Assembly (NCBI GenBank): GCA_043812795.1
Contig: JBDRLU010000068.1
Span: 6,208-70,207, forward strand
Origin: Chloroflexota bacterium
GTDB taxonomy: Bacteria > Chloroflexota > Dehalococcoidia > Dehalococcoidales > UBA2162
Reading direction: 5' to 3'
DNA: 64,000 nt
Below the pieces are notes generated by a model. It was not told where the DNA came from. It made no database searches and was given only the letters and a program-made list of their open reading frames with translations. Position numbers and translations under genes: made by a program. Below are positions 1-64,000 of this stretch, piece after piece; the stretch's first letter is position 1, and each line of letters opens with the position of its first letter.

Positions 1-248
1 ACCTGTAATAAATCCCCGTCCTTGACCGGCTTCGCCAGCTCGTCCGGGTAAGCCTCCTCGTCGTTGATATAGATACTGACGAAGTCATGCAGGCGGTCTT
101 TTTCGGCAAAGAGGCGCTTCTCAATGGCGGGAAATTCACCGGCCAGATGACGGAGGCATTCCCCGACGGTCTTGCCTTTAACCTCGACGACCTCCCGACC
201 ATTGGTGAATTGGGCTAAGTAAGAAGCAAGCTGTATCTTAACACTCAT
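1..248 (-). CDS. MoaD/ThiS-family ubiquitin-fold protein (C-terminus cut by window edge)
   Basis: Not in the ORF track because it is open at the edge. Hand translation from ATG at 246-248 (minus) gives MSVKIQLASYLAQFTNGREVVEVKGKTVGECLRHLAGEFPAIEKRLFAEKDRLHDFVSIYINDEEAYPDELAKPVKDGDLLQV... The size, the KGKTVGECL segment and the DGD-hydrophobic tail follow the MoaD/ThiS pattern and resemble the GG-terminated ORF at 38314-38586. Confidence 0.55.
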   Translation of the reverse strand, partial: MSVKIQLASYLAQFTNGREVVEVKGKTVGECLRHLAGEFPAIEKRLFAEKDRLHDFVSIYINDEEAYPDELAKPVKDGDLLQ

Positions 249-443
249 GTCCGGAATATATTCTACTTCAGATATTAGCTGGTGGCAAAGGATGACGCCT
301 ACTGTGTGAAGACAGAGCTTATAAACTGGTGTTTAACCATCTGTCCTATGAGAATGTTTTAAGGAGCGACTAGGTCTTTGGCCTATTGTGACAATAGGCC
401 AAAATTAGTATAGTTAGCATATAAAATCATGAGTAGGTAAAAC

Positions 444-1367
444 ATGGCTCAGGTGTATGGAATAATCGGTTCTTTGTCTCAAGTGCTATACGAACTGAAA
501 AGAAATAATATAACCTTTCTAAACTCATTAGACGACATTTTCTCATTTGAAAATGATTTTGAAAACCATTTAGTTAAAATCGGAGAGGAAACGAGTAAAA
601 AAGTATTAGCTCAAAGAGAAGAATTAAGACAGAAAATAGCGGATTTGCATACAGAATATGATTCGGCTATTTCTCATAATATCTTTTTAACGTTATTCAG
701 TGTTTACAGAAGATATAGTTTGCGTAAGATGAAACAAAAATTGGATTATATGGAGAAGTATATTGACACAATTATTGAAGACAGAACTAAATCAGAATCA
801 CAGTTATTTCGCATGGCAAAATTGATCATTGAAGCAAACAAAACAACTCTAATCGGTGCTACCGGTGAGCAAAAGGCACTGAACGAATTAAAGAAGCTCC
901 CTGACTCATTTCACATAATTAATGACTTCAAATACGAATTCTCTCGATGGTTACATATCAGAAGCTCAGATGAGTGGATTCGCTCAATCCAAGCAGACCA
1001 TATTGTAATTGGTCCAACAGGTGTTTTTGTTATTGAAACAAAGAATTGGAATAGCAATTCAATTCAAAATATTGACTTATATTCTCCTGTAGAGCAAATC
1101 AAGAGAACTAATTATGCCCTTTTCCGTTTGTTGAATCGGTCAGTCGAGCATAATTTATTATCTTCTTTCAGCCATCATTGGGGCTCACGAAAAATTTCTG
1201 TAAATAGTATTATTTTGATGGTTAATAAGAAACCAAATCAGGAATTCCAATATGTGAAAATTCTTTCTCTAAATAACTTGTGCGGATACATTACATTTTC
1301 GAAACCAATATTAACAAGTCGCGAAGCCCAAGAAATCGCAGATTTTTTATTGCAAAGGTCTCGTTAA
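444..1367 (+). CDS. NERD (nuclease-related) domain protein with N-terminal coiled-coil region
   Basis: The C-terminal half carries the NERD pattern GATGEQKALNELKKL...HIINDF...ADHIVIGPTGVFVIETKNW. The gene is visibly AT-rich: a hand-counted 60-nt sample at 481-540 has 17 G+C, against 41 G+C at 2461-2520. Confidence 0.7.
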   Translation: MAQVYGIIGSLSQVLYELKRNNITFLNSLDDIFSFENDFENHLVKIGEETSKKVLAQREELRQKIADLHTEYDSAISHNIFLTLFSVYRRYSLRKMKQKLDYMEKYIDTIIEDRTKSESQLFRMAKLIIEANKTTLIGATGEQKALNELKKLPDSFHIINDFKYEFSRWLHIRSSDEWIRSIQADHIVIGPTGVFVIETKNWNSNSIQNIDLYSPVEQIKRTNYALFRLLNRSVEHNLLSSFSHHWGSRKISVNSIILMVNKKPNQEFQYVKILSLNNLCGYITFSKPILTSREAQEIADFLLQRSR

Positions 1368-1479
1368 TTCGATAAAGGGAATTACCTCTCTGTTAAGTTT
1401 ACATCGGGAACATGAAGGTTTTAGAGCCATGTAGGAGGTAGAACCGAATTCGAACATCAAAAAATTAGGCAACTAGAGA

Positions 1480-1830
1480 CTAGCTAAATGACTCCCTCAC
1501 TTCTTTATCTATCCACTCTAGATAGTCGGGGTTTCCGGCAATAACAGGCAGGGCGATTATTTCCGGGACCTGATAGCTGTGGATACCTTTGACCAGGGTG
1601 ATGATTTGCGGCACCAGCGAGGCTTTGGTCTTGACCAGCAGCAGGCTTTCCTGAGCCGTATCGATTTTGTCCTGCCACCAGAAAGAAGAGTCCACTTTGG
1701 GCACGATATTGACGCAGGCCGCCTTGCGTTTTGTTAGCAGGCAATCGGCGATAGCACGGGCTTCTTTCTCCGTGCTGGCCGTGATAAGAACGACTACTGC
1801 CGTATCTTTCTGCGATTTACTTCTCGGCAT
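1480..1830 (-). CDS. cutA: Divalent-cation tolerance protein CutA
   Basis: 116 aa with the CutA1 signature along its full length: VVVLIT...EARAIADCLL..AACVNIVPKVDSSFWWQDKI...ESLLLVKT...HSYQVPEIIALPV..GNPDYLEWI. Confidence 0.85.
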   Translation of the reverse strand: MPRSKSQKDTAVVVLITASTEKEARAIADCLLTKRKAACVNIVPKVDSSFWWQDKIDTAQESLLLVKTKASLVPQIITLVKGIHSYQVPEIIALPVIAGNPDYLEWIDKEVRESFS

Positions 1831-1876
1831 TAGTTACCTTTCCCGAATTGCCTCTCAAAACTGCCTAAAGACCGAT

Positions 1877-1956
1877 TGTCATTCTGAGCGCAGCGAAGAA
1901 TCCGTTTATGGTTGCCGATACGGATTCTTCAGTCGCTTCTCTCCTTCAGAATGACA
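1877..1956. repeat. Inverted pair of TGTCATTC...GAATCC hairpin modules (module 3 of the mosaic intergenic repeat)
   Basis: TGTCATTCTGAGCGCAGCGAAGAATCCG at 1877-1904 faces CGGATTCTTC...TTCAGAATGACA at 1921-1956. The same TGTCATTC/GAATCC ends recur at 30865-30890, 44878-44927 and 44948-44973. Confidence 0.7.
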
Positions 1957-1990
1957 TTCAAAAACCATGACAAGGTCTTGGTCTTCTATT

Positions 1991-2010
1991 AGCTGACGGC
2001 TGACAGCTAT
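1991..2010. repeat. AGCTGAY heptamer array
   Basis: agctgacggctgacagctat has 7-nt periodicity. Related arrays lie at 6979, 23997, 38285, 40879, 40925 and 44983. Confidence 0.6.
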
Positions 2011-2747
2011 TCACTTTCCGCGGCTACCCGGCAGAGCTTTAGTCCGCCCCACACCGCCATTTTATCATCTTTAATGATAAGCACGCCCTGTAAGCCGTCA
2101 ATATCCTGAGCGAATTCAAGGGCGCGTGTCATATCTTCCGGTACTTTCACCAGGTTACCGATGGCCGTAGCGGCGGCGTCGGCCAGAGTGGCGGATGGAG
2201 CCACCACGACCACTGCATCCGCTTTACCAAGACTCAGTGAGTGCCCGACGGCTCCGGAAGAAGTACAGATGCCGAGCGGCGTCTCATCCCCATCGATAGA
2301 CAGACCGATTTTACCGCTGAGCGGTGAATCACCGGCGTAAATACCGACTACCCTGTCTTCCAGGCTTTTCATAAAAATATCGCCACCGTTCTCAACGATT
2401 ATCTGCGGAGAAAAGTCGAGCAACTCGGTGCCGACGAACTCAGCGATGGCCCCGGCCACCGCCGCCATCGGCCCGACGCCTGCTTTGCCAGCCGCCTCAG
2501 CCATCGCCCTGACAATTTGGGGAGCATCATCGCCGACCGTGAAAGGTTCGATGGTAGTACGGAAGAGGGGGTTTTTTTCGATATACTTTTCCAGGGCACT
2601 GCGATACTTGAGCACTAACCTGAGGGCTTTGCTCTTGAGATTACGTGAGGCACGGATAGAGAGATCGGTCTCTTTCACCTGCACGTTGAAAGAGACGAGG
2701 TCGGCTGTTTTAACCCAGTGTCGATAAGTTCTGGGTTGATACATCAA
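2007..2747 (-). CDS. UPF0280 / COG2122 ApbE-like protein (sulfide-dependent homocysteine/Cys-tRNA pathway accessory)
   Basis: 246 aa with GVGPMAAVAGAIAEFVG, IIVENGGDIF and GICTSSGAVGHSLSLGKADAVVV segments typical of UPF0280. It starts directly after the stop of the NIL-ferredoxin gene (0-nt gap). Confidence 0.7.
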   Translation of the reverse strand: MMYQPRTYRHWVKTADLVSFNVQVKETDLSIRASRNLKSKALRLVLKYRSALEKYIEKNPLFRTTIEPFTVGDDAPQIVRAMAEAAGKAGVGPMAAVAGAIAEFVGTELLDFSPQIIVENGGDIFMKSLEDRVVGIYAGDSPLSGKIGLSIDGDETPLGICTSSGAVGHSLSLGKADAVVVVAPSATLADAAATAIGNLVKVPEDMTRALEFAQDIDGLQGVLIIKDDKMAVWGGLKLCRVAAESE

Positions 2748-3158
2748 CTAAAAATGAAGTTCCATCGCTCGCGGCGGACAGGCCTTAATACACAGTTCGC
2801 AGACGGCACACTTTTCATTGTGAAAAGTCACCCGCCGGGTGGCTTTATCAAGCTCAAAAGCGCCGGTGGGACACACGGTAACACAGGCGCCGCAATGAGT
2901 GCACCTGTCCTCGTTACGGATGACGTCATGACCGAGCGATTGTATTCTCACGCCGGTTTCAGTCAGGTACTGGATACCCTTATCGTAATTAGCCGGTTCA
3001 CCGCGCAATTCCAGCACCAGCAGGCCCTCTGCATCGGGGTTCACCGAAGCTTTCAAGATATTGAATTCGAGGTCAAAATCCTTAATCAGCCGGAAAACAA
3101 TCGGCCGGTCAACTACACGCTGGGGAAAATGAAGTACAATCCTTCGCGAAACTACCAT
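2748..3158 (-). CDS. NIL-domain + 2x[4Fe-4S] ferredoxin protein (MA1822-type)
   Basis: The N-terminal NIL-like region (IVFRLIKDFDLEFNILKASV) is followed by CTHCGACVTVCP and CAVCELCIKACP cluster motifs. It lies adjacent to the COG1900 gene. Confidence 0.8.
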   Translation of the reverse strand: MVVSRRIVLHFPQRVVDRPIVFRLIKDFDLEFNILKASVNPDAEGLLVLELRGEPANYDKGIQYLTETGVRIQSLGHDVIRNEDRCTHCGACVTVCPTGAFELDKATRRVTFHNEKCAVCELCIKACPPRAMELHF

Positions 3159-3201
3159 AGAATACCTCCAAATTTGTCGGTCAGGGAAAGGTAACCTTAT
3201 T

Positions 3202-4410
3202 TTATTCGGTTATCGGACGTTCTTTCAGCGGCTTGACGGTTAGCCCTGATTCGACTCCGGGAAGAGGCATTACCGGCTGAGTAAGTAAGAATTTCCCGCT
3301 TTGTATCCAGTCCTTCAAAGTCGCCGCAATTTCCTGCGCCCGCGTGTAGCTCGATAGCGAACCCGTGGGTACTTCTTTCCCCTGAACCGTGATTTTACCC
3401 GTCTTTAACTCGGCATAGCTGACTTCGCCCAGAACATCCGGTTTCATCTGCGGGTAGTCCCGTGAATAATCAACGATGCCGGCGAAAATTTCAGCGTCGG
3501 TCACCGTGGTGTATTTCAGGATTTCTTCGGAGAGGATGGGAATGGGGATACCGATGCCGATGGTCAGTGTGCAGCCGTAGCCGAGCATGCTCGTGCCTAC
3601 CAACCAGCGCGGGCTCATCTGCTTCAGGTCACCGATGACGGCCAGGGTACCGGCCCCTCTCTTGGGCACTCCGTTCTCGCCGCGGAGCGCCGTCGGATTG
3701 TGCTGGGTGCCCTGCCAGGCAACGAAGCCCACGCCGCCACCAAGGAATATCCTGGTACCGATGCCAATGGTTTTGTAGTACGGGTCGTTCATCAAGGGCG
3801 AAAGCTGCCCGGCGGAACTATAATTGGCGTTACCTATCCGCGGCTTCAGCACACCCATGTAAGTGTAAATCGTCTTATCCGACACGTTCACGGCCACGTT
3901 GTAGTTCTGGTAAGCATTCCGCTGGTCGAAAAGCACGGCCTCGTTAAGGTCTTTAATATTAATCCAGGTTTCCAGCTTCCGGCGGGGATAGCAATCGGTG
4001 CCGTAGGCCGTGGCGACGAGCCGGATATCTTTACCGGCTACCAGGTCCTCGATAACATGCCCGCCGCCATAATTAAACTCGCCGGGATGTTGCCGGTTAC
4101 GGGGGTCGTCATCAGGTAAGGCATTAGCCCCCATGATAAAGTCCACTGCGGCCAGCCCGGCATAAGCCAGCACGTCATTAAGATAGACCTTGCCGCCGCC
4201 CAGCTTGATACGCGGGTTGGCATGGCCGATATTCACGTACATGCTCGACGAACACATCGGGCCGAAAGTGCCGGTAGTAACGACATCGACTTCCTGGGCC
4301 GCCTTCTTGAGGCCCTTTTCTTTGACGACGTCGATAATTTCTTCGGCGGTAAAGACGACGGCCTTGCCTTCTTTTATCTTGCTGTTAATTTCTTCGATTG
4401 TTTTCGCCAT
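3202..4410 (-). CDS. COG1900/DUF39 homocysteine biosynthesis protein (MA1821-type)
   Basis: 402 aa. The N-terminus IEEINSKIKEGKAVVFTAEEI...VDVVTTGTFGPMCSS and GGGHVIEDLV are characteristic of DUF39. A GGAG RBS lies 8 nt upstream. Confidence 0.8.
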   Translation of the reverse strand: MAKTIEEINSKIKEGKAVVFTAEEIIDVVKEKGLKKAAQEVDVVTTGTFGPMCSSSMYVNIGHANPRIKLGGGKVYLNDVLAYAGLAAVDFIMGANALPDDDPRNRQHPGEFNYGGGHVIEDLVAGKDIRLVATAYGTDCYPRRKLETWINIKDLNEAVLFDQRNAYQNYNVAVNVSDKTIYTYMGVLKPRIGNANYSSAGQLSPLMNDPYYKTIGIGTRIFLGGGVGFVAWQGTQHNPTALRGENGVPKRGAGTLAVIGDLKQMSPRWLVGTSMLGYGCTLTIGIGIPIPILSEEILKYTTVTDAEIFAGIVDYSRDYPQMKPDVLGEVSYAELKTGKITVQGKEVPTGSLSSYTRAQEIAATLKDWIQSGKFLLTQPVMPLPGVESGLTVKPLKERPITE

Positions 4411-4431
4411 ATTCTAACTCCAGACGTGAAT

Positions 4432-4460
4432 ATAATAGAGAAAAGCCCACGCTATGTCAA
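4432..4460 (-). promoter_or_regulatory. Sigma-70-like promoter for the COG1900 operon
   Basis: The minus strand reads TTGACA-17 nt-TATTAT about 20 nt upstream of the ATG at 4410. Confidence 0.4.
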
Positions 4461-4640
4461 TTTAATGGAGACTATAATAATCGGATTAGTTGATTAGCAT
4501 AGGCCAGAAGAGGGAACTTGTCAAGGATAAGTTCGGGGCGTTGCGGCACGAATTCCTGTGTGGGAGTAGCGGACGATAGACACTTTGAGGTGCTTTTACA
4601 TGTAAAAATAGAGGCATGGTATTAGACTGTACCCCGGTTA

Positions 4641-6629
4641 TTATGTCCTTCCTGTGTCCTCGCCGTTCGTGGTATCAGAATCTAAATCTTCGGCAGTATC
4701 ATAATCTTCTTCCGATGCTTTAAGCGTTTCTTTAAGCTTCTCGGCCTTAGCTTTGTCGACATACCAACGATGGCGTATTTTCACGGCCGGCAGTTTCATC
4801 TTGCGAGCTAACTTTGCCACGATGTCCTGATGAGTGCCAAGAAGAGTCGCTGTCTGAGAGGTGGACATGTACTCTTCCCCCAGGAGAGTCCGCCTGAAGG
4901 TCCGTTCCAGCTGTCCGTGAATATCGAAGAATAACCTCAGCACGAGATAGATAATGATAGCCAGCAGCAATACGGGAATGGCTAAAGCAATAAACCCGAT
5001 GTGAAAAAGGCCGATGATGAATGGGATAAACCACATTCCGGTGAAAATCGCCAGTGAAATCGTAATAGTATCCCGCAGAATGATACGTAGCGTTTTAGCT
5101 CCCCACCTTTTAGCGGATAAACGACGAAGCAGTATATTTTCTACGGCTTCGTCAACGAGGCTTCGGACATTCCGCCATATAATGACAAATGATGGTACGC
5201 ATAAAACTAATAACAAAAAGCTGGACAACAGACCGATGACATCAGCGCGGATACCGCTCAGGAGGGTTAGTTCATCAATATAATTGAGGCCGAATGTCCC
5301 CACGCCGATAATAATCATCACGATGAGAAGATTGACCATGATAGTCTTAATGGAATCCCGGATTACCAGGGATACTGCATTGCTGCGGGTAAAAGTAGTA
5401 CGCAATGCTTGTAGCCAATCTGCCAGACGGGATACCAATATTTTCCACAGTCCGGGCGAACGGCGGTCGAGAAAGCTGGCTACAGAATCTACCGAACGCA
5501 TGATATACGGTGTGGTTAAAGATGTGAGAGCTGTCGTCAGAGCAATCACCGGGTAGAGGGGGGCTGTTATTACCCCGCGGTCGACGCCAACCTTGGTGAT
5601 AACAAGAGAGAACTCTCCCATTTGGGGCATGCTCATCCCTACCTCTAGTGAGGTTCGACCGTCGTGGCCGGAGATGAAGGTCGCTGCGGTGTTACTGATG
5701 ATTTTGCCCAAGATGAACACACTGCTAACGACAACGGCAGGTATGATGAAATCCCTGAATTGAGTAATATCGATAAGCATTCCGATGCCCACAAAAAAGA
5801 GGGCCGCAAACATGTCCCGTACGGAAGCAATCGTATCCAGGATGACTTCGGAGCCCTCGGTATCACCAATCAGGGCGCCCATGAGAAAGGCACCGGCAGC
5901 CGTTGATAATTCCAGATACTTACCCACCAGAGCCATGGCAAAGCATAGTCCCAGACTGGTGATAAGTAGAGCTTCCCTGGAATGAAACCGGTGCGTAAAA
6001 CTGATAATTCTGGGAACAAGTATGGTGCCGAACACCAGCGAGGCTACTATGAAAATAACCAGCCTCAGTACCAGCGAGCCGATATTAGCGAGACTGGCGG
6101 CGCCGGTTGTAGCAATACCTGAAAGTAAGGTGACGATAGCTATGGCAGCAAAGTCCTCGACAACGAGGATGCCCACAATAAATTTGGAAGACTGAAGCTT
6201 CAGTTTCCCCATATCCCTCAGTATCTTCACGATTATGGCTGAGCTGCTTATATGCAGGGCAGTACCCAGGAAGATAGCATCTGTCGGGGACCAACCCATC
6301 AGTCGTCCCAACCCGTAGCCCAGGTAAATCATCGTTGAAATTTCAATTACACCAATTACCAGGACGGATAGGCCGACCTGACGGATTTTGTCCCAGCTAA
6401 ACTCAAGGCCCATCACAAAGAGAAGCAGTACCAGGCCCAGGTCCACGAGCATATTTATGGTGTGTACATCTTCTACCGGAGGAACCGGCAATGTGTGCGG
6501 GCCAATCAGCACTCCCGTAATCAAGTAGCCCAGTATTACCGGCTGACGCAGCCGGCGGAACAAAAGTGTTACCGCGCCGGCCACCACCATGATAATAGCG
6601 AAATCTTTGAGTAGGGTAAGCTCTTCCAT
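4641..6629 (-). CDS. CPA2-family cation:proton antiporter with extra C-terminal TM segments and an excisionase-like HTH tail
   Basis: 662 aa. The N-terminal ~390 aa is a typical Kef/NapA-type polytopic core (LGYLITGVLIGP...). Further hydrophobic segments follow, then STSQTATLLGTHQDIVAKLARKMKLPAVKIRHRWYVDKAKAEKL and an acidic tail. No RCK/TrkA-N motif was seen. Confidence 0.8.
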   Translation of the reverse strand: MEELTLLKDFAIIMVVAGAVTLLFRRLRQPVILGYLITGVLIGPHTLPVPPVEDVHTINMLVDLGLVLLLFVMGLEFSWDKIRQVGLSVLVIGVIEISTMIYLGYGLGRLMGWSPTDAIFLGTALHISSSAIIVKILRDMGKLKLQSSKFIVGILVVEDFAAIAIVTLLSGIATTGAASLANIGSLVLRLVIFIVASLVFGTILVPRIISFTHRFHSREALLITSLGLCFAMALVGKYLELSTAAGAFLMGALIGDTEGSEVILDTIASVRDMFAALFFVGIGMLIDITQFRDFIIPAVVVSSVFILGKIISNTAATFISGHDGRTSLEVGMSMPQMGEFSLVITKVGVDRGVITAPLYPVIALTTALTSLTTPYIMRSVDSVASFLDRRSPGLWKILVSRLADWLQALRTTFTRSNAVSLVIRDSIKTIMVNLLIVMIIIGVGTFGLNYIDELTLLSGIRADVIGLLSSFLLLVLCVPSFVIIWRNVRSLVDEAVENILLRRLSAKRWGAKTLRIILRDTITISLAIFTGMWFIPFIIGLFHIGFIALAIPVLLLAIIIYLVLRLFFDIHGQLERTFRRTLLGEEYMSTSQTATLLGTHQDIVAKLARKMKLPAVKIRHRWYVDKAKAEKLKETLKASEEDYDTAEDLDSDTTNGEDTGRT

Positions 6630-6904
6630 AACCTTTAACTTTTTCTACTAAGAGTCCAGATAAGTTCCCGGTCGGAGAAAAGAGGGACCAGGGAAAGAAT
6701 AACACCCCGCCGTTCTTATCGCTTCCAACCGTCCTTGGTTATCCTGGCCTGGTCTCTATTCGGTCTTGCGTCTTCCCCTTCGGCCCAGATAGTGGTAAGT
6801 ATAGCATAAGGTAGTGACTGAATTCCCCAGCAAACAGAACTACCTTCAGACCAGACCTTTATAAATCTTCTGCCGGTTTGGAGGTACCCACAACCGACGA
6901 GACG

Positions 6905-6940
6905 CCCTCTCCTCGGCAAGAAGAGAGGGATGGGGTGGGG
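6905..6940. repeat. Module-1 hairpin of the mosaic intergenic repeat (reverse orientation)
   Basis: ccctctcctcggcaagaagagagggatggggtgggg is the reverse complement of the CCTCACCCC..CCCTCTCC(loop)GGAGAGGG pattern seen at 30783 and 43823. Confidence 0.55.
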
Positions 6941-6978
6941 TTATTAGGTTTACGCAGTTGAAGAAGACGGCTAGATAA

Positions 6979-6997
6979 GCTATAATCAGCTATCAGC
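6979..6997. repeat. AGCTGAY heptamer array (degenerate)
   Basis: gctataatcagctatcagc lies 30 nt upstream of the aspS start. Confidence 0.45.
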
Positions 6998-7026
6998 ACC
7001 ATTGATATTCCCTGTGGAGATAACTT

Positions 7027-8847
7027 TTGCTTAAAACGCATAGTTGCGGTGAACTGAATAAAACGCACATCGGTAAGACGGTCAAACTGGCTGGCTGGGT
7101 CGACCGGCGCCGCGACCATGGCGGGCTGATTTTCATCGACCTGCGTGACCGAGAAGGAATCGTGCAGGTCGTCTTCGACCCGGCGAAAGCCCGAGAAGCC
7201 CACCAGATGGCCAGTGACGTGCGTAACGAATACGTTATCAGTGTTCAGGGTGAAGTAACGCTGCGTCCGGCGGGAACAGAAAATCCCAAACTGCCCACCG
7301 GTGAGGTTGAGGTTGCCGTCCGTAATACGGAGATACTCAATGCCGCCAAAACACCGCCGTTCTATATCAACGAGGACGCGGACGTTGATGAAAACCTGCG
7401 CCTCAAATACCGCTATCTCGACCTGCGGCGGACACGGATGCAGCAGAACTTAATATTGCGCCACCGCATCATCAGGTTTATGCGTGATTTACTGTCTGAC
7501 CGTGGCTTTATTGAGGTCGAGACACCTATCTTGCTTAAGAGTACGCCGGAGGGTGCCCGCGACTATCTGGTGCCAAGCCGTGTTTATCCGGGCAAGTTTT
7601 ATGCATTACCTCAGTCACCGCAGCAGCTCAAGCAGCTATTGATGGTGGCCGGCTTCGAGAAATACTTCCAGATTGCCCGGTGTTTTCGTGACGAAGATAG
7701 CCGGGCGGACCGCCAGCCCGAATTCACCCAGCTCGACCTGGAAATGAGCTTCGTCGAAGAAGAGGATATCTTGAAGCTGATGGAAGAGCTTTATACGGCC
7801 ATGGTCGAGACCGTGGCCCCTGAAATGCGGGTAACCAAACCGTTCCCCCGCCTGAGGTATGCTGACGCCATGGCCCGTTTCGGTAGCGACAAGCCTGACC
7901 TGCGCTTCGGGCTGGAAATAGCTGACCTGTCTGACATCGCTGCTCAGTCAAATTTCACTGTCTTCAAGTCAGCTATTGAGGCGGGAGGAAAAGTAAAGGG
8001 CATCTGTGCCCCGGACTGCGGCAATTATACCCGCAGCCAGCTCGAGGAACTGAACAAGCTGGTGCAGGGCCTCGGCGCCCACGGTCTGCTGACTATCTCA
8101 CTTGGTACTACCGCCGGTAGCCTGGATAACCTGACCGGCGATATGGTGCGGTCGGTTGCCACCAAGTACCTCACTTTAGACCAGATTAAAGAGATGGCCC
8201 GGCGCTCATCGGCCAAGATGGGCGACCTGCTTCTTATTGTGGCTGATAAGAAGACTATGCTGGTGAATACCGTCCTTGGTGGACTGCGGTGTGAAATGGG
8301 CCGCCGGCTCAAACTGACCGACCCCAAGCAACTCGCTTTTGCTTTCATCATCGATTTCCCCCTGTTCGCCTGGAACGAACAGGAGAAACGCTTCGAGTCG
8401 ATGCACCATCCGTTCACTTCACCATGGGTGGAAGACATCCCGTTACTGGATACGGCGCCGGAGAAAGTACGCGGCCGGCATTACGATTTTGTCTGTAACG
8501 GGATGGAGATTGCCGGCGGCAGTATCCGTATTCACCAGAGCGACCTGCAAAAGAAGGTCTTCCGTATCCTGGGTTATCAAGATGAACAGATTATGGAGCT
8601 TTTCGGCCATTTGCTTGAGGCCTTCGAATATGGTGCTCCACCCCACGGCGGTATTGCCCCTGGCATCGACCGTATCGTTATGATTCTCGCCGGGGAAGAG
8701 ACCATCCGGGAAGTAATTGCCTTCCCCAAAAATCAAAATGCCGTTGACCTGACCTTTAACGCGCCGGCGTCAGTCACCGACCAGCAACTGGCCGAACTGC
8801 ATATCCAGGTGCGCGATGAGAAATTACCAGTACAGGAGAAACAGTGA
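7027..8847 (+). CDS. aspS: Aspartate--tRNA ligase
   Basis: 606 aa with a TTG start. It has the THSCGEL N-terminus, the class II motifs FRDEDSRADRQPEFTQLDLEMSF and GGSIRIH, and GIDRIVM at the C-terminus. Confidence 0.95.
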   Translation: MLKTHSCGELNKTHIGKTVKLAGWVDRRRDHGGLIFIDLRDREGIVQVVFDPAKAREAHQMASDVRNEYVISVQGEVTLRPAGTENPKLPTGEVEVAVRNTEILNAAKTPPFYINEDADVDENLRLKYRYLDLRRTRMQQNLILRHRIIRFMRDLLSDRGFIEVETPILLKSTPEGARDYLVPSRVYPGKFYALPQSPQQLKQLLMVAGFEKYFQIARCFRDEDSRADRQPEFTQLDLEMSFVEEEDILKLMEELYTAMVETVAPEMRVTKPFPRLRYADAMARFGSDKPDLRFGLEIADLSDIAAQSNFTVFKSAIEAGGKVKGICAPDCGNYTRSQLEELNKLVQGLGAHGLLTISLGTTAGSLDNLTGDMVRSVATKYLTLDQIKEMARRSSAKMGDLLLIVADKKTMLVNTVLGGLRCEMGRRLKLTDPKQLAFAFIIDFPLFAWNEQEKRFESMHHPFTSPWVEDIPLLDTAPEKVRGRHYDFVCNGMEIAGGSIRIHQSDLQKKVFRILGYQDEQIMELFGHLLEAFEYGAPPHGGIAPGIDRIVMILAGEETIREVIAFPKNQNAVDLTFNAPASVTDQQLAELHIQVRDEKLPVQEKQ

Positions 8848-10193
8848 AAGTAGCCCACGATAAAACCGAAAACAGCGAGGCCTATCTTACCATCGAAGTC
8901 GAGCCGACCGAGGTCGAAGAGTCCATGGAGAAGACTTACCGTCGCTTGGTGCAAAGAAGGACCATCCCCGGCTTCCGCAAGGGGAAAGCCCCGCGGGCCG
9001 TCTTCGAGCGCTACGTCGGTCGGAAGAACCTGCTCGAAGACGCCATCACCGACCTCGTTCCGGAAGTCTATGAGAAAGCGCTTAAAGAGCAGGGCATCGA
9101 GCCGATTGCCCGGCCCCAGCTTGAGCTGGCCCAGACCGAACCGATGATACTCAAGGCTATCGTCCCGCTCAAACCTACCGTCCAGCTCGGCGATTATAAG
9201 CATATCCAGGTGGAACCGGTGCCTCCAACCGAAGTTACCGAAGACACCATCGATGCGGTTATCGAAGAACTACGTCACCAGCATGCCACTTGGGAACCGG
9301 TGGAACGCCCGGTGGACGCTGGTGACTTGATTGCCTTCGATATCTGGAGCAATGTCGAAGATAAGCCTTTCCTCAACCAGAAGGGTGCCCAGTACCAGGT
9401 CCAGCGCGATTCGTCCTTTCCTGCACCGGGATTCGCCGAACAAATCATCGGCCTGAAAAAGGACGAAGAGAAAGAGTTTAAGCTCAGCCTACCGACCGAC
9501 TATTCCAGAAGCGAAGTAGCCGGAAAAGAAGCCTCGTTTAAAGTAAGGATTAACGAAATCAAGCAGGAGGTTCTGCCGCCACTGAACGATGAGTTCGCCA
9601 CCACGGTTAACCCCGATTTCAAAACTGTAGCCGAGTTGCGGAAGGCCGTGGCCGACGATATGAAAGCCAGAGCCGAAGAAAGAGCCCGTAGCGAATTCGA
9701 GGACAAGGCCATCAAGGCGGCTGTAGCGCTGACCAAGGTTGAATTTCCGCCGGTATTGGTCGATGACGAAATCCACCACCTTCTCGAACAGCGTTTTCAA
9801 AGGGGCAATGACGAACTGGAAACGTATTTACGCACGATTAATAAGACTGAAGAACAGCTTCATGACGAACTGCGTCCGCTAGCCACGGATAGAGTTACCA
9901 ACGCTCTCGTCCTCGGTAAAGTTACCGAGGAGGAGAAAATCGAGGTCAGCGATACGGAGATAGACGGCGAAATCGAAAAGGCTACCAGCCGGGCTACGGA
10001 GAAAAAAGAGGAACTGGGCAAAGTGCTCAATACGCCTCAGGCCCGGCAGTCAATCCGTCAATCGCTGCTTGTTCGTAAAACCATTGAAAAGTTGGTTGAG
10101 ATTGCGCAAAGCAACGCAGTTGAGGAACCCAAGTCAAAGCCAAAGAAAACTAAGACGAAAACAAAAGACACTAAGGAAACAAAGGAGGAATAA
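8844..10193 (+). CDS. tig: Trigger factor
   Basis: 449 aa. The GTG start overlaps the aspS stop. It carries the ribosome-binding motif [15 protein letters not shown] and a Lys-rich C-terminal tail. Confidence 0.9.
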
Positions 10194-10194
10194 A

Positions 10195-10806
10195 ATGGAC
10201 TTACCCAAGAACGTTATACCCATGGTCGTGGAAAGCGGGGCGCGGGGAGAGCGGGCTTTCGATATTTATTCACTGCTCCTCCGGGAGCGAATTATCATGC
10301 TGGGCATGCCCATTAATGACCAGGTGGCTAATGTCATTATCGCCCAGCTACTCTTTCTGGATAGGGAAGACCCGGACAAGGATATTAGCCTCTACATTCA
10401 CTCTCCCGGGGGCATCATTAGCTCCGGCCTGGCCATTTATGATACCATACAGCTTATCCGCCCGGCTGTCTCTACCATCTGCGTCGGATTGGCTGCCAGC
10501 ATGGCCACCGTACTCTTAGCCGCCGGCGCCAAAGGGAAGCGCTATGCTTTGCAGAACTCGACCATCCATCTCCATCAACCGCTTGGCAGTGCTCAGGGGC
10601 AGGCCACCGATATCGAAATTGCCGCTCGAGAGATTCTACGACAGCAGGTAATAATCAATGATATCCTGGTCAAGCACACTGGCCAGCCGCTCGAGAAGAT
10701 AAAACATGATACGGATCGTGATTATTTTCTTAACCCGCAGCAGGCCGTCGAATACGGGCTTGTCGATGAAGTCCTGGCCAAGCCGCCCAAAGAGGTCAAG
10801 AAGTAA
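10195..10806 (+). CDS. clpP: ATP-dependent Clp protease proteolytic subunit
   Basis: I chose the ATG at 10195, preceded by AAGGAGGA and 2 nt after the tig stop, over the long ORF start at 10069. The protein reads [24 protein letters not shown]...GLAASMA...IHQP. Confidence 0.95.
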
Positions 10807-10850
10807 TCTAAACTTCGGCTTGTCCGGTTCGAAACAGGTGGACGGCTATA

Positions 10851-10889
10851 GTGCCCTTTTCCTTCGCAAGGAAGGGGGCACTTGTTTAT
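10851..10889 (+). terminator. Putative intrinsic terminator after clpP
   Basis: GTGCCCTTTTCCTT-CGC-AAGGAAGGGGGCAC forms a stem of about 14 bp (two G.U pairs) followed by TTGTTTAT. Confidence 0.5.
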
Positions 10890-10951
10890 CAAAAAGGCTT
10901 CCCTTCCCCATTCGACTGGTGTTCGGCCTGTTCTGATGATAAGATGAAGCT

Positions 10952-11707
10952 GTGGCCTGTTATATCGGTACATCAGGCTGGCATTACGACCACTGGCGCG
11001 GCGTCTTCTATCCCGAAGGGTTGCCCAAGGCGAGGTGGCTGGAGTTTTATGCCCGCCACTTCACTACGGTAGAAATCAATAACAGTTTCTACCGTTTGCC
11101 TTCGGAAGCGGCTTTTGCCGGGTGGCGTGATAGTTCACCGGCGGACTTTACCTTTGCCTTAAAGGTAAACCGCTTTATCACTCACATCAAACGCTTGAAG
11201 AATACGGGAGAAGCCATCGCCAAATTTCTTGATAGAGCTAAGATCTTGGGTAAAAAATTAGGCCCGCTGCTGTACCAGCTTCCACCCAACATGCACCGCA
11301 ACGATGAGGTGCTGGCTTCTTTTCTGGCCGCTTTACCGCTGGGATTACAGCATGTCTTTGAGTTCCGGCATCTTTCCTGTCTGGATGAAAGGGTCTTTTC
11401 CCTCTTGCGCCAACATAACGCAGGGTTCTGCGTTTTCGATATGCCGGACATAGTCTGCCCGCTGATGGCGACGGCCGATTTTGCCTATATCAGGTTCCAC
11501 GGCAGTAGCGGGCTTTATTCGAGCCGATATTCCGATGAGGAGTTAGCCGGTTGGGCGGAGAGAATAAGCAGCCTGGTGCGGGACCTAAAAGCAGTCCATC
11601 TCTATTTTAATAATGACGCTGAAGCTTTCGCCGTAAGCAACGCCAGAACGCTTCGTGAATATTTGCTCGGGGGCGGTAAGGTAGCCTCCGGCTCCGAGAT
11701 GATTTAG
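10952..11707 (+). CDS. DUF72 (UPF0759/YecE-like) protein
   Basis: 251 aa. YIGTSGWHYDHWRGVFYPEG...FYARHFTTVEINNSFYRLP is the DUF72 signature. Confidence 0.85.
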   Translation: MACYIGTSGWHYDHWRGVFYPEGLPKARWLEFYARHFTTVEINNSFYRLPSEAAFAGWRDSSPADFTFALKVNRFITHIKRLKNTGEAIAKFLDRAKILGKKLGPLLYQLPPNMHRNDEVLASFLAALPLGLQHVFEFRHLSCLDERVFSLLRQHNAGFCVFDMPDIVCPLMATADFAYIRFHGSSGLYSSRYSDEELAGWAERISSLVRDLKAVHLYFNNDAEAFAVSNARTLREYLLGGGKVASGSEMI

Positions 11708-11787
11708 CTTGACTTGGGTTGACTTCAACTATTGAGTGCTATATCATATTTGGCGGTAACTAATCTTACTTTTACCCTTTATACCAC

Positions 11788-11859
11788 GGGCTCGTAGCTC
11801 AGGGGCAGAGCGGGCGGCTCATAACCGCTTGGTCGTAGGTTCGAAACCTACCGAGCCCA
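11788..11859 (+). tRNA. tRNA-Met (anticodon CAT; could be the lysidine-modified Ile2 type)
   Basis: Hand-folded cloverleaf: acceptor GGGCTCG/CGAGCCC, D arm GCTC-AGGGGCA-GAGC, anticodon loop CTCATAA, T arm GTAGG-TTCGAAA-CCTAC, discriminator A. CCA is not encoded. The G1-C72 pair argues against an initiator. Confidence 0.85.
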
Positions 11860-12009
11860 CTTCCGAAGCTAAATTACCATAAAATACGACTGTTTCTTTC
11901 AAAAAATCGTATTTTCTCCCCGAAGCTACAGAATTATTGTATTTAAGGGAATTACTTTATCTACTTCTGGGTAGCTGGGGAGGCGGCGGTCAAAGTTACT
12001 ATTCGGCAG

Positions 12010-12411
12010 TTAGGATTTCCCCAGAAACAGGTTCGTCTGCAAGTCAAATAAGAATTCCTTTACCGTTCGTATTCTGCCTTGCCCTTCATCATGTGGATAG
12101 ACGTCAATAGGGTGGCCGTGACTCTCTTCATATACAAGCAGTGCAGGAACTTCTCGGCCGAAAAGGCATCCGCTACGTCTCCGGCTTCCAAAGATACGTC
12201 GTATCCCGAATTTCTTGAGTACGGACGGTATAACTGCATCGGAATAGGCCTTCAACGCGTCTGCTTCTGATAATGAATTGATATTAATTATTTCGACGGT
12301 GATGTCCTTCCTATTTAGTATATGCAGCAAATTCTCGACATCTTTGAAGTCTTTATTGCAAGGTATATCTAAGAGTTGGTTTTTGGCACTTTGGTATAGT
12401 CTCAATATCAT
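12010..12411 (-). CDS. Hypothetical protein (133 aa), AT-rich islet
   Basis: A strong RBS (GGAGAGGAGG) lies upstream of the ATG. I recognise no family. Confidence 0.5.
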   Translation of the reverse strand: MILRLYQSAKNQLLDIPCNKDFKDVENLLHILNRKDITVEIININSLSEADALKAYSDAVIPSVLKKFGIRRIFGSRRRSGCLFGREVPALLVYEESHGHPIDVYPHDEGQGRIRTVKEFLFDLQTNLFLGKS

Positions 12412-12934
12412 AATTACTACTACTACCTCCTCTCCCTCCCCAGTCTAACATGGCGATGATTTATTCGTCAATACTATACTTTTCGAGGCTGACTTCACCT
12501 TTCATACCGGGCCAAGGCGTAGAGAGTTACTGGTTTGAGGGTAGGGGATATTGGCATGAAAGAAAGGTGTTAGTCGTACCTCAAAGGAAAGAGCAAGAGG
12601 CAGAATATTACCATTTTTCAAAGACCATGATATGCAGAATCCCGACACACATAACCGGTTAATAGGGAGGGGGATACAACAGCATGTCAACGTTATGTTA
12701 CTTGTCATACTTACGGATCAGTATTAAAGCCAGTAATCGGCTGTATTGTACCTGATACGCAAGCATTTGCGAGATATCTTGCGATATTTCGAGCATTATT
12801 AAGATATAGTGGCGAATGTACAGTAGGGTAACTTGCGTATAACGCCCTCAGCAGTCTTTACTTGCCTTAATCATACTTGCATTATTCGTAGTCCAGGTAG
12901 ATAATAAAGGCAAGTAAAGAGAAGGAGGCAAGAA

Positions 12935-13060
12935 ATGCAAACAGTCATACGAGTATCAGGTAAAGCCAAACAAGTTTTCAAATATGTGGAGCTACTAAAC
13001 CACCATAAAGGTAACTTGACTCTTAAGGACCTGGCGAAGGGTAACAAAACTATTAAATGA
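12935..13060 (+). CDS. Possible 41-aa small protein
   Basis: Below the ORF-track cutoff. GAAGGAGG lies 6 nt upstream of the ATG. Translation: MQTVIRVSGKAKQVFKYVELLNHHKGNLTLKDLAKGNKTIK. Confidence 0.3.
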   Translation: MQTVIRVSGKAKQVFKYVELLNHHKGNLTLKDLAKGNKTIK

Positions 13061-13151
13061 AACTAAGAACATATATCTTGCGTATTTGGTAGATTGACAT
13101 TCCTACCTCTTATTGCTATATTATTGCTAGAATGATAATGAGGGTAAGTTA

Positions 13152-13616
13152 ATGGCAAGGAAAGCCATTGTTGACAGAGACGCAATTTTAAGCATGCTGA
13201 GGGAAGGGGAAACCACCCAGCGCATAGCGGAGAAGTTCAATGTCAGCCGACAGGCAATTGACTTACACCGAAAGGATTTTATTGAAAAAGGTTTCTTGCC
13301 AAACCAACGTGCCGTAAGGACAAAGAAAGCTCCCAAGGAAGCTGCTGTCCCTGAGGAGAAAAATTTAATCTCACCCAGGCAATCTCCACCTTCCACAAAT
13401 ATAGTTTCACTTGATGAACAAATAGACCTCATTATTAATGCTTTCAATGCTTTAAAGCGTTTGCCTCAACTTGAGGAAGAGGTTGAAACATACAAGCAGG
13501 AATATGAGAACGCACTTCACGAAATTGAACGCTTAAAGGAAAATGAAAAGAAACGGCTTGACCAGGAGAGCCGGTGGCTTCTTACCCAGCGTCAAAATGA
13601 TGCCAATCCAGCCTAG
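13152..13616 (+). CDS. HTH-domain protein with C-terminal coiled coil
   Basis: The N-terminus LREGETTQRIAEKFNVSRQAIDLHRKDF resembles a resolvase/sigma-r4-type HTH. The C-terminal half is heptad-rich (LEEEVETYKQEYENALHEIERLKENEKK). Confidence 0.55.
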   Translation: MARKAIVDRDAILSMLREGETTQRIAEKFNVSRQAIDLHRKDFIEKGFLPNQRAVRTKKAPKEAAVPEEKNLISPRQSPPSTNIVSLDEQIDLIINAFNALKRLPQLEEEVETYKQEYENALHEIERLKENEKKRLDQESRWLLTQRQNDANPA

Positions 13617-13719
13617 CAGAATCGGCGTAATTGCCGAATATTAACCCTCGTTGTATACCTCAAACAGAGTTGACGTTGTGGTAGTCGCGCGATGTCCGAT
13701 TTGTACTACTTAACCCGCT

Positions 13720-14433
13720 ATGCTATATTATCTCACGGTGGAGCCCAGAGTTCTGCGTAATATTAAGATAACGGTTAATGAAGGTGAAGTCCTCCGTTAT
13801 CAGGGCTACAGAAAGCAGCAACCAGTAAGCGGTGCTGTCCGTGATGTTCTTAACAGGGAAATCAAGGAAGGCTATCAGCTTATCGCCCCCTCAGCCGTCT
13901 ATAACCAGATTGATGTCAGCCGGATAGGTAATGGAATGATAGAGCTGGTCAACGGTTCGATATTGCATCTAGGCGCCTTCGTCAGTGATTTTAAAGGTGC
14001 GATTTCTGTCAGCATCGCCGTATGTACCATTGGCCCGGCCCTGGAGGAAAGGGTGGCCGAGCTTTTTTCTCAGGAGGAATTTGCCGAGGCATTGATGCTG
14101 GACAGCGTTGGCTCAGTGGCGGCCGATGCCGTTGCCGATGCGGTGAACTATCGTATCTGTCAGCAGGCACGTAAATTAAAAATGCAGGTCGGGACGAGGT
14201 TCAGTCCGGGTTATGGGAAATGGGATGTGAGTGAGCAAAAAGTGCTTTTTCAACTCTGTGACGCTAGTGCTATCGGCGTGAGCCTGAACGAAGCCTACAT
14301 GATGAAGCCCAAGAAATCGGTATCTTTCTGTGTTGGCATTGGCCAGCAATCGGTAGGAAGCCACGGCGTGAATCGTTGCCGTCGGTGTAATATGGAGAAA
14401 TGCCGATATCGAAACGAGGAGGGAAATGAGTAA
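13720..14433 (+). CDS. Stand-alone methionine-synthase activation (AdoMet-binding/reactivation) domain protein
   Basis: 237 aa. SPGYGKWDVSEQKVLFQLCDASAIGVSLNEAYMMKPKKSVSFCVGIG matches the MetH activation-domain core. There is an extra CRRCNMEKC tail. Confidence 0.7.
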   Translation: MLYYLTVEPRVLRNIKITVNEGEVLRYQGYRKQQPVSGAVRDVLNREIKEGYQLIAPSAVYNQIDVSRIGNGMIELVNGSILHLGAFVSDFKGAISVSIAVCTIGPALEERVAELFSQEEFAEALMLDSVGSVAADAVADAVNYRICQQARKLKMQVGTRFSPGYGKWDVSEQKVLFQLCDASAIGVSLNEAYMMKPKKSVSFCVGIGQQSVGSHGVNRCRRCNMEKCRYRNEEGNE

Positions 14434-15064
14434 ATTAGAAGAAATTGCCCAAAATGTCATTGAGGGACAAAGAGACAAAGTGGCCGAGTCAGTCCGGGCA
14501 GCTTTGACGGAAGGTGTGGAGGCCAACGAGATATTGAACGGGGGACTGATTGCCGGCATGACTAAAGTGGGGGAGCTGTTCCGGGAGGACGAGATGTTCG
14601 TCCCGGAAGTACTCATGGCGGCGAAAGCCATGCGCGCCGGTACGGAAGTGCTTGAACCACATCTTCTGGGTAAAGGTGCCAAGACTTTGGGGAAAGTGGT
14701 CCTGGGTACGGTGAAAGGGGACATTCACGAAATCGGGAAAAACCTGGTTGCCATCATGCTCCGTGGCGCCGGCTTTGAAGTCGTTGATATCGGTGTTGAG
14801 GCACCGGCCGAGAAATTCGTGACTGCAGCCAAGAGCGAAGGAGCTCAAGTGGTGGGTATGTCATCCCTCCTTACCAGTAGTATGCCGGCCCTGAAAACTA
14901 CCATTGAGGCGTTCAAAGCCGCTGGCTTGCGTGATAGCGTAAAAATTATCGTCGGCGGGGCCGTAGTCACCCAGAAATACGCCGATGAGATTGGTGCCGA
15001 CGGGTATGCTCCGGACGCGGGCGCGGCTATCGATAAAGTTAAAACCATGGTCGGAATAAAATAG
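14426..15064 (+). CDS. Corrinoid (cobalamin)-binding protein, MetH B12 cap + Rossmann domains
   Basis: 212 aa with the DxHxxG motif GDIHEIGKN, MSSLLTSS and IIVGGA. It overlaps the upstream gene by 8 nt. Confidence 0.85.
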   Translation: MSKLEEIAQNVIEGQRDKVAESVRAALTEGVEANEILNGGLIAGMTKVGELFREDEMFVPEVLMAAKAMRAGTEVLEPHLLGKGAKTLGKVVLGTVKGDIHEIGKNLVAIMLRGAGFEVVDIGVEAPAEKFVTAAKSEGAQVVGMSSLLTSSMPALKTTIEAFKAAGLRDSVKIIVGGAVVTQKYADEIGADGYAPDAGAAIDKVKTMVGIK

Positions 15065-15074
15065 GAGGACGCAA

Positions 15075-15959
15075 ATGGGAGCTAACGTACTGGAAAGGTT
15101 AAAAACTGGTGTCCTGGTTAGATGCGGTCCGATACACACAATGCTGGCCCAATACGGACGTGACCTGGCAGAAAGTCAGAGTTTATGGAGTCTTGAGCAT
15201 CCCGATGTATTTCAAAACGTAGTGAAGCAGTATGTGGATGTTGGTTGTGACATCATCAGTGGCAATTATGGTGACGTCAACCGGCTGCGAATGAAGCGGC
15301 TCGGTCTGGAAAATAAGGTTTTTGAATACACTGTCAAGCTGACTAAACTTACCACTGCCGTCGTCCCGTCGGACCGGCTGGTCGAAGCCGCTCTCGGGCC
15401 TATTGGTGGTTACCTCGAGCCGGCCGGAGATATCACCGTCGATGAACTCTACGAGACCTGGAGTGAAGTACTGAGAGCATTGCTGGAGGCGGGTAGAGTT
15501 GACATAATTAGAGTCTCCATGTCGGAAATAGACCAGGTGGCTATCGGCATAAAAATAGTCAGAGAGCAGTGCAATCTGCCCGTTGTTTGTCCCGGTTCCT
15601 TTACACCAACAAAGAAAGGTATCCGGACACAGACCGGCCTCGACCCGAAAGCAGTCGCCCAGAAGCTGACGGAACTGGGGGCGGATATCATCGGCACGCA
15701 GTGCGGCGTTATTTCACCCAAGGAGAATACCACCGTCCTGCAGGAAATGCACCAGGTTTCCGATAAGCCTCTTTTCGTGGTACCTAACGCCGGTAAGCCG
15801 GAACTTGTGGATGGCAAATCAGTCTGGCCGTTAACTCCGGAGGAGATGGCTGAGGAGACACCCAAGTGGGTTGCCGCGGGTGCCAAGATTATCGGCGGTT
15901 GCTGCGGCGTAACACCTCAGCACATGGCCCGGGTCCGTGCTCTTATCGATAAAGCTTAG
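15075..15959 (+). CDS. Homocysteine S-methyltransferase domain protein (MetH Hcy-binding module)
   Basis: 294 aa with Zn-ligand contexts GTQCG and IIGGCCGVTPQHMARV. Confidence 0.8.
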   Translation: MGANVLERLKTGVLVRCGPIHTMLAQYGRDLAESQSLWSLEHPDVFQNVVKQYVDVGCDIISGNYGDVNRLRMKRLGLENKVFEYTVKLTKLTTAVVPSDRLVEAALGPIGGYLEPAGDITVDELYETWSEVLRALLEAGRVDIIRVSMSEIDQVAIGIKIVREQCNLPVVCPGSFTPTKKGIRTQTGLDPKAVAQKLTELGADIIGTQCGVISPKENTTVLQEMHQVSDKPLFVVPNAGKPELVDGKSVWPLTPEEMAEETPKWVAAGAKIIGGCCGVTPQHMARVRALIDKA

Positions 15960-15968
15960 GGACGGCGC

Positions 15969-16766
15969 ATGATAATTATTGGCGAGCGCATTAATTCGAG
16001 CCGGCAGAAGGTGGCTGAGGCTATCAACCAGCAGGATGCTACCTTTATTCAAAATGAGGCCCGCATGCAGGCAGAAACCGGGGCTGACTACCTTGATGTC
16101 AATGCCGGAGTTTTCGGCGAGGATGAAGCAAAATATTTGGAGTGGTTAATCAGGGTTGTGCAGGAGGCCAGCGATAAGCCGCTGTGTATCGATTCGAGTA
16201 ACCCCTCCGTCTTCGCTGCCGCTCTCAAGTTGTGCCAAGGAAGAGCTTTTCTCAACTCGGTCATGGCCCGTAAAGAAGACATTGACGCCGTTATCCCTTT
16301 GTTGAAGGAGTACCCCTGTAATATCGTCGCCATGTGTCTCGAAGGCCCAGAAGCAGAATTCGAGGGGACGAGCCGCCTTGCCATTGCTGACCGCATCATC
16401 GGTATGTTCACGGGACACGGTATTGAGCTCGATAGAGTGTACCTCGACCCGGTGATTAAGCCTGTAGCGACCGACTCTAATGCGGGGATAATCGCCCTTA
16501 ATACTATCCAGCAGGTTATCGAGAAGTACCCGCAGGTCCACACTGTCTGCGGGGTGAGCAATATCTCCTTCGGGCTTCCGCAACGGAAGCTGATAAACGG
16601 TGTCTTTGCGGCGATGGCCATCGAAAGGGGCTTGGATGCTCTTCTCGTTGACCCGTGCGACCAGAAACTGATGACTGACGTCTTTGCGGCTAACCTGCTC
16701 TCAGGCAAGGACGAATCTTGCCTAGGCTATATCAAAGCTTACCGGGGGGGGAAACTGGCCGGCTAA
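15969..16766 (+). CDS. Pterin-binding methyltetrahydrofolate:corrinoid methyltransferase domain protein
   Basis: 265 aa. IIGERINSSR...GADYLDVNAG...LCIDSSN...NSV...GVSNISFGLP is typical of the MetH pterin module and AcsE/MeTr. Confidence 0.8.
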   Translation: MIIIGERINSSRQKVAEAINQQDATFIQNEARMQAETGADYLDVNAGVFGEDEAKYLEWLIRVVQEASDKPLCIDSSNPSVFAAALKLCQGRAFLNSVMARKEDIDAVIPLLKEYPCNIVAMCLEGPEAEFEGTSRLAIADRIIGMFTGHGIELDRVYLDPVIKPVATDSNAGIIALNTIQQVIEKYPQVHTVCGVSNISFGLPQRKLINGVFAAMAIERGLDALLVDPCDQKLMTDVFAANLLSGKDESCLGYIKAYRGGKLAG

Positions 16767-16848
16767 TGGTACTGCCTGCGTACTTCTATTTAGCGCAGGG
16801 TATTGGACATAAGTACTTTAGCTTACGGGTGCCTTTTTAAACTAAGTA

Positions 16849-16877
16849 TTTAAAGTGGCCGAATTCAGTATTATAAT
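16849..16877 (+). promoter_or_regulatory. Possible promoter of the cytochrome operon
   Basis: TTTAAA-17 nt-TATAAT lies about 80 nt upstream of the ATG at 16955. Confidence 0.3.
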
Positions 16878-16954
16878 GGAAGCCGTGAGTTGAGCTGGAT
16901 GGTATCATAGTGATGGGTGAGGAAGGGAAGGCGGAGGTTACGAAGGAGGCTCAG

Positions 16955-17245
16955 ATGCAAAAATATTACGGCGGAGAACCAGTGGACAGAGGGACTTACC
17001 TAGGACTGAAGACTGCCGAGTTCGTCCAGGCTCACGTTAACGGTACCATTCTCCCGGGAGGGAGAGAAGTCAAGTTCCTGAGAGTGCCCGCCGCCCTTCT
17101 TTTCCTGGGCGGTCCGCTTATTGCCCTGGCCTATATCATCTTCCTGCCGGCCACCGGCATCGGCGGTCTGTTCGTCCTCGCTGCTGTCAAGGTGAAAAAC
17201 CTGGTCGGCGTCGGCAAGCGGGCTGTGCAGCACACGCAGGAATGA
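16955..17245 (+). CDS. Small membrane protein (96 aa) leading the cytochrome operon
   Basis: I chose the internal ATG preceded by GAAGGAGG over the long ORF start at 16910. One long hydrophobic stretch is present (LLFLGGPLIALAYIIFLPATGIGGLFVLAAV). Confidence 0.45.
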   Translation: MQKYYGGEPVDRGTYLGLKTAEFVQAHVNGTILPGGREVKFLRVPAALLFLGGPLIALAYIIFLPATGIGGLFVLAAVKVKNLVGVGKRAVQHTQE

Positions 17246-17300
17246 AATATATCATGAAGATAAGGAGCGAGAACGGGTTGGTCAGGAATAGAAAAGAGCG

Positions 17301-18392
17301 ATGACTATCCGAAAGTTCATTACCCCCTTGGTTATAATGGCGGTAATAGTCCTGGCCATCCTGTGGCTCTCCAGCCAGCCGATTAAGGCCACTCCGCTTG
17401 ACGCTCCCGAAATACCCCACGGTATTGCCGGCTACGAAGACTGCGTGGCTTGCCACAATACCAATAATATCGAAGCTACCGAGGTACCCCACGCCGGCCT
17501 ACCGGCAAGCTCCTGTACCACCTGCCATCAAGCCGCAGCCCAGACCACGACAACAACGGCGACGACGAACGGTGCTGATTGTACTATCTGCCACGGTGAT
17601 ACGGGTTTACACATGATACTAGCCGATGGTGCCACGCTATCCCTTTATGTTGCCGAGGCGGACTTCAGCAACTCGGTACACGGTAAAGTACTACAATGTC
17701 AGTCATGCCATGCCGGCTATGCCGAGAAGCACCCGGAAAATACGGCAAAGAGCCTGGCCGAATATAAACTCTCTCAGGAAGGTGTCTGTGCCCAATGCCA
17801 TGGCACCGTTGCCGGTACCTATATGACCAGCGTCCACGGGCAGTCGCGGCAAGCCGGCAACTATCAGGACTTGCCGGGCTGTGTTGAATGCCACGGGGCA
17901 CATGCCGTCCAGCCGGCCGCGACGGCCAGTTTCCGTGCTGAGTCCATCGCTTTGTGTAGCAGCTGCCACGCTGACAAAGAACTGATGTCACGTTACGGGG
18001 TTTCGACCGACGTTGTCAGCACCTACCTCTCCGATTTTCACGGGCGTACCAGCCTCTTGCAGGTAAAACAGGGGGAGCCGGCGGAGATAAAGGAAGCCGT
18101 CTGTACCGATTGTCATGGCGTCCATGACATAATGAAGCCAGATGCGGCCAACTCCTCCGTGATGAAGGAGAACCTTTTAGCTACCTGCCAGAAGTGTCAC
18201 CCCGATGCGACGGCGAACTTTCCCACCGCCTGGATGTCCCATTATCAGCCGACCGTGACCAAGACGCCCCTGGTCATCATCGCCCGCGGGTTTTACTGGG
18301 TAATGATACCGTTTACCATCTTTGGCCTCATGGTGCATATCGGGTTCGACGTCTGGCGGAGAACGAAAAACAGGCGAAATGGACATAATTAA
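17301..18392 (+). CDS. Nine-heme c-type cytochrome, membrane-anchored at both ends
   Basis: Nine CxxCH motifs counted: CVACH, CTTCH, CTICH, CQSCH, CAQCH, CVECH, CSSCH, CTDCH, CQKCH. It has an N-terminal signal/anchor helix and a C-terminal TM helix (LVIIARGFYWVMIPFTIFGLMVHIGF). Confidence 0.85.
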   Translation: MTIRKFITPLVIMAVIVLAILWLSSQPIKATPLDAPEIPHGIAGYEDCVACHNTNNIEATEVPHAGLPASSCTTCHQAAAQTTTTTATTNGADCTICHGDTGLHMILADGATLSLYVAEADFSNSVHGKVLQCQSCHAGYAEKHPENTAKSLAEYKLSQEGVCAQCHGTVAGTYMTSVHGQSRQAGNYQDLPGCVECHGAHAVQPAATASFRAESIALCSSCHADKELMSRYGVSTDVVSTYLSDFHGRTSLLQVKQGEPAEIKEAVCTDCHGVHDIMKPDAANSSVMKENLLATCQKCHPDATANFPTAWMSHYQPTVTKTPLVIIARGFYWVMIPFTIFGLMVHIGFDVWRRTKNRRNGHN

Positions 18393-18412
18393 GTTAGCCG
18401 GGAGTTACGAAG

Positions 18413-19198
18413 ATGGCCGAAAGTGAATATTTTGTCCGTTTCAGTTTAAGGCGACGAATTGAGCATGCGGCGCTCATCGTCACTTTCACGACGCTGGTGG
18501 TGACCGGCCTGACCCAGAAATTTTATACCGCCGGCGTAGCGGAGTGGCTTATCCTCCACCTCGGTGGTATCGAGACGGTACGTATTATTCACCGTATTTT
18601 CGCCGCCATTTTTACTCTCAGCGTGCTCTACCATCTGGTCAGCGTCACTTACGATGTGCTGGTCCGCCACTCGCGCCTGACAATGATACCGACGCGGAAA
18701 GACTTTGCCGACGTTCTCGATTATCTGAAATATACCATCGGCTTCAGAAAGGAGCCGCCGCAGTACGGCCGGTATAACTACCGCCAGACATTCGAATACT
18801 GGGGGATGATGTTCGGCAGCACCATTATTATCGTTACCGGTTTTGTCCTCGCTTTTCCCATTGCTGTCACCAGGTTTCTTCCCGGGCAAGTAGTGGTGGC
18901 TTCGGTCGTTTTCCACGGCTGGGAAGCTACGCTGGCCTTGCTGACTATTCTTGTCTGGCACGTCTACGAAGCCTTCCTGAAACCCGGTGTCTTCCCCGGC
19001 GACTTCAGTATCTTTACCGGCAAAATCTCCAAAGAAGAGATGCTGGAGGAACATGGTCTTGAGTATGCTGAAATAGCCAGTGAAAAACTTGAGCCGGTCC
19101 CCGTGGAAGTTGTTAGCGAGCAAATCCCGCCGGCTCCGCCGTCAGAAATAGAACATAGTTCTAGACCGGAAGACCAAAAACTTCCCCCAGAAAACTAG
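18413..19198 (+). CDS. FdnI/HydC-type di-heme cytochrome b membrane protein
   Basis: 261 aa with 4-5 TM segments and conserved His in helices (IEHAALIV, IHRIFAAIF..YHL, FHGWEA..VWHVYEA), as in Ni/Fe-hydrogenase/formate dehydrogenase b-type cytochromes. Confidence 0.7.
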   Translation: MAESEYFVRFSLRRRIEHAALIVTFTTLVVTGLTQKFYTAGVAEWLILHLGGIETVRIIHRIFAAIFTLSVLYHLVSVTYDVLVRHSRLTMIPTRKDFADVLDYLKYTIGFRKEPPQYGRYNYRQTFEYWGMMFGSTIIIVTGFVLAFPIAVTRFLPGQVVVASVVFHGWEATLALLTILVWHVYEAFLKPGVFPGDFSIFTGKISKEEMLEEHGLEYAEIASEKLEPVPVEVVSEQIPPAPPSEIEHSSRPEDQKLPPEN

Positions 19199-19215
19199 GA
19201 AAAATCTGGGGCTTT

Positions 19216-19551
19216 TCATACGCCCACTTTCTTGATGAAAGTTTTGTTAATTGGTGGGAAATTAACTATAAACACGATAATTCCAATAATACCAACTACC
19301 GAAAAGAAATATCTCTGGTCTTGAAATAACCTAACCCATACAGGATTAGTTGCTGGAGATGAACGACTTGCGAATTCAGGTCTGTCTGTTCCCACATCAC
19401 GAGCAATGTAGCGTCCGGTTCTATAAGTCTCGCCTTGTGGATACGCATTATGGGCAATGCCGAGTGGGACTAAGACCGAGAGCGTAATTACCAAAGCTAT
19501 CATTGATATGACCCATTGCCGTTTTGATGCTTTAACCTTTGTTCCATCCAT
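19216..19551 (-). CDS. Hypothetical two-TM membrane protein (111 aa)
   Basis: I chose the internal ATG at 19549-19551, preceded by AAAGAGG. This removes the overlap with the divergent gene. The gene is AT-rich. Confidence 0.4.
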   Translation of the reverse strand: MDGTKVKASKRQWVISMIALVITLSVLVPLGIAHNAYPQGETYRTGRYIARDVGTDRPEFASRSSPATNPVWVRLFQDQRYFFSVVGIIGIIVFIVNFPPINKTFIKKVGV

Positions 19552-19692
19552 AGCGCGCCTCTTTTCTAAGTTTAGCACAAATTCACCTTTGTACCGTAAT
19601 GCAAAAGACCATGCGTAAGCGACATAACATATATAGTGCGAAGCATATAATAGGAGATAGTTAATAAATATAGGCAAGAGGAGGGATAAAAG

Positions 19693-20322
19693 ATGGATAC
19701 CATTAAACATACCAATTCAGGAAAGGCAAAGCCATTCAAAGGCTCTGGTATGAAAGGAGAGAGCCTATTTCATACTTTTATTATTAATGTCGTAGCGAGA
19801 GAACTTGAAGTTATTAGCGCTAATTATGGGAAACGTCTCTCTTATATAAGCAAGGCTAAGGATGACCGTCTGCTGGCTGTGGCTGGTGCCTTAGCTGTAG
19901 AGGATGCATTAGATAGTCTTCTTATAGCATATATACCTAAATATAAAATCCTTAAGGATAATAAAGATATAACCTTCGCAATAAAGACAGATCTGATGCG
20001 TTCACTAAAACTAATTCCGGCGCATCTTTTAAGGGCAGTAGAAGTTATCCGTAAAATCAGAAACGAATTTGCTCATGAATTACACATAGACCATTTTGAT
20101 TTGATAAGCACGAGAAATAAAGATGAATTGACTAGAATATTTATAGAACTGCATCCCGAAGATGATGCCAATAGTTACGTATTATCGAGAATGTTTGGGA
20201 CAATAATTTCAGGCTTACTTGCATGTTTTGGCGCTTACGCTTCTAATTTAAGATTAGCAAGAGAATATATCTATAGTGAAGATTTCCAGGGCCAGATAAG
20301 AGAGATAATAAAGGCAACTTAG
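19693..20322 (+). CDS. HEPN-like (Rx4H motif) protein, DUF4145/MtlR-like
   Basis: 209 aa. VEVIRKIRNEFAHEL contains R-N-E-F-A-H (the Rx4-6H HEPN signature). The protein is all-helical in character and the gene is AT-rich. A GAGGAGGG RBS is present. Confidence 0.5.
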   Translation: MDTIKHTNSGKAKPFKGSGMKGESLFHTFIINVVARELEVISANYGKRLSYISKAKDDRLLAVAGALAVEDALDSLLIAYIPKYKILKDNKDITFAIKTDLMRSLKLIPAHLLRAVEVIRKIRNEFAHELHIDHFDLISTRNKDELTRIFIELHPEDDANSYVLSRMFGTIISGLLACFGAYASNLRLAREYIYSEDFQGQIREIIKAT

Positions 20323-20538
20323 AAATAAATTCCTTGTCGAATACCTCTGTAAAACTAAAAGCGAATTACAGGACTTTTAAAGTCCCTTATTAGGGGACAG
20401 TCGAGGTCACGAAAGCGCTTTTTCTATTAGTCCGCAAAATTAATGAAAATCCACCATGCAAAACATGGCTTTAAGCCCATGATAAGTAGATAATTACCTG
20501 AAAAGACGTTAAGAAGCCTTAAAATCGATTACAGTGCG

Positions 20539-21603
20539 TTACTTCTCACTACCAGTAAAAAACGGCTCCGGCCGGCCTAAAATTCGGGCGACTTGCTCCA
20601 GCAGGTTTTGCAGCCCCCATTTTCGGGTGGCGGAAACGAGGACCGTATTCTCACTGACCGGCACGGCCTGTTGCGCCAGATAATCCATGGCTTGTTCTTC
20701 GTTCCAGGTCTGTTTCTTGTCCAGCAACAAATCGATTTTATTCAGTACCGTAATTCTTGGCTTGTTACCGAGGTCGAGGTCGGCTAAAGTTTCCTCCACC
20801 ACCTGGTATTGCTCTGAAGCATTATGTGAAGCCATATCGACGACATGGAGGAGCACATTCGCCTCGGCCAGTTCTTCGAGGGTGGCGCGAAAAGCCGTCA
20901 CGATAGTCGGCGGCAGCTTGCGGATAAAACCCACCGTATCCGATAATAAGACCGTCCTTTTGTCCGGCAGAGTAATACGGCGGGTGGTGGGGTCGAGGGT
21001 GGCAAAAAGCCTGTTCTCCACGAAGACGCCCGCCTGGCTGAGGGCATTGAACAGAGTGCTTTTACCGGTGTTGGTATAGCCGACGATAGCCACGACGGGC
21101 ACGGCCCTTTTCTGCCGCTGGTGGCGGTACAGCTGGCGATGTTTTCTGACTTCTTCAATCTGCGTCTTCAGGCGATGTATTTTCTGGCGGAGAAGACGAC
21201 GGTCGGTCTCGAGCTGTGATTCACCGGGGCCACGTGTGCCGATGCCGCCGCCCAGCCTTTCCAGATGACGCCACTGTCCGGCCAGGCGCGGGTAAAGGTA
21301 CTCGTGCTGGGCCAGCTCGACCTGCAGTTGTCCCTCGCGGGTGCGGGCACGCCGGGCAAAAATGTCCAATATCAGGGCGACGCGGTCGATTATCTTGACC
21401 TGAAGGAACTCTTCCAGATTGTGCTGTTGCTGCGGCGAAAGCTCATCGTCAATGATAACGACGTCGAAGTTCAGGTTGTCTTTTTGCGCGAGCAGTTCGG
21501 TAAGTTTGCCTTTGCCGAGGTAATGTGTGCCCGAAGGTTGCGGCAAGTGCTGGATAATCCGGCCGACCACTTCTGCCTCGGCGGTCCTGGCTAACTGGGC
21601 CAA
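20539..21603 (-). CDS. hflX: GTPase HflX (coordinates from the first canonical start; true N-terminus probably further upstream, up to ~21711)
   Basis: It has LDIFARRARTREGQLQVELAQ, G1 GYTNTGKST and G4 NKID. The HflX-like sequence ERAFLVSVATRD...SLEEL continues in frame upstream of the TTG at 21603. Confidence 0.9.
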   Translation of the reverse strand: MAQLARTAEAEVVGRIIQHLPQPSGTHYLGKGKLTELLAQKDNLNFDVVIIDDELSPQQQHNLEEFLQVKIIDRVALILDIFARRARTREGQLQVELAQHEYLYPRLAGQWRHLERLGGGIGTRGPGESQLETDRRLLRQKIHRLKTQIEEVRKHRQLYRHQRQKRAVPVVAIVGYTNTGKSTLFNALSQAGVFVENRLFATLDPTTRRITLPDKRTVLLSDTVGFIRKLPPTIVTAFRATLEELAEANVLLHVVDMASHNASEQYQVVEETLADLDLGNKPRITVLNKIDLLLDKKQTWNEEQAMDYLAQQAVPVSENTVLVSATRKWGLQNLLEQVARILGRPEPFFTGSEK

Positions 21604-21732
21604 CTCTTCCAGAGAGTCCTCGGCAGACCATCCCCCGGTATTGTCTCTGGTGGCAACACTTACCAGGAATGCCCGTTCCGTGGCTGTCCGTGTTTCAACA
21701 GTGCCTTTGATGTTTCTCCCTGAAACTTTATG

Positions 21733-22923
21733 TCAACTCACTTTACCGGTCAGTTTCTTTTTATTATCGCACCAGTTGGTCAGCCGTGATAAGCCTTTGA
21801 CGAGGCTGGAATCAGCGATAGTCAGCGACAGGCGGATGTAGCCTTCGCCACTCGGCCCATAACCGATGCCGGGCGTAACTACCACGCCCACCTGGTCGAG
21901 TAGTTCGGTGGCGAAGTCCACGGAATTATAGCCTTCGGGTACTTTCGCCCAGACGTATAGACTTGCCTTCGGTGCCTTCGCCTTGAGGCCGATGCTATTC
22001 AAGGTCTCCACCACCAGGTCGCGGCGCTTCTGATAGATGGTGTTGTGCTCCTGGATGCAGTCCTGTGGCCCCAGCAAGGCTTCGATGGCCATATACTGGA
22101 TGGCCTGCGGAATACCCGAATCGAGGTTCGATTTGACGGTCTTCAGGGCATTCACCATGTCGGCATTACCGACGACCATACCGATGCGCCAGCCGGTCAT
22201 GTTATACGTTTTGGACAGGGAATGGAACTCAACGCCAACGTCTCTCGCTCCCCTGGCCTGCAGGAAGCTGACGGGGCGATAGCCATCGAAGGCGACCTCG
22301 CTGTACGGTCCGTCATGGCAGATAGCTATATCGTAGCGCCTGGCGAATTCGACGGCCCGGTTGAAGAAATCGAGTCCGGCTACGGCGCCCGTCGGGTTAT
22401 TCGGGTAGTTCAGCCAGAGTAGCTTGGCCTTTTTGGCGACGGTCTCGGGGATACTTTCCAAGTCCGGTAAAAAACCGCTCTCTTCAGCGAGGGGCAAATA
22501 GTAAGGTTTGCCGCCGGCGAGTGTCGTCCCGATAGAATAGACCGGATAGGCCGGGTCGGGCACTAAGGCTGTATCTCCCGGGTCGATAAAGCACAGGGCA
22601 ATATGGGCGATACCTTCTTTTGCGCCGATGAGCGGCAAGACTTCCCTGTCCGGGTCGAGGGTAATACCGAAGCGGCGGCGGTACCACTCGGCCACAGCCC
22701 GGCGCAGTTCCGGCAGGCTATCGGACTCAGGGTAGCGGTGGTTGGCTGGGTCGCGGGCCGCTTCGCACAGTCGGTTGATGATATGCGGCGGTGTCGGGAT
22801 ATCCGGGTCCCCGATGCCGAAGGTGACCACTTCCTCGCCCTTGGCCCGCTTGGCCGCAATCTTCTTGCTGATTTCAACAAAAAGGTAGGGCGGCAGGCTG
22901 GCAATTCGTTTGGCCATTCTCAT
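21733..22923 (-). CDS. dapL: LL-diaminopimelate aminotransferase (DapL-type class I aminotransferase)
   Basis: IASLPPYLFVEISKKI, GIGDPDIPTP, NYPNNPTG and SLSKTYNMTGWRIG (PLP Lys) are present. It is adjacent to dapF. I chose the ATG at 22921-22923 (RBS GAGGGGGA); the long ORF reaches 22941. Confidence 0.8.
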   Translation of the reverse strand: MRMAKRIASLPPYLFVEISKKIAAKRAKGEEVVTFGIGDPDIPTPPHIINRLCEAARDPANHRYPESDSLPELRRAVAEWYRRRFGITLDPDREVLPLIGAKEGIAHIALCFIDPGDTALVPDPAYPVYSIGTTLAGGKPYYLPLAEESGFLPDLESIPETVAKKAKLLWLNYPNNPTGAVAGLDFFNRAVEFARRYDIAICHDGPYSEVAFDGYRPVSFLQARGARDVGVEFHSLSKTYNMTGWRIGMVVGNADMVNALKTVKSNLDSGIPQAIQYMAIEALLGPQDCIQEHNTIYQKRRDLVVETLNSIGLKAKAPKASLYVWAKVPEGYNSVDFATELLDQVGVVVTPGIGYGPSGEGYIRLSLTIADSSLVKGLSRLTNWCDNKKKLTGKVS

Positions 22924-22948
22924 CTCAGTCCCCCTCACCAAAACTTAT

Positions 22949-23791
22949 TTAACGGTGGCTCTCCGGCCATTCGCCGGTAAAGACCGTTTCCGCCGGGCCG
23001 CTTAAAAAGACTTCGCCCGTCCCGTCCCATTCCACCTCCAGAGTCCCGCCCGGTAGCTTTATTTCCGCCTTGTTATCGATATATTTATTGAGCCGGGCGG
23101 CAACGGTGATAGCGGAGGCGCCGCTACCGCAGGCCAGGGTCTCGCCGACTCCTTTTTCCCAGACGCGGGCTTCGATTCGCCCGCGCTTGACGACACGGGC
23201 CACTTCAAAATTTACTCCTTTGGGGAATATTTTGTGTGTTTCGATTTTAGGCCCGAGTTCTAACAAGGGAAAGTCAGCTACCGGTTCCGGGGAAAAATAG
23301 ACGGCATGCGGATTTCCCATGGAAACTAAACCCAGTTCCAGTTTCTTACCGGCAACGGTGAGGCTCTGGCTCATCGTTGATTTTATGTCGGCTGGCTTAC
23401 CCGCCCCATTGCCCAGACTGGGCTTGCCCATGCCGGCTCTTACCTTAGCGACCTTTCCGTTCACCTTAAAGAACTGGGCTTTTCTCACTCCGGCCAGAGT
23501 TTCTATTGAAACCTCTTTCACTCCGGCTTTAACCAGCCCTTGGTCGACGACATACTTCACCACGCACCTGAGTCCATTGCCGCAGGCTTCAGCCTCACTG
23601 CCATCCGTGTTAAAAATACGCATACGGAAGTCGGCGACCCGGGAAGGTACTACCAGCAACAGGCCATCGGCGCCGATGCCGTAATGGCGGTCGCACATAG
23701 CGATAGCCAATTGCGACCAATCGCTTTCGGTTTCGCCGGTCTCGACCAGCACAAAATCGTTGCCGGCGCCCTGCATTTTGCTAAATTGCAT
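22949..23791 (-). CDS. dapF: Diaminopimelate epimerase
   Basis: MQFSKMQGAGNDFVLV, with catalytic Cys contexts EACGNG and LACGSGA. Confidence 0.9.
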   Translation of the reverse strand: MQFSKMQGAGNDFVLVETGETESDWSQLAIAMCDRHYGIGADGLLLVVPSRVADFRMRIFNTDGSEAEACGNGLRCVVKYVVDQGLVKAGVKEVSIETLAGVRKAQFFKVNGKVAKVRAGMGKPSLGNGAGKPADIKSTMSQSLTVAGKKLELGLVSMGNPHAVYFSPEPVADFPLLELGPKIETHKIFPKGVNFEVARVVKRGRIEARVWEKGVGETLACGSGASAITVAARLNKYIDNKAEIKLPGGTLEVEWDGTGEVFLSGPAETVFTGEWPESHR

Positions 23792-23957
23792 GTTTTGTCT
23801 CGCTAACCGTTTATTTTTATTGATACCGTTTCATAATCAAGGGAAGCGGGAGACAGGCTCGCATTTCATTTTCTTGTCGGTCGAGCCTCTTCCCGCTTCG
23901 TCTTAACCCATGTGGCAAAATTTTATCATAATTGTCCAGTGACAACAACTACTTTTT

Positions 23958-23986
23958 ATTTTATTGCTCATGGAGGAGTCGGTCAA
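23958..23986 (-). promoter_or_regulatory. Possible promoter of dapF-dapL-hflX
   Basis: The minus strand reads TTGACC-17 nt-TAAAAT. This would give a ~165-nt leader containing the long hairpin at 23843-23899. Confidence 0.4.
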
Positions 23987-23996
23987 TTATAGCGAA

Positions 23997-24025
23997 CTGT
24001 CAGCTGACAGCTGTCGGCTATCGGC
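23997..24025. repeat. AGCTGAY-type heptamer array
   Basis: ctgtcag ctgacag ctgtcgg ctatcgg c, four 7-nt units. Confidence 0.6.
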
Positions 24026-24085
24026 AACTTTGAGATTGCCCCGTCCTTTCCGAGGAATGACTCGTAATGACAGTCAAAAGCGTTT

Positions 24086-24115
24086 TTGACATTTGCCCTG
24101 ATTTAGGGCTATTAT
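24086..24115 (+). promoter_or_regulatory. Sigma-70-like promoter giving a (near-)leaderless response-regulator mRNA
   Basis: TTGACA-18 nt-TATTAT ends 9 nt before the ATG at 24125. There is no Shine-Dalgarno sequence in between. Confidence 0.45.
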
Positions 24116-24124
24116 ATTCCGCAA

Positions 24125-24826
24125 ATGAAGCCGTACCGCGTGTTGCTGGTTGATGATGAGGAGCGCATCCTGAATTTCCTGAGGATTAAGCTTAAAGCTC
24201 AGGGCTATTCCGTATTGACGGCGTCCAACGGGGTTGAGGCGGTGGAGCAGGCCCAGATGCAAGCTCCCGACCTGATTGTGCTCGACGTAGTCATGCCGAA
24301 AATGGACGGTTTCGCCACGCTTCAAGAGTTGCGTAGTTTCTCATCGGTACCGGTTATTTTCCTCAGTGCCAGAGAATCTGACGCGGATAAAATTAAAGGG
24401 CTCAGCCTGGGTGCGGATGATTATCTACCGAAACCATTCAACCCTGCCGAGTTGGTGGCCCGCATCGAGGCGGTACGGCGCCGCCTGGGAACGGCGGAGA
24501 GCCGGACGCCGTTAGCCGGGCAACTTGCTCTGAATGATGTTGTGGTTGATTTCGACCGGCGCCTGGTAACGATTAATGGTCAGGAAGTGCGTCTGACGCG
24601 AATCGAGTGGCTGTTGCTCAGTGAGCTGGCCCGCAATGTTGGTCGCCTGATGACCTACGAAGACCTGCTGACGCGGGTGTGGGGTCCTGAGTATCGCGAT
24701 GACGTCCAGATATTGCGGACGTGGGTCAGTCGGTTACGCCACCGTATCGAGAAAGACCCTAATCAACCGCAACTTATCCGTACTGTTCCCAAGACTGGCT
24801 ATATCATCGACCAGCCCTCGGCGTAG
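24125..24826 (+). CDS. OmpR/PhoB-family response regulator (orphan)
   Basis: The receiver has LLVDDE, DLIVLDVVMPKMDG and a conserved K (LPKPF). The winged helix has LTRIEWLLLSELA...RTVPKTGY. No histidine kinase lies nearby. Confidence 0.9.
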   Translation: MKPYRVLLVDDEERILNFLRIKLKAQGYSVLTASNGVEAVEQAQMQAPDLIVLDVVMPKMDGFATLQELRSFSSVPVIFLSARESDADKIKGLSLGADDYLPKPFNPAELVARIEAVRRRLGTAESRTPLAGQLALNDVVVDFDRRLVTINGQEVRLTRIEWLLLSELARNVGRLMTYEDLLTRVWGPEYRDDVQILRTWVSRLRHRIEKDPNQPQLIRTVPKTGYIIDQPSA

Positions 24827-24973
24827 CGCACCGTCCCACAGCATCCCCGGCAAAACTTCTCGTCATCCCCGAAAATGTCATAGTTTTGTTATTTTTCCCC
24901 CTGTTTTTTTGTAACTTTTCCATTGTCCACTCTTTAAAATACACCCATAGAGTCTTTTAAAGGGAGGAGGACG

Positions 24974-25204
24974 ATGGTTGCGATTTTACCTAGGCCTAAT
25001 TTGATAGACATACCCGTCGCCGAAGAAGGACAGAGCACCAGTACGCGCGAGCTGGTGGCATTATGTCCGCAGTGCAAAGCTTTTGAGACTCTCAGCTTCG
25101 TCAATGGACGCCTGGTACAAACCCGAAAGTTTAGCCAGTATGGCGGCGAGATATATCACGACTGTGGCTGCAATCAGCCTTGCCGTCTGTACCGCACTTG
25201 CTAA
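24974..25204 (+). CDS. Small Cys-rich hypothetical protein (76 aa)
   Basis: A GGGAGGAGGA RBS is present. CPQC...HDCGCNQPC suggests a metal-binding knuckle. Confidence 0.5.
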   Translation: MVAILPRPNLIDIPVAEEGQSTSTRELVALCPQCKAFETLSFVNGRLVQTRKFSQYGGEIYHDCGCNQPCRLYRTC

Positions 25205-25385
25205 GTATCTGGAAGCTAATGATTAAGGTCTACGAGAGTTAGTGATAGGACAGCTGGTAGTCCAAGCTCTTTGCGGCCTTGAGGAAGAATATTAATTTGG
25301 GTTCAAACTTTACGGTGGGTGAAAATTACATGGTGCAGGTTAATGACCAGACCACCAACTTCGTGATGCCGAAATAGGAGGTGCC

Positions 25386-27134
25386 ATGCCAGTAGATATC
25401 AATTTTGTGGTCGGCGGTGAAGCCGGGCAGGGAGTGCAAACGGTAGGCTTCCTACTCGGCAAAGTCTTTGCTCGCGGTGGTTATCATGTTTTTGCCGACC
25501 AGGACTACGAGTCAAGGGTAAGGGGCGGGCATAACTTTTTCCGTGTCAGAGTAAGCGACCGTCCCATTGGTGGCGTCCTGGAGCCGGTGGACGCGCTTAT
25601 TGCTCTCAACCAGGAAACGATTGAGCTGCACCGCCGAGAGTTATCGGAAAACGGTGTTGTAATCTTTGACGGCGAGAAGATAAGCCTGGCTGAGTCCGGC
25701 CCAAACTTGTTTAATGTGCCCTTGGAGCGGCTGGCGGACGAGAAAGCAGGCGGTAAAGTGATGGCCAATACTGTTGCTCTAGGTGCTGCTCTGTGTCTGG
25801 TGAAATATGATTTTTCAATATTGGAAAAGGTATTACGAGAATATTTCGGGGCTGAGGTTGGTGAGGACAATGTCAAGGCAGCTAAAGTCGGTTACGAGTA
25901 TTTACAGGAGAATTTTGGCGGTAAACTCAGCCAGGCACTCCCCACGATAAAGAAGAATAACAGTAAACAGATGCTATTGACCGGGAACGATGCCATTGCC
26001 CTCGGTGCCATCGCCGCCGGCTGTAAGTTTATATCGGCTTATCCCATGACTCCGGCCACTTCCATATTGGAGTATATGGCGACTAAAGCCGGAGAATTAG
26101 GTCTGGCGGTGGTGCAAACTGAAGATGAAATTTCGGCAGTTAATATGGCTATCGGAGCAGCCTTTGCCGGAGCCAGAGCTATTACCGCCACTTCAGGTAG
26201 CGGTTTTTGTCTTATGGTCGAGGGGTTAGGGCTGGCCGGGATAACCGAGACACCGGTTGTCATTGTGGACGCCCAACGTCCCGGCCCGGCGGTTGGCATG
26301 CCGACCCGGACCGAACAAGGCGACCTCCAGTTCGTCCTTCACGCCCATCAGGGGGACTTTCCCCGGGCCGTTTTCGCCCCTGCCTCCGTTGAAGACGCTT
26401 TCTGGCTGACCGTGAAAGCCTTTAATGTGGCCGACAAGTACCAGTTGCCCGTTATTATCCTGACCGATCACCACCTGGCCACTTCCTATGCCACGGTCAA
26501 CCGGTTCGACCTTAGCCAGGTCACCATTGACCGGGGGCTGCTCTTTTCCAGTAAGGATGGGTCTCCAGAGGAATACAAACGGCACAAGGTAACGCCGACG
26601 GGTATATCACCGAGAGCTTTTCCCGGCGGTGAAGCCCTGGTCGTTACCGATTCTGACGAACATGATGAAGAAGGACACATGATTGAAGACGCACCAACCC
26701 GTACCGCGCAGATGCAGAAGCGCCTGCGTAAGATGTTCGGCTTGAAGACGGAAATAGCCGAGCCACGCCGGCACGGTCCGGCGAAAGCGGATATGGTCCT
26801 TATCGGCTGGGGAAGCACGTATGGCGCCATTCGTGAGGCGGTTGACCTGCTCCGTAAGGACGGCGAGAGCGTCAAACTGCTGCATTTCAGCGAGCTATGG
26901 CCTTTCCCCTCCGAGGCAGTTATCGATACGCTGAGTAAAGCCAAAATGAGCTTTGTTATTGAAAACAATGCCAGCGGCCAACTAGCCCGCCTGATACGTG
27001 CCCAGACCGGAAAAGAAATGAGCGGCATGGTGCTCAAATACGACGGGCGGCCGTTTACCCCGGCCCATGTCGCCCGAGAGATACATAAGGAGGTTTGCCG
27101 AAATGGTCACTCTTGCTCAATACAGCAGCCTTAA
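25386..27134 (+). CDS. korA: 2-oxoacid (2-oxoglutarate-type):ferredoxin oxidoreductase, fused gamma-alpha subunit
   Basis: 582 aa. The N-terminal gamma-like GGEAGQGVQTVG module is followed by an alpha module (GNDAIALGAIAAGCKF..YPMTPAT, EDEISAVNMAIGA). Confidence 0.8.
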   Translation: MPVDINFVVGGEAGQGVQTVGFLLGKVFARGGYHVFADQDYESRVRGGHNFFRVRVSDRPIGGVLEPVDALIALNQETIELHRRELSENGVVIFDGEKISLAESGPNLFNVPLERLADEKAGGKVMANTVALGAALCLVKYDFSILEKVLREYFGAEVGEDNVKAAKVGYEYLQENFGGKLSQALPTIKKNNSKQMLLTGNDAIALGAIAAGCKFISAYPMTPATSILEYMATKAGELGLAVVQTEDEISAVNMAIGAAFAGARAITATSGSGFCLMVEGLGLAGITETPVVIVDAQRPGPAVGMPTRTEQGDLQFVLHAHQGDFPRAVFAPASVEDAFWLTVKAFNVADKYQLPVIILTDHHLATSYATVNRFDLSQVTIDRGLLFSSKDGSPEEYKRHKVTPTGISPRAFPGGEALVVTDSDEHDEEGHMIEDAPTRTAQMQKRLRKMFGLKTEIAEPRRHGPAKADMVLIGWGSTYGAIREAVDLLRKDGESVKLLHFSELWPFPSEAVIDTLSKAKMSFVIENNASGQLARLIRAQTGKEMSGMVLKYDGRPFTPAHVAREIHKEVCRNGHSCSIQQP

Positions 27135-27951
27135 ACCAGCCTGGTGTCCCGGCTGCGGGAACTTCGGCATTCTGCGAGCGCTGAATAAGGCGCTGGTCGA
27201 ATTGAATATCGGGCCTCAGCAGGTGCTTCTCGTTTCCGGTATCGGACAGGCCGGGAAATTACCGCACTATACGCGGGGTAATGTTTTCAATTCTCTTCAC
27301 GGTCGGCCGGTGTCTCCGGCTGTTGGTGCCAAGATAACCAATCCGGAGCTGATTGTTATTGCCGTCAGCGGTGACGGTGATGCCTATGGTGAAGGTGGTA
27401 ATCACTGGCTGCATACCATGCGCCGTAATCACAATATTACCTATCTGGTGCATAATAATCAGGTCTATGCCTTGACTAAGGGGCAAGCCTCGCCGACCAG
27501 CGATGCCGGTTATGTAACTAAGACAACGCCGCTCGGCGCTACTCTGCCCATAAATCCGCTGGCCGTGGCGATTGCTGCCGGCGCCACATTCGTGAGCCGG
27601 GGTTATGCCGGCAATATCAATCACCTGGCCGACCTTATCAAGATGGGAATTCAACACAAGGGATTTGCCCTAATCGATATTCTCCAGCCCTGCGTTACCT
27701 TCAATCGGAAAAATACCTTTGACTGGTATGGGGAGAGAGTCTATCCGCTGGATGGTAGCTATGACCCGGAGAATAAATTGGGTGCTTTTGAGAAGGCCCA
27801 GGAATGGGGCGACCGGATTCCGATTGGCATCATCTACCGTGAGGAACGGCCTACTTTCGAAGAACAGATTCCGGCTTTGTCGAAAGGAACGCTGGTCAGC
27901 CGGAAACTTGAGCCGAAAGATGCCGAAGCCCTGTTTGATGAGTTCATTTAG
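27103..27951 (+). CDS. korB: 2-oxoacid:ferredoxin oxidoreductase beta (TPP-binding) subunit
   Basis: I chose the ATG after AAGGAGG. It has WCPGCGNFGIL and GDGDAYGEGGNH TPP motifs and overlaps korA by 32 nt. Confidence 0.85.
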   Translation: MVTLAQYSSLKPAWCPGCGNFGILRALNKALVELNIGPQQVLLVSGIGQAGKLPHYTRGNVFNSLHGRPVSPAVGAKITNPELIVIAVSGDGDAYGEGGNHWLHTMRRNHNITYLVHNNQVYALTKGQASPTSDAGYVTKTTPLGATLPINPLAVAIAAGATFVSRGYAGNINHLADLIKMGIQHKGFALIDILQPCVTFNRKNTFDWYGERVYPLDGSYDPENKLGAFEKAQEWGDRIPIGIIYREERPTFEEQIPALSKGTLVSRKLEPKDAEALFDEFI

Positions 27952-28039
27952 CGACGAGAAAGGGCAGGCTGCAGATGAGTAAAGGTACAGGTGCTATGGT
28001 AAAATTAGGGAAAAACACAAAGCTAAAAAGGAGGGACAG

Positions 28040-28285
28040 ATGCTGAAAATCGCTTCGAAGACCAAACTCAAGCCCGAGCAGGTAATAAAGAAGGCCGTGG
28101 AATTCTTTGGCCCAAGTGGTAATAAACTTAAAGTAACGGAGCAAAGTGAAGCCTGCGTCTCATTTGAAGGGATGGGTGGTATGGTGCGGGTAGATGTTTG
28201 TCCTCAAGGCAAACTGACTGAAGTGGTCATGGAGACCAGGGAATTCGAATATCAGGCGAAAGAGTTTCTCCAGAAAATCAAGTAA
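28040..28285 (+). CDS. Hypothetical 81-aa protein
   Basis: An AAAGGAGGG RBS is present. I recognise no family. Confidence 0.45.
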   Translation: MLKIASKTKLKPEQVIKKAVEFFGPSGNKLKVTEQSEACVSFEGMGGMVRVDVCPQGKLTEVVMETREFEYQAKEFLQKIK

Positions 28286-28296
28286 GGAGGTGTGCC

Positions 28297-28665
28297 GTGA
28301 AATGCAGCCGATGTGGCCGTGAACTTACGGAGGACCAGAGCTTTGTCTATCAGGGCAAAGTGATGTGTGAGAACTGCGTGATGGACGTCGGGTTGACCCT
28401 CAAACAATGTGACCCGTGGGCTACTTTTGTCGAGACCAGTTCTCGAAAACGCCGCGGGCTGGTGGGTAGTGCCGGCCTTAACGAGACCGAGGCCAAGATT
28501 TACGACTTCGTCAAGAGCAAAGGGAAGACCACCCGAGAGGAAGTTATGGCTAACCTCGGCCTGACGGCAGTTGATTTAAACGCACAACTAGTGCCTTTGA
28601 TGCATTCCGAACTGGTCAAAGAGCTCGGCGAGAAAGGTAAATTGTACCTGGTCCCGATAGATTAG
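28297..28665 (+). CDS. Zn-ribbon + winged-helix-like hypothetical protein
   Basis: GTG start after AAGGAGG. CSRCG...CENC is followed by ETEAKIYDFVKSKGKTTREEVMANLGL, which is wHTH-like. Confidence 0.5.
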   Translation: MKCSRCGRELTEDQSFVYQGKVMCENCVMDVGLTLKQCDPWATFVETSSRKRRGLVGSAGLNETEAKIYDFVKSKGKTTREEVMANLGLTAVDLNAQLVPLMHSELVKELGEKGKLYLVPID

Positions 28666-28710
28666 GTACGCTACACACCCACGCTGGCAAGGAATAGAGG
28701 AGGGTAACGA

Positions 28711-29526
28711 ATGCTTGTTATTGCGAATAATCTGACCACACGGCGGAGCCTGATTGAACGAATTTTCCGGCAATCGCAGGCGGCGAAGTGGGACTCCGAA
28801 CAGCCGGCCGCCGACAAGCTGAAAGAGACGGCCCGACAGTGTGCTGCGGCGGGTGCCAATCTGCTTGAAATCGATACTCAGCAGCATTTTGACCGACCTG
28901 AAGCCGTGGAATTTGCCGTTAAAGCGGTTCAGCAAGCTACTAACCTGCCATTATGTTTGAGCACGAACAATGTCGAGGCACTGGAAGCCGGACTGCGACT
29001 TTGCCGGCGCCCACCTTTGGTCAATTACGTTTCTATTGACGTGACCAGGATTAAAGAAGTACTGCCGCTTGTAGCTAAATATCAAGCTGAAGTTGTCCTG
29101 CTCGTCAGTGACCCGGCGGCACCGACGGATGCCCGGGAGATGTTGGAGAAAGCAGCTATCCTCATCGGTGCGGCTAACGAAGCCGGAGTCCCCAGCAGCC
29201 GTATCCTCGTTGACCCGGGAATAATCCATATCAGCAAGGATATCGGGCAACGTCACCTGGCTGAGGTGTTTGAGTTTCTCCGTGCTTTATCCGAGGCGAC
29301 CGAACCGCCGGTAAGGAGCACCTGCTGGCTGAGCAATATCTCGGCAGCAGCGCCGCGGCGATTTCATTGGCTTCTCGAAACCTCACTTTTACTTACGCTT
29401 GCCGGAGCCGGTCTTTCTTCTGTTTTTATTGATGTTTTGCAGCGGGAAAACCGGCGCGCCCTTCGCCTGGTCAGGATATTCAATAACGAGCTGGTCTATT
29501 CCGATGGTGAGCTTTCCCTCTCGTAG
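28711..29526 (+). CDS. Divergent pterin-binding (DHPS/MtrH-like TIM barrel) domain protein
   Basis: 271 aa. MLVIANNL..., GANLLEIDT, LCLSTNN, NYVS and VDPGI follow the pterin-binding methyltransferase layout colinear with 15969-16766, but the sequence is much diverged. Confidence 0.5.
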   Translation: MLVIANNLTTRRSLIERIFRQSQAAKWDSEQPAADKLKETARQCAAAGANLLEIDTQQHFDRPEAVEFAVKAVQQATNLPLCLSTNNVEALEAGLRLCRRPPLVNYVSIDVTRIKEVLPLVAKYQAEVVLLVSDPAAPTDAREMLEKAAILIGAANEAGVPSSRILVDPGIIHISKDIGQRHLAEVFEFLRALSEATEPPVRSTCWLSNISAAAPRRFHWLLETSLLLTLAGAGLSSVFIDVLQRENRRALRLVRIFNNELVYSDGELSLS

Positions 29527-29569
29527 TCGTATCCCTTAGAGTACGGTCTTCTTCCTTCCAGAGATTTCA

Positions 29570-29665
29570 AGAGAAGGGGGCGAAAAGCCCCCCTTCTCTT
29601 TTACTCAACTCCCCCTTCCCACGGGAGGGGAGACAGAGGGAAGGGGGTTCCTCTTCAAATGTCAT
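29570..29665. repeat. Mosaic GC-rich multi-hairpin intergenic element
   Basis: Hairpin AGAGAAGGGGGC-GAAAA-GCCCCCCTTCTCT lies at 29570-29599. A 10-bp perfect stem CCCCCTTCCC/GGGAAGGGGG lies at 29611-29647. It ends in AAATGTCAT. Confidence 0.6.
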
Positions 29666-29724
29666 AATTTTGTTACGTCTTCGGTCGTCATTTTATGATT
29701 TTGCTATGAATTTCCCTCTAAAAT

Positions 29725-29940
29725 ATGGCTATGAAAGTAAGAATCGACCGGGAACTATGTATCGGACTGAGCAACTGTGTGGTGATTGCCCCTACCGTCT
29801 TCAAGCTCGATGCCGAGAATAAAGCTATTATTCTCGACCCGTCTTCCGTTAATGAAGAGAAACTAACGGAGGCGGCGGAAAGCTGCACCCAGAATGCCAT
29901 CATTATCGAAGACGATGAGGGTAATCAGCTATATCCCTGA
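29725..29940 (+). CDS. Small ferredoxin with only three cluster Cys (probable [3Fe-4S] type)
   Basis: 71 aa. It reads DRELCIGLSNCVVIAP...AAESCTQNAI. The usual CxxCxxC is CxxLxxC here and the distal Cys lacks the following Pro. Confidence 0.6.
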   Translation: MAMKVRIDRELCIGLSNCVVIAPTVFKLDAENKAIILDPSSVNEEKLTEAAESCTQNAIIIEDDEGNQLYP

Positions 29941-30001
29941 TGCTGATAACCTTGGCCAGTCCGGCTCAATAATATCGAATCATAAGGAAGGAGGTTAAGC
30001 T

Positions 30002-30484
30002 ATGGCCGAAAAGGAAAAGATGGCTATCGTTGTTTTCAGCGGCGAGCTGGACCGTGCCCTCGCCGCCTTTATTTTAGCGACGACCGGTGCCAGTATGGGA
30101 ATGGAAGTCAGTATGTTCTTCACCTTCTGGGGGCTAAATATCATTCAGAAGAATGAAGGTAGTATTAAGAGCCAAGGGTTGATGAGAAAGATGTTCAACT
30201 GGATGAACCGGGGTGGCTCTAGAAGGCTAAAACTTTCCCAGTTCAATATGCTTGGTCTCGGCCCCTGGATGATAGGGAGACTGATGAAAGAAATGAAGAT
30301 GCCGTCTATCGATGAGTTTATTGATATGGCCCATCAGATGGGAGTGAAGCTTATTGCCTGTACGACTTCCTGTGGCATAATGGGAGTGCCTGAGGAAGCT
30401 TTCCGAGCTGAAGTTAGCAGCCTCGCCGGTGCGGCTTATTTTTTGAACGAGGCCCGTCAGGCCAAAGTGACACTTTTTATCTAG
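30002..30484 (+). CDS. DsrE/DsrF-like (COG2210) sulfur-relay family protein
   Basis: 160 aa. KMAIVVFSGELDRALAAFILATTGASMGMEVSMFFTFWGL and the C-terminal LIACTTSCGIMG follow the DsrE-like fold pattern. Confidence 0.65.
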   Translation: MAEKEKMAIVVFSGELDRALAAFILATTGASMGMEVSMFFTFWGLNIIQKNEGSIKSQGLMRKMFNWMNRGGSRRLKLSQFNMLGLGPWMIGRLMKEMKMPSIDEFIDMAHQMGVKLIACTTSCGIMGVPEEAFRAEVSSLAGAAYFLNEARQAKVTLFI

Positions 30485-30509
30485 GTTCAGTGGGCAGAAG
30501 GAGATAGAG

Positions 30510-30743
30510 ATGAAAGCTGATGATTCACTCGACTGTGTAGGTTTATATTGTCCGATGCCGATTGTAAAGACGGCGCAAAAAATCAAGCAACTCAAAACCG
30601 GGCAGGTACTCGAAGTGCTGGCGGATGACGTGGGTATCAAACAGGACATGCCGGCCTGGTGTCAGGCTACGGGACACGAGTTTCTTGGCGTAGAAGAAGG
30701 CGGCAAAGAAATAAAAGTCTATGTGAAAAAGACCCACGATTAA
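30510..30743 (+). CDS. tusA: TusA/SirA-family sulfurtransferase
   Basis: 77 aa. It has the LDCVGLYCPMPIVK (CPxP) active-site motif and LEVLADD. Confidence 0.85.
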   Translation: MKADDSLDCVGLYCPMPIVKTAQKIKQLKTGQVLEVLADDVGIKQDMPAWCQATGHEFLGVEEGGKEIKVYVKKTHD

Positions 30744-30782
30744 GTTCTATTCGTTTTCTGCCTGGCTTTTCCTTAAAGTACG

Positions 30783-30890
30783 ACCTCACCCCTGCCCCTC
30801 TCCTAAAAGGAGAGGGGAATTTTGAATAAGAGGGCGGAGCCCTCTTCTGTCAACTCCTTAAAATTGTCATTCCAGCGAAAGCTGGAATCC
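30783..30890. repeat. Mosaic intergenic element, three hairpin modules
   Basis: Module 1 is ACCTCACCCC..CCCCTCTCC-TAAAA-GGAGAGGGG (9-bp perfect stem). Module 2 is AAGAGGGC-GGA-GCCCTCTT. Module 3 is TGTCATTCCAGC-GAAA-GCTGGAATCC. The element is colinear with 43823-43912. Confidence 0.7.
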
Positions 30891-30912
30891 ATTGGCAAGA
30901 TCTGCACGTATT

Positions 30913-31746
30913 CTAGAATTGCTCGATAAACCGGGCAATCTGGTCGAAGGTAAAGACCGGGCCGTCTTTGCAGATATATTTCTCACCGACGTTACAGCGG
31001 GCACACTTGCCCAGTCCGCACTTCATTTTGCCTTCGAGCGTGGTAACAATCTGATTGCTGGTGAAGCCAAGTGTCTTCAATTCGGTGAGAACGAACTTTA
31101 TCATTATCGGCGGCCCACAGGTGATGGCCATGGCGTTTTCCGGAGATAGTTTTAGTTCCTTCACCACCGCCGGTATCAGGGCTACCCGTCCCGTCCATTC
31201 CTCGTCACCACGATCCACGGTGAGTTCCAGGCGTGTTTTCGGCGAGCTCGACCAGGTGTCGAACTCATTGGCAAAGACTAGGTCTTGCGGAGTGCGGGCA
31301 CCATTGATAATAGTGAGCTGGCCGTAGCCGTCCCGGCGGTCGATGATGGTATTGATTACCGGACGCAGGGGCGCCATACCGATACCACCGCCGATGATAT
31401 AGATATTTTTCCCTTTATAGTCGTCCAGAGGAAAATAGTTACCGAAAGGGCCTCTGACTCCTACCCGGGCGCCGGCCTCGAGGTCGTGTAGGGCGCTGGT
31501 GACAGTGCCGATACGTCTGACGGCAAACTCCAGGGGTCCCTTGCGGCCGGCTACCGAGGTAATACCGAAGGGAGCTTCACCCACACCGAAAGCAGAGAGA
31601 AAAGCGAACTGTCCGGGACGGTAATCTATTTTCTCAACAACCGCCGGGTCTTCCAGCCTGACGCTCATGAGCTTGATATCCGGCGTCAGGTCGGTTACGT
31701 TCTCCAGCGTTCCCAGATAAGGAAGAAAAGGACTATCGGACGGCAT
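30913..31746 (-). CDS. FAD/NAD(P)-binding oxidoreductase with C-terminal [2Fe-2S] (FlxA / AsrB / HydG-like)
   Basis: 277 aa. It has RPGQFAF, a GGGIGMAP dinucleotide motif and C-terminal CGLGKCARC. Confidence 0.75.
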   Translation of the reverse strand: MPSDSPFLPYLGTLENVTDLTPDIKLMSVRLEDPAVVEKIDYRPGQFAFLSAFGVGEAPFGITSVAGRKGPLEFAVRRIGTVTSALHDLEAGARVGVRGPFGNYFPLDDYKGKNIYIIGGGIGMAPLRPVINTIIDRRDGYGQLTIINGARTPQDLVFANEFDTWSSSPKTRLELTVDRGDEEWTGRVALIPAVVKELKLSPENAMAITCGPPIMIKFVLTELKTLGFTSNQIVTTLEGKMKCGLGKCARCNVGEKYICKDGPVFTFDQIARFIEQF

Positions 31747-32731
31747 TGCTGGCTCCTATCTTCTGTACTTCGGTAATAACTTCCCGTATATCAATATTCA
31801 CCGGACAGTGCTTCACGCAGCGACCGCAGCCAGTACAACCGGTCACCGCGAAGTTTTCCGGCATGTAAAGCAGCTTGTGATAGAAACGCTGGCGGAGCCT
31901 GGCCCCTTTGGTCGGGCGGGGGTCATAGCCACCGGCAATGCGGGTGAACCCGGCGGACTGGCAGCTTTCCCAGGTACGCAGCCGTTCTATCTTACCGTGA
32001 ACTGTATCATCCCGGATATCGAAGCAATAGCACACCGGGCAAACATAGGAACATAAATTACAGTGCAGGCAGCGGTCGGCGAGGCGGTTCCAGTAAGGGG
32101 ACTCGAAGACCCGTCTCATCGTTTCACTGATGGCTTTGGTGGAGACCCGGGTTGGTAAGGGAGGCGCTGCCACCGTTACCGGTTCGTCCTTTGCCCCTTT
32201 GACCAGAGCGAGTAGGGCCTTGCCCTTCTCGGTCGTTGTTTTGACGGAATATGAATCACCGGCTGGGGTCAACAGGATATCGACATGGGAAGCGTCGTCG
32301 GGGGCAGTGCCCAGGCTGGTACAGAAACACTCCGGGGAAGCCTTGGTACAGGCAAGTCCGATAAGGACCGTAGCCTCCCGGTGCTGCCGGTAATTAACGT
32401 CAGCCGGTGTGTCCAGGAAAGGCTTGTCCAGTACCGCCAGTCCCAAGGCATCGCAAGGGCGGATACCGAAAATAATCGATTTTTCTTTGACTTCCGTGCC
32501 GACAAGCGCGGCATTGTCTCCATTTTCCATGGTAAAAAGTGTTTCGGTGGCTGGGAAAAACCATTCCTTAGGAGAGAGAGTTGTATTGGCGAAGTCGAGG
32601 ATAATATCCTCTACGTTGTTAGTCACACTAAAAAGGGTGAGGCCGTTGACCTGTAATGGTGCGATAAGCCGGTGCGTTTTGGCCAGTTGTCCCAGCCAGG
32701 CCAGTAAGGCGCTCTTAGTCAGGACTAACAT
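31733..32731 (-). CDS. Fe-S protein, FlxB / AsrA / sulfhydrogenase-beta-like
   Basis: 332 aa. It has CLHCNLCSYVCPVCYC and CTGCGRCVKHCP, and overlaps the downstream gene by 14 nt. Confidence 0.7.
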   Translation of the reverse strand: MLVLTKSALLAWLGQLAKTHRLIAPLQVNGLTLFSVTNNVEDIILDFANTTLSPKEWFFPATETLFTMENGDNAALVGTEVKEKSIIFGIRPCDALGLAVLDKPFLDTPADVNYRQHREATVLIGLACTKASPECFCTSLGTAPDDASHVDILLTPAGDSYSVKTTTEKGKALLALVKGAKDEPVTVAAPPLPTRVSTKAISETMRRVFESPYWNRLADRCLHCNLCSYVCPVCYCFDIRDDTVHGKIERLRTWESCQSAGFTRIAGGYDPRPTKGARLRQRFYHKLLYMPENFAVTGCTGCGRCVKHCPVNIDIREVITEVQKIGASNAVR

Positions 32732-33582
32732 CAGTCGCCACCCCCCAGCTTTTCATCCTTTTTGAAGGTGGCGAAAGGCGGTACTTCGGTGGCATTTAAG
32801 CCAGCCTGGAAGCCGAACTGTTCCCGGACTTCCTTTTCCAGTTTCTGATTGAGCCGGCTGAGCGGGACACCGATCGGGCAGACCCGCTGGCATTCCTCGC
32901 AGCCGGAGCAGCGACCGGCCAGATGGAAAGCCCGGATAATGTGCCAGATTTCGTTTTCGGCGGGGGCAATCTTGATACCAACCCAGAGCGGGTCGAGCTG
33001 CTCGACGAAACATTCCGGACAATAGCAGGCGGGACATACCTGGCGGCAGGCATAACAGCGCAGGCAACGCGAGAAATGTTCCGCCCAGAAAGCCCGCCTT
33101 TGTTCCGTACTCTTGGCTTCGATTTCAGCCACGTCGGTATAGGCAGGGGCTAGTGCTGGCTCTTCTTTTGCCTCACCGATGAGAAAGTCATAGACTACCG
33201 GCGTATGCTGGAGGCAGTCGCAGCAGCGGGTCGGCTGTTTTTCACTGCGGTGGTACCAACTGCTTTCCACCATTCCCGGACAGACCACGCCGATGATAAA
33301 AACCTGGTCACGCTGGATTTGGTTCTCGTTGAGGAGTAGATTGATAGCCCGCGAGTCACAGCCTTTGACAACAATGCCGGTTGGCTTGCCTTTCCTATCC
33401 AGTAAATACTTAACTAGGTTATGCACGCAGGTCTCGTCGAAAATAAGTCTATCGGTCTCGGCCGGTTCATAGGCAAAGAACGGCCGGGCGGTGATTCCAT
33501 CGCTGGCCCTCTCGTAGCCGATGACGCACTCTACCTTCTTGCTGGTCAGCAGTTCTCTGGCTTTGTCTCGTATCAGTTGCAC
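32731..33582 (-). CDS. Fe-S protein, FlxC-like
   Basis: 283 aa. It has CLRCYACRQVCPACYCPEC and CSGCEECQRVCP. The TGATG junction links it to the next gene. Confidence 0.65.
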   Translation of the reverse strand: MQLIRDKARELLTSKKVECVIGYERASDGITARPFFAYEPAETDRLIFDETCVHNLVKYLLDRKGKPTGIVVKGCDSRAINLLLNENQIQRDQVFIIGVVCPGMVESSWYHRSEKQPTRCCDCLQHTPVVYDFLIGEAKEEPALAPAYTDVAEIEAKSTEQRRAFWAEHFSRCLRCYACRQVCPACYCPECFVEQLDPLWVGIKIAPAENEIWHIIRAFHLAGRCSGCEECQRVCPIGVPLSRLNQKLEKEVREQFGFQAGLNATEVPPFATFKKDEKLGGGD

Positions 33583-34005
33583 CTACTTGCCTCTTTCCGC
33601 CGGTTGCCTTGGCCCCAAATCGATAAGCTGCTGGGTAAAGGAAGCGACCACTTCCGAGAACCTCTTGCCCTCTGCCGCCGAGACCCATTCGATGCGAAGA
33701 CGTTCCGGCTGAATGCCCAGGTAGTCGAGGAGAGGCTTGAGCAAAGCAAAGCGACGGCGGGTATGATAGTTGCCCTCGACGTAGTGACAATCGCCGGGGT
33801 GACAGCCGGCGACCAGAATACCGTCGGCGCCCTGTTGAAAACTTTTGACGATGAAAAGCGGGTCAACCCGCGCCGAGCAGGGCACACGGATAATACGGAT
33901 GTGGGGTGGGTAGGCGATACGGCTGGTACCGGCCATATCCGCACCCGCGTAGCTGCACCAGTTACACAGGAAGCCGACGATGCGGGGCTGGAAGGCTACC
34001 GCCAT
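33583..34005 (-). CDS. mvhD: MvhD/FlxD-type (methyl-viologen-reducing hydrogenase delta-like) protein
   Basis: 140 aa. IVGFLCNWCSYAGADMAG...IRVPCSARV...GADGILVAGCHPGDCHY is the MvhD signature. Confidence 0.85.
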   Translation of the reverse strand: MAVAFQPRIVGFLCNWCSYAGADMAGTSRIAYPPHIRIIRVPCSARVDPLFIVKSFQQGADGILVAGCHPGDCHYVEGNYHTRRRFALLKPLLDYLGIQPERLRIEWVSAAEGKRFSEVVASFTQQLIDLGPRQPAERGK

Positions 34006-37000
34006 AAACTCATCACCTCGGAGAGCAACTGCTGGTTGGTAAAGCCGCGCAGGTTAATCGCTTTGGTACGGCAGGTGGCGTTACACAGGCCACAGCCTTT
34101 GCACAGGCTCTCGTTGACCACAGCCACCGTCTGGCCATCGCGCAGTACCTGAGTATCAATCGCTTTGAAGGGACAGACCTGGGTGCAAAGCAGACAGCCG
34201 CTGCAAAGCTCCGGCCTGACCGCGCATACCACGGCTTCGGCGCTGGCTGAAGCTTTGACGAGTATCGTTGCTGCCCGGGAAGCGGCCGCCTGGGCTTGAA
34301 CGATACATTCCTCGATAGACTTCGGACTGTGGGCCAGGCCGCACATGAAAATACCGTCGGTGACAAAGTCCACGGGGCGGAGCTTCATGTGGGCTTCCAG
34401 GAAGAAACCGTCCTCATTCAGCGGTACTTTGAGGAGCTGGGATAGTTCTTTGTTAGTATTGGGGGGAACAGTCGCTGAGCTTAGAGCGATGAGGTCTGCA
34501 TCCAGCATCAGACGCTGGCCTAACGTTGGGTCGGTGACAATGACCTTCAGAACGGATTGACCATTCTGCTGGACTGTTTGGACATCGGGCTTATCGTCCA
34601 CATCATAGCGGATGAAATTGACTCCCTGCTCGGCAGCAGCGCGATAGTAGTCTTCCTTGAACCCGTAAGTCCTCATATCCCGGTAGAGAACATAAATTTC
34701 CATTTGCGGGTTTATCTCTTTCAGCTTCAAAGCGTTCTTAACGGCCTGGCTGCAGCATACCCGGCTGCAATACTGCCTCTCGTTATCCCTGGAGCCGACG
34801 CACTGAATCATGACCAGATTCTGGCATTTGTTCACCCGCTCACTGGTATTGGCTATCTCCGCCTCCAGTTCAAGCGAAGTTAATACCCTGGGGTCATGGC
34901 CGTATAAATATTCGGTAGGTTTGAGTTCCTCGGCACCGGTAGCCACGATAGTCACGCCGTGGGCTATCTCTTGTTCTGACTGTTCAGGTCCGCTCGTCAG
35001 GCGGGTAGTGAAATTACCGACGTAACCAGTGAATTGAGTAATACTGGCTTCGGTATAAACCTTAATCAAGGGATTCTCTCGGGCTTGACGGATGATTTCT
35101 TGGAGGTAATCCTGCACATCCCCTCCCTCCGCCGTATAGTGGATTCTACCGGCCATCCCGCCCAGCTGTTTTGTCTTCTCTACCAGATGGACTTCAAATC
35201 CCTGGTTAGCCAGCGAGAGAGCGCTGACCATCCCGGCAACACCGCCGCCAATGACCAGCGCGGCGCGGGTTATGTTGTAGGATAATGGGTAGAGCGGCCT
35301 GAGGAGTCTGGCTTTGGTGACGGCTATTCGTATCAGGTCTTGTGCCTTGGTAGTGGCGGCCTCAGCCTCGGCCCGGTGTACCCAAGCACACTGCTCGCGG
35401 ATATTAGCCATCTCGAATAAGTAAGGGTTCAGCCCGGCCTCTTTCAAGGCCTCTCTGAATACGGGTTCATGCGTCCGTGGCGTACAGGCGGCCACCACCA
35501 CGCGGTTTAATCTTTTCTCCTTAATCGTTTCGCCGATGTGAGTGATGGAATCAACGGAACAACTGAAAGTAGTATCCTCGGCGTGGATGACACCATGAAG
35601 ACTACGGGCATATTCCACGACACTGCCAATATCCACGACACTGGCGATGTTCGTCCCGCAGTGGCAGACGAAGACACCCACCCTCGGTGGCTCTCTGGAG
35701 ACATCTCGTTCCGGCGGGTATTCCTTCTCCGCGATGAGTGTCCCTCGTTCGTCGGAGAGGAGTTGTGCCGCCAGTGAGGCGGCACCGCTGGCCATGGTGA
35801 CCGAATCCGGAATATCCATCGGTGCGCGGAATACTCCGCAGGCATAGATTCCCGACCGCGAGGTCGCCACCGGCGAAAAAATAGAATTACCGCAGAAACC
35901 GGAGGGAGTCGTTTCAATAAATAACTTATCGGCGAGTTGTCGGGAACTGACCGGCGAGGTCAGGCCGACGGACAGGACCACAAGGTCGAACTCTTCGTCC
36001 GTTACTCCGGTACCATCGAGGCGGTGCCTGACCACCACATTTTTGGTATCCGGTGTTTCGCCTAGAATTGACACTTTGCTCCAGACGAACTGGACGCCCG
36101 GAGTGTTTTGGGCCCGCTCGTAATACCGTTCGAAACCTTTACCATAAGCCCGGATGTCGTTGTGAAAGACGACCGCCTCAAGCCGAGAATCGTGTTCCTT
36201 GGAGAGAATCACCTGCTTGATGGCGTACATGCAGCATACCGCCGAACAATAGGTATTACCGGCGGTCGTGTCCCGGGAACCGACGCACTGAATCCAGGCT
36301 ATCTTCTTCGGATGCTTTCTATCCGAGGGACGCAATAGCTCTCCGCCGTACGGTCCTGAAGCACTCAGGATACGTTCGAATTCAAGGCTGGTAATGACAT
36401 TGCTTAACCTGTGATAGCCGTACTGGCTCTGTACTTGCGGCTCGAACGTTTCATAGCCTGGGGCCAGGATGACACTGCCAACCTCGACGTCCAGTTTCTT
36501 CTCCTGCTGGTGGAAATCAATGGCTTTATTGGCACAGACCGGCACGCAAATCTGGCACTCTTTCCTTAAGAGAAAGAGACAGTGGGCCGGGTCAACCACA
36601 CGGGCGGCCGGGACTGCCTGTGGAAAATGGGCATGAATATTTTTCACGCTCGCCAAATCTTCATTATAATTATCGGCGATTTTTACCGGACAGTACTCGG
36701 CACAGGTGCCGCAGCCGGTGCACTTATCGATATCGACGTAGCGCGGCTCCTGAAGCAGGGTCACTTTGAAATTCCCCGCCTCGCCGGTAATGCCATCAAC
36801 CTGAGCGCCCGTGATGATGGAAATATTGGGGTTTCGCGAGCATTCGATAAATTTGGGTGATAAGATACACATGGAGCAGTCGTTGGTAGGAAAAGTCTTG
36901 TCCAGTTGGGCCATTTTGCCGCCGATGGAGGGTAGCTTCTCGACCAGATAGACCTTGAAGCCGGAATTAGCCAGGTCGAGGGCAGCCTGGATACCGCTGA

Positions 37001-37082
37001 CACCCGCTCCCACCACCATGACCGCCCCTACTTTGCCATTGTTCGTATTGGGAGTTTGATTTTCGTTGTTACCTATGGGCAT
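33996..37082 (-). CDS. hdrA: HdrA-like flavoprotein, tandem (double TrxR-fold) form, 1028 aa
   Basis: Two Rossmann motifs are present (VVGAGVSGIQAALDLA near the N-terminus; VIGGGVAGMVSALSLA around residue 610). There are two QCVGSRD..C..CC motifs, an internal canonical HdrA N-domain (VGVFVCHCGTNIA), an inserted ferredoxin (CTGCGTCAEYCP/CQICVPVC) and a C-terminal ferredoxin (CSGCLLCTQVCP/CKGCGLCNATC). Confidence 0.85.
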   Translation of the reverse strand: MPIGNNENQTPNTNNGKVGAVMVVGAGVSGIQAALDLANSGFKVYLVEKLPSIGGKMAQLDKTFPTNDCSMCILSPKFIECSRNPNISIITGAQVDGITGEAGNFKVTLLQEPRYVDIDKCTGCGTCAEYCPVKIADNYNEDLASVKNIHAHFPQAVPAARVVDPAHCLFLLRKECQICVPVCANKAIDFHQQEKKLDVEVGSVILAPGYETFEPQVQSQYGYHRLSNVITSLEFERILSASGPYGGELLRPSDRKHPKKIAWIQCVGSRDTTAGNTYCSAVCCMYAIKQVILSKEHDSRLEAVVFHNDIRAYGKGFERYYERAQNTPGVQFVWSKVSILGETPDTKNVVVRHRLDGTGVTDEEFDLVVLSVGLTSPVSSRQLADKLFIETTPSGFCGNSIFSPVATSRSGIYACGVFRAPMDIPDSVTMASGAASLAAQLLSDERGTLIAEKEYPPERDVSREPPRVGVFVCHCGTNIASVVDIGSVVEYARSLHGVIHAEDTTFSCSVDSITHIGETIKEKRLNRVVVAACTPRTHEPVFREALKEAGLNPYLFEMANIREQCAWVHRAEAEAATTKAQDLIRIAVTKARLLRPLYPLSYNITRAALVIGGGVAGMVSALSLANQGFEVHLVEKTKQLGGMAGRIHYTAEGGDVQDYLQEIIRQARENPLIKVYTEASITQFTGYVGNFTTRLTSGPEQSEQEIAHGVTIVATGAEELKPTEYLYGHDPRVLTSLELEAEIANTSERVNKCQNLVMIQCVGSRDNERQYCSRVCCSQAVKNALKLKEINPQMEIYVLYRDMRTYGFKEDYYRAAAEQGVNFIRYDVDDKPDVQTVQQNGQSVLKVIVTDPTLGQRLMLDADLIALSSATVPPNTNKELSQLLKVPLNEDGFFLEAHMKLRPVDFVTDGIFMCGLAHSPKSIEECIVQAQAAASRAATILVKASASAEAVVCAVRPELCSGCLLCTQVCPFKAIDTQVLRDGQTVAVVNESLCKGCGLCNATCRTKAINLRGFTNQQLLSEVMSLWR

Positions 37083-37125
37083 TGTTGTTATCTTTCTTGC
37101 TGGGCTACCAATAGATTGTGCCTGA

Positions 37126-38268
37126 CTACATGGCCTCCTCGACCAGTTCCGAAATATCTTTAATTTGCAGAACGTCGGCCTTATTGGCCGTCAGCACACT
37201 ATCCTTGAAATTGACGACGCAGTACGGGCAGGCCGTCGCCAGAATATCGGCACCCCGCTCAATTGCCTGCTGTACCAGAATATCGGCGAAGCGCTCGCCC
37301 TTCTTTGTTTCCATCCAGATGCGGCCGGCCCCGCCGCCGCAGCACAGGCTTTCGGCGCGGGAAGCCGCCTCGTCCATTAACTCAAGACCAGGAATGGCAG
37401 CCAGCACCCGGCGTGGTTCGTCATAGATGCCGTTGTGCCGTCCGAGATAACACGGGTCATGGTAGATGACTTTCTTATTCAGGTCTTTAGTGAATTTTAG
37501 CTTGTCTTCATCAAGCAGTTGCGCCAGATATTGGGTAAAATGAATAACCTTGAAGTTGCCGCCGAGTTTAGGATAATCGTTCTTAAAAGTGGTATAGCAG
37601 TGCGGCGAGCTAACCATGATTTCTTTTACTCCGCTTTCAGCGAGGACGTCGATATTGCTTTTCGCTAGTTGCTCGAAGAGGCCTTCGTTGCCGGCCTTAC
37701 GCACGCTCTCGCCACAACAACTTTCCTTACTGCCCAGAATGCCGAAGTTCTCCCCTATTTTTTGCAGGATACTGGCGGTTGCTTGCGCGATGCTTCGGGC
37801 GTTGGGGTCGTAGGCGGTGGTGCAGCAGGTAAAATATAGGAGGCCGATGCCCTGAGCGAAGGGCTTGATGTCGAGGTCTTCCACCCAATCGGTGCGGTGC
37901 TCGCGGGGCTCGCCCGTCGGGTTGCCGACGCTACCCAGGCTGGCCATGACGCTGCGGAGACTGGCTGGGACCATGCGGTTTTCGACCATGATGGCCCGCG
38001 CCGCCCGCATGATATCGGTGATGCCGACGCCGCGGGGACAACGGCTCATGCAGTGATGGCACGTGGTGCAGAGCCACCAGGCTTCTTCCTCAAGGTCGAA
38101 TAAGCCGAACTGTGTCTGGCGCACCATCTTATGCGGGAGAAAAGTCCGCACGGCATTCCACGGACAGGTGGCCGTACACAGGCCACATTGGAAGCACGGC
38201 AAAAGTTTCTCACCGATGGCTTCCTTCATCATGTCGGCGGCTTCTTTAAACGGCGCTACTGTTTCCAA
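37126..38268 (-). CDS. HdrC-HdrB fusion / HdrD-like soluble CCG-domain Fe-S protein (BamD-like)
   Basis: 380 aa with a TTG start. It has CFQCGLCTATCP and CTTCHHCMSRCP, then two CCG motifs (ESCCGES, SLCCGGGAG) plus HDPCYLGRH and CPYC. Confidence 0.8.
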   Translation of the reverse strand: METVAPFKEAADMMKEAIGEKLLPCFQCGLCTATCPWNAVRTFLPHKMVRQTQFGLFDLEEEAWWLCTTCHHCMSRCPRGVGITDIMRAARAIMVENRMVPASLRSVMASLGSVGNPTGEPREHRTDWVEDLDIKPFAQGIGLLYFTCCTTAYDPNARSIAQATASILQKIGENFGILGSKESCCGESVRKAGNEGLFEQLAKSNIDVLAESGVKEIMVSSPHCYTTFKNDYPKLGGNFKVIHFTQYLAQLLDEDKLKFTKDLNKKVIYHDPCYLGRHNGIYDEPRRVLAAIPGLELMDEAASRAESLCCGGGAGRIWMETKKGERFADILVQQAIERGADILATACPYCVVNFKDSVLTANKADVLQIKDISELVEEAM

Positions 38269-38284
38269 AATGACAATCCTCTTT

Positions 38285-38306
38285 CTGATAGCTGGCAGCT
38301 AATAGC
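38285..38306. repeat. AGCTGAY heptamer array inside the operon
   Basis: ctgatagctggcagctaatagc lies in the 45-nt gap between the MoaD-like and HdrD-like genes. Confidence 0.55.
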
Positions 38307-38313
38307 TTTATCT

Positions 38314-38586
38314 TTAGCCTCCCTCGAAGATAGATATTATGTCAAGTATGTCCCCGTCTTCGACCGGCTGATAGATTTCGGTGGAGGTAGCCATGTCGCC
38401 ATTCAGGAAGATGGCGAAATCGCTGCTGAATTTGCCCTCTTTATCGAAAAAGCTTTGCCGTGCATTAGGGTATAACTTCAAGAATTCATCAAGGCACTGG
38501 CCGATGGTCTTTCCCTTTACCTCGGCGTCATTCGACAGATTGGGTAGCGGCGAGATGTAACCATGAAAACAGACCTTTACGCTCAC
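38314..38586 (-). CDS. MoaD/ThiS-like ubiquitin-fold protein ending in Gly-Gly
   Basis: 90 aa. GTG start in a GTGA overlap with the upstream stop. The C-terminus is ...VEDGDILDIISIFEGG. Confidence 0.65.
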   Translation of the reverse strand: MSVKVCFHGYISPLPNLSNDAEVKGKTIGQCLDEFLKLYPNARQSFFDKEGKFSSDFAIFLNGDMATSTEIYQPVEDGDILDIISIFEGG

Positions 38587-38972
38587 TTCTCAGCCTCGTT
38601 TTCATCCTCGACGAGTGTCAGTGTGCCACAAAAACAGACTTTGACGCACTGGGGGTCGGCGGGCTCCCCGCAAAAATCACACTTCAAGGGAATCTCCGTA
38701 TCCGGCTCCTTAAAAATACCCTTGGCCGGGCAGGAAGCCCGACAGAAAATACAGGCATCAACTTGCTGCCCGTCAACGACGACGATATGTTTGGAATTGC
38801 ACGAGGCTTCCGTGTACGGCCCGGCGATGACCGGAAGAATAAGGTTCCCCTCGCGGAAGACCCGGATGCGCGACCGTTTCGGATTGGCCTCGCCGGTGTG
38901 GTGGAGCGAGCAGACCAGCTCGCAGACACCGCAGGCTGAGCATTTGGAGGGGTCGATTAATATTTTAGGCAT
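38583..38972 (-). CDS. Poly-[4Fe-4S] electron-transfer subunit (AorA/BamC-like)
   Basis: 129 aa. It has CSACGVCELVC, CIFCRASCP and CDFCGEP..C..C motifs, and starts 13 nt after the AOR stop. Confidence 0.75.
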   Translation of the reverse strand: MPKILIDPSKCSACGVCELVCSLHHTGEANPKRSRIRVFREGNLILPVIAGPYTEASCNSKHIVVVDGQQVDACIFCRASCPAKGIFKEPDTEIPLKCDFCGEPADPQCVKVCFCGTLTLVEDENEAEK

Positions 38973-38985
38973 AGTTCACTCCCCG

Positions 38986-40803
38986 TCAGAGCAGTCCCAG
39001 TTCAGCCAATTTTTGCGCGTCGGGTACGCCATTAATATCCCACCCCCGCAGCCGGTAAAATTCGGGTAGCATCACGTGAAGCTCGTTTACCTGTCCCTTG
39101 GCCGGGCCGTCCGGCATCGGTTCTTCAAGCATCCGCGGCGGGAGGTTATCGTCGTGGCTGGTTATCCCCGCCTTCAGGTTGAACAGCCGCTCCAGGTTCC
39201 AGATTCTTTCCCCGGCCTGGATTAGAGTATCGGTATCGTAGCCGGCGCCGGTGATGGTTTCGAGCATGGGCAACATGCTATCCGGCTTACCCGGCGCCTC
39301 GGGGCGGGAGGTACGGAAGCAAAGGCCGGCAGAGTCAACCGCTGCCGTGCGGTCCTGCAGCCACTTGATGATGGCTGGTTTACCCTCGATGGCAAAGGGG
39401 TCGGCCATCTCGGAGCGGAGGGAGCTGGCGCGGCAGTGGCAGCCGCCCCGGTTCGAAGTGGCATACCCTAAACCCATCCCCTTCAACGCCCGCGGGTCGT
39501 AACCGGCAAAGCCCTGCTTCTTCGTGCCCATGAATAGCTCGGGGTGGCCGTATTTTTCGGCGGCAGCATAGCCGCCATCGGCCAGTATATCACCCAGGCC
39601 CTGCCGCAGGCCGGTCATCGTTACCAGTTTGACCATCGCTTCGGCATTACCGAATTCGAGATTGAGTCCGGCTTCTTTTTCGGACAAAAAACCACGGTCG
39701 TAAAGCTCCATGACACAGGAGACGGCCGTGCCCATCGACATGGTATCCACTCCCAGTTCGTCGCAGATATAGCTGGCCTTGGCGATGGCCGGGAGACTGG
39801 TCACGCCGCAATTGGAACCGAAGAGACAGATGGTTTCGAATTCCGGCCCCTCGCCCTCCCCCTCGAAGCCGGCCGCGCCGACTTTCGTCCACCGGCCGCA
39901 GGCTACCGGACAGGCAAAGCAGGAGACCTTCCGTTTCAAAATAGTATCCCGCAGCGCCTCCCCATTAATCTTAGCGGCCTCGGTAAAGAGGCCGCCCTGG
40001 AAATTCTTAATCGGTATCATGCCCTTGGCCGTGACGGTATTGACCGTCCGTGCCGAGCCCTGGTGGGGGTACGAGTTGGGACTTTCCAGGCTGGTCTCGG
40101 GCGATTTTCTGAATACTTCTAAAAGGTTGTTCACTGCCTCCCGGAAGGCAGTCGTATCGGCGATAGTGATGGATTTTGTGCCCCTCACGGTGATAGCCTT
40201 CAGGTTCTTAGCCCCCATCACCGCCCCCACGCCCGACCGCCCCGCTGCCCGGTGCCGGTCGTTGATGATGGCGGCAATGTTCGATAGTTTTTCCCCGGCC
40301 GGCCCGATGCAGGCGATACTCGTTTCGCGCGCCTTCCAGTAGTCGCCGATTTCGGTCCGAATCATGTCCTCGGTCTCGCCGGTGGCCTTACCCCACAGGT
40401 GGCGGGCGGGCCGGATATCCACGATATTATTGACAATGGACAAATAGACCGGCTCTTCGGCGCGGCCTTCGATGATGACGGCATCGTAGCCGGCGAACTT
40501 TAGCTGGGAGCCGAAAGCACCGCCCGAGTTGGAGCAGGCAATGACGCCGGTGAGCGGCGACTTGGTGACGACCATATAACGGCTGCCGCCGAGGGCAACA
40601 CCGGTGGTCGGGCCGGTAGCGAAGATGAGTTTATTTTTCTCACTCAAGGGGTCGACAGTGGGGTCGACTTCATCGTAGAGGATTTTGGTGCCCAGCCCCC
40701 GCCCCCCGATATACAGTCTGGCTACATTGGCGTCGAGGGATTGTTCCGTACAGACACGTGTGGTCAGATTTACCCGCAGAATCTTGCCGACCCAGCCGTA
40801 CAA
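38986..40803 (-). CDS. aor: Aldehyde:ferredoxin oxidoreductase-family tungsto/molybdopterin subunit
   Basis: 605 aa. The N-terminus is MYGWVGKILRVNLT...GGRGLGTKILYDEVDPTVDPLS...VVTKSPLTG...SNSGGAFGSQLKFAGYDAVIIEG. The cluster motif is CFACPVAC and the pterin motifs are CDELGVDT and VDSAGLC. Confidence 0.9.
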   Translation of the reverse strand: MYGWVGKILRVNLTTRVCTEQSLDANVARLYIGGRGLGTKILYDEVDPTVDPLSEKNKLIFATGPTTGVALGGSRYMVVTKSPLTGVIACSNSGGAFGSQLKFAGYDAVIIEGRAEEPVYLSIVNNIVDIRPARHLWGKATGETEDMIRTEIGDYWKARETSIACIGPAGEKLSNIAAIINDRHRAAGRSGVGAVMGAKNLKAITVRGTKSITIADTTAFREAVNNLLEVFRKSPETSLESPNSYPHQGSARTVNTVTAKGMIPIKNFQGGLFTEAAKINGEALRDTILKRKVSCFACPVACGRWTKVGAAGFEGEGEGPEFETICLFGSNCGVTSLPAIAKASYICDELGVDTMSMGTAVSCVMELYDRGFLSEKEAGLNLEFGNAEAMVKLVTMTGLRQGLGDILADGGYAAAEKYGHPELFMGTKKQGFAGYDPRALKGMGLGYATSNRGGCHCRASSLRSEMADPFAIEGKPAIIKWLQDRTAAVDSAGLCFRTSRPEAPGKPDSMLPMLETITGAGYDTDTLIQAGERIWNLERLFNLKAGITSHDDNLPPRMLEEPMPDGPAKGQVNELHVMLPEFYRLRGWDINGVPDAQKLAELGLL

Positions 40804-40878
40804 TGTCCCGCTACTCCTCAGTCCTGGTTAAAACCGTTCCCATTGTATGCGAGACACGGATAATATGTCAATAAAAAT

Positions 40879-40950
40879 AGCTGATAGCTGTCAGTACTCA
40901 GCAAATAGCAAAAAATTTCGAGAAGCTGAAAGCTGTATGCTGATAGCTAC
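40879..40950. repeat. Two AGCTGAY heptamer arrays upstream of the AOR operon
   Basis: agctgatagctgtcagtactcagc lies at 40879-40902 and gctgaaagctgtatgctgatagctac at 40925-40950. Confidence 0.55.
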
Positions 40951-41032
40951 TAGATGGAACAGGAGTACTTTGGTCTTTTCCCATCTCTTGTGCTAACCTT
41001 TTACCGGTACTGATTGAACGTGGGAGGATTAC

Positions 41033-41422
41033 ATGGATAATTCTATTCAAAGAGGCAGGCAAACAGGCCAGAAGATATGGGGCAAGGCCAAGTTCCAGAA
41101 GACGGAGAAGTACCTGGGGAATTTGGACCCATACCTGCGGGATATGGCACTGCTTTCCTGGAGCAATTTTGCCCGGCCGGTCCTCGACCTCAAAACGAGA
41201 AGCCTTTGTATGGTAGCCGCCCTGGCGATAACAGGACGAGCGGAGTTGAGGACACATACCTTCGGCGCTCTCAATAACGGTGCCACCCCGGAAGAAATAA
41301 GGGAAGTAATCAGGCAGATGCTGCCTTACGCCGGACTCGCCAATGCCATCGATGCCTTTGCCATCGCCAATAAAGCCATCGCCGAGCACCAGCCCATCAG
41401 CGATAGACCGAAGACTTCTTAG
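41033..41422 (+). CDS. Carboxymuconolactone decarboxylase (AhpD-like) family protein
   Basis: 129 aa. LDLKTRSLCMVAALAITGRAELRTHTFGALNNGATPEEIREVIRQMLPYAG is the CMD-domain pattern. Confidence 0.75.
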   Translation: MDNSIQRGRQTGQKIWGKAKFQKTEKYLGNLDPYLRDMALLSWSNFARPVLDLKTRSLCMVAALAITGRAELRTHTFGALNNGATPEEIREVIRQMLPYAGLANAIDAFAIANKAIAEHQPISDRPKTS

Positions 41423-41438
41423 TTTTGAAAAGAGGATT

Positions 41439-41513
41439 TGGAGCGGGAGACGGGGCTCGAACCCGCGACAACCTGCTTGGAAGGCAGGCACTCTACCACT
41501 GAGTTACTCCCGC
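41439..41513 (-). tRNA. tRNA-Gly (anticodon TCC), CCA encoded
   Basis: The reverse complement is GCGGGAG-TA-ACTC..GAGT-G-CCTGC-CTTCCAA-GCAGG-..GCGGG-TTCGAGC-CCCGT-CTCCCGC-T-CCA. Confidence 0.9.
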
Positions 41514-41635
41514 ACGGCTGACCCACACCAAAATTCTACGGCAAAACGGACGGAAAGGCAAGGTGTGTGTTTGACACCCACTACTGCGAGGACTACAATC
41601 CTGCCAGAAGACGTCTGATATTGAGATGGTGAAGG

Positions 41636-41719
41636 ATGTTTCTTGGTCTAGGCATTATCGTAATCATTATCATTGTAGCTGTCATCATCTATTTTTCTAC
41701 CCGCCGGAAAGACTTTTGA
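41636..41719 (+). CDS. Possible 27-aa hydrophobic peptide
   Basis: MFLGLGIIVIIIIVAVIIYFSTRRKDF, with a GGTGAAGG RBS-like sequence upstream. It is below the ORF-track cutoff. Confidence 0.25.
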   Translation: MFLGLGIIVIIIIVAVIIYFSTRRKDF

Positions 41720-41842
41720 GATTAACTGCCATATATTACTACTCTGCCACACCGTCTATTGCTGGGGATAGAATCACTCAATATTAAGAGAGGATAAAAG
41801 GGGTAAGGCAGAAAAGACCAAGATGAAGAGGGAGCTGAAAAG

Positions 41843-42271
41843 ATGAACACCCAAAATATTTATATTAACATCTTAAGTGAAAATTGGCGTCATATGAGAC
41901 ATCAAGAGACTCAGCGGATGTGGATTGCAAACGTATTTGTGGCACTCGTTGTAGGGGTATCGGCTTATTTAGGTAAAGTTGAATTAGAGGAACTTTCTTG
42001 GTTTGTTCCTCTCGCTTTTCTTATCATTTCTGTGCTTTGCCTTCTAATCACCCTAAAATTGAACCACATTTTTGGAGTAACTAAAGATGCTATTAGTGAT
42101 ATCTTCGAAGACAAGAAGATACTTTTAGAGGACAATTGGGGAAAATACGTCGGAGGTCTCAAATCAAAAGGGAAATGGGAACACCTAAAAGTAAGGTGTT
42201 TATATGTCATTCTTTATTCAATAGCTATAGTAATATCGCTAATACTCTTAGTGTTGACTTTGACTAACTAG
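41843..42271 (+). CDS. Hypothetical three-TM membrane protein
   Basis: 142 aa, AT-rich, with no recognised family. Confidence 0.5.
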   Translation: MNTQNIYINILSENWRHMRHQETQRMWIANVFVALVVGVSAYLGKVELEELSWFVPLAFLIISVLCLLITLKLNHIFGVTKDAISDIFEDKKILLEDNWGKYVGGLKSKGKWEHLKVRCLYVILYSIAIVISLILLVLTLTN

Positions 42272-42495
42272 AAGGAGTTCAAGGTGCTATAGAAGAATAC
42301 GAGTGCGTTCAAGTAGGTCATCACAAGAAGGTTGCAGAAGTTATACGGGAATACTTGATGAATGGCTGGCATCTCCATACGTATCAAGCCACAGGTCAAG
42401 GAGCAGTGGTCACGCATTACCTGCTATTTGAAAGAGGATAGCTATCAGGACTAACCCTGTAGTATCATTATCTACCGAAAGGGGGAAAGAGTAAT

Positions 42496-42828
42496 ATGGC
42501 AAAATGGCTTTTAGTGGTAGAGACCAGATGTAACGATGCGGCCCGCGAGGCCGAGTTCTGCGAGTGGTATGATAAAACGCACATTCCCGATATTTTTGAG
42601 ACTCCGGGCTTTGTCAGGGCGACACGGTACGAAAATACCGAACCGTCGGAAGGTAAGGGGAAGTTTTTCACCACATACGAAATAGAGACCGACGACATCG
42701 ACGCGCTCCTGAAGAGACATCAAGAAAATATGAGCAAGAAAAGAGCCGCAGGACGGTTCAGCGAGTTACTGGTAGTGGTGTCACGCGGCTTCTATAAACA
42801 GCTAAGTTCCGTAACCAATAAGAAGTAA
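42496..42828 (+). CDS. Hypothetical 110-aa protein, possibly dimeric alpha/beta-barrel (EthD/DUF4286-like)
   Basis: The pattern resembles WLLVVETRCNDAAREAEFCEWYDKTHIPDIFETPGFVRATRY. This is a weak family call. Confidence 0.45.
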   Translation: MAKWLLVVETRCNDAAREAEFCEWYDKTHIPDIFETPGFVRATRYENTEPSEGKGKFFTTYEIETDDIDALLKRHQENMSKKRAAGRFSELLVVVSRGFYKQLSSVTNKK

Positions 42829-42860
42829 CTAGTGCCTCCGGATAAGCACGTCTGATAATC

Positions 42861-43247
42861 TTACTTTAAAAGACCTTGGCTAGCTTGGTCAATCTTAGCT
42901 GCCTCTTGGACAAGGCTATTTACAAGCTGGGTTCTGGTTGAATCAATGGTTTTTGCGTTATAAGTATCAAGCATCTTCCTTAGTTGGCCGCATGCTTGAA
43001 GTACAAGAGTGAAGTATTTATCTAGTAGCTTTTGGTATTCGTTGAAATTAGTTCTGTCTTTATCTGTCGGCCTTGCTATGAAACCATTAACATTCTCTAG
43101 CTGCTTCTTTATATCACTAATCTCCTTCTCCGCATCCCTTAGCCTGTTCTGCTGAGCCTTTACCTCGGCATCGTCAGTATCTGAACTTGGTATTAGTATT
43201 TTTTCAATGGGGTCTTTTATCCATTTGTGTATGTCAATGTCTTTCAA
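42861..43247 (-). CDS. Hypothetical coiled-coil protein (128 aa)
   Basis: TTG start. It is heptad-rich and AT-rich. Confidence 0.4.
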   Translation of the reverse strand: MKDIDIHKWIKDPIEKILIPSSDTDDAEVKAQQNRLRDAEKEISDIKKQLENVNGFIARPTDKDRTNFNEYQKLLDKYFTLVLQACGQLRKMLDTYNAKTIDSTRTQLVNSLVQEAAKIDQASQGLLK

Positions 43248-43305
43248 TACTTCAACATAGGACGTGATTGGGAGTTTAGCTTGTCTATGAGGAATAATAT
43301 TTCCC

Positions 43306-43662
43306 CTACTTTTTATTCGTAATAAACGAGAAGGTGATACTACTCCATCTATACTCTATACTGTATGTTATTTTACCCAAGTCACTATAATGGCTGCGAT
43401 GCTCATAGGTAAAAGACTCTCCGCTTGCCAGATTCACGTGTTTTTCTACATGCAACTCCGGAGATGCTCCAACTCTCAAATTTACTTCTTCAAAAAATAC
43501 TTCAGGTAAACGGTCAGATTTTTCAGCCTTATTTGTAACGGTGAATTTGGTAACTAACGGTAAGCCAGGAGAAGATTGATTGTCTTCATAAGTGTCAACA
43601 TCAACAACCAGACTGTTGTTAATATCTTCCCAAATACCGGCCAATCCACCTTTTTCCGACAT
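43306..43662 (-). CDS. Hypothetical 118-aa protein
   Basis: A GGAGG-like RBS (GGGAGGTTGGGAG) lies upstream. The sequence is beta-rich and AT-rich. Confidence 0.45.
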   Translation of the reverse strand: MSEKGGLAGIWEDINNSLVVDVDTYEDNQSSPGLPLVTKFTVTNKAEKSDRLPEVFFEEVNLRVGASPELHVEKHVNLASGESFTYEHRSHYSDLGKITYSIEYRWSSITFSFITNKK

Positions 43663-43703
43663 CTCCCAACCTCCCTGCGATTAAATTATACGCGATTTGA
43701 ATA

Positions 43704-43777
43704 TCGGGGTGAGAGGATTTGAACCTCCGACCTCAGCGTCCCAAACGCTGCGCGCTAGCCAGCTGCGCTACACCCCG
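43704..43777 (-). tRNA. tRNA-Pro (anticodon TGG)
   Basis: The reverse complement is CGGGGTG-TA-GCGC..GCGC-G-CAGCG-TTTGGGA-CGCTG-AGGTC-GGAGG-TTCAAAT-CCTCT-CACCCCG-A. No CCA is encoded. Confidence 0.9.
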
Positions 43778-43822
43778 CCACCCAAATATTATCAGAAACG
43801 AGGGGCTAAATCTAGTTATTGA

Positions 43823-43912
43823 ACCTCACCCCCTTAGTTCCCCTCTCCTGAAAGGCGAGGGGGGAAGATTGATTAAAGGAAGGGGGCTTCGCCCCCTTCC
43901 TTTAAAATTGTT
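43823..43912. repeat. Mosaic intergenic element (modules 1 and 2, truncated 3)
   Basis: ACCTCACCCCC..CCCCTCTCCTGAAAGGCGAGGGGGG, then GGAAGGGGGC-TTC-GCCCCCTTCC, then TTTAAAATTGT. Confidence 0.65.
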
Positions 43913-44014
43913 TCTCCTTTTCCAGGGAAGGTAAGGGATTTACTCGGACAAAAGGGTGGCGGGTTGTGTTGAAAGGGTGGATTTGATATGATGATGCACC
44001 GCAAGGAGGCAACC

Positions 44015-44782
44015 GTGGCATTTCAGACCATTATTCAAGACCGGCAGGGCGGGGTGGGGATTATTATTCTTAACCGTCCGGAAAAGCTTAATGCCCTGAC
44101 CGCCGGTTTGACCCTGGAATTAGACCAGTGTATTACTCAATTCGAAGCCGATGATTCGGTGAAAGCTATCGTGATTACCGCCGCCGGTGACCGGGCTTTC
44201 TCGTCCGGGTTCGATATTCACGAGATGAGCCATGAATCCGACGCTGACTTTAACGAGCGATTTGCTCTCAACGTCGAGCAATACTGGCACCTGGCCGTGT
44301 GCCATAAACCTACCATCGGCGCCGTCAACGGTCTGGCCTATGGTGCCGGTGCCCTGTTATCGTCCATACTGGACATCCGCATCGGTTGCGAGCGTACCAG
44401 TTTCCGCTTCCTGGGTGCTGCTTACGGCCGGATTAACTCCACCTGGACTTTACCCTTAATTGTTGGTTTACCTATAGCAAAGGAACTCTTGTTCACGGGC
44501 CGGACGGTCGACGCCGAAGAAGCCTTGCGGGTTGGCCTGCTGAACAAACTGGTACCTTCCGCCGAGCTTCTGAAAACCGCCATTGATATGGGGCAGTCCA
44601 TCGCTGCGAATAACGCCAAGGCCGTCCAGGAAATCAAGGGAATACTTAGCCGGGATGTAGGCATGTCATTGCGTGAGATGCTTCTTAACGAGGCACAGAC
44701 GATAACACAGAACATGCCGGTCCTTCCCCCGACGGAGAGGTTCAAGGGTTTCCTCGACCGCAAGCCAAACGCCCCACAGTGA
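44015..44782 (+). CDS. Enoyl-CoA hydratase/isomerase (crotonase) family protein
   Basis: I chose the GTG after AAGGAGG. It has IIILNRPEKLNAL, ITAAGDRAFSSGFDI and AVNGLAYGAGA. Confidence 0.8.
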   Translation: MAFQTIIQDRQGGVGIIILNRPEKLNALTAGLTLELDQCITQFEADDSVKAIVITAAGDRAFSSGFDIHEMSHESDADFNERFALNVEQYWHLAVCHKPTIGAVNGLAYGAGALLSSILDIRIGCERTSFRFLGAAYGRINSTWTLPLIVGLPIAKELLFTGRTVDAEEALRVGLLNKLVPSAELLKTAIDMGQSIAANNAKAVQEIKGILSRDVGMSLREMLLNEAQTITQNMPVLPPTERFKGFLDRKPNAPQ

Positions 44783-44875
44783 CCCCCTACTTCGTGTTCG
44801 ACCACCCGGAGAAGTGTCCGTCATGACAAAGGGACAAAGGGGGATTTCAAGTCCCTGCCGATAAGGCCGTCCTGA

Positions 44876-44973
44876 ATTGTCATTCTGGCGGAGGCCCTCG
44901 GGCTGAACTCGGGCTGAAGCCAGAATCCAGAAAGAGAACGACTTACCGGATTCCAGCTTTCGCTGGAATGACA
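44876..44973. repeat. Inverted pair of module-3 hairpins
   Basis: ATTGTCATTCTGGC...GCCAGAATCC lies at 44876-44927. GGATTCCAGCTTTCGCTGGAATGACA at 44948-44973 is the exact reverse complement of 30865-30890. Confidence 0.75.
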
Positions 44974-44982
44974 CAGAACTAT

Positions 44983-45007
44983 GGCTGATAGCTGTTAGCT
45001 GACAGCT
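44983..45007. repeat. AGCTGAY heptamer array
   Basis: ggctgat agctgtt agctgac agct lies immediately after the porB stop. Confidence 0.6.
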
Positions 45008-45008
45008 T

Positions 45009-45935
45009 CTACGGGCAGGCGGCTTTTTGCTCCAGCTTGGCGTATTCTTGGTCCACCCGCTCCTGAATCTGTTTGATCTCACCTTCGGAAAGATGGCGGA
45101 ACCGTCCCTGCAACTTCAGGTAATCTTCTACCGGACGCGGTTTGGCCGCCCCACGGCCTAATTTGTACCGGCCGTTTTCGACTTCATAAAGCGGGAACAT
45201 GCGCGTCGTCACGGCTAACCGGCCGAGTTTAATGCTTAATTCGGTAGGGAATCTCCAGCCGGTGGGGCAGGGCGAAATGATATGGATGTAGGCCGGACCG
45301 TTAATGGCGGCGGCTTTGGCGACTTTGTCCATCAGGTCGAAGGGGTAGCCTGGGGAAGCGGTGGCAACGTAGGGGATATCATGGGCGGCGGCAATCGCCG
45401 GCATATTTTTCTTCCAGGTCACCTGGCCGATGCTTTTCTTACCAGCCGGGGCGGTGGTCGTTGACGCACCGTAAGGAGTGGCCGAAGACCGCTGGATGCC
45501 GGTATTCATGTAGGCTTCGTTATCGAAGCAGAGGTAAACGAAGTTGTGTCCCCTCTCCAGAGCGCCAGAAAGCGCCTGCAGGCCGATATCGCTGGTGCCG
45601 CCGTCACCGGCCATGGCCACGATGGTAGTATGCTTTTCCGGGCGCATGCCTTTTCTCACCCGCACCTTCAGACCGGCTTCGACGCCGGAAGCGACCGCCG
45701 CCGCATTCTCAAACAGGGCATGAATCCAGGGTACCCGCCATGACGTCCACGGGAGCTGCGACGAGACGACTTCCATGCAACCGGTGGCATTAGCCACGAT
45801 GACGTTCTCGCCGAGGGCTTTGGCGGCCAGCCTGACGGCCAGCGCTTCACCGCAGCCGACGCAGGCACGGTGGCCCGCCGCAAAATATTCTTCCTTGGTT
45901 ACCTGCCGTTGACCGAACTTAACATAGTTTGCCAT
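45009..45935 (-). CDS. porB: Pyruvate-type 2-oxoacid:ferredoxin oxidoreductase beta subunit
   Basis: 308 aa. It has [14 protein letters not shown] and the TPP motif GDGGTSDIG. Confidence 0.85.
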
Positions 45936-47110
45936 TATTCTCTCACCCCGAACATTTCGAATTCTTGTTCACTGCCCTTGCGAGCGATAGCGGTCCCCTG
46001 CTTGATTATCTCTTCGAAGCCGGCGACGGAAATATCTCTCCCGCCGAGGCCGCCGACAAAACTGACTACCTTGGGTTTCTTCCTCTCGCCGTACAGTGCC
46101 GACTTCACTTCCGAGCAGACCGGTCCGGGCGGGCCACCCATCGAAAGTGCCCGGTCAAGGACGATAAGCGTCTCAGCACCCTGGACAGCCTGACGGAATT
46201 CGGCAAAGGGGAAAGGCCGCCACAGGCGTAGTCTAATCAGCCCGACGCTCTTGCCGGCGGCTCTCATCTTATCAATGGTATCCATGGCCGTCTCGCTGTA
46301 GCTACCCATCGTCAGCAGCAGGGTGCGGGTGTCATCGGCGTGATAGCTTTCGACCGGATGGTAATGGCGGCCGAACATCTTAGCAAACTTATCCCAGCAT
46401 TCGAGAATAGTGCTTTTAGCGGCAACCAGGTTGGCCTGCTGCGCCTGCTTGGTCTCGGTGTAAAGGCTGGGTGGGGCAAAAGCGCCCATCGTCACCGGTT
46501 CCTGCGGGTCGAGGGGAAAGGGGAGGTGGAGGGGAGGCAGAAATTGCCGCACTTTGCTCTCCTCCGGAAATTCGATAGGCTCGATGACGTGGGTCAGGTG
46601 AAATCCGTCCAGATGGACCATCACCGGCAGCAAGACGCGGGGGTCTTCGGCGATGCGAAAAGCACACAGCGTATTATCCACGACTTCCTGTCCATTTTCG
46701 ACGAATATCTGAATCCAGCCGGTATCGCGGACAGCCATCGCATCGGAGTGGTCGCCCCAGATACTTAACGGGGCGGATAAGGCCCGGTTAGCGACGGCCA
46801 TCACAATCGGCAGCCGCATCGCTGAAGCCACATATAATACCTCGTGCATCAGCTCCAGACCCTGGCTGGCAGTAGCGGTAAAGGCCCGAGCTCCCACCGC
46901 CGCGGCGCCCACGCAGGTGCTCATCGCCGAGTGCTCGGATTCGACCGGAACGTAGGCGGCATCTAACTCGCCGTTAGCGACCAGTTCCGCCAGTTGTTCT
47001 ACGATATGGGTCTGCGGCGTGATGGGATAAGCGGCGATGACATCGGCGTTGGCCATCTTCACGGCTTCGCCGAGGGCCTGGGAGACTTCGATACCTATCT
47101 TCTTGGCCAT
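45935..47110 (-). CDS. porA: Pyruvate-type 2-oxoacid:ferredoxin oxidoreductase alpha subunit
   Basis: The start ATG is in an ATGA overlap with the porD stop, so the long ORF start at 47173 was rejected. It has [13 protein letters not shown] and ESEHSAMS. Confidence 0.85.
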
Positions 47111-47421
47111 CACTCTTCCTCCGGTTCCATCTTTATTGCTTTTTTCGGACATTCGGCGGAGCAGATACCACACCCTTTGCAGTAGAACATATTAGCCACG
47201 AAATAGCCGTCTTCCTCCTCGGCAATACATCCTTCGGGACAATAGATATAGCACAGTCCGCATTTATTGCATTTGCTCTTATTGAGAATCGGCTTTTGCG
47301 AGCGCCAGCTACCCGTCTGGTATTGGCTGGCACTGCCCGGCTCAGCCACGATGGAACCGACCTCTAAATCTTTCCAGGTTACGTCCGTTTCGTTCTTAAC
47401 CAACTTTTTGCTTTTCGCCAA
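47110..47421 (-). CDS. porD: 2-oxoacid:ferredoxin oxidoreductase delta (2x[4Fe-4S]) subunit
   Basis: 103 aa with CNKCGLCYIYCP and CKGCGICSAECP. Confidence 0.85.
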   Translation of the reverse strand: MAKSKKLVKNETDVTWKDLEVGSIVAEPGSASQYQTGSWRSQKPILNKSKCNKCGLCYIYCPEGCIAEEEDGYFVANMFYCKGCGICSAECPKKAIKMEPEEE

Positions 47422-47995
47422 CTTTCTGCTCCTTCATCGCCGTCTCCCGGAAAGCCCTTTTCATGGCGCCGCTGTTTCTCTCGGCCATGCGGCCGAAGCG
47501 TTCCTCCAAAGGCTCCAGCAAAGACTCTAATTTCACTACTCCGGTAGCTTTGACCAAAGCTCCGAGCATGGTGGTATTGACAATCGGGACGCCCAGCAGT
47601 TCGCGGGCGATGCTGGTGGCATCGATGGCGGCGATTTGCCATTTATTGCCCAGTTCAGCGGCCATGTCCGCTATCGGGTTCCTGGTGTTGATAATGAAAA
47701 CACCTTTTTTCTTTAGCCCGGCCGTTACGTCGACCACCTTCAGCAGGCTGGGGTCGAGCACCACCACGACGTCAGGTTCTTTGACTTCAGCTCTTATCCT
47801 GATGGGGTGGCTATCGCTGATTCTGGTGAAAGCCTGGACGGGAGCGCCTCTCCGCTCCGGCCCGAAGCTGGGGAAGGCCTGGGCATACTTGCCTTCGCTG
47901 ATGGCGGCTTTGGCCAGCAGCTCGGCGGAGGTAACCGTACCCTGTCCGCCTCGCCCGTGCCATCTGATTTCAATAAGCTCGATTATTTTCTTCAT
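47396..47995 (-). CDS. porG: 2-oxoacid:ferredoxin oxidoreductase gamma subunit
   Basis: 199 aa. It has IRWHGRGGQGTVT...FPSFGPERRGAPV. Confidence 0.85.
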   Translation of the reverse strand: MKKIIELIEIRWHGRGGQGTVTSAELLAKAAISEGKYAQAFPSFGPERRGAPVQAFTRISDSHPIRIRAEVKEPDVVVVLDPSLLKVVDVTAGLKKKGVFIINTRNPIADMAAELGNKWQIAAIDATSIARELLGVPIVNTTMLGALVKATGVVKLESLLEPLEERFGRMAERNSGAMKRAFRETAMKEQKVGEKQKVG

Positions 47996-48055
47996 TTTTT
48001 CTCACCGTTGAACAGGATACAGGTTCTCCTTTCTTTTTATTGCCAAATAAGAAAA

Positions 48056-48128
48056 TGCCCCTGGAGAGACTCGAACTCTCGCGACCGGCTCCGGAGGCCG
48101 GTGCTCTATCCACCTGAGCTACAGGGGC
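48056..48128 (-). tRNA. tRNA-Arg (anticodon CCG)
   Basis: The reverse complement is GCCCCTG-TA-GCTC..GAGC-A-CCGGC-CTCCGGA-GCCGG-..GAGAG-TTCGAGT-CTCTC-CAGGGGC-A. Confidence 0.9.
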
Positions 48129-48342
48129 ATACTATATTAATGATAGCTCATAACCCTGAGTGAAGTAAATAAAGAAGAATTATAAACCAACCTTTGGCTC
48201 GGATGCAAAGCGCCCGCAGATTAAATAACGATAACGGTTTTGTCCTATCAGGTAGTCCGGGTTACAAAAAAGTTACAAAAGAGAAGGAGGCCGCCCCTCT
48301 TTCCATTTTCCCGGTATTTACGTTACAATGTGAAAGCGCCGA

Positions 48343-48427
48343 GGAGAGGTGACCGAGTGGTTCATGGTGCCGCTCTCGAAAAGCGGTCTTCCGAAAGGGA
48401 GCGTGGGTTCGAATCCCACCCTCTCCG
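48343..48427 (+). tRNA. tRNA-Ser (anticodon CGA)
   Basis: Acceptor GGAGAGG/CCTCTCC, anticodon arm CCGCT-CTCGAAA-AGCGG, a long variable arm, T arm GTGGG-TTCGAAT-CCCAC, discriminator G. Confidence 0.9.
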
Positions 48428-48494
48428 TTTACCTTGAGCGAGAGAAGCGAGTCGAAAGGTTTACCTTGAGCGAGAGTCGAAGGGCTTACCCTGA
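48427..48494 (+). repeat. Direct repeat (about 2.5 x 32 nt) abutting the tRNA-Ser 3' end
   Basis: GTTTACCTTGAGCGAGAG occurs at 48427-48444 and 48459-48476, followed by a partial GCTTACCCTGA copy. Confidence 0.6.
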
Positions 48495-48497
48495 AAA

Positions 48498-48866
48498 ATG
48501 GATAGTGAGAATCGGAACGGCAAGCCGGCCCAAGATTGGTTTTTCTATATTGTCAGGTGTAGGGATAAATCTCTTTATTGTGGTATTACTAATAATCTTG
48601 AAGACAGGTTAAAAGAACACAATAATGGGACCGGGGCTAAATTTACTCGTTCTCGAAGACCTGTGACTATGGTATATAATGAAAAATACAATAACATTTC
48701 AGAGGCAAGGAAACGAGAAGCGCAGATTAAGAGCTGGTCGAAGGCCAAAAAGGAGGACCTGATTACTGGTTTTCCTCGACTACGCCGGAATAAATTCCTC
48801 GGCTCGCTCGGAATAAACGAATCCTGCCCCTTCGACCATCGTTACAAAATTGTTACAATTGAATAA
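48498..48866 (+). CDS. GIY-YIG nuclease superfamily protein (UPF0213/YhbQ-like)
   Basis: WFFYIVRCRDKSLYCGITNNLEDRLKEHNNG...REAQIKSW is the GIY-YIG core. The last ~35 codons run through degenerate repeat DNA, so the true C-terminus is uncertain. Confidence 0.7.
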   Translation: MDSENRNGKPAQDWFFYIVRCRDKSLYCGITNNLEDRLKEHNNGTGAKFTRSRRPVTMVYNEKYNNISEARKREAQIKSWSKAKKEDLITGFPRLRRNKFLGSLGINESCPFDHRYKIVTIE

Positions 48867-48883
48867 AGCCTAGTAACCAACTT

Positions 48884-48972
<89 letters not shown>

Positions 48973-49088
48973 GCTTTACTTCTGGCCTGCTGTCAGAGTA
49001 GCGGCGAAAATTGACAGATGACTCATTGGGATTTACAATTTCATCTTGTCCGCTGCTTTTTTCTGGAATTAACCGCAGGAGGCACGAA

Positions 49089-50354
49089 TTGCAAAAGAGG
49101 AGGAAATTAGCGCGTGGGGTGGCGGTGGTCGGCGCCGGGATGTCTAAGTTCGGCGTGTACAAGGACAAGGACTCCAAGGACGTTTTTGCTGAAGCCTTCA
49201 ATGAAATGCTCGCTTCCGTGGACAAAGGGGTTGACCCTAAGGATATTGACGCCCTTTACATCGGGAATTTCACCAACGACTTTTTTGTGCACCAGGCACA
49301 CTGGGGCCCGATTATTTCCGATTTAATCGGCCATACGCCTAAACCGTCCACACGGACGGAAGGGGCCTGCGCTTCCAGTGCCCTCGCTTTCCGTGAAGGC
49401 GTCTTCGCCATAGCGTCCGGCTTCTATGATATGGTGCTGGTGGGCGGGGTCGAGGATATGTCCAAACGTACCACCGAAGAAGTTACCGAAGGTTTAGCCA
49501 GCGCTTGCACTATCTATGAGAGAGATGCCGGTATCACCTTTCCCGGCGTTTTCGGTGCGGTGGCTACAGCCTACTTCGCCCGGTACGGTGCCACGCGCGA
49601 AGACCTCTTTAATATCACCATCAAGAGCCATAATAATGCCGTGCTTAACCCCAAGGCCCAGTTCAATGCCTCCATTCGGGATATCATGAAGTCGAGAATC
49701 GCCCGCTGCCAGCAGCGAGGCGAGCCGGTCCCTAACTGGGCTGATGAGAAGGCGTTCCTCCGCGACCCGGCGGTCAATCCGGCGGTGGCCTGGCCGATGC
49801 ACCTTTACGATTGCTGTCCCATCAGCGACGGTGCCACCTGTATGTTCTTGGTTGCCGAGTCGATAGCGAAAAACTTTACCGATAAGCCGTTGTACGTGGC
49901 CGGTATCGGGCAGGGTAGCGGCCGGGCGATGCATGCTTCGGATGCTCTCACTTATTTCGAAGCCACCCGCTATGCGGCGCAGGAAGCCTATGCCATGTCC
50001 GGACTCAAGCCGGAAGATATCCAGTTCTCCGAAGTGCACGATTGCTTCTCTATCGCTGAGCTGCTTCACATCGAAGACCTTGGCTTTTTCAAACCGGGAG
50101 AGGGTTATAAAGCCGTGGCGGATGGTGCTACCAGACTGGACGGCCCGAAACCGATTAATACCTCCGGGGGACTGAAATGCAAAGGACATCCGGTCGGGGC
50201 TACCGGCGTCGGACAGCTTTACGAAGTCTGGAAACAGTTGCGTGGTGAGGCCGGCCAGCGGCAGGTACCTAATAAGAATTTGCGTATCGGTGCCGCCCAC
50301 AACCTGGGTGGGACCGGGGGCACCTGTACGTTTACTATCCTGGAAAGGAGATAA
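49089..50354 (+). CDS. Thiolase-superfamily protein (SCP-x/archaeal-type acetyl-CoA C-acyltransferase that pairs with DUF35)
   Basis: I chose the TTG after AGGAGG. It has VAVVGAGMSKFG, EGACASSALA (active-site Cys) and the C-terminal NTSGGLKCKGHPVGATG. Confidence 0.8.
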   Translation: MQKRRKLARGVAVVGAGMSKFGVYKDKDSKDVFAEAFNEMLASVDKGVDPKDIDALYIGNFTNDFFVHQAHWGPIISDLIGHTPKPSTRTEGACASSALAFREGVFAIASGFYDMVLVGGVEDMSKRTTEEVTEGLASACTIYERDAGITFPGVFGAVATAYFARYGATREDLFNITIKSHNNAVLNPKAQFNASIRDIMKSRIARCQQRGEPVPNWADEKAFLRDPAVNPAVAWPMHLYDCCPISDGATCMFLVAESIAKNFTDKPLYVAGIGQGSGRAMHASDALTYFEATRYAAQEAYAMSGLKPEDIQFSEVHDCFSIAELLHIEDLGFFKPGEGYKAVADGATRLDGPKPINTSGGLKCKGHPVGATGVGQLYEVWKQLRGEAGQRQVPNKNLRIGAAHNLGGTGGTCTFTILERR

Positions 50355-50356
50355 GG

Positions 50357-50773
50357 ATGGAGTCGAGACCTTTTAGCGATACTTCTTATCAGCAATTCCT
50401 TAATGAAGAAAAATTGATGGGCTCAAAATGCCAGAAATGCGGTGCCCTCTACGCGCCGCCCCGCTCCATCTGCCCCAAGTGTTATGGTACTGCTATGGGA
50501 TGGGTGGAACTGAAAGGTAAGGGCAAGCTAGCTGCTTTTACCTCAATCACTGTGGGCACTCCGGCCATGGTGAAGGAAGGCTACGACCGCAAGCATCCCT
50601 ATATCTCCGCCGCCGTGGAGTTGGATGAAGGGCCGCGGGTGATGGCCCGCCTCGAAGATGTCGATGGCACCAAGCCGGAAGCCATAAAGGTGGGGACACC
50701 CCTGAAGGTAAAATACCTTCACCACGGTGAAGGTGAAAACCAGAAAACATTCTTGGGTTTCACACCGGAGTAA
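50357..50773 (+). CDS. DUF35 Zn-ribbon/OB-fold protein (thiolase partner)
   Basis: 138 aa. It has CQKCGALYAPPRSICPKC and then OB-fold-like beta segments, and starts 2 nt after the thiolase stop. Confidence 0.8.
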   Translation: MESRPFSDTSYQQFLNEEKLMGSKCQKCGALYAPPRSICPKCYGTAMGWVELKGKGKLAAFTSITVGTPAMVKEGYDRKHPYISAAVELDEGPRVMARLEDVDGTKPEAIKVGTPLKVKYLHHGEGENQKTFLGFTPE

Positions 50774-50839
50774 GACCCGTTCTAAACGCACAACCGGAAT
50801 CATTCGCGGCTGTTGGTAAATAATCTGAAGGAGGTTATT

Positions 50840-51610
50840 GTGGCTATCGACTACACGAAAGAAGGTAGGGTTGCTATCTTCACCATCAACCGTCCCGAGG
50901 CGCTCAATTCCATGAATGTCCAGGCCATGCAGGAACTGCATGACGCAATGGTGGCTTTCCGTGATGACCCTGAAATGTGGGCCGGTATCGTCACCGGTGC
51001 TGGCGAGCGTGCGTTTTGTGCCGGGGCCGATATCAAAGACATGCTACCCTACTTGAAGGGAATCCGCGGCAAACCCTGGACTTTTCCGGCGACTCCGTTC
51101 CGCGGGTTGGAGCTTTACAAGCCGCTTATTGCTGCCATCAATGGCATGGCGCTCGGCGGCGGTCTGGAAATCGCTTTATCGTGCGACCTGCGGATAGCTT
51201 CGGAAACCGCCCGCTTCGGCAATCCGGAACCGAATCTGGGACTGATACCGGGCTGGGGAGCGACGCAGCGGCTGCCGCGAGTTATCCCCTGGGCGAAAGC
51301 CGCCGAGATATTACTGCTGGCAAAACCAATCGATGCTCAGGAAGCCTACCGCATCGGTCTGGTGAATAAGATTGTTCCCCCCGACCAGGTAATGACAGCA
51401 GCCAAAGAGTGGGCCAATACCATCTGCCAGCTTGCTCCGCTGGCCGTGAGAGCAGCGAAAGAGGCGATGCTCAGGGGCTACAGTATGCCTCTCGAAGATG
51501 GTCTGAAGCTGGAAAGCGCTTTATTCGATTACCTTTTGGGTACTGAGGACCATGCCGAGGGTTCGGCGGCTTTTGTCGAGAAACGTAAGCCTGATTTCAA
51601 GGCGAAATAA
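50840..51610 (+). CDS. Enoyl-CoA hydratase (crotonase)
   Basis: GTG start after GGAGG. It has IFTINRPEALNSMN, TGAGERAFCAGADI, AINGMALGGGLE and GWGATQRLPR. Confidence 0.8.
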   Translation: MAIDYTKEGRVAIFTINRPEALNSMNVQAMQELHDAMVAFRDDPEMWAGIVTGAGERAFCAGADIKDMLPYLKGIRGKPWTFPATPFRGLELYKPLIAAINGMALGGGLEIALSCDLRIASETARFGNPEPNLGLIPGWGATQRLPRVIPWAKAAEILLLAKPIDAQEAYRIGLVNKIVPPDQVMTAAKEWANTICQLAPLAVRAAKEAMLRGYSMPLEDGLKLESALFDYLLGTEDHAEGSAAFVEKRKPDFKAK

Positions 51611-51631
51611 TAACCGGAAAGGAGTTTGTTT

Positions 51632-52486
51632 ATGGAAATAAAAAAAGTTGGCGTTATTGGCTGCGGTACGATGGGTGGTGGAATCGCTCAGGTCTGTGCC
51701 CAGTCCGGCTATCAGGTAGTGGTCTCGGAGATTAACGAGACCCTGTTGAATAAAGGACTGGCGGCGATTAATACTTTCCTTACCCGGAGCGTTGAGCGCG
51801 GCCGGATGAAACAGGAGGAGAAAGATGCTACCATAAGCCACCTCAAGGGCACGACCAATATGCAGGACTTCAGCGACTGCGACCTGGTGATAGAGGTGGT
51901 TGTCGAAAATATGGACCTGAAGAAGAAGATATTTACCGAGCTGGATAAAATCTGCCCGAAAGAGGCTATCCTGGCCACCAATACTTCCTGCCTCTCGGTT
52001 ATTGATATGGCTACGGTGACCAAGAGACCGGATAAGGTGCTCGGCATTCATTTCTACAACCCGGTACCTTTAATGAAGCTCTGTGAAATAGTGAAAACAA
52101 TCGCTACCAGCGACGATACCCTTGAAACGGCCAAGAAGTTCGGCACGTCCGTCGGTAAGAGTATTGTCGTGGCGAAAGATGCGCCGGGCTTTATCGTCAA
52201 CCGCTTGATGATACCTTTTATCCTTAACGCCATCCGCATGCTGGACGCCGGCGTCGCCAGTAAAGAAGATATCGATACTGGTATCAATCTGGGACTGAAC
52301 CACCCCATGGGGCCGCTGACACTGACCGACCTTATCGGCTTGGATACATGCCACTTCATCGCCAATGCCATCTACGATGAGTTCAAAGACCCGCAGTACG
52401 CCTCACCGCCACTGCTGAAGAAAATGGTTACTGCTGGCTGGCTGGGACGTAAGACGGGCAAAGGCTTCTACGAGTATAATAAATAA
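51632..52486 (+). CDS. hbd: 3-hydroxyacyl/3-hydroxybutyryl-CoA dehydrogenase
   Basis: It has VGVIGCGTMGGGIAQV, TNTSCLS, HFYNPVPLMKL, GFIVNR and GRKTGKGFYEY. Confidence 0.85.
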   Translation: MEIKKVGVIGCGTMGGGIAQVCAQSGYQVVVSEINETLLNKGLAAINTFLTRSVERGRMKQEEKDATISHLKGTTNMQDFSDCDLVIEVVVENMDLKKKIFTELDKICPKEAILATNTSCLSVIDMATVTKRPDKVLGIHFYNPVPLMKLCEIVKTIATSDDTLETAKKFGTSVGKSIVVAKDAPGFIVNRLMIPFILNAIRMLDAGVASKEDIDTGINLGLNHPMGPLTLTDLIGLDTCHFIANAIYDEFKDPQYASPPLLKKMVTAGWLGRKTGKGFYEYNK

Positions 52487-52516
52487 TAGCGGCGACCCGA
52501 ACTAGAACAGAGTGTA

Positions 52517-52556
52517 ATTAGAGAGTCCCGAAACAATCGGGACTCTCTAATTTTCT
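52517..52556 (+). terminator. Intrinsic terminator after hbd
   Basis: A 15-bp perfect stem ATTAGAGAGTCCCGA/TCGGGACTCTCTAAT with loop AACAA, followed by TTTTCT. Confidence 0.8.
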
Positions 52557-52725
52557 CCTCCCTGCTTGGCATCGAACCCATCCTTCTCGTGAAGAATAGC
52601 CTCAAAATTACGATGAAGCTATTCTGGATATCGAATTTCGTCGGTATGGTAGATTCATTGTTGAGTAATCTCAACAGGCTCAAATTGTTTTCGGCTTGAC
52701 TACTATGCTAGAATGAGGTTTTGTC

Positions 52726-53847
52726 ATGGGTAAGGCAGATATTAAGTACCGCGTGGGTTTCAGCCTTGTTCCCGGGATTGGCCGGGTCAGGCTGTCCCAG
52801 CTTGAGAGTCATTTCGGTAACTTGGCGGATGCCTGGAAAGCTACTTCGGGTGAACTGAAACAATCAGGTCTGGATAGTGCTTCCGTGCGGGCCATCACTA
52901 CCTGGAGGCCTAAAATCGAGCTGGATGAAGAGATGGAAAAGCTCGACCGCTTTGGCGTGAAGGTATTTAGCTGCCACGACAAGGGCTATCCTGCCCGGCT
53001 CAAAGAAATCTATGACTACCCGCCGGTACTTTATATCAGAGGCTCGTTCTTACCTCAGGACGAATGGTGTGTTGCGGTAGTCGGTACCCGCCGGGCTACC
53101 GTCTATGGCCGGCAGGTAGCCGAGGAGATTGTGGCCGACCTGGTACGGAATAAAATCACTATCGTCAGCGGCCTGGCCAGAGGAATTGATTCTATAGCTC
53201 ACCGCAGTGCTCTGGAAGCAGGCGGCCGGACGATGGCCGTCTTTGCCAGCGGACTGGATACCGTTTATCCCGGTGAAAATGCGGAACTGGCGCGGCAGAT
53301 AATGCAACGCGGTGCTCTGGTCAGTGAATACCCTATCGGCACCCGCCCCCGACCGGACAACTTTCCCCGCCGCAACCGTATTATGAGCGGCCTGAGCCTG
53401 GGTGTCCTCGTAATCGAGGCCGGCGAAGACAGCGGCGCGATGATTACGGCCCATCTGGCATTGGAACAGAACCGCGAGGTCTTTGCTATTCCCGGCAGTA
53501 TTCTCTCTCCGGCCAGCCAGGGGACGAATAAACTTATCCAGGAAGGGGCCAAGTTGGTCCGTGATTACCGGGATATACTGGAAGAACTCAACCTTACCGC
53601 CGTCGCCCATCAGATTGAAATGAAGGAGCTTATCCCGGCGTCGGAGACGGAGTCCTTGCTGTTAAAGCAGTTGAGTGCCGAGCCGACTCATATCGATGAA
53701 GTCTGCCGCTCAAGCGGTCTGCCCGCCGCCACGGTCAGCAGCACTCTAGCCATGATGGAACTGAAAGGCCTGGTCAAGCAGGTGGGGGCGATGAATTACG
53801 TTCTGGCGCGGGAAGTGAGAGAAGCATACCGCGTAAAGGTAGAATAA
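52726..53847 (+). CDS. dprA: DNA-processing protein DprA (Smf)
   Basis: 373 aa. It has VVGTRRATVYG, IVSGLARGIDSIAH, VLGSG-type DTVYP and a C-terminal winged helix. Confidence 0.85.
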   Translation: MGKADIKYRVGFSLVPGIGRVRLSQLESHFGNLADAWKATSGELKQSGLDSASVRAITTWRPKIELDEEMEKLDRFGVKVFSCHDKGYPARLKEIYDYPPVLYIRGSFLPQDEWCVAVVGTRRATVYGRQVAEEIVADLVRNKITIVSGLARGIDSIAHRSALEAGGRTMAVFASGLDTVYPGENAELARQIMQRGALVSEYPIGTRPRPDNFPRRNRIMSGLSLGVLVIEAGEDSGAMITAHLALEQNREVFAIPGSILSPASQGTNKLIQEGAKLVRDYRDILEELNLTAVAHQIEMKELIPASETESLLLKQLSAEPTHIDEVCRSSGLPAATVSSTLAMMELKGLVKQVGAMNYVLAREVREAYRVKVE

Positions 53848-53853
53848 TCATAA

Positions 53854-55947
53854 ATGAAGAAAAATCTGGTTATCGTTGAATCCCCGGCCAAAGCCCGGAC
53901 GTTAAGTCGTATTCTGGGCGATAAGTATAGCCTCAAGGCTTCCCTCGGGCATGTGAGGGACCTGCCCAAAAGCCAGTTGGGGGTAGATATTGCCCATAAT
54001 TTTACACCGGAGTATGTCGTCCCCAGGCAGAAGAGTAAAATTGCCAAGGAGCTCAGGGAAGCGGCCAAGGAGGCACCGACAATCTATCTGGCCACTGACC
54101 CCGACCGTGAGGGTGAGGCTATTTCCTGGCACCTGCTCTCGGTGATGAAATCTCCCAAAACACCCTATCGTCGCGTCGTTTTCCATGAAATTACTGAAGA
54201 GGCAATCAAGCAGGCCTTTAAGCATCCGCGTACTATCGATATGAACCTGGTCAATGCCCAGCAGGCGCGGCGTGTCTTGGACAGGCTGGTCGGCTATAAA
54301 ATCAGCCCGTTACTCTGGAAGAAGGTAAAGAGAGGGCTTTCCGCCGGCAGAGTCCAGTCCGTGGCCCTGCGGATTATCGTTGACCGCGAGCGTGAGATTG
54401 AGAAGTTCGTCTCGGTCGAATACTGGACGATGGAGGCCGAGCTGGCCAAGAAGACGGCCGGTGCCAAAGGTTTCCGGGCTCAACTGGTGGGGCTGACCAG
54501 CGGCACCAAGGTGGACATTCACAATCAGGCCGAAGCGGAGGAGATCAAGAGCGAGCTGGAAAAAGCTGACTATAGCGTCCGCCAGATAAAGACAAAGAAG
54601 GTTACCCGCCAGCCGGCGCCGCCTTTTATTACCAGTACCTTGCAGCAGGAAGCCTGGCGCCATTTCCGCTTTGCCGCCGAACGCACAATGGCACTTGCCC
54701 AGCAGCTTTATGAGGGGCTGCCGGTGGGCAATGAGGGTAGCGTCGGCCTTATCACCTACATGAGAACTGATTCGACCCAGGTAGCCCGCACTGCCGTCGC
54801 TGAGACCAGAGAATTTATCACCGAAAAGTATGGAACGGAATATTTACCGCCTCATGCCCGTTCGTTCAGCCGTACCGTGAAAGGCGCCCAGGAAGCCCAT
54901 GAAGCTATTCGCCCCACCCGCATTCACCGGGAACCGGCTAGGGTCAAGGACTACCTTACCGCCGACCAGTTCAAGCTCTACGAGCTTATCTGGCAGCGGA
55001 TGGTGGCCAGCCAGATGGCTAATGCTCTTTTCGATAATACGACGGTCGATATTGAAGCTAAATGTACCTCCAGGACCGAATATCTGTTCCGGATTGCCAG
55101 CACGGTCAACCGCTTCCCCGGGTTCACCATTCTTTATATCGAAAGTAAGGACCAGGCCGACGAAGAAAAAGAGTCTGTCCTGCCGCCACTGGAAAAGAAT
55201 GAAGGGCTGAAATTACTCGGGCTTTTCCCGGAGCAGCGCTTTACCCAACCCCCGCCGCGCTATACCGAGGCCACTCTTATCAAGACCCTGGAACAAAACG
55301 GTATCGGCCGCCCGAGCACCTACGCTCCCACTCTTTCGACCATCCGTGAGCGCGAGTACGTCACCAAAACCGGTGGTGTTTTCCGGCCGACCGAGCTTGG
55401 TTTTCTCGTTACCGACCTGATGGCCCGCCATTTCCCCGATATTGTCGATATTCAATTCACCGCTCGCATGGAAGACGAACTGGATGAAATTGCCAGCGAG
55501 CAGCGGGACTGGGTCGGTGTCATTAAAGATTTCTACACACCTTTTGAGAAGACCCTGACGGATGCCCAGTCTATGGAGAGGGTCAAGCTGGCCGACCAGC
55601 CGGCCGGCGAAGTCTGTCCCAAATGCGGCAAGCCGCTGGTCATCAAGAGCGGACGTTTCGGCAAGTTCTTAGCCTGCACCGGTTATCCCGACTGTAAATT
55701 CACCAAGTCCTTCCAGCTTAAGACCGGCGCCAGATGTCCGGAATGCGGCAGCGAACTGGTCGAGCGAGTGAGCAAAAAAGGACGCACCTTCTATGGCTGT
55801 AGCAACTATCCCAACTGCAAGTTTGCTGTCTTCTATAAGCCCCTCCCCCAGCCCTGCCCTAAGTGCGGCAGCCTGATGACTGTCTATCGCGAGAAGTGGG
55901 TCAAATGCACCAAATGCACCTACCGGGGGAAGTTACCGGAGGACTAA
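53854..55947 (+). CDS. topA: DNA topoisomerase I
   Basis: 697 aa. It has the Toprim LVIVESPAKA and DPDREGEAISWH, the active-site region GLITYMRTDS, and three C-terminal CxxC...CxxC zinc ribbons. Confidence 0.95.
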   Translation: MKKNLVIVESPAKARTLSRILGDKYSLKASLGHVRDLPKSQLGVDIAHNFTPEYVVPRQKSKIAKELREAAKEAPTIYLATDPDREGEAISWHLLSVMKSPKTPYRRVVFHEITEEAIKQAFKHPRTIDMNLVNAQQARRVLDRLVGYKISPLLWKKVKRGLSAGRVQSVALRIIVDREREIEKFVSVEYWTMEAELAKKTAGAKGFRAQLVGLTSGTKVDIHNQAEAEEIKSELEKADYSVRQIKTKKVTRQPAPPFITSTLQQEAWRHFRFAAERTMALAQQLYEGLPVGNEGSVGLITYMRTDSTQVARTAVAETREFITEKYGTEYLPPHARSFSRTVKGAQEAHEAIRPTRIHREPARVKDYLTADQFKLYELIWQRMVASQMANALFDNTTVDIEAKCTSRTEYLFRIASTVNRFPGFTILYIESKDQADEEKESVLPPLEKNEGLKLLGLFPEQRFTQPPPRYTEATLIKTLEQNGIGRPSTYAPTLSTIREREYVTKTGGVFRPTELGFLVTDLMARHFPDIVDIQFTARMEDELDEIASEQRDWVGVIKDFYTPFEKTLTDAQSMERVKLADQPAGEVCPKCGKPLVIKSGRFGKFLACTGYPDCKFTKSFQLKTGARCPECGSELVERVSKKGRTFYGCSNYPNCKFAVFYKPLPQPCPKCGSLMTVYREKWVKCTKCTYRGKLPED

Positions 55948-56020
55948 AGCCGGGGAGCAGTGCTCCGCCATTTTGAGGGCAAGCTAGTATATCCCAAGGC
56001 TACCATGTTGGTAATGAAGG

Positions 56021-56884
56021 TTAGCGCCTTGGCATGTTGGGACCAAGACGCTCGGTGTCATCCCGGCGCTGACATTCGAACACTTGAAGGGTTTTCTCCC
56101 CGGTAACGGCAATGCCGAAGGTCTCGAGCAAAGCTTCGGGCGTTATCACTTGCTCCGGCGCACCGAAAGCAACCACCTTGCGGGCTAGGAGCATTACCTG
56201 CCGGCAAAGAGCGGCTTCATCATGAATATTGTGAGTGGCAATGATGACGGAAGCACCGCGGCACAGCTCGTCATTGAGGGCATGTAAATAGAGCTCGCGC
56301 CCGCCGGCATCAAGGCCGGAAGTAGGTTCATCCAGCACCAGCAGGCTGGCTTGATGGGCCAGCACCTGGGCCAGATAGGTACGCTGTTGTTGGCCGCCCG
56401 ATAACGAACGTAACGGAGCATCAACCAGCTTTTCGATACCCATCCTGTCCATCGCATGGTGTACAATCTCATCGTCTTCCCGTCCCATCTTTTTCCACAG
56501 CCCGTGCTGCGGGAACCGACCCATACGTACGACATCGATAACACGAAGCGGCAAAACAAATCCGCCGTGATGGAACTGTCCCAGATAGGCAATCTTTTCG
56601 TGATTATTACCAGGAGGTATGCCGAATACCGATAACTGACCGCCCATAACCGGCAACAGTCCGACGATGGTCTTGAGGAGGGTGGACTTACCCGAACCAT
56701 TGGTACCGATGAGAGCAAAGGCTTCCCCCGGCCCCAACTCGAAGCCAATATTGGCCACAATTACCTCATTGGAATAACCGATATCGAGGTCCTCCGCCTT
56801 GATAAGAGGAGCACCGTCAATGGTCGGCACTGACAGGCCAGCCCCTCCTGTTGTTGAATCAGCTATATTCTTCATACTGTCCAT
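56021..56884 (-). CDS. Metal (Zn/Mn-type) ABC transporter ATP-binding protein
   Basis: Walker A GTNGSGKST, signature LSGGQQQR and Walker B LLVLDEP. Confidence 0.85.
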   Translation of the reverse strand: MDSMKNIADSTTGGAGLSVPTIDGAPLIKAEDLDIGYSNEVIVANIGFELGPGEAFALIGTNGSGKSTLLKTIVGLLPVMGGQLSVFGIPPGNNHEKIAYLGQFHHGGFVLPLRVIDVVRMGRFPQHGLWKKMGREDDEIVHHAMDRMGIEKLVDAPLRSLSGGQQQRTYLAQVLAHQASLLVLDEPTSGLDAGGRELYLHALNDELCRGASVIIATHNIHDEAALCRQVMLLARKVVAFGAPEQVITPEALLETFGIAVTGEKTLQVFECQRRDDTERLGPNMPRR

Positions 56885-56891
56885 ATTTCAC

Positions 56892-57728
56892 CTACCGGGA
56901 ACGAGCTATTTGCCGTTGATGAATATTCTGTAAAATAAACACGATAAAGAAAATTACAATGGCCACCACGATGATGGCGGCTCCCGCGGCCAAGTCGAAA
57001 TAGTAACTAATCAACAGGCCTGAATACATCGATAGCGTTCCGAAAAGCGCTGCCCAGGCCATCATCGCCTCAATGCGGCGGGCGAGAAGGGCACCGGCAC
57101 CGGCGGGAGCGATGAGCATTCCGAAGACGAGCAAAGTCCCCACTGTCTGGAAAGATACGATAACCGTAAGTGCAATCATGAACAACATGATATTATGATA
57201 AAGGCGGACGGAGAAACCGGCGACTTCGGCCTGTTCTGGGTCGAAGCTGAGCAGTAAGAACGGTCGGGCGCAGATGACGGCTATCGCCAAAATGACTACC
57301 GTGGCAACGAGTTGAATAATTATTGACTGCACACTGATACCCAGAATCTCACCAAATAAAATTCGGGTAAGGTCGCCGCTGAAAGAATTCGAGCGGGACA
57401 CGATTAGCACGCCGAGGGACAACATCCCGACAAACAGTAAGCCGATGGCGGTGTCCGAAGATAATCGCGACCGTTGTGTAATCAGCGTAATGCCCCCAAT
57501 CATGAACGCCGCGCCGATAGCGGCACCGAGTAACCCTGGAAAGCCGACCAGAATGGCCAGAGCAATGCCGGGTAAAACACCGTGGGCCAGCGCGTCACCG
57601 ATAAAGGCCAGACCACGCAGAATAATAAAGGTCCCGGCAATAGCGCAGGCGATAGAAACGAGAATCCCGGCAATAAGTGCCTGAAGCATAAAACCATTTG
57701 TGGAAAACGGTGTTATCAGTAAGTCCAT
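56892..57728 (-). CDS. Metal ABC transporter permease (ABC-3 family)
   Basis: 278 aa, polytopic, with the ZnuB/MntC-like pattern GDALAHGVLPG. Confidence 0.85.
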   Translation of the reverse strand: MDLLITPFSTNGFMLQALIAGILVSIACAIAGTFIILRGLAFIGDALAHGVLPGIALAILVGFPGLLGAAIGAAFMIGGITLITQRSRLSSDTAIGLLFVGMLSLGVLIVSRSNSFSGDLTRILFGEILGISVQSIIIQLVATVVILAIAVICARPFLLLSFDPEQAEVAGFSVRLYHNIMLFMIALTVIVSFQTVGTLLVFGMLIAPAGAGALLARRIEAMMAWAALFGTLSMYSGLLISYYFDLAAGAAIIVVAIVIFFIVFILQNIHQRQIARSR

Positions 57729-57736
57729 AGTTATCT

Positions 57737-58651
57737 CTATTTTAACCCATCGGCTATTACTGTGGCGAGATTTCTCATAAATGTAAAGTATGAGCCGTCG
57801 CTCGGTAAAGCATGCGTCGTTAACGCAACTATCTTTACGCCGGTCTCGTCAGCGATGGTCTTAGCCACTGCCGGCGAAGTACCGACCTCGGTAAATATCG
57901 CCTTGACCTGGTTATCGATGATAGCTTTTTTAAGGGCAGCCAGGTCCGCCGCCGATACCCCCGCTTGCGAAGAAAGACTCGGCACGATTACTCCCACCAG
58001 TCTAAAACCATAACGTTGGGCGAAGTAACCCATAGACTCGTGGCCCGTAACTAACTTACGATTATCCTCGGGTACCTGTATCACGATATTGGCAAGCTCG
58101 GCATTCAAGCTATCCAGTCGGTTTTCCAGGTCGCTTGCTTCGGCGGCTATATCCAGATTAAGGTCTTCCATCAACGCCGGAACGAGGGCGCTAACGATGT
58201 CTTTCATCGCTACCGGGTCGGACCAGAGATGGGGGTCGGAAGCACCGATAGCCTGGTCTGGGTCTCCGGTGGGAATTCCTTCACCCGGCCCGACGTGACG
58301 AACGGTAATATAATCCGAAGCTGTGAAGAACTTGACGCCCTTGCTCCTGGCGGAATCGAGTGCCTTTTCCATGCCGCCTTCGAGGCCGAGTCCGTTTTCA
58401 ATAACGAGGTCGGCTTTGTTGAATGTCTCGATATCCCTCGCCGATGGTTCCCATTCATGCGGGTCCAACCCGTTGGGCATGGGAACGGTAACGGTTGCCT
58501 TCTCCCCGACCAACTCTCTGACCACAGAACCAAGAACAGAATAAGTAACGACGATAGATTTCTTGGTGCTGGTGACTGATGGCTGACAGGATATCGTGCT
58601 CATGAGAACCAGAGTGAGTAGCATCGATAAAACAACGTATTTTCTTCTCAT
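57737..58651 (-). CDS. Metal ABC transporter substrate-binding protein (ZnuA/TroA cluster A-I)
   Basis: 304 aa. It has a signal/lipobox-like N-terminus (LMSTISC), DPHEWEP, DPHLW and HESMGYF. Confidence 0.85.
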   Translation of the reverse strand: MRRKYVVLSMLLTLVLMSTISCQPSVTSTKKSIVVTYSVLGSVVRELVGEKATVTVPMPNGLDPHEWEPSARDIETFNKADLVIENGLGLEGGMEKALDSARSKGVKFFTASDYITVRHVGPGEGIPTGDPDQAIGASDPHLWSDPVAMKDIVSALVPALMEDLNLDIAAEASDLENRLDSLNAELANIVIQVPEDNRKLVTGHESMGYFAQRYGFRLVGVIVPSLSSQAGVSAADLAALKKAIIDNQVKAIFTEVGTSPAVAKTIADETGVKIVALTTHALPSDGSYFTFMRNLATVIADGLK

Positions 58652-58682
58652 CCTGCTGCTCTTTATTCCTACAATGAATTAA

Positions 58683-58698
58683 TGATAACTAATTATCA
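58683..58698. promoter_or_regulatory. Fur/Zur-box-like palindrome (operator 1)
   Basis: TGATAACTAATTATCA lies 32 nt upstream of the substrate-binding-protein start. Confidence 0.5.
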
Positions 58699-58770
58699 AT
58701 AACTTAGCAAGCGTCAATTCCTTCATTCTGGTAATAACACTTGCATTAAAAAACACCGGTGTTAAAATAG

Positions 58771-58786
58771 TGATAACTGGTTATCA
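58771..58786. promoter_or_regulatory. Fur/Zur-box-like palindrome (operator 2)
   Basis: TGATAAC-TG-GTTATCA is a 7-2-7 perfect inverted repeat. It sits just downstream of a TTGCAT-16 nt-TAAAAT promoter-like pair (58741-58768) and 6 nt before the regulator start. Confidence 0.55.
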
Positions 58787-58791
58787 AGAGT

Positions 58792-59211
58792 GTGAGGGCC
58801 ATGGTCAGAGCTACCCAACAAAGAAAGACCATTCATAAAGTCCTGGTAAAGTACGGTCGGCCATTATCCGTCAATGAAATACTCGAGTTGGCTCGAAGTG
58901 AAGTCACTCGATTGGGTATCGCCACCGTCTATCGAAACTTGAAAGTCCTTCAATCGGAAGGGCAAATAGCGCCGGTCGATTTGCCCGGGCAGCCGCCACG
59001 GTGGGAAATAGCGCCGGCCGGGCACCATCATCATTTTCTTTGTCGTACATGTGATAGATTGTTTGAAATCTATGGTTGCCCGGCAGATATTAAACAACTC
59101 TTGCCCAAAGGCTACGTTTTAGAGAAGCACGATATTTTACTTCAGGGCCAGTGTGAAGCTTGCGCCGGTAAGGCCAATAAGCGTGTCAGTCCAGAAGCGT
59201 CTCGGACTTAA
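58792..59211 (+). CDS. zur: Fur-family metalloregulator (probably Zur)
   Basis: 139 aa. It has IATVYRNL, HHHHFLCRTCDRL and CEAC, and is divergent from the metal ABC operon. The start is GTG at 58792, or ATG at 58801. Confidence 0.8.
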   Translation: MRAMVRATQQRKTIHKVLVKYGRPLSVNEILELARSEVTRLGIATVYRNLKVLQSEGQIAPVDLPGQPPRWEIAPAGHHHHFLCRTCDRLFEIYGCPADIKQLLPKGYVLEKHDILLQGQCEACAGKANKRVSPEASRT

Positions 59212-59275
59212 CTATCTCCTGAGCAAGGCTTCGGATTCGTCTCGTAAAGTCCTCATTAGATAGCGATATAGCGCT

Positions 59276-60739
59276 TTACTTCTTCCTTTCCGGCTCGGTG
59301 ATTTCCTCTTTAATTCCGGCCAGGCGTCTGGCAAGGGCTACCGACTTTTCCAGGCGGGCATTAGCCCGTATTACCATCTTGGCGCCTTCGGGCGAACCAC
59401 CGCCGTGCATGCAGCCCGGGATGCCTGCCCCTGAAGTTAGCCACTCGACCATACGGGCGGCACGGGCACGTGCTTCGGCGGGTGCGGCCGCTTTCAGGTA
59501 CTTTTGCACCAGGTGTCCGTGCTTGGGGCCGTAGAAGTCTTTGGAGGAAGGCATGCACCCGGTTTCAGCGATACCGCCGCCTATCTCCTGGGCGAGGACT
59601 TTAGTTTCATAGGGTAATGTGGCGACATGGGCTTTATTTACGTTAGCCAGGAGCGGATCGCTCTGCCAGGCCCCTGACGGGTGTAATTTCCCTAAGACAG
59701 CGGCGGCCACTCCCATTGCAAAGGTTGTCTCGTTGTTGATATACATTTTGGTTAGCTTATCGGCAAAGGCGCGGGTGGATAGACCGTTGGCGCGGCAGAG
59801 CAGGGCCGCCGCCCCCACCATAAGATCACCCTGTCCGGCCACACAGCCGCCGATGGCGGACCGGTAGGGGAGAATGAAATTGGTCACGGCTGACCCTGAG
59901 AACTGGAACTCGTGACACATAAACACCCTCTCCTGAGGTACAAATACGTCCTCAAAAAAGAGGTAGCCCTGAGAGATACCGCCGGTCTTGACCGGATTGT
60001 CGAACCCTTCCTCCCATTCTCTCATGTCGCTGGGGTGTCGGGCTTCGACTACGGTGAGGCCATCGATATCCCTAGGTACGACGAAAGAAACAGCATAATC
60101 TTTGTCGGCTTCACGGTAGCCGCTTCCAGGCAGGACGAAGACTTCATTGGCGGCGGCGGCACCGGCAATCATGACCTTGGTACCGCGGACGACGATGCCG
60201 TCAGGCCGCACCTCGACAACATGCAGGTTCATATCTGGGTCAGTCTGTTGGGAAGGAGGTAGGCTGCGGTCTCCTTTGGGGTCGGTGAGTGCTCCCGAAA
60301 TAGTGATATCATTAGACTGAGCGTAGGCGAGCCATTCCTTCAACCGCTGATGGTAGGTTGTGCTGAGTTGCTGGTCCATCTCGTAAGTAGTAGCCCACAT
60401 GGCGTTGATGGCGCTCCATCCCCCACACCTCCCGCCGGTGCAGGTGCCGGTAAGGTTAAACATGAGACGCTTTATCTTGCAGTTGGTGATAAGGTCCTCG
60501 GCCGTCTGTATGAGCGAGAGATAGCGGTTAATCTTCTCACCGTTCAGGTGTGAGGTGGTGGTGAGAAGTCCGGCATGCTCCGGGTCAAGGGCAGCGGCAA
60601 AGATTTGAGCATGTCCTTCTACTACCCCTTTAGTTGCCGGGTGGGTGGTGATATCGCTAAGTAGTTCTCCAAACTTGTAGACATTGGGCCTCATCTTGCG
60701 GAGGCTTTCTTTGTATTGGTCCGGCGTTTTCAGTCCCAT
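59276..60739 (-). CDS. 4-hydroxybutyryl-CoA dehydratase / vinylacetyl-CoA isomerase family protein (HpaB fold)
   Basis: 487 aa. It is colinear with AbfD as I recall it (LTDPKGDRSLPPSQQTDPD, DGIVVRGTK, EADKDYAVSF, GGCVAGQGDLMVGAAAL, MHGGGSPEG). This is a family-level call only. Confidence 0.7.
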   Translation of the reverse strand: MGLKTPDQYKESLRKMRPNVYKFGELLSDITTHPATKGVVEGHAQIFAAALDPEHAGLLTTTSHLNGEKINRYLSLIQTAEDLITNCKIKRLMFNLTGTCTGGRCGGWSAINAMWATTYEMDQQLSTTYHQRLKEWLAYAQSNDITISGALTDPKGDRSLPPSQQTDPDMNLHVVEVRPDGIVVRGTKVMIAGAAAANEVFVLPGSGYREADKDYAVSFVVPRDIDGLTVVEARHPSDMREWEEGFDNPVKTGGISQGYLFFEDVFVPQERVFMCHEFQFSGSAVTNFILPYRSAIGGCVAGQGDLMVGAAALLCRANGLSTRAFADKLTKMYINNETTFAMGVAAAVLGKLHPSGAWQSDPLLANVNKAHVATLPYETKVLAQEIGGGIAETGCMPSSKDFYGPKHGHLVQKYLKAAAPAEARARAARMVEWLTSGAGIPGCMHGGGSPEGAKMVIRANARLEKSVALARRLAGIKEEITEPERKK

Positions 60740-60953
60740 TATCCTCTCCTTTTATATTAAGTTATAGGGGCCTCTTTCCCTCAATGAGCTACCGTAATGT
60801 ATATTAATGCAGGCAGCCTTTGACAAGCAAATTTCGTTCTTGAGGGGGAAGTTTGCCGTTCGCATTTGCGTTAGGCTTGAAATATTGAATGGGATACGGA
60901 GCGACCATAAACAACCGATTCATAACTGGACAAGACTGGTTTGTGGCTATACA

Positions 60954-61901
60954 ATGAGGTCAAGAGATCTGAAAAGAAATAACATTGTGCAAGAGGTCTT
61001 TGACAGGTACCTAAATTATCTCACGGTAGAGCGAAATGCTTCTCCCTATACCGTGCGCAATTATACCAGTGATTTGCTCGGTTTTTTTCAATTTGTCAGA
61101 GACGAAGGACTAACCTCGCTCAGGGACGTGGATAAAGCGGAGGTACGCCGTTACCTCGTACAGCTTTCCCAGCAAGGTGTAGTCAAAGCCAGCATCGCCC
61201 GTAAGCTGTCTGCCGTTCGTTCTTTCTACCGCTACCTGCTGCGGGAGGAAATAATGTCAACCAACCCGCTGGCCACGACCTCCTCGCCCAGATTAGACCG
61301 CCGCCTGCCTGGTTTTCTCACTACCGGTGAAATCGGCCGGGTGCTCCAGGTTCCCGATTCATCTACACCGCAGGGACAGCGCGATGGTGCTTTGCTGGAA
61401 CTCCTCTATGCAGCCGGGATGAGAGTCAGCGAGTTGGTCAACCTGGATGTGCCTGACGTAAACCTTGATACGCGGGAGATTCGGGTGTGGGGCAAAGGTG
61501 ACAAAGAGCGGCTGGTCTTGATGGGTGTACCGGCTGCCAGTGCGTTAGCCACCTATCTTAGTAAAGGACGGCCCGTGCTGCTGGGCAAAAAGCAAGACGG
61601 TGCCCTTTTCTTGAACCGCTACGGCAGGCGTCTCACCGAACGAATGGTACAGGTAATTTTAGGGAAATATGCCAAGAAGGCTGGTATCGGCAAACGGGTG
61701 TATCCCCACATGTTGCGCCATACTTTTGCTACTCATATGCTTAACGGGGGGGCTGATTTAAGAGTCGTCCAGGAACTGCTCGGCCATGCCAGTCTGTCCT
61801 CGACGCAGATTTATACTCACATCAGCAAAAGCCAGGCGAAGAAGGTCTATTTATCGGCTCACCCGATGGCACAGCCGGGGGATAAGCTTGAAAGTAAGTA
61901 A
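60954..61901 (+). CDS. xerC: Tyrosine recombinase XerC/XerD
   Basis: The N-terminal SAM-like domain has YLNYLTVERNASPYTVRNYTSDL. The catalytic R..HxxR..Y residues are ELLYAAGMRVSEL, HMLRHTFATH and LGHASLSSTQIYTH. The start is uncertain (ATG 60954 or GTG 60987). Confidence 0.8.
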   Translation: MRSRDLKRNNIVQEVFDRYLNYLTVERNASPYTVRNYTSDLLGFFQFVRDEGLTSLRDVDKAEVRRYLVQLSQQGVVKASIARKLSAVRSFYRYLLREEIMSTNPLATTSSPRLDRRLPGFLTTGEIGRVLQVPDSSTPQGQRDGALLELLYAAGMRVSELVNLDVPDVNLDTREIRVWGKGDKERLVLMGVPAASALATYLSKGRPVLLGKKQDGALFLNRYGRRLTERMVQVILGKYAKKAGIGKRVYPHMLRHTFATHMLNGGADLRVVQELLGHASLSSTQIYTHISKSQAKKVYLSAHPMAQPGDKLESK

Positions 61902-62955
61902 CCGGTTGCAAAAACTGCGCCAGAAACTGGCCGAACAGAAGCTCGACGGTATTTTTGTTTCGCAGTCGGACAACCGGTATTACCTGTCCGGCTTCGATGG
62001 CTCGGCCGGTTATCTCATGATTACGCCACAGACGGCCGTCCTGGCGACCGATTTCCGCTATATCGAGCAAGGTAAGATGGAAGCTCCGGACTACCGTATT
62101 TTTCAGATAAGCGGGAGTACCGACTGGTTCCCCCAACTGACGGCCGAGCTCAACATAAACCGGCTTGCCTTTGAATCAGCTCATCTTACTCTGGCCCAGC
62201 ACAAACAATTGACCGATGTACTGACGAAAGCCAGCTCTCCATTACAACTGGTGCCGGTAGAGGGGCTGGTGGAATCACTGCGGATAATCAAGGAGCCGGA
62301 AGAAATCGAGCTTATGACCAGAGCCGCTTCCATCGGCGACCGGGCAGTGGAATATATCAAGAGCGTGGTACATGCCGGCATGACCGAGCTTGAAGCAGCC
62401 TGGGAGATGGAGAAATTCCTCCGTGAGCATGGTAGCCAGACAGTTCCCTTTGAAGTCATCTTTGCCTCCGGACCGAATGCCGCCCTGCCTCACGCCAAAC
62501 CCTCGTCACGTCCCCTCCGGAACGGTGAGCCGATAGTTATTGATGTGGGCGCCCGCTTTGCCGGTTACTCCAGCGACCTGACCCGCACCATTTGCCTCGG
62601 TACGCCCGATGCTACTTTCAGGAAGGTCTATGACATCGTCCTTAATGCCCAGCGGACGGCCTGGGATGGTATCCGTGAGGGAATGAACGGTGAAGAAGCC
62701 GACGCCCTTGCCAGAAAGTTTATCGCTACTGCGGGCTATGGCGATGCTTTCGGGCACAGCCTCGGCCATGGCGTCGGGCTGGCCACTCACGAACCACCCC
62801 GCCTCGGCCCTAACTCGACCGAATGGCTAACTTCCGGGATGGTGTTCAGTATCGAACCCGGTATTTATCTGCCCGGCTGGGGTGGCGTCAGGATTGAGGA
62901 TTTGGTCGTTATGGAGAAAGGCAAGATTAGAAGCCTATCTAACGCACCAAAATGA
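61888..62955 (+). CDS. pepP: Xaa-Pro aminopeptidase (M24B)
   Basis: I chose the TTG start overlapping the xerC end. The metal ligands are in DVGARFAGYSSDLTRT, GHSLGHGVG, FSIEPG and IEDLV. Confidence 0.85.
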   Translation: MKVSNRLQKLRQKLAEQKLDGIFVSQSDNRYYLSGFDGSAGYLMITPQTAVLATDFRYIEQGKMEAPDYRIFQISGSTDWFPQLTAELNINRLAFESAHLTLAQHKQLTDVLTKASSPLQLVPVEGLVESLRIIKEPEEIELMTRAASIGDRAVEYIKSVVHAGMTELEAAWEMEKFLREHGSQTVPFEVIFASGPNAALPHAKPSSRPLRNGEPIVIDVGARFAGYSSDLTRTICLGTPDATFRKVYDIVLNAQRTAWDGIREGMNGEEADALARKFIATAGYGDAFGHSLGHGVGLATHEPPRLGPNSTEWLTSGMVFSIEPGIYLPGWGGVRIEDLVVMEKGKIRSLSNAPK

Positions 62956-62987
62956 TACGAGTCTAGGAAAGGAACAATTTTATATTA

Positions 62988-63653
62988 ATGAAATTACTGA
63001 GAGCCGACTTACATATTCATACCCTGTATTCGATGGACTGCAGCACCTCCCTTGAGGAGATAATCGAGCGCTGTCAGGATACGGGGATAAACTGCATCGC
63101 CATCGCCGACCACGATGCCGTGGAAGGTGCTATCCAGATGCAGCGTCAGGCCCCCTTTACCGTTATTGTGGCTGAGGAGATTCTTACCCCTAATGGTGAA
63201 ATCATGGGTATGTTCCTCAAGGAGCGCATTCCCAGCGGTATATCTCTCGAGCAAGCCCTGACTGAAATCAAAGCGCAGGGTGGGTTGGTCAATATTCCCC
63301 ACCCCTTCGACCCGCTGCGCGGTATCAAACTGGATAATGGCAAACTGGCGAAACTGGCCGACCAGATTGATATTATCGAAGTGTTTAACGCCAGAAGTCC
63401 TTTGCCCGTTTACGCCACAAAGGCACGTAACTTTGCCCGGAAACATAACCTGGCCGGGACGGTTGGTAGTGATGCCCATACCCCCGGTGAAATCGGCGGT
63501 ACCTATGTTGAGATGCCCGAGTTCAAGGGTAAGGAGGATTTCCTTAAGGCTTTAGCTAAGGGCAAAGTGTTCTCGCACCAGTCGAGCCCGTTAGTCCACT
63601 TCAGCAGTACCTGGGCACGACTCAAGAAATCGCTCGATAATGGTCATAATTAG
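62988..63653 (+). CDS. PHP-domain metal-dependent phosphoesterase
   Basis: It has ADLHIHTLYS, IAIADHD, IPHPFD and GSDAHT. Confidence 0.8.
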   Translation: MKLLRADLHIHTLYSMDCSTSLEEIIERCQDTGINCIAIADHDAVEGAIQMQRQAPFTVIVAEEILTPNGEIMGMFLKERIPSGISLEQALTEIKAQGGLVNIPHPFDPLRGIKLDNGKLAKLADQIDIIEVFNARSPLPVYATKARNFARKHNLAGTVGSDAHTPGEIGGTYVEMPEFKGKEDFLKALAKGKVFSHQSSPLVHFSSTWARLKKSLDNGHN

Positions 63654-63670
63654 TTGTTTTTCACAAAGGG

Positions 63671-64000
63671 GGTGATATCAATTAGCCCCTATCAACTGGG
63701 CTGGTTCTCGACCGGTCGTGATGAGGCTGCCCGCAACCTCCTGACTGCGGTCAATGACAGTATTCGGCAGGGTAAGATTAAGGCTCAAATAGCTTTTGTC
63801 TTCTGTAGCCGTGAGCCGGGCGAAGCTAAAGAGAGCGATTTATTTATCAAACTGGTGAATGAGTACCGGATTCCCCTGGTCTGTTTTTCCTACCAGAAAT
63901 TCAAGGCTAAGCAGACAGTTACCGATGCTAGCCATCAATCATCCCTGCCTTCGTGGCGGCTGGAATACGACCGCCAGGTAATGGAACGGCTGAAGAACTT
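63671..64000 (+). CDS. Partial ORF running off the window, formyltransferase (PurN-superfamily)-like N-terminus
   Basis: Hand translation gives ..ISPYQLGWFSTGRDEAARNLLTAVNDSIRQGKIKAQIAFVFCSREPGEAKESDLFIKLVNEYRIPLVCFS... The start is unclear: the GTG at 63671 abuts the G-rich RBS, and an in-frame ATT lies at 63680. Confidence 0.3.

Follow-up and report, generated by a model that had tools for sequence, protein, structure and literature searches.

The window analysed here, a 64-kb stretch of DNA from an uncultured Chloroflexi bacterium, carries nine co-directional minus-strand open reading frames between positions 30913 and 40803 (ORF listing of the window). This conserved nine-gene operon joins an aldehyde:ferredoxin oxidoreductase (AOR), a core like that of the Bam proteins of class II benzoyl-CoA reductase (BCRII) and an NAD(P)H module. 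The features are as follows:

40842..40871, minus strand: promoter-like site TTGACA-18 nt-TACAAT, 11/12 matches (consensus match only)
38986..40803, minus strand: W-pterin catalytic subunit, AOR sensu stricto (WorL), 605 aa (Pfam AFOR_N/AFOR_C)
38583..38972, minus strand: BamC-type small Fe-S subunit, three [4Fe-4S] clusters, 129 aa, 13 Cys (Pfam Fer4; PDB match)
38314..38586, minus strand: MoaD/ThiS-like protein ending in GG, 90 aa (profile matches below curated cut-off)
37126..38268, minus strand: BamD-like HdrC/HdrB fusion, 380 aa (Pfam Fer4_8 and two CCG)
33996..37082, minus strand: BamE-like fused double HdrA, 1028 aa (PDB HdrA match)
33583..34005, minus strand: MvhD/FlxD-type [2Fe-2S] adaptor, 140 aa (Pfam FlpD, 186 bits)
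32731..33582, minus strand: FlxC-like Fe-S connector, 283 aa (Fer4 matches)
31733..32731, minus strand: FlxB-like Fe-S protein, AsrA/sulfhydrogenase beta type, 332 aa (Pfam Fer4_22)
30913..31746, minus strand: FlxA-like FAD/NAD(P)H/[2Fe-2S] protein, AsrB/sulfhydrogenase gamma type, 277 aa (Pfam)
30795..30845, no strand assigned: pair of GC-rich hairpins separating the FlxA-like gene end from a convergent TusA gene

Pfam and NCBIfam profile matches gave all nine reading frames the domain content named in the original prediction, whose junctions are also exact from the coordinates: in order, a 13-nt gap, a 4-nt overlap, a 45-nt gap, a 43-nt gap, a 10-nt overlap, a 0-nt gap, a single shared base (TGATG) and a 14-nt overlap. 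The promoter-like site, about 39 nt 5' of the AOR start codon and followed by a GAGGAG ribosome-binding site, is the top-scoring one on the minus strand in 30400-41600, and among the nine genes only the AOR gene is preceded by such a site. No terminator-like sites were found in the 45-nt and 43-nt internal gaps, and the hairpins likely mark the end of the transcription unit. Taken together, the tight junctions, the sole promoter-like site, the terminator-free gaps and the end hairpins indicate that the nine genes form one operon, which most likely encodes a soluble tungsten enzyme of several subunits and, in addition, one MoaD-like maturation factor.

The two longest gaps (45 and 43 nt) lie on either side of the HdrD-like gene, and the former contains one copy of an operator-like motif. 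These features would also suit two enzymes sharing one operon: a class II-type AOR (WorL plus small Fe-S subunit) acting on free ferredoxin, and a free-standing Flx-Hdr NAD(P)H:acceptor/ferredoxin oxidoreductase, the two being regulated together because of a common role in alcohol/aldehyde metabolism, as seen for adh-flx-hdr in Desulfovibrio. In D. vulgaris, Flx-Hdr stands alone beside the alcohol dehydrogenase gene adh1, to which it is linked, and is needed for ethanol oxidation, and the AOR is separate (PMC10084766); adjacency therefore need not mean a physical complex. Nevertheless, the subunit types and their distribution, described below, make two enzymes unlikely.

The catalytic subunit had been called a canonical AOR and not a BamB, and bit scores, residues and tree placement agree with this. 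Against PDB entries, the 605-aa protein scored 630 bits with AmWOR1-L (9mqx_D) and 567 bits with P. furiosus AOR (PfAOR, 1aor), with 8c0z (519 bits) and BamB (4z3w, 204 bits) more distant, and in the tree it nested with PfAOR and AmWOR1-L. It contains the CFACPVAC and DSAGLC motifs, which in the alignment fall on the PfAOR cluster ligands Cys288/291/295/494; all four cluster cysteines are kept in the alignment, as are Glu313 and His448, where BamB has Met and Phe. Identity to BamB is 31-32%, and Cys322, the tungsten ligand common to all predicted BamB (PMC12096430), has no conserved counterpart in the alignment of the window AOR's clade.

These differences weigh against a divergent class II aryl- or acyl-CoA reductase whose W subunit would reduce a CoA thioester, not aldehydes or acids. 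The BamCDEF-like partners speak for such an enzyme, as do several neighbouring genes: in the closest variants of the locus (L083 and L173), a CoA ligase, an enoyl-CoA hydratase and an SDR come after and a TRAP transporter before; CoA transferases and a MaoC dehydratase precede the locus in L085; and crotonase and beta-oxidation genes lie in the window itself (43988-44782 and 49011-52486). However, the window holds no full-length BamA/Oah, and no BamA/dch/had/oah genes occur near the operon. We consider CoA-thioester reduction highly improbable.

The 129-aa small subunit is colinear with BamC, with every cysteine aligned and without a fourth-cluster motif, and it scored 118.5 bits with BamC (4z3w_E) versus 50 with AorA and 43 with WorS. 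Genuine BamC proteins are at least 78% identical among themselves, whereas the window protein is 44% identical to the BamC of a genuine bam locus (L089), a further point against a CoA-thioester reductase. The type of small subunit co-varies with the presence of Hdr genes: at all Hdr-linked AOR loci it has 12-13 Cys in the three-cluster BamC pattern and is 53-73% identical to the window's, whereas Hdr-less AORs have WorS proteins with 16-18 Cys and 28-37% identity (one at 43%). That the BamC type occurs only where Hdr genes do argues against two separate enzymes. The 90-aa protein matched TIGR01687 moaD_arch (E=1e-7) and SAMP1 (E=3e-6), both below curated cut-offs, and ThiS at E=1e-3 (1e-5 to 3e-2 for its orthologues). 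Rather than a subunit, it is probably a factor for cofactor maturation; the products of MoaD-like genes in aor operons were absent from the purified enzyme (PMC6365974).

The succession of W-enzyme, Fe-S, HdrD-like, double HdrA and MvhD proteins is Bam-like, as predicted, with 44/53/55/51% identity to L089 BamC/D/E/F. The 380-aa BamD-like protein, which comprises two cubane clusters and two CCG domains and aligns with L089 BamD over its full length, keeps the equivalents of BamD His230, Trp325 and Tyr356 and the Ser-for-Cys 'SPHC' of the first CCG domain. In BamD, the His/Trp/Tyr residues fill the heterodisulfide pocket (2026 BCRII cryo-EM preprint); their retention would argue against a DsrC or heterodisulfide substrate, as well as against an independent Flx-Hdr enzyme, and the protein is predicted to be the high-potential electron exit. 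The 1028-aa protein matched HdrA (5odc_A) with 672 bits in three stretches and L089 BamE over 1,013 aa. It retains BamE Cys59, Cys62, the B-FAD Lys280, the NB-FAD Gln768 and 34 of the 40 BamE cysteines, and its N-terminal half is predicted to hold the bifurcating FAD. Full-length similarity to MvhD (5odc_D, 169 bits) was found for the 140-aa protein, whose likeness to BamF is to the N-terminal domain; it has Cys at the Sec19 position and lacks the roughly 115-aa extension at the C-terminus of BamF. Every residue marker named in the preprint is kept. Moreover, the window's HdrD and HdrA proteins are only 40-47% identical to those of rearranged AOR-Hdr-Flx loci, below the 53-55% to BamD/E, which again speaks against two enzymes.

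The pyridine-nucleotide module proved to be of the Flx/sulfhydrogenase-beta-gamma type and not Nuo-type, in line with the original prediction, and BamGHI is not present at the window locus. Because the Flx-type module replaces BamGHI, there is probably no confurcating input from reduced ferredoxin and NADH here. Orthologues of the 283-aa protein bear FrhB_FdhB_C, and over its last 110 residues it matches the FdhB beta subunit in 8rvu and 7bkb (87-90 bits), two Fdh-Hdr supercomplexes of solved structure in which MvhD and HdrA are also found. For the 332-aa protein, the NCBIfam scores (ShyB 171 bits, AsrA 160, HydB 154) were all below equivalog cut-offs, and PDB 9nez_B gave 140 bits. The 277-aa protein combines FAD_binding_6, NAD_binding_1 and DHODB_Fe-S_bind domains, matched 9nez_C (209 bits), HydG (212 bits) and AsrB (189), and is predicted to carry the NAD(P)H site.

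The nine-gene arrangement is more than chance, since two metagenomic contigs, L081 and L082, show the whole order again amid unrelated flanking genes, and rearranged and module-swapped partner sets occur besides. In L085 the order is cut by the contig end. The AOR and Bam-like core are found without Flx/MvhD in L083 and L173, and in L171 they are joined by a GltD-type NAD(P)H module; that the AOR-BamC-BamD-BamE core stays intact where Flx is missing or swapped counts against two independent enzymes. Conversely, two enzymes would accord with L087, L088 and L170, where the entire Hdr-Flx block lies upstream of the AOR gene, the order of clade B, and with L086, whose AOR (64% identical) has no Hdr genes, so that the AOR can exist without Hdr partners. 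Hdr linkage was seen in 7 of the 8 loci whose AOR is at least 55% identical to the window's and in 0 of 69 at 45-55%. In the NJ tree, the Hdr-linked AORs are not monophyletic, and bootstrap support for clade A is weak (33/100).

Beyond what was observed (the order of the genes, the identity of the subunits, the retained residue markers and a synteny both conserved and modular), we infer the physical assembly, the electron path and its direction, the substrates and the third partner by homology with BCRII, whose mechanism is taken from a preprint. In that structure, electrons enter by the module on the NAD side, which supplies MvhD/BamF and the bifurcating FAD; the W subunit lies on the low-potential branch, BamD is the high-potential exit, to ETF, and BamC occupies the ferredoxin-domain exit of BamE (2026 BCRII cryo-EM preprint). 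This last point is difficult to reconcile with a separate Flx-Hdr enzyme. We favour, with moderate confidence, a complex in which a BamC-type three-cluster subunit hard-wires an ordinary AOR to the flavin-based, HdrA-type bifurcation core of BCRII, here made up of the BamD-like, BamE-like and MvhD proteins, and in which a Flx-type module stands in for BamGHI.

In our model, NAD(P)H would be the mid-potential donor, oxidised at the FlxA-like FAD. The clusters of the FlxB/FlxC-like proteins, and then the [2Fe-2S] cluster of MvhD, would relay the electrons to the BamE-like protein, whose N-terminal half would hold the bifurcating FAD that receives them. From there, the low-potential electron would reach the AOR W-pterin site by way of the inserted ferredoxin domain and then the clusters of the BamC-like subunit. 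The carboxylate/aldehyde couple lies at about -580 mV, and NAD(P)H may or may not reach the AOR potential without the reduced ferredoxin co-input used by BamGH. The high-potential electron would leave via the BamD-like subunit to a third-partner acceptor, which at standard conditions should be more positive than about -60 mV and could be ETF-like, quinone-linked or a protein thiol; within the 64 kb of the window there is no gene for an ETF or for any other obvious high-potential partner. As a reversible device, the complex would use aldehyde and a reduced high-potential carrier to produce NAD(P)H.

Of the two functions originally proposed, the BCRII topology suits driving carboxylate reduction but not the confurcation of electrons from aldehyde and NAD(P)H onto ferredoxin. 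The energetics of the latter are attractive ((-580 + -320)/2, about -450 mV, near ferredoxin), and reduced ferredoxin is the product of most HdrA systems. Alternatively, in line with the Bam model current before 2026, electrons could come from ferredoxin and leave on the high-potential side to NAD(P)+; the Flx-less L083 and L173 need another electron source, possibly ferredoxin. A 71-aa ferredoxin gene lies 1 kb downstream of the operon (29725-29940), but it is not conserved at related loci. Furthermore, the markers matching the BCRII arrangement are kept, and once NAD(P)H occupies the input, the high-potential acceptor cannot be ferredoxin. Ferredoxin is thus unlikely as the third partner, and we judge both ferredoxin wirings distinctly unlikely.

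With BCRII of Geobacter metallireducens, Bam[(BC)2DEFGHI]2, the locus shares the order of W, three-cluster Fe-S, HdrD-like, double HdrA and MvhD-like proteins and the BamE (Cys59/62, Lys280, Gln768) and BamD (His/Trp/Tyr, Ser-for-Cys CCG) markers. It differs in its AOR sensu stricto (32% to BamB), the inserted MoaD-like gene, the short MvhD with Cys for Sec19, and the Flx-type module in place of the NuoEFG/HydABC-like BamGHI. D. vulgaris FlxABCD-HdrABC, likened here by module types, likewise has an FAD/NAD/[2Fe-2S] protein, two Fe-S proteins akin to Pyrococcus sulfhydrogenase subunits, MvhD, HdrA and HdrB/C functions, and both are genetically linked to alcohol/aldehyde metabolism. In the window, however, HdrB and HdrC form a single BamD-like fusion, HdrA too is fused, as a dimer, and the order is reversed (hdr first, then flxDCBA); D. 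vulgaris FlxABCD-HdrABC is thought to reduce free ferredoxin, instead of which the window has an AOR and a BamC-type subunit.

The class IV WORs AmWOR1/ElWOR1 (WorLSABC; PDB 9MQX) include the closest solved catalytic relative (630 bits) and share the concept of an AOR-clade tungsten enzyme tied to NAD(P) by a bifurcation module. Their module is of the BfuABC/HydABC type and not HdrA type, their nanowire-forming WorS has four clusters versus three in the BamC type, and their third substrate is ferredoxin, whereas the window's is probably a high-potential acceptor. An AOR-clade catalytic subunit (519 bits) also occurs in AorABC of Aromatoleum aromaticum (class III WOR, PDB 8C0Z), together with a small Fe-S subunit and an NAD-linked flavoprotein, and the operon likewise includes MoaD-like genes (PMC6365974), but AorA has four clusters (50 bits to the window subunit), AorC is a simple FAD subunit, and neither Hdr components nor bifurcation are present. 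The methanogen HdrABC-MvhAGD and Fdh-Hdr supercomplexes share HdrA (672 bits), MvhD (169), the FdhB-type connector domain (90) and the bifurcating FAD logic; the window, unlike these, has no hydrogenase or formate dehydrogenase, its HdrBC equivalent is BamD-like with the heterodisulfide pocket blocked, and its low-potential branch would end in a tungsten enzyme and not in free ferredoxin.

As originally claimed, the locus matches neither Bam nor Flx-Hdr as described, and no description of an AOR combined with a Bam-type core and a Flx-type module was found in the searched literature, including the 2026 WOR classification. If the proposed wiring is true, the enzyme may reduce carboxylic acids to aldehydes, or carry out the reverse reaction, without ATP.

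The nine minus-strand ORFs were found at 30913-40803, where the original prediction had placed them, and every junction it listed was correct: a 13-nt gap, a GTGA overlap, a 45-nt gap, a 43-nt gap, a 10-nt overlap, a 0-nt gap, a shared base in TGATG and a 14-nt overlap. The top promoter-like site of that strand (TTGACA-18-TACAAT, 40871-40842, 11/12 consensus matches) is located directly upstream of the AOR gene and is followed by a GAGGAG ribosome-binding site. Scanning of the 45-nt and 43-nt gaps revealed no terminator-like hairpins, and two GC-rich hairpins (30795-30845) follow the final gene. As consensus matches, these signals would fit a single transcription unit, delimited by the following features.

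Features bounding the operon
41439-41513: tRNA-Gly, which with a divergent CMD-family gene forms the upstream boundary
29725-30743, plus strand: ferredoxin-DsrE2-TusA trio, convergent with the operon, downstream boundary; the proteins are a single-cluster ferredoxin (71 aa), a DsrE2-family protein (160 aa) and TusA (77 aa)

The AOR gene (38986-40803) begins with a TTG codon, so it may be called from another start in the source annotation. The protein-database matches did not include the window's own AOR (the best was 70% identical), while the AspRS was present at 100%. We also observed a recurrent motif, CAGCTATCAG, which occurs 15 times with one mismatch tolerated, against 3.2 occurrences expected (none of 100 shuffles got to 15). 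It is mostly intergenic and frequently consists of 2-3 neighbouring AGCT(A/G)TCAGC-like units. Immediately upstream of the AOR promoter-like site there are three copies, and another falls within the 45-nt gap between the MoaD-like and HdrD-like genes. The motif may serve as an operator for a transcription factor or represent a small dispersed repeat.

Copies of the CAGCTATCAG motif in the window
40881-40890, 40926-40949, 38285-38294, 6987-6996, 1570-1579, 44985-45001, 42439-42448, 24004-24013

The 605-aa catalytic subunit carries the AFOR_N and AFOR_C domains (270 and 447 bits in Pfam). When compared with all PDB sequences, it scored highest against chain D of 9mqx (630 bits), the large subunit of the bifurcating AmWOR1 (PMC12318220), ahead of 1aor (P. 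furiosus AOR, 567), 9g7j (560) and 8c0z (A. aromaticum AorB, 519). The more distant entries were WOR83 (340), FOR (307), WOR5 (229) and BamB (204 bits). The cluster ligands of P. furiosus AOR (PfAOR), Cys288/291/295/494, and its active-site Glu313 and His448 are all kept in the window and in the AORs of four related loci (L081, L083, L171 and L087), whereas BamB has Met and Phe in place of Glu313 and His448. Neighbour joining of 277 AOR-family sequences, with BamB as the root, gave a tree with weakly supported deep nodes, in which the smallest clade with all Hdr-linked AORs also includes PfAOR and the AmWOR1 large subunit. The original prediction had proposed a likeness to Pyrococcus AOR and not to BamB, and had called for a phylogenetic placement. 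The PDB sequence scores, the kept residues and the tree all support that view, the window AOR falling within the PfAOR/AmWOR1 clade and not with BamB. By these comparisons, the catalytic subunit is predicted to be a true AOR of the sensu stricto clade with PfAOR, AaAOR and AmWOR1.

The remaining comparisons with BamB go the same way. Identity to the BamB of L089, a genuine bamA-I locus of Citrifermentans bremense, is 31-32% (177-181 bits), and BamB paralogues share 64-79% identity with G. metallireducens BamB (PMC5109826). Cys322, a protein ligand to tungsten, is conserved across all predicted BamB (PMC12096430); in our alignment its position falls within a BamB-specific stretch, and no counterpart is conserved in the window clade. 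A nearby Cys (ETIC) matched Cys322 in ungapped alignments but occurs in the window AOR alone, being absent from L081, L083, L171, L087, L086 and L172, and was dropped as a clade feature. As for the dienoyl-CoA pathway (bamA/oah, dch, had), a full-length BamA is missing from the 64-kb window, and what matches it there are generic crotonases of 264-265 aa, in part and at 23-33%. A variant of class II benzoyl-CoA reductase (BCRII) was rejected on the identity to BamB, the residues of the catalytic site, Cys322, the placement in the tree and the lack of BamA and BamGHI in the window. That the complex could nevertheless act as a benzoyl-CoA-reductase-like reductase of CoA esters is barely credible, since every test of the tungsten subunit speaks against it.

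In contrast to the catalytic subunit, its partners are of Bam type. We compared each of them with L089, which had been retrieved through a BamC search. The 129-aa Fe-S protein scored 118.5 bits against BamC (4z3w_E) in the PDB versus 50 for AorA and 43 for WorS. It contains 13 Cys, aligns colinearly with all of the BamC cysteines and lacks the CxxCxxCxxxC motif of AorA and WorS, so that by sequence the small subunit is of BamC type, with three and not four [4Fe-4S] clusters. It is 44% identical to the BamC of L089 and about 50 aa shorter, and with this value it lies outside the tight group of BamC orthologues, in which the best 120 relatives share 78% identity or more with the G. metallireducens protein.

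The HdrD-like protein is an HdrC/HdrB fusion with two cubane clusters and two CCG domains in Pfam, 53% identical to the BamD of L089 over its full length. In BamD, His230, Trp325 and Tyr356 fill the heterodisulfide pocket, and one CCG domain carries a Cys-to-Ser change (2026 cryo-EM preprint on BCRII, 10.64898/2026.04.10.717634). These pocket markers are kept in the window as SSPHC, GRIWME and CPYC, and one CCG domain has Ser for the first Cys of one CxxC with SPHC kept; this mapping uses an inferred +4 numbering offset and our own assignment of the replaced Cys. There is also an extra Cys in the window clade, with FTCC versus FTGC in BamD. Within the LYFTCC stretch of the window protein (37126-38268), CC is shared by the window clade, L171 and L087, and GC by BamD, L088 and L170. 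The second Cys occupies the first ligand position of the CCG domain with the Ser-for-Cys change; with it, the cluster that is modified in G. metallireducens BamD might regain a ligand.

The double HdrA is 55% identical to the BamE of L089 over 1,013 residues (1,011 aligned positions), and it retains Cys59-Cys62, Lys280 of the bifurcating FAD, Gln768 of the non-bifurcating FAD and 34 of the 40 BamE cysteines. The MvhD protein, of typical length (140 aa), is 51% identical to the N-terminal domain of BamF, carries Cys in place of Sec19 and is missing the BamI-docking C-terminal extension of more than 100 aa. The absence of BamGHI fits this: within the 64-kb window there was no significant match to BamG or BamI, Pfam scans found none of the 2Fe-2S_thioredx, Complex1_51K and Fer2_4 domains, and BamH gave short Fe-S motif matches only. 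All testable residue markers of the BCRII preprint are kept in the window. Its HdrD and HdrA are nearer to BamD and BamE (53-55%) than to the HdrD and HdrA of another AOR-linked lineage (40-47%). The Bam-like order originally proposed (tungsten enzyme, Fe-S protein, HdrD, HdrA, MvhD) is thus upheld, with 44, 53, 55 and 51% identity for BamC, D, E and F and 32% for the AOR against BamB.

The last three genes were proposed to form a pyridine-nucleotide module of Flx and not Nuo type, and domain and PDB matches, together with the lack of BamGHI in the window, agree with this. The last gene encodes FAD, NAD and [2Fe-2S] domains and matches P. furiosus sulfhydrogenase gamma (209 bits) and also AsrB. 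The 332-aa FlxB-like protein matches sulfhydrogenase beta and AsrA, and the C-terminal Fe-S domain of the 283-aa FlxC-like protein matches FdhB, which occurs together with MvhD and HdrA in solved Fdh-Hdr supercomplexes. In FlxABCD, FlxA carries FAD, NAD(P) and [2Fe-2S] domains, FlxB and FlxC are Fe-S proteins related to Pyrococcus sulfhydrogenase, and FlxD is an MvhD protein (PMC10084766). Judged by domain-level match to D. vulgaris Flx as described there, the NAD(P)H module is of Flx type. The 90-aa protein resembles MoaD/ThiS with scores that fall short of the curated cut-offs, and ends in GG; MoaD-like genes of aor operons are regarded as coding for maturation factors, and their products are absent from the purified enzyme (PMC6365974).

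We then compared gene neighbourhoods in two sets of loci. Contigs carrying the nearest metagenomic relatives were looked up by exact protein and supplied the close relatives. Pattern-based scans of GTDB genomes and JGI metagenomes gave 160 AOR loci, with relatives at most 54% identical, as a negative control set. Among the looked-up loci, the same nine-gene order recurs in L081 and L082, amid unrelated flanking genes.

Loci related to the operon (AOR identity to that of the window)
L081, L082: AOR 64-65%; full nine-gene order, flanking genes unrelated
L085: AOR 65%; same nine-gene order as far as the contig end
L083/L084, L173: AOR 70%; AOR, BamC-like, 88-aa ORF, MoaD-like ORF, BamD-like, BamE-like; no MvhD or Flx
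L083 1-16360, L173 1-15746: cluster placed after a TRAP DctPQM transporter and before an AMP-forming CoA ligase, enoyl-CoA hydratase and SDR
L171 10001-19440: AOR 55%; AOR, 125-aa three-cluster subunit, BamD-like, double HdrA, MvhD, 824-aa fusion
L087, L088, L170: AOR 54-58%; HdrD, single HdrA, MvhD, FlxC, FlxB, FlxA, AOR, BamC-type subunit
L086 (64%), L172 (55%): AOR without Hdr genes

The version without Flx and MvhD was seen on three contigs from different samples. In L171, the 824-aa fusion, which joins an FrhB_FdhB_C-like domain to a GltD/NfnB-like Fer4_20 and a Pyr_redox_2 NAD(P)H domain, replaces FlxCBA; the same contig carries a second AOR adjoining a GltD-like protein. Comparison of the loci thus leaves a constant set of AOR, BamC-type subunit, BamD-like protein and HdrA/BamE-like protein, to which an exchangeable pyridine-nucleotide module is added. 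Among the sampled and looked-up loci, AORs at least 55% identical to that of the window are Hdr-linked in 7 of 8 cases. At 45-55% identity none of 69 is, nor any of the 14 with more than 6 kb on both sides. The persistence of the association through rearrangement and module swaps is, at the level of sequence, strong evidence for functional coupling.

The small subunit varies with the Hdr genes. In all Hdr-linked lineages it has 12-13 Cys and is 53-73% identical to that of the window; AORs without Hdr have a WorS of 16-18 Cys at 28-37% identity (one at 43%). This strict co-variation would point to physical coupling. Hdr-linked AORs form at least three lineages among ordinary AORs in the tree. 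The neighbourhood is known for 8 related loci in clades A and B and for none of 44 of their 53 sequences; where it is known, clade A (14 sequences, bootstrap 33/100) is Hdr-linked in 5/5 and clade B (39 sequences, bootstrap 100/100) in 3/3, and L171 represents the third group. Among the AOR relatives, one at 62% identity falls in a cluster annotated as Dehalococcoidales. The best hits of the window's aspartyl-tRNA synthetase reach 72-76% identity, and the few named ones bear the labels Dehalococcoidales, Chloroflexi or 'subsurface metagenome'. Both results point to an uncultured Chloroflexota bacterium as the carrier, probably from the class Dehalococcoidia.

One might instead suppose that two independent enzymes share an operon, for which adh-flx-hdr of Desulfovibrio offers an analogy. 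We consider this unlikely, as it leaves unexplained the BamC-type subunit, the BamD-type pocket and the persistence of the core where Flx is missing.

More distant WORs (33-35% identical) also adjoin Hdr genes, as in L058 (1-11890) and in L038, L051, L059 and L078, from Desulfobaccales, Syntrophobacter and Desulfomonile. Their order is HdrC, HdrB, a 1,122-aa HdrA-GltD fusion ('HdrL'-like), MvhD, a protein like the [NiFe] hydrogenase small subunit and a 437-aa ORF with no Pfam hit, followed by a WorS with four clusters and by the WOR itself. On a Bathyarchaeota contig (L032) the order is HdrA-MvhD-AOR-FeS. Adjacency of WOR and Hdr is therefore recurrent in several clades, with different wiring.

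Our model for the single complex follows BCRII. There, electrons enter through the NAD-side module and an MvhD-like adaptor to the bifurcating FAD of BamE; the low-potential electron passes via an inserted ferredoxin domain and BamC to the tungsten site, and the high-potential electron via BamD to an ETF (preprint 10.64898/2026.04.10.717634). By homology, NAD(P)H (about -320 mV) would be the mid-potential donor entering at the FlxA-like subunit, the AOR site would be the low-potential end, working on the acid/aldehyde couple, and the BamD-like subunit would pass the other electron to a high-potential acceptor. The acid/aldehyde couple lies at about -580 mV. Under standard conditions the acceptor would need at least 2(-320) - (-580) = -60 mV, a limit that would be relaxed at low cellular aldehyde-to-acid ratios. 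An ETF or a quinone-linked carrier would be compatible with it; the ETF BamOP has +16 mV (preprint 10.64898/2026.04.10.717634). In the forward direction, 2 NAD(P)H + acid + acceptor(ox) would be converted to aldehyde + 2 NAD(P)+ + acceptor(red). In reverse, the surplus driving force of aldehyde oxidation would raise ETF-level electrons to NAD(P)H. Either may be the physiological direction.

The original prediction had offered, as one of two options, confurcation of aldehyde and NAD(P)H electrons onto ferredoxin. This ferredoxin-centred wiring conflicts with the BCRII topology of the preprint, and we regard it as improbable. In the NAD(P)H-fed scheme that we favour, the Flx-less variants (L083, L173) would draw electrons from another donor, possibly ferredoxin.

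No ETF gene was found by Pfam scans of the 64-kb window. Only in L081 are there genes for an ETF and an acyl-CoA dehydrogenase 7-10 kb from the cluster, a link judged too weak to name an ETF as the encoded partner. Neighbouring genes hint at acid/aldehyde pairs tied to acyl-CoA metabolism: genes of a TRAP carboxylate transporter and CoA ligase-ECH-SDR (L083, L173), CoA transferases (L085), ethanolamine ammonia-lyase (L087), and 2-oxoacid oxidoreductases and an aminotransferase in the window. In L087, a fused EutB+EutC ethanolamine ammonia-lyase (13615-15879) is encoded 1.3 kb downstream of HdrD-HdrA-MvhD-FlxCBA-AOR-FeS. Ethanolamine ammonia-lyase yields acetaldehyde, and the gene hints at aldehyde oxidation as the physiological direction in that locus. 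DsrE2/TusA-type proteins take part in sulfur trafficking and accompany Hdr-like systems elsewhere. The trio at 29725-30743 was considered as a thiol-type partner of the HdrD-like subunit and rejected, with no homologues in 172 related loci; as the BamD-type pocket also speaks against disulfide chemistry, we take the adjacency as incidental.

Besides housekeeping functions, the remainder of the window has genes for 2-oxoacid:ferredoxin oxidoreductases (two sets), an aminotransferase, beta-oxidation, corrinoid methyltransferase-like proteins and a multihaem cytochrome. A low-GC stretch (41800-43700; 0.43 vs about 0.53) between tRNA-Gly (41439-41513) and tRNA-Pro (43704-43777) has small ORFs with no Pfam hit, or DUF4286 alone, and resembles a small inserted island. 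The GC content also falls at 1-2000, where a NERD-domain gene lies, and at 12001-14000.

Other features of the window
13720-16766: corrinoid-dependent methyltransferase-like set (Met_synt_B12 activation domain, B12-binding, homocysteine S-methyltransferase-like and pterin-binding proteins)
17301-19198: multihaem cytochrome c and cytochrome b, after the corrinoid methyltransferase-like set
28711-29526: second pterin-binding/CdhD-like gene, near the operon

Within open-access papers and bioRxiv, the scope of our search, we found no description of an AOR + Hdr + Flx combination. In the 2026 WOR classification, bifurcating class IV WOR is recognised only as WorLS+WorABC (Bfu type) or GmBCR, in clades 62/63 (PMC13328260); unlike WorLSABC, the window has no WorA/B/C-type genes, and its bifurcation module is of Hdr type. 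Tungsten-enzyme papers of 2019 and 2025 limit their mention of additional subunits to bacterial AORs, XOR and BCR (PMC6365974, PMC12096430), and BamD homologues are discussed within BCRs only (preprint 10.64898/2026.04.10.717634). For subsurface Chloroflexi, the papers cover Hdr-IFO, Hdr-Fdh and class I BCR, and not an AOR-Hdr-Flx cluster. The sole prior trace that we came across is in the D. autotrophicum genome paper, whose Fig. 4 shows 'Aor5' with an Fe-S protein within an hdr locus, uncommented (PMC2702500). What appears new, therefore, is the joining of a BCRII-type Hdr core, for which we infer bifurcation, to an AOR with Flx-type input.

We tentatively propose, with rather less than even confidence, that the operon encodes a third architecture of bifurcating tungsten oxidoreductase, either an ATP-independent, NAD(P)H-driven carboxylic-acid reductase or, in reverse, a device in which aldehyde drives ETF- or quinone-level electrons up to NAD(P)H. 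It would have arisen by transplantation of the BamCDEF core onto a standard AOR, and its swappable pyridine-nucleotide module could be Flx-type, GltD-type or absent. Its occurrences are in environmental metagenomes, from sediment among others, and include Dehalococcoidia-related Chloroflexota. Reduction of a carboxylic acid to the aldehyde, at about -580 mV, is among the most demanding redox steps in biology. To our knowledge, the known routes use ATP (carboxylic acid reductases) or very reduced ferredoxin (free AOR), or run in the oxidative direction only. An AOR driven by NAD(P)H through bifurcation would be a new route, of interest for acid-to-alcohol biocatalysis, and the short list of HdrA-type bifurcating systems would gain a new member. 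The Bam core has, as far as we know, hitherto been tied to aromatic-ring reduction; here it would be a portable 'low-potential booster' on other tungsten enzymes, with swappable input modules. The modular principle of this core was proposed in the BCRII preprint (10.64898/2026.04.10.717634). If the model is correct, it would also give a concrete handle on the energy metabolism of uncultured Chloroflexota, in which clusters of this kind are found.
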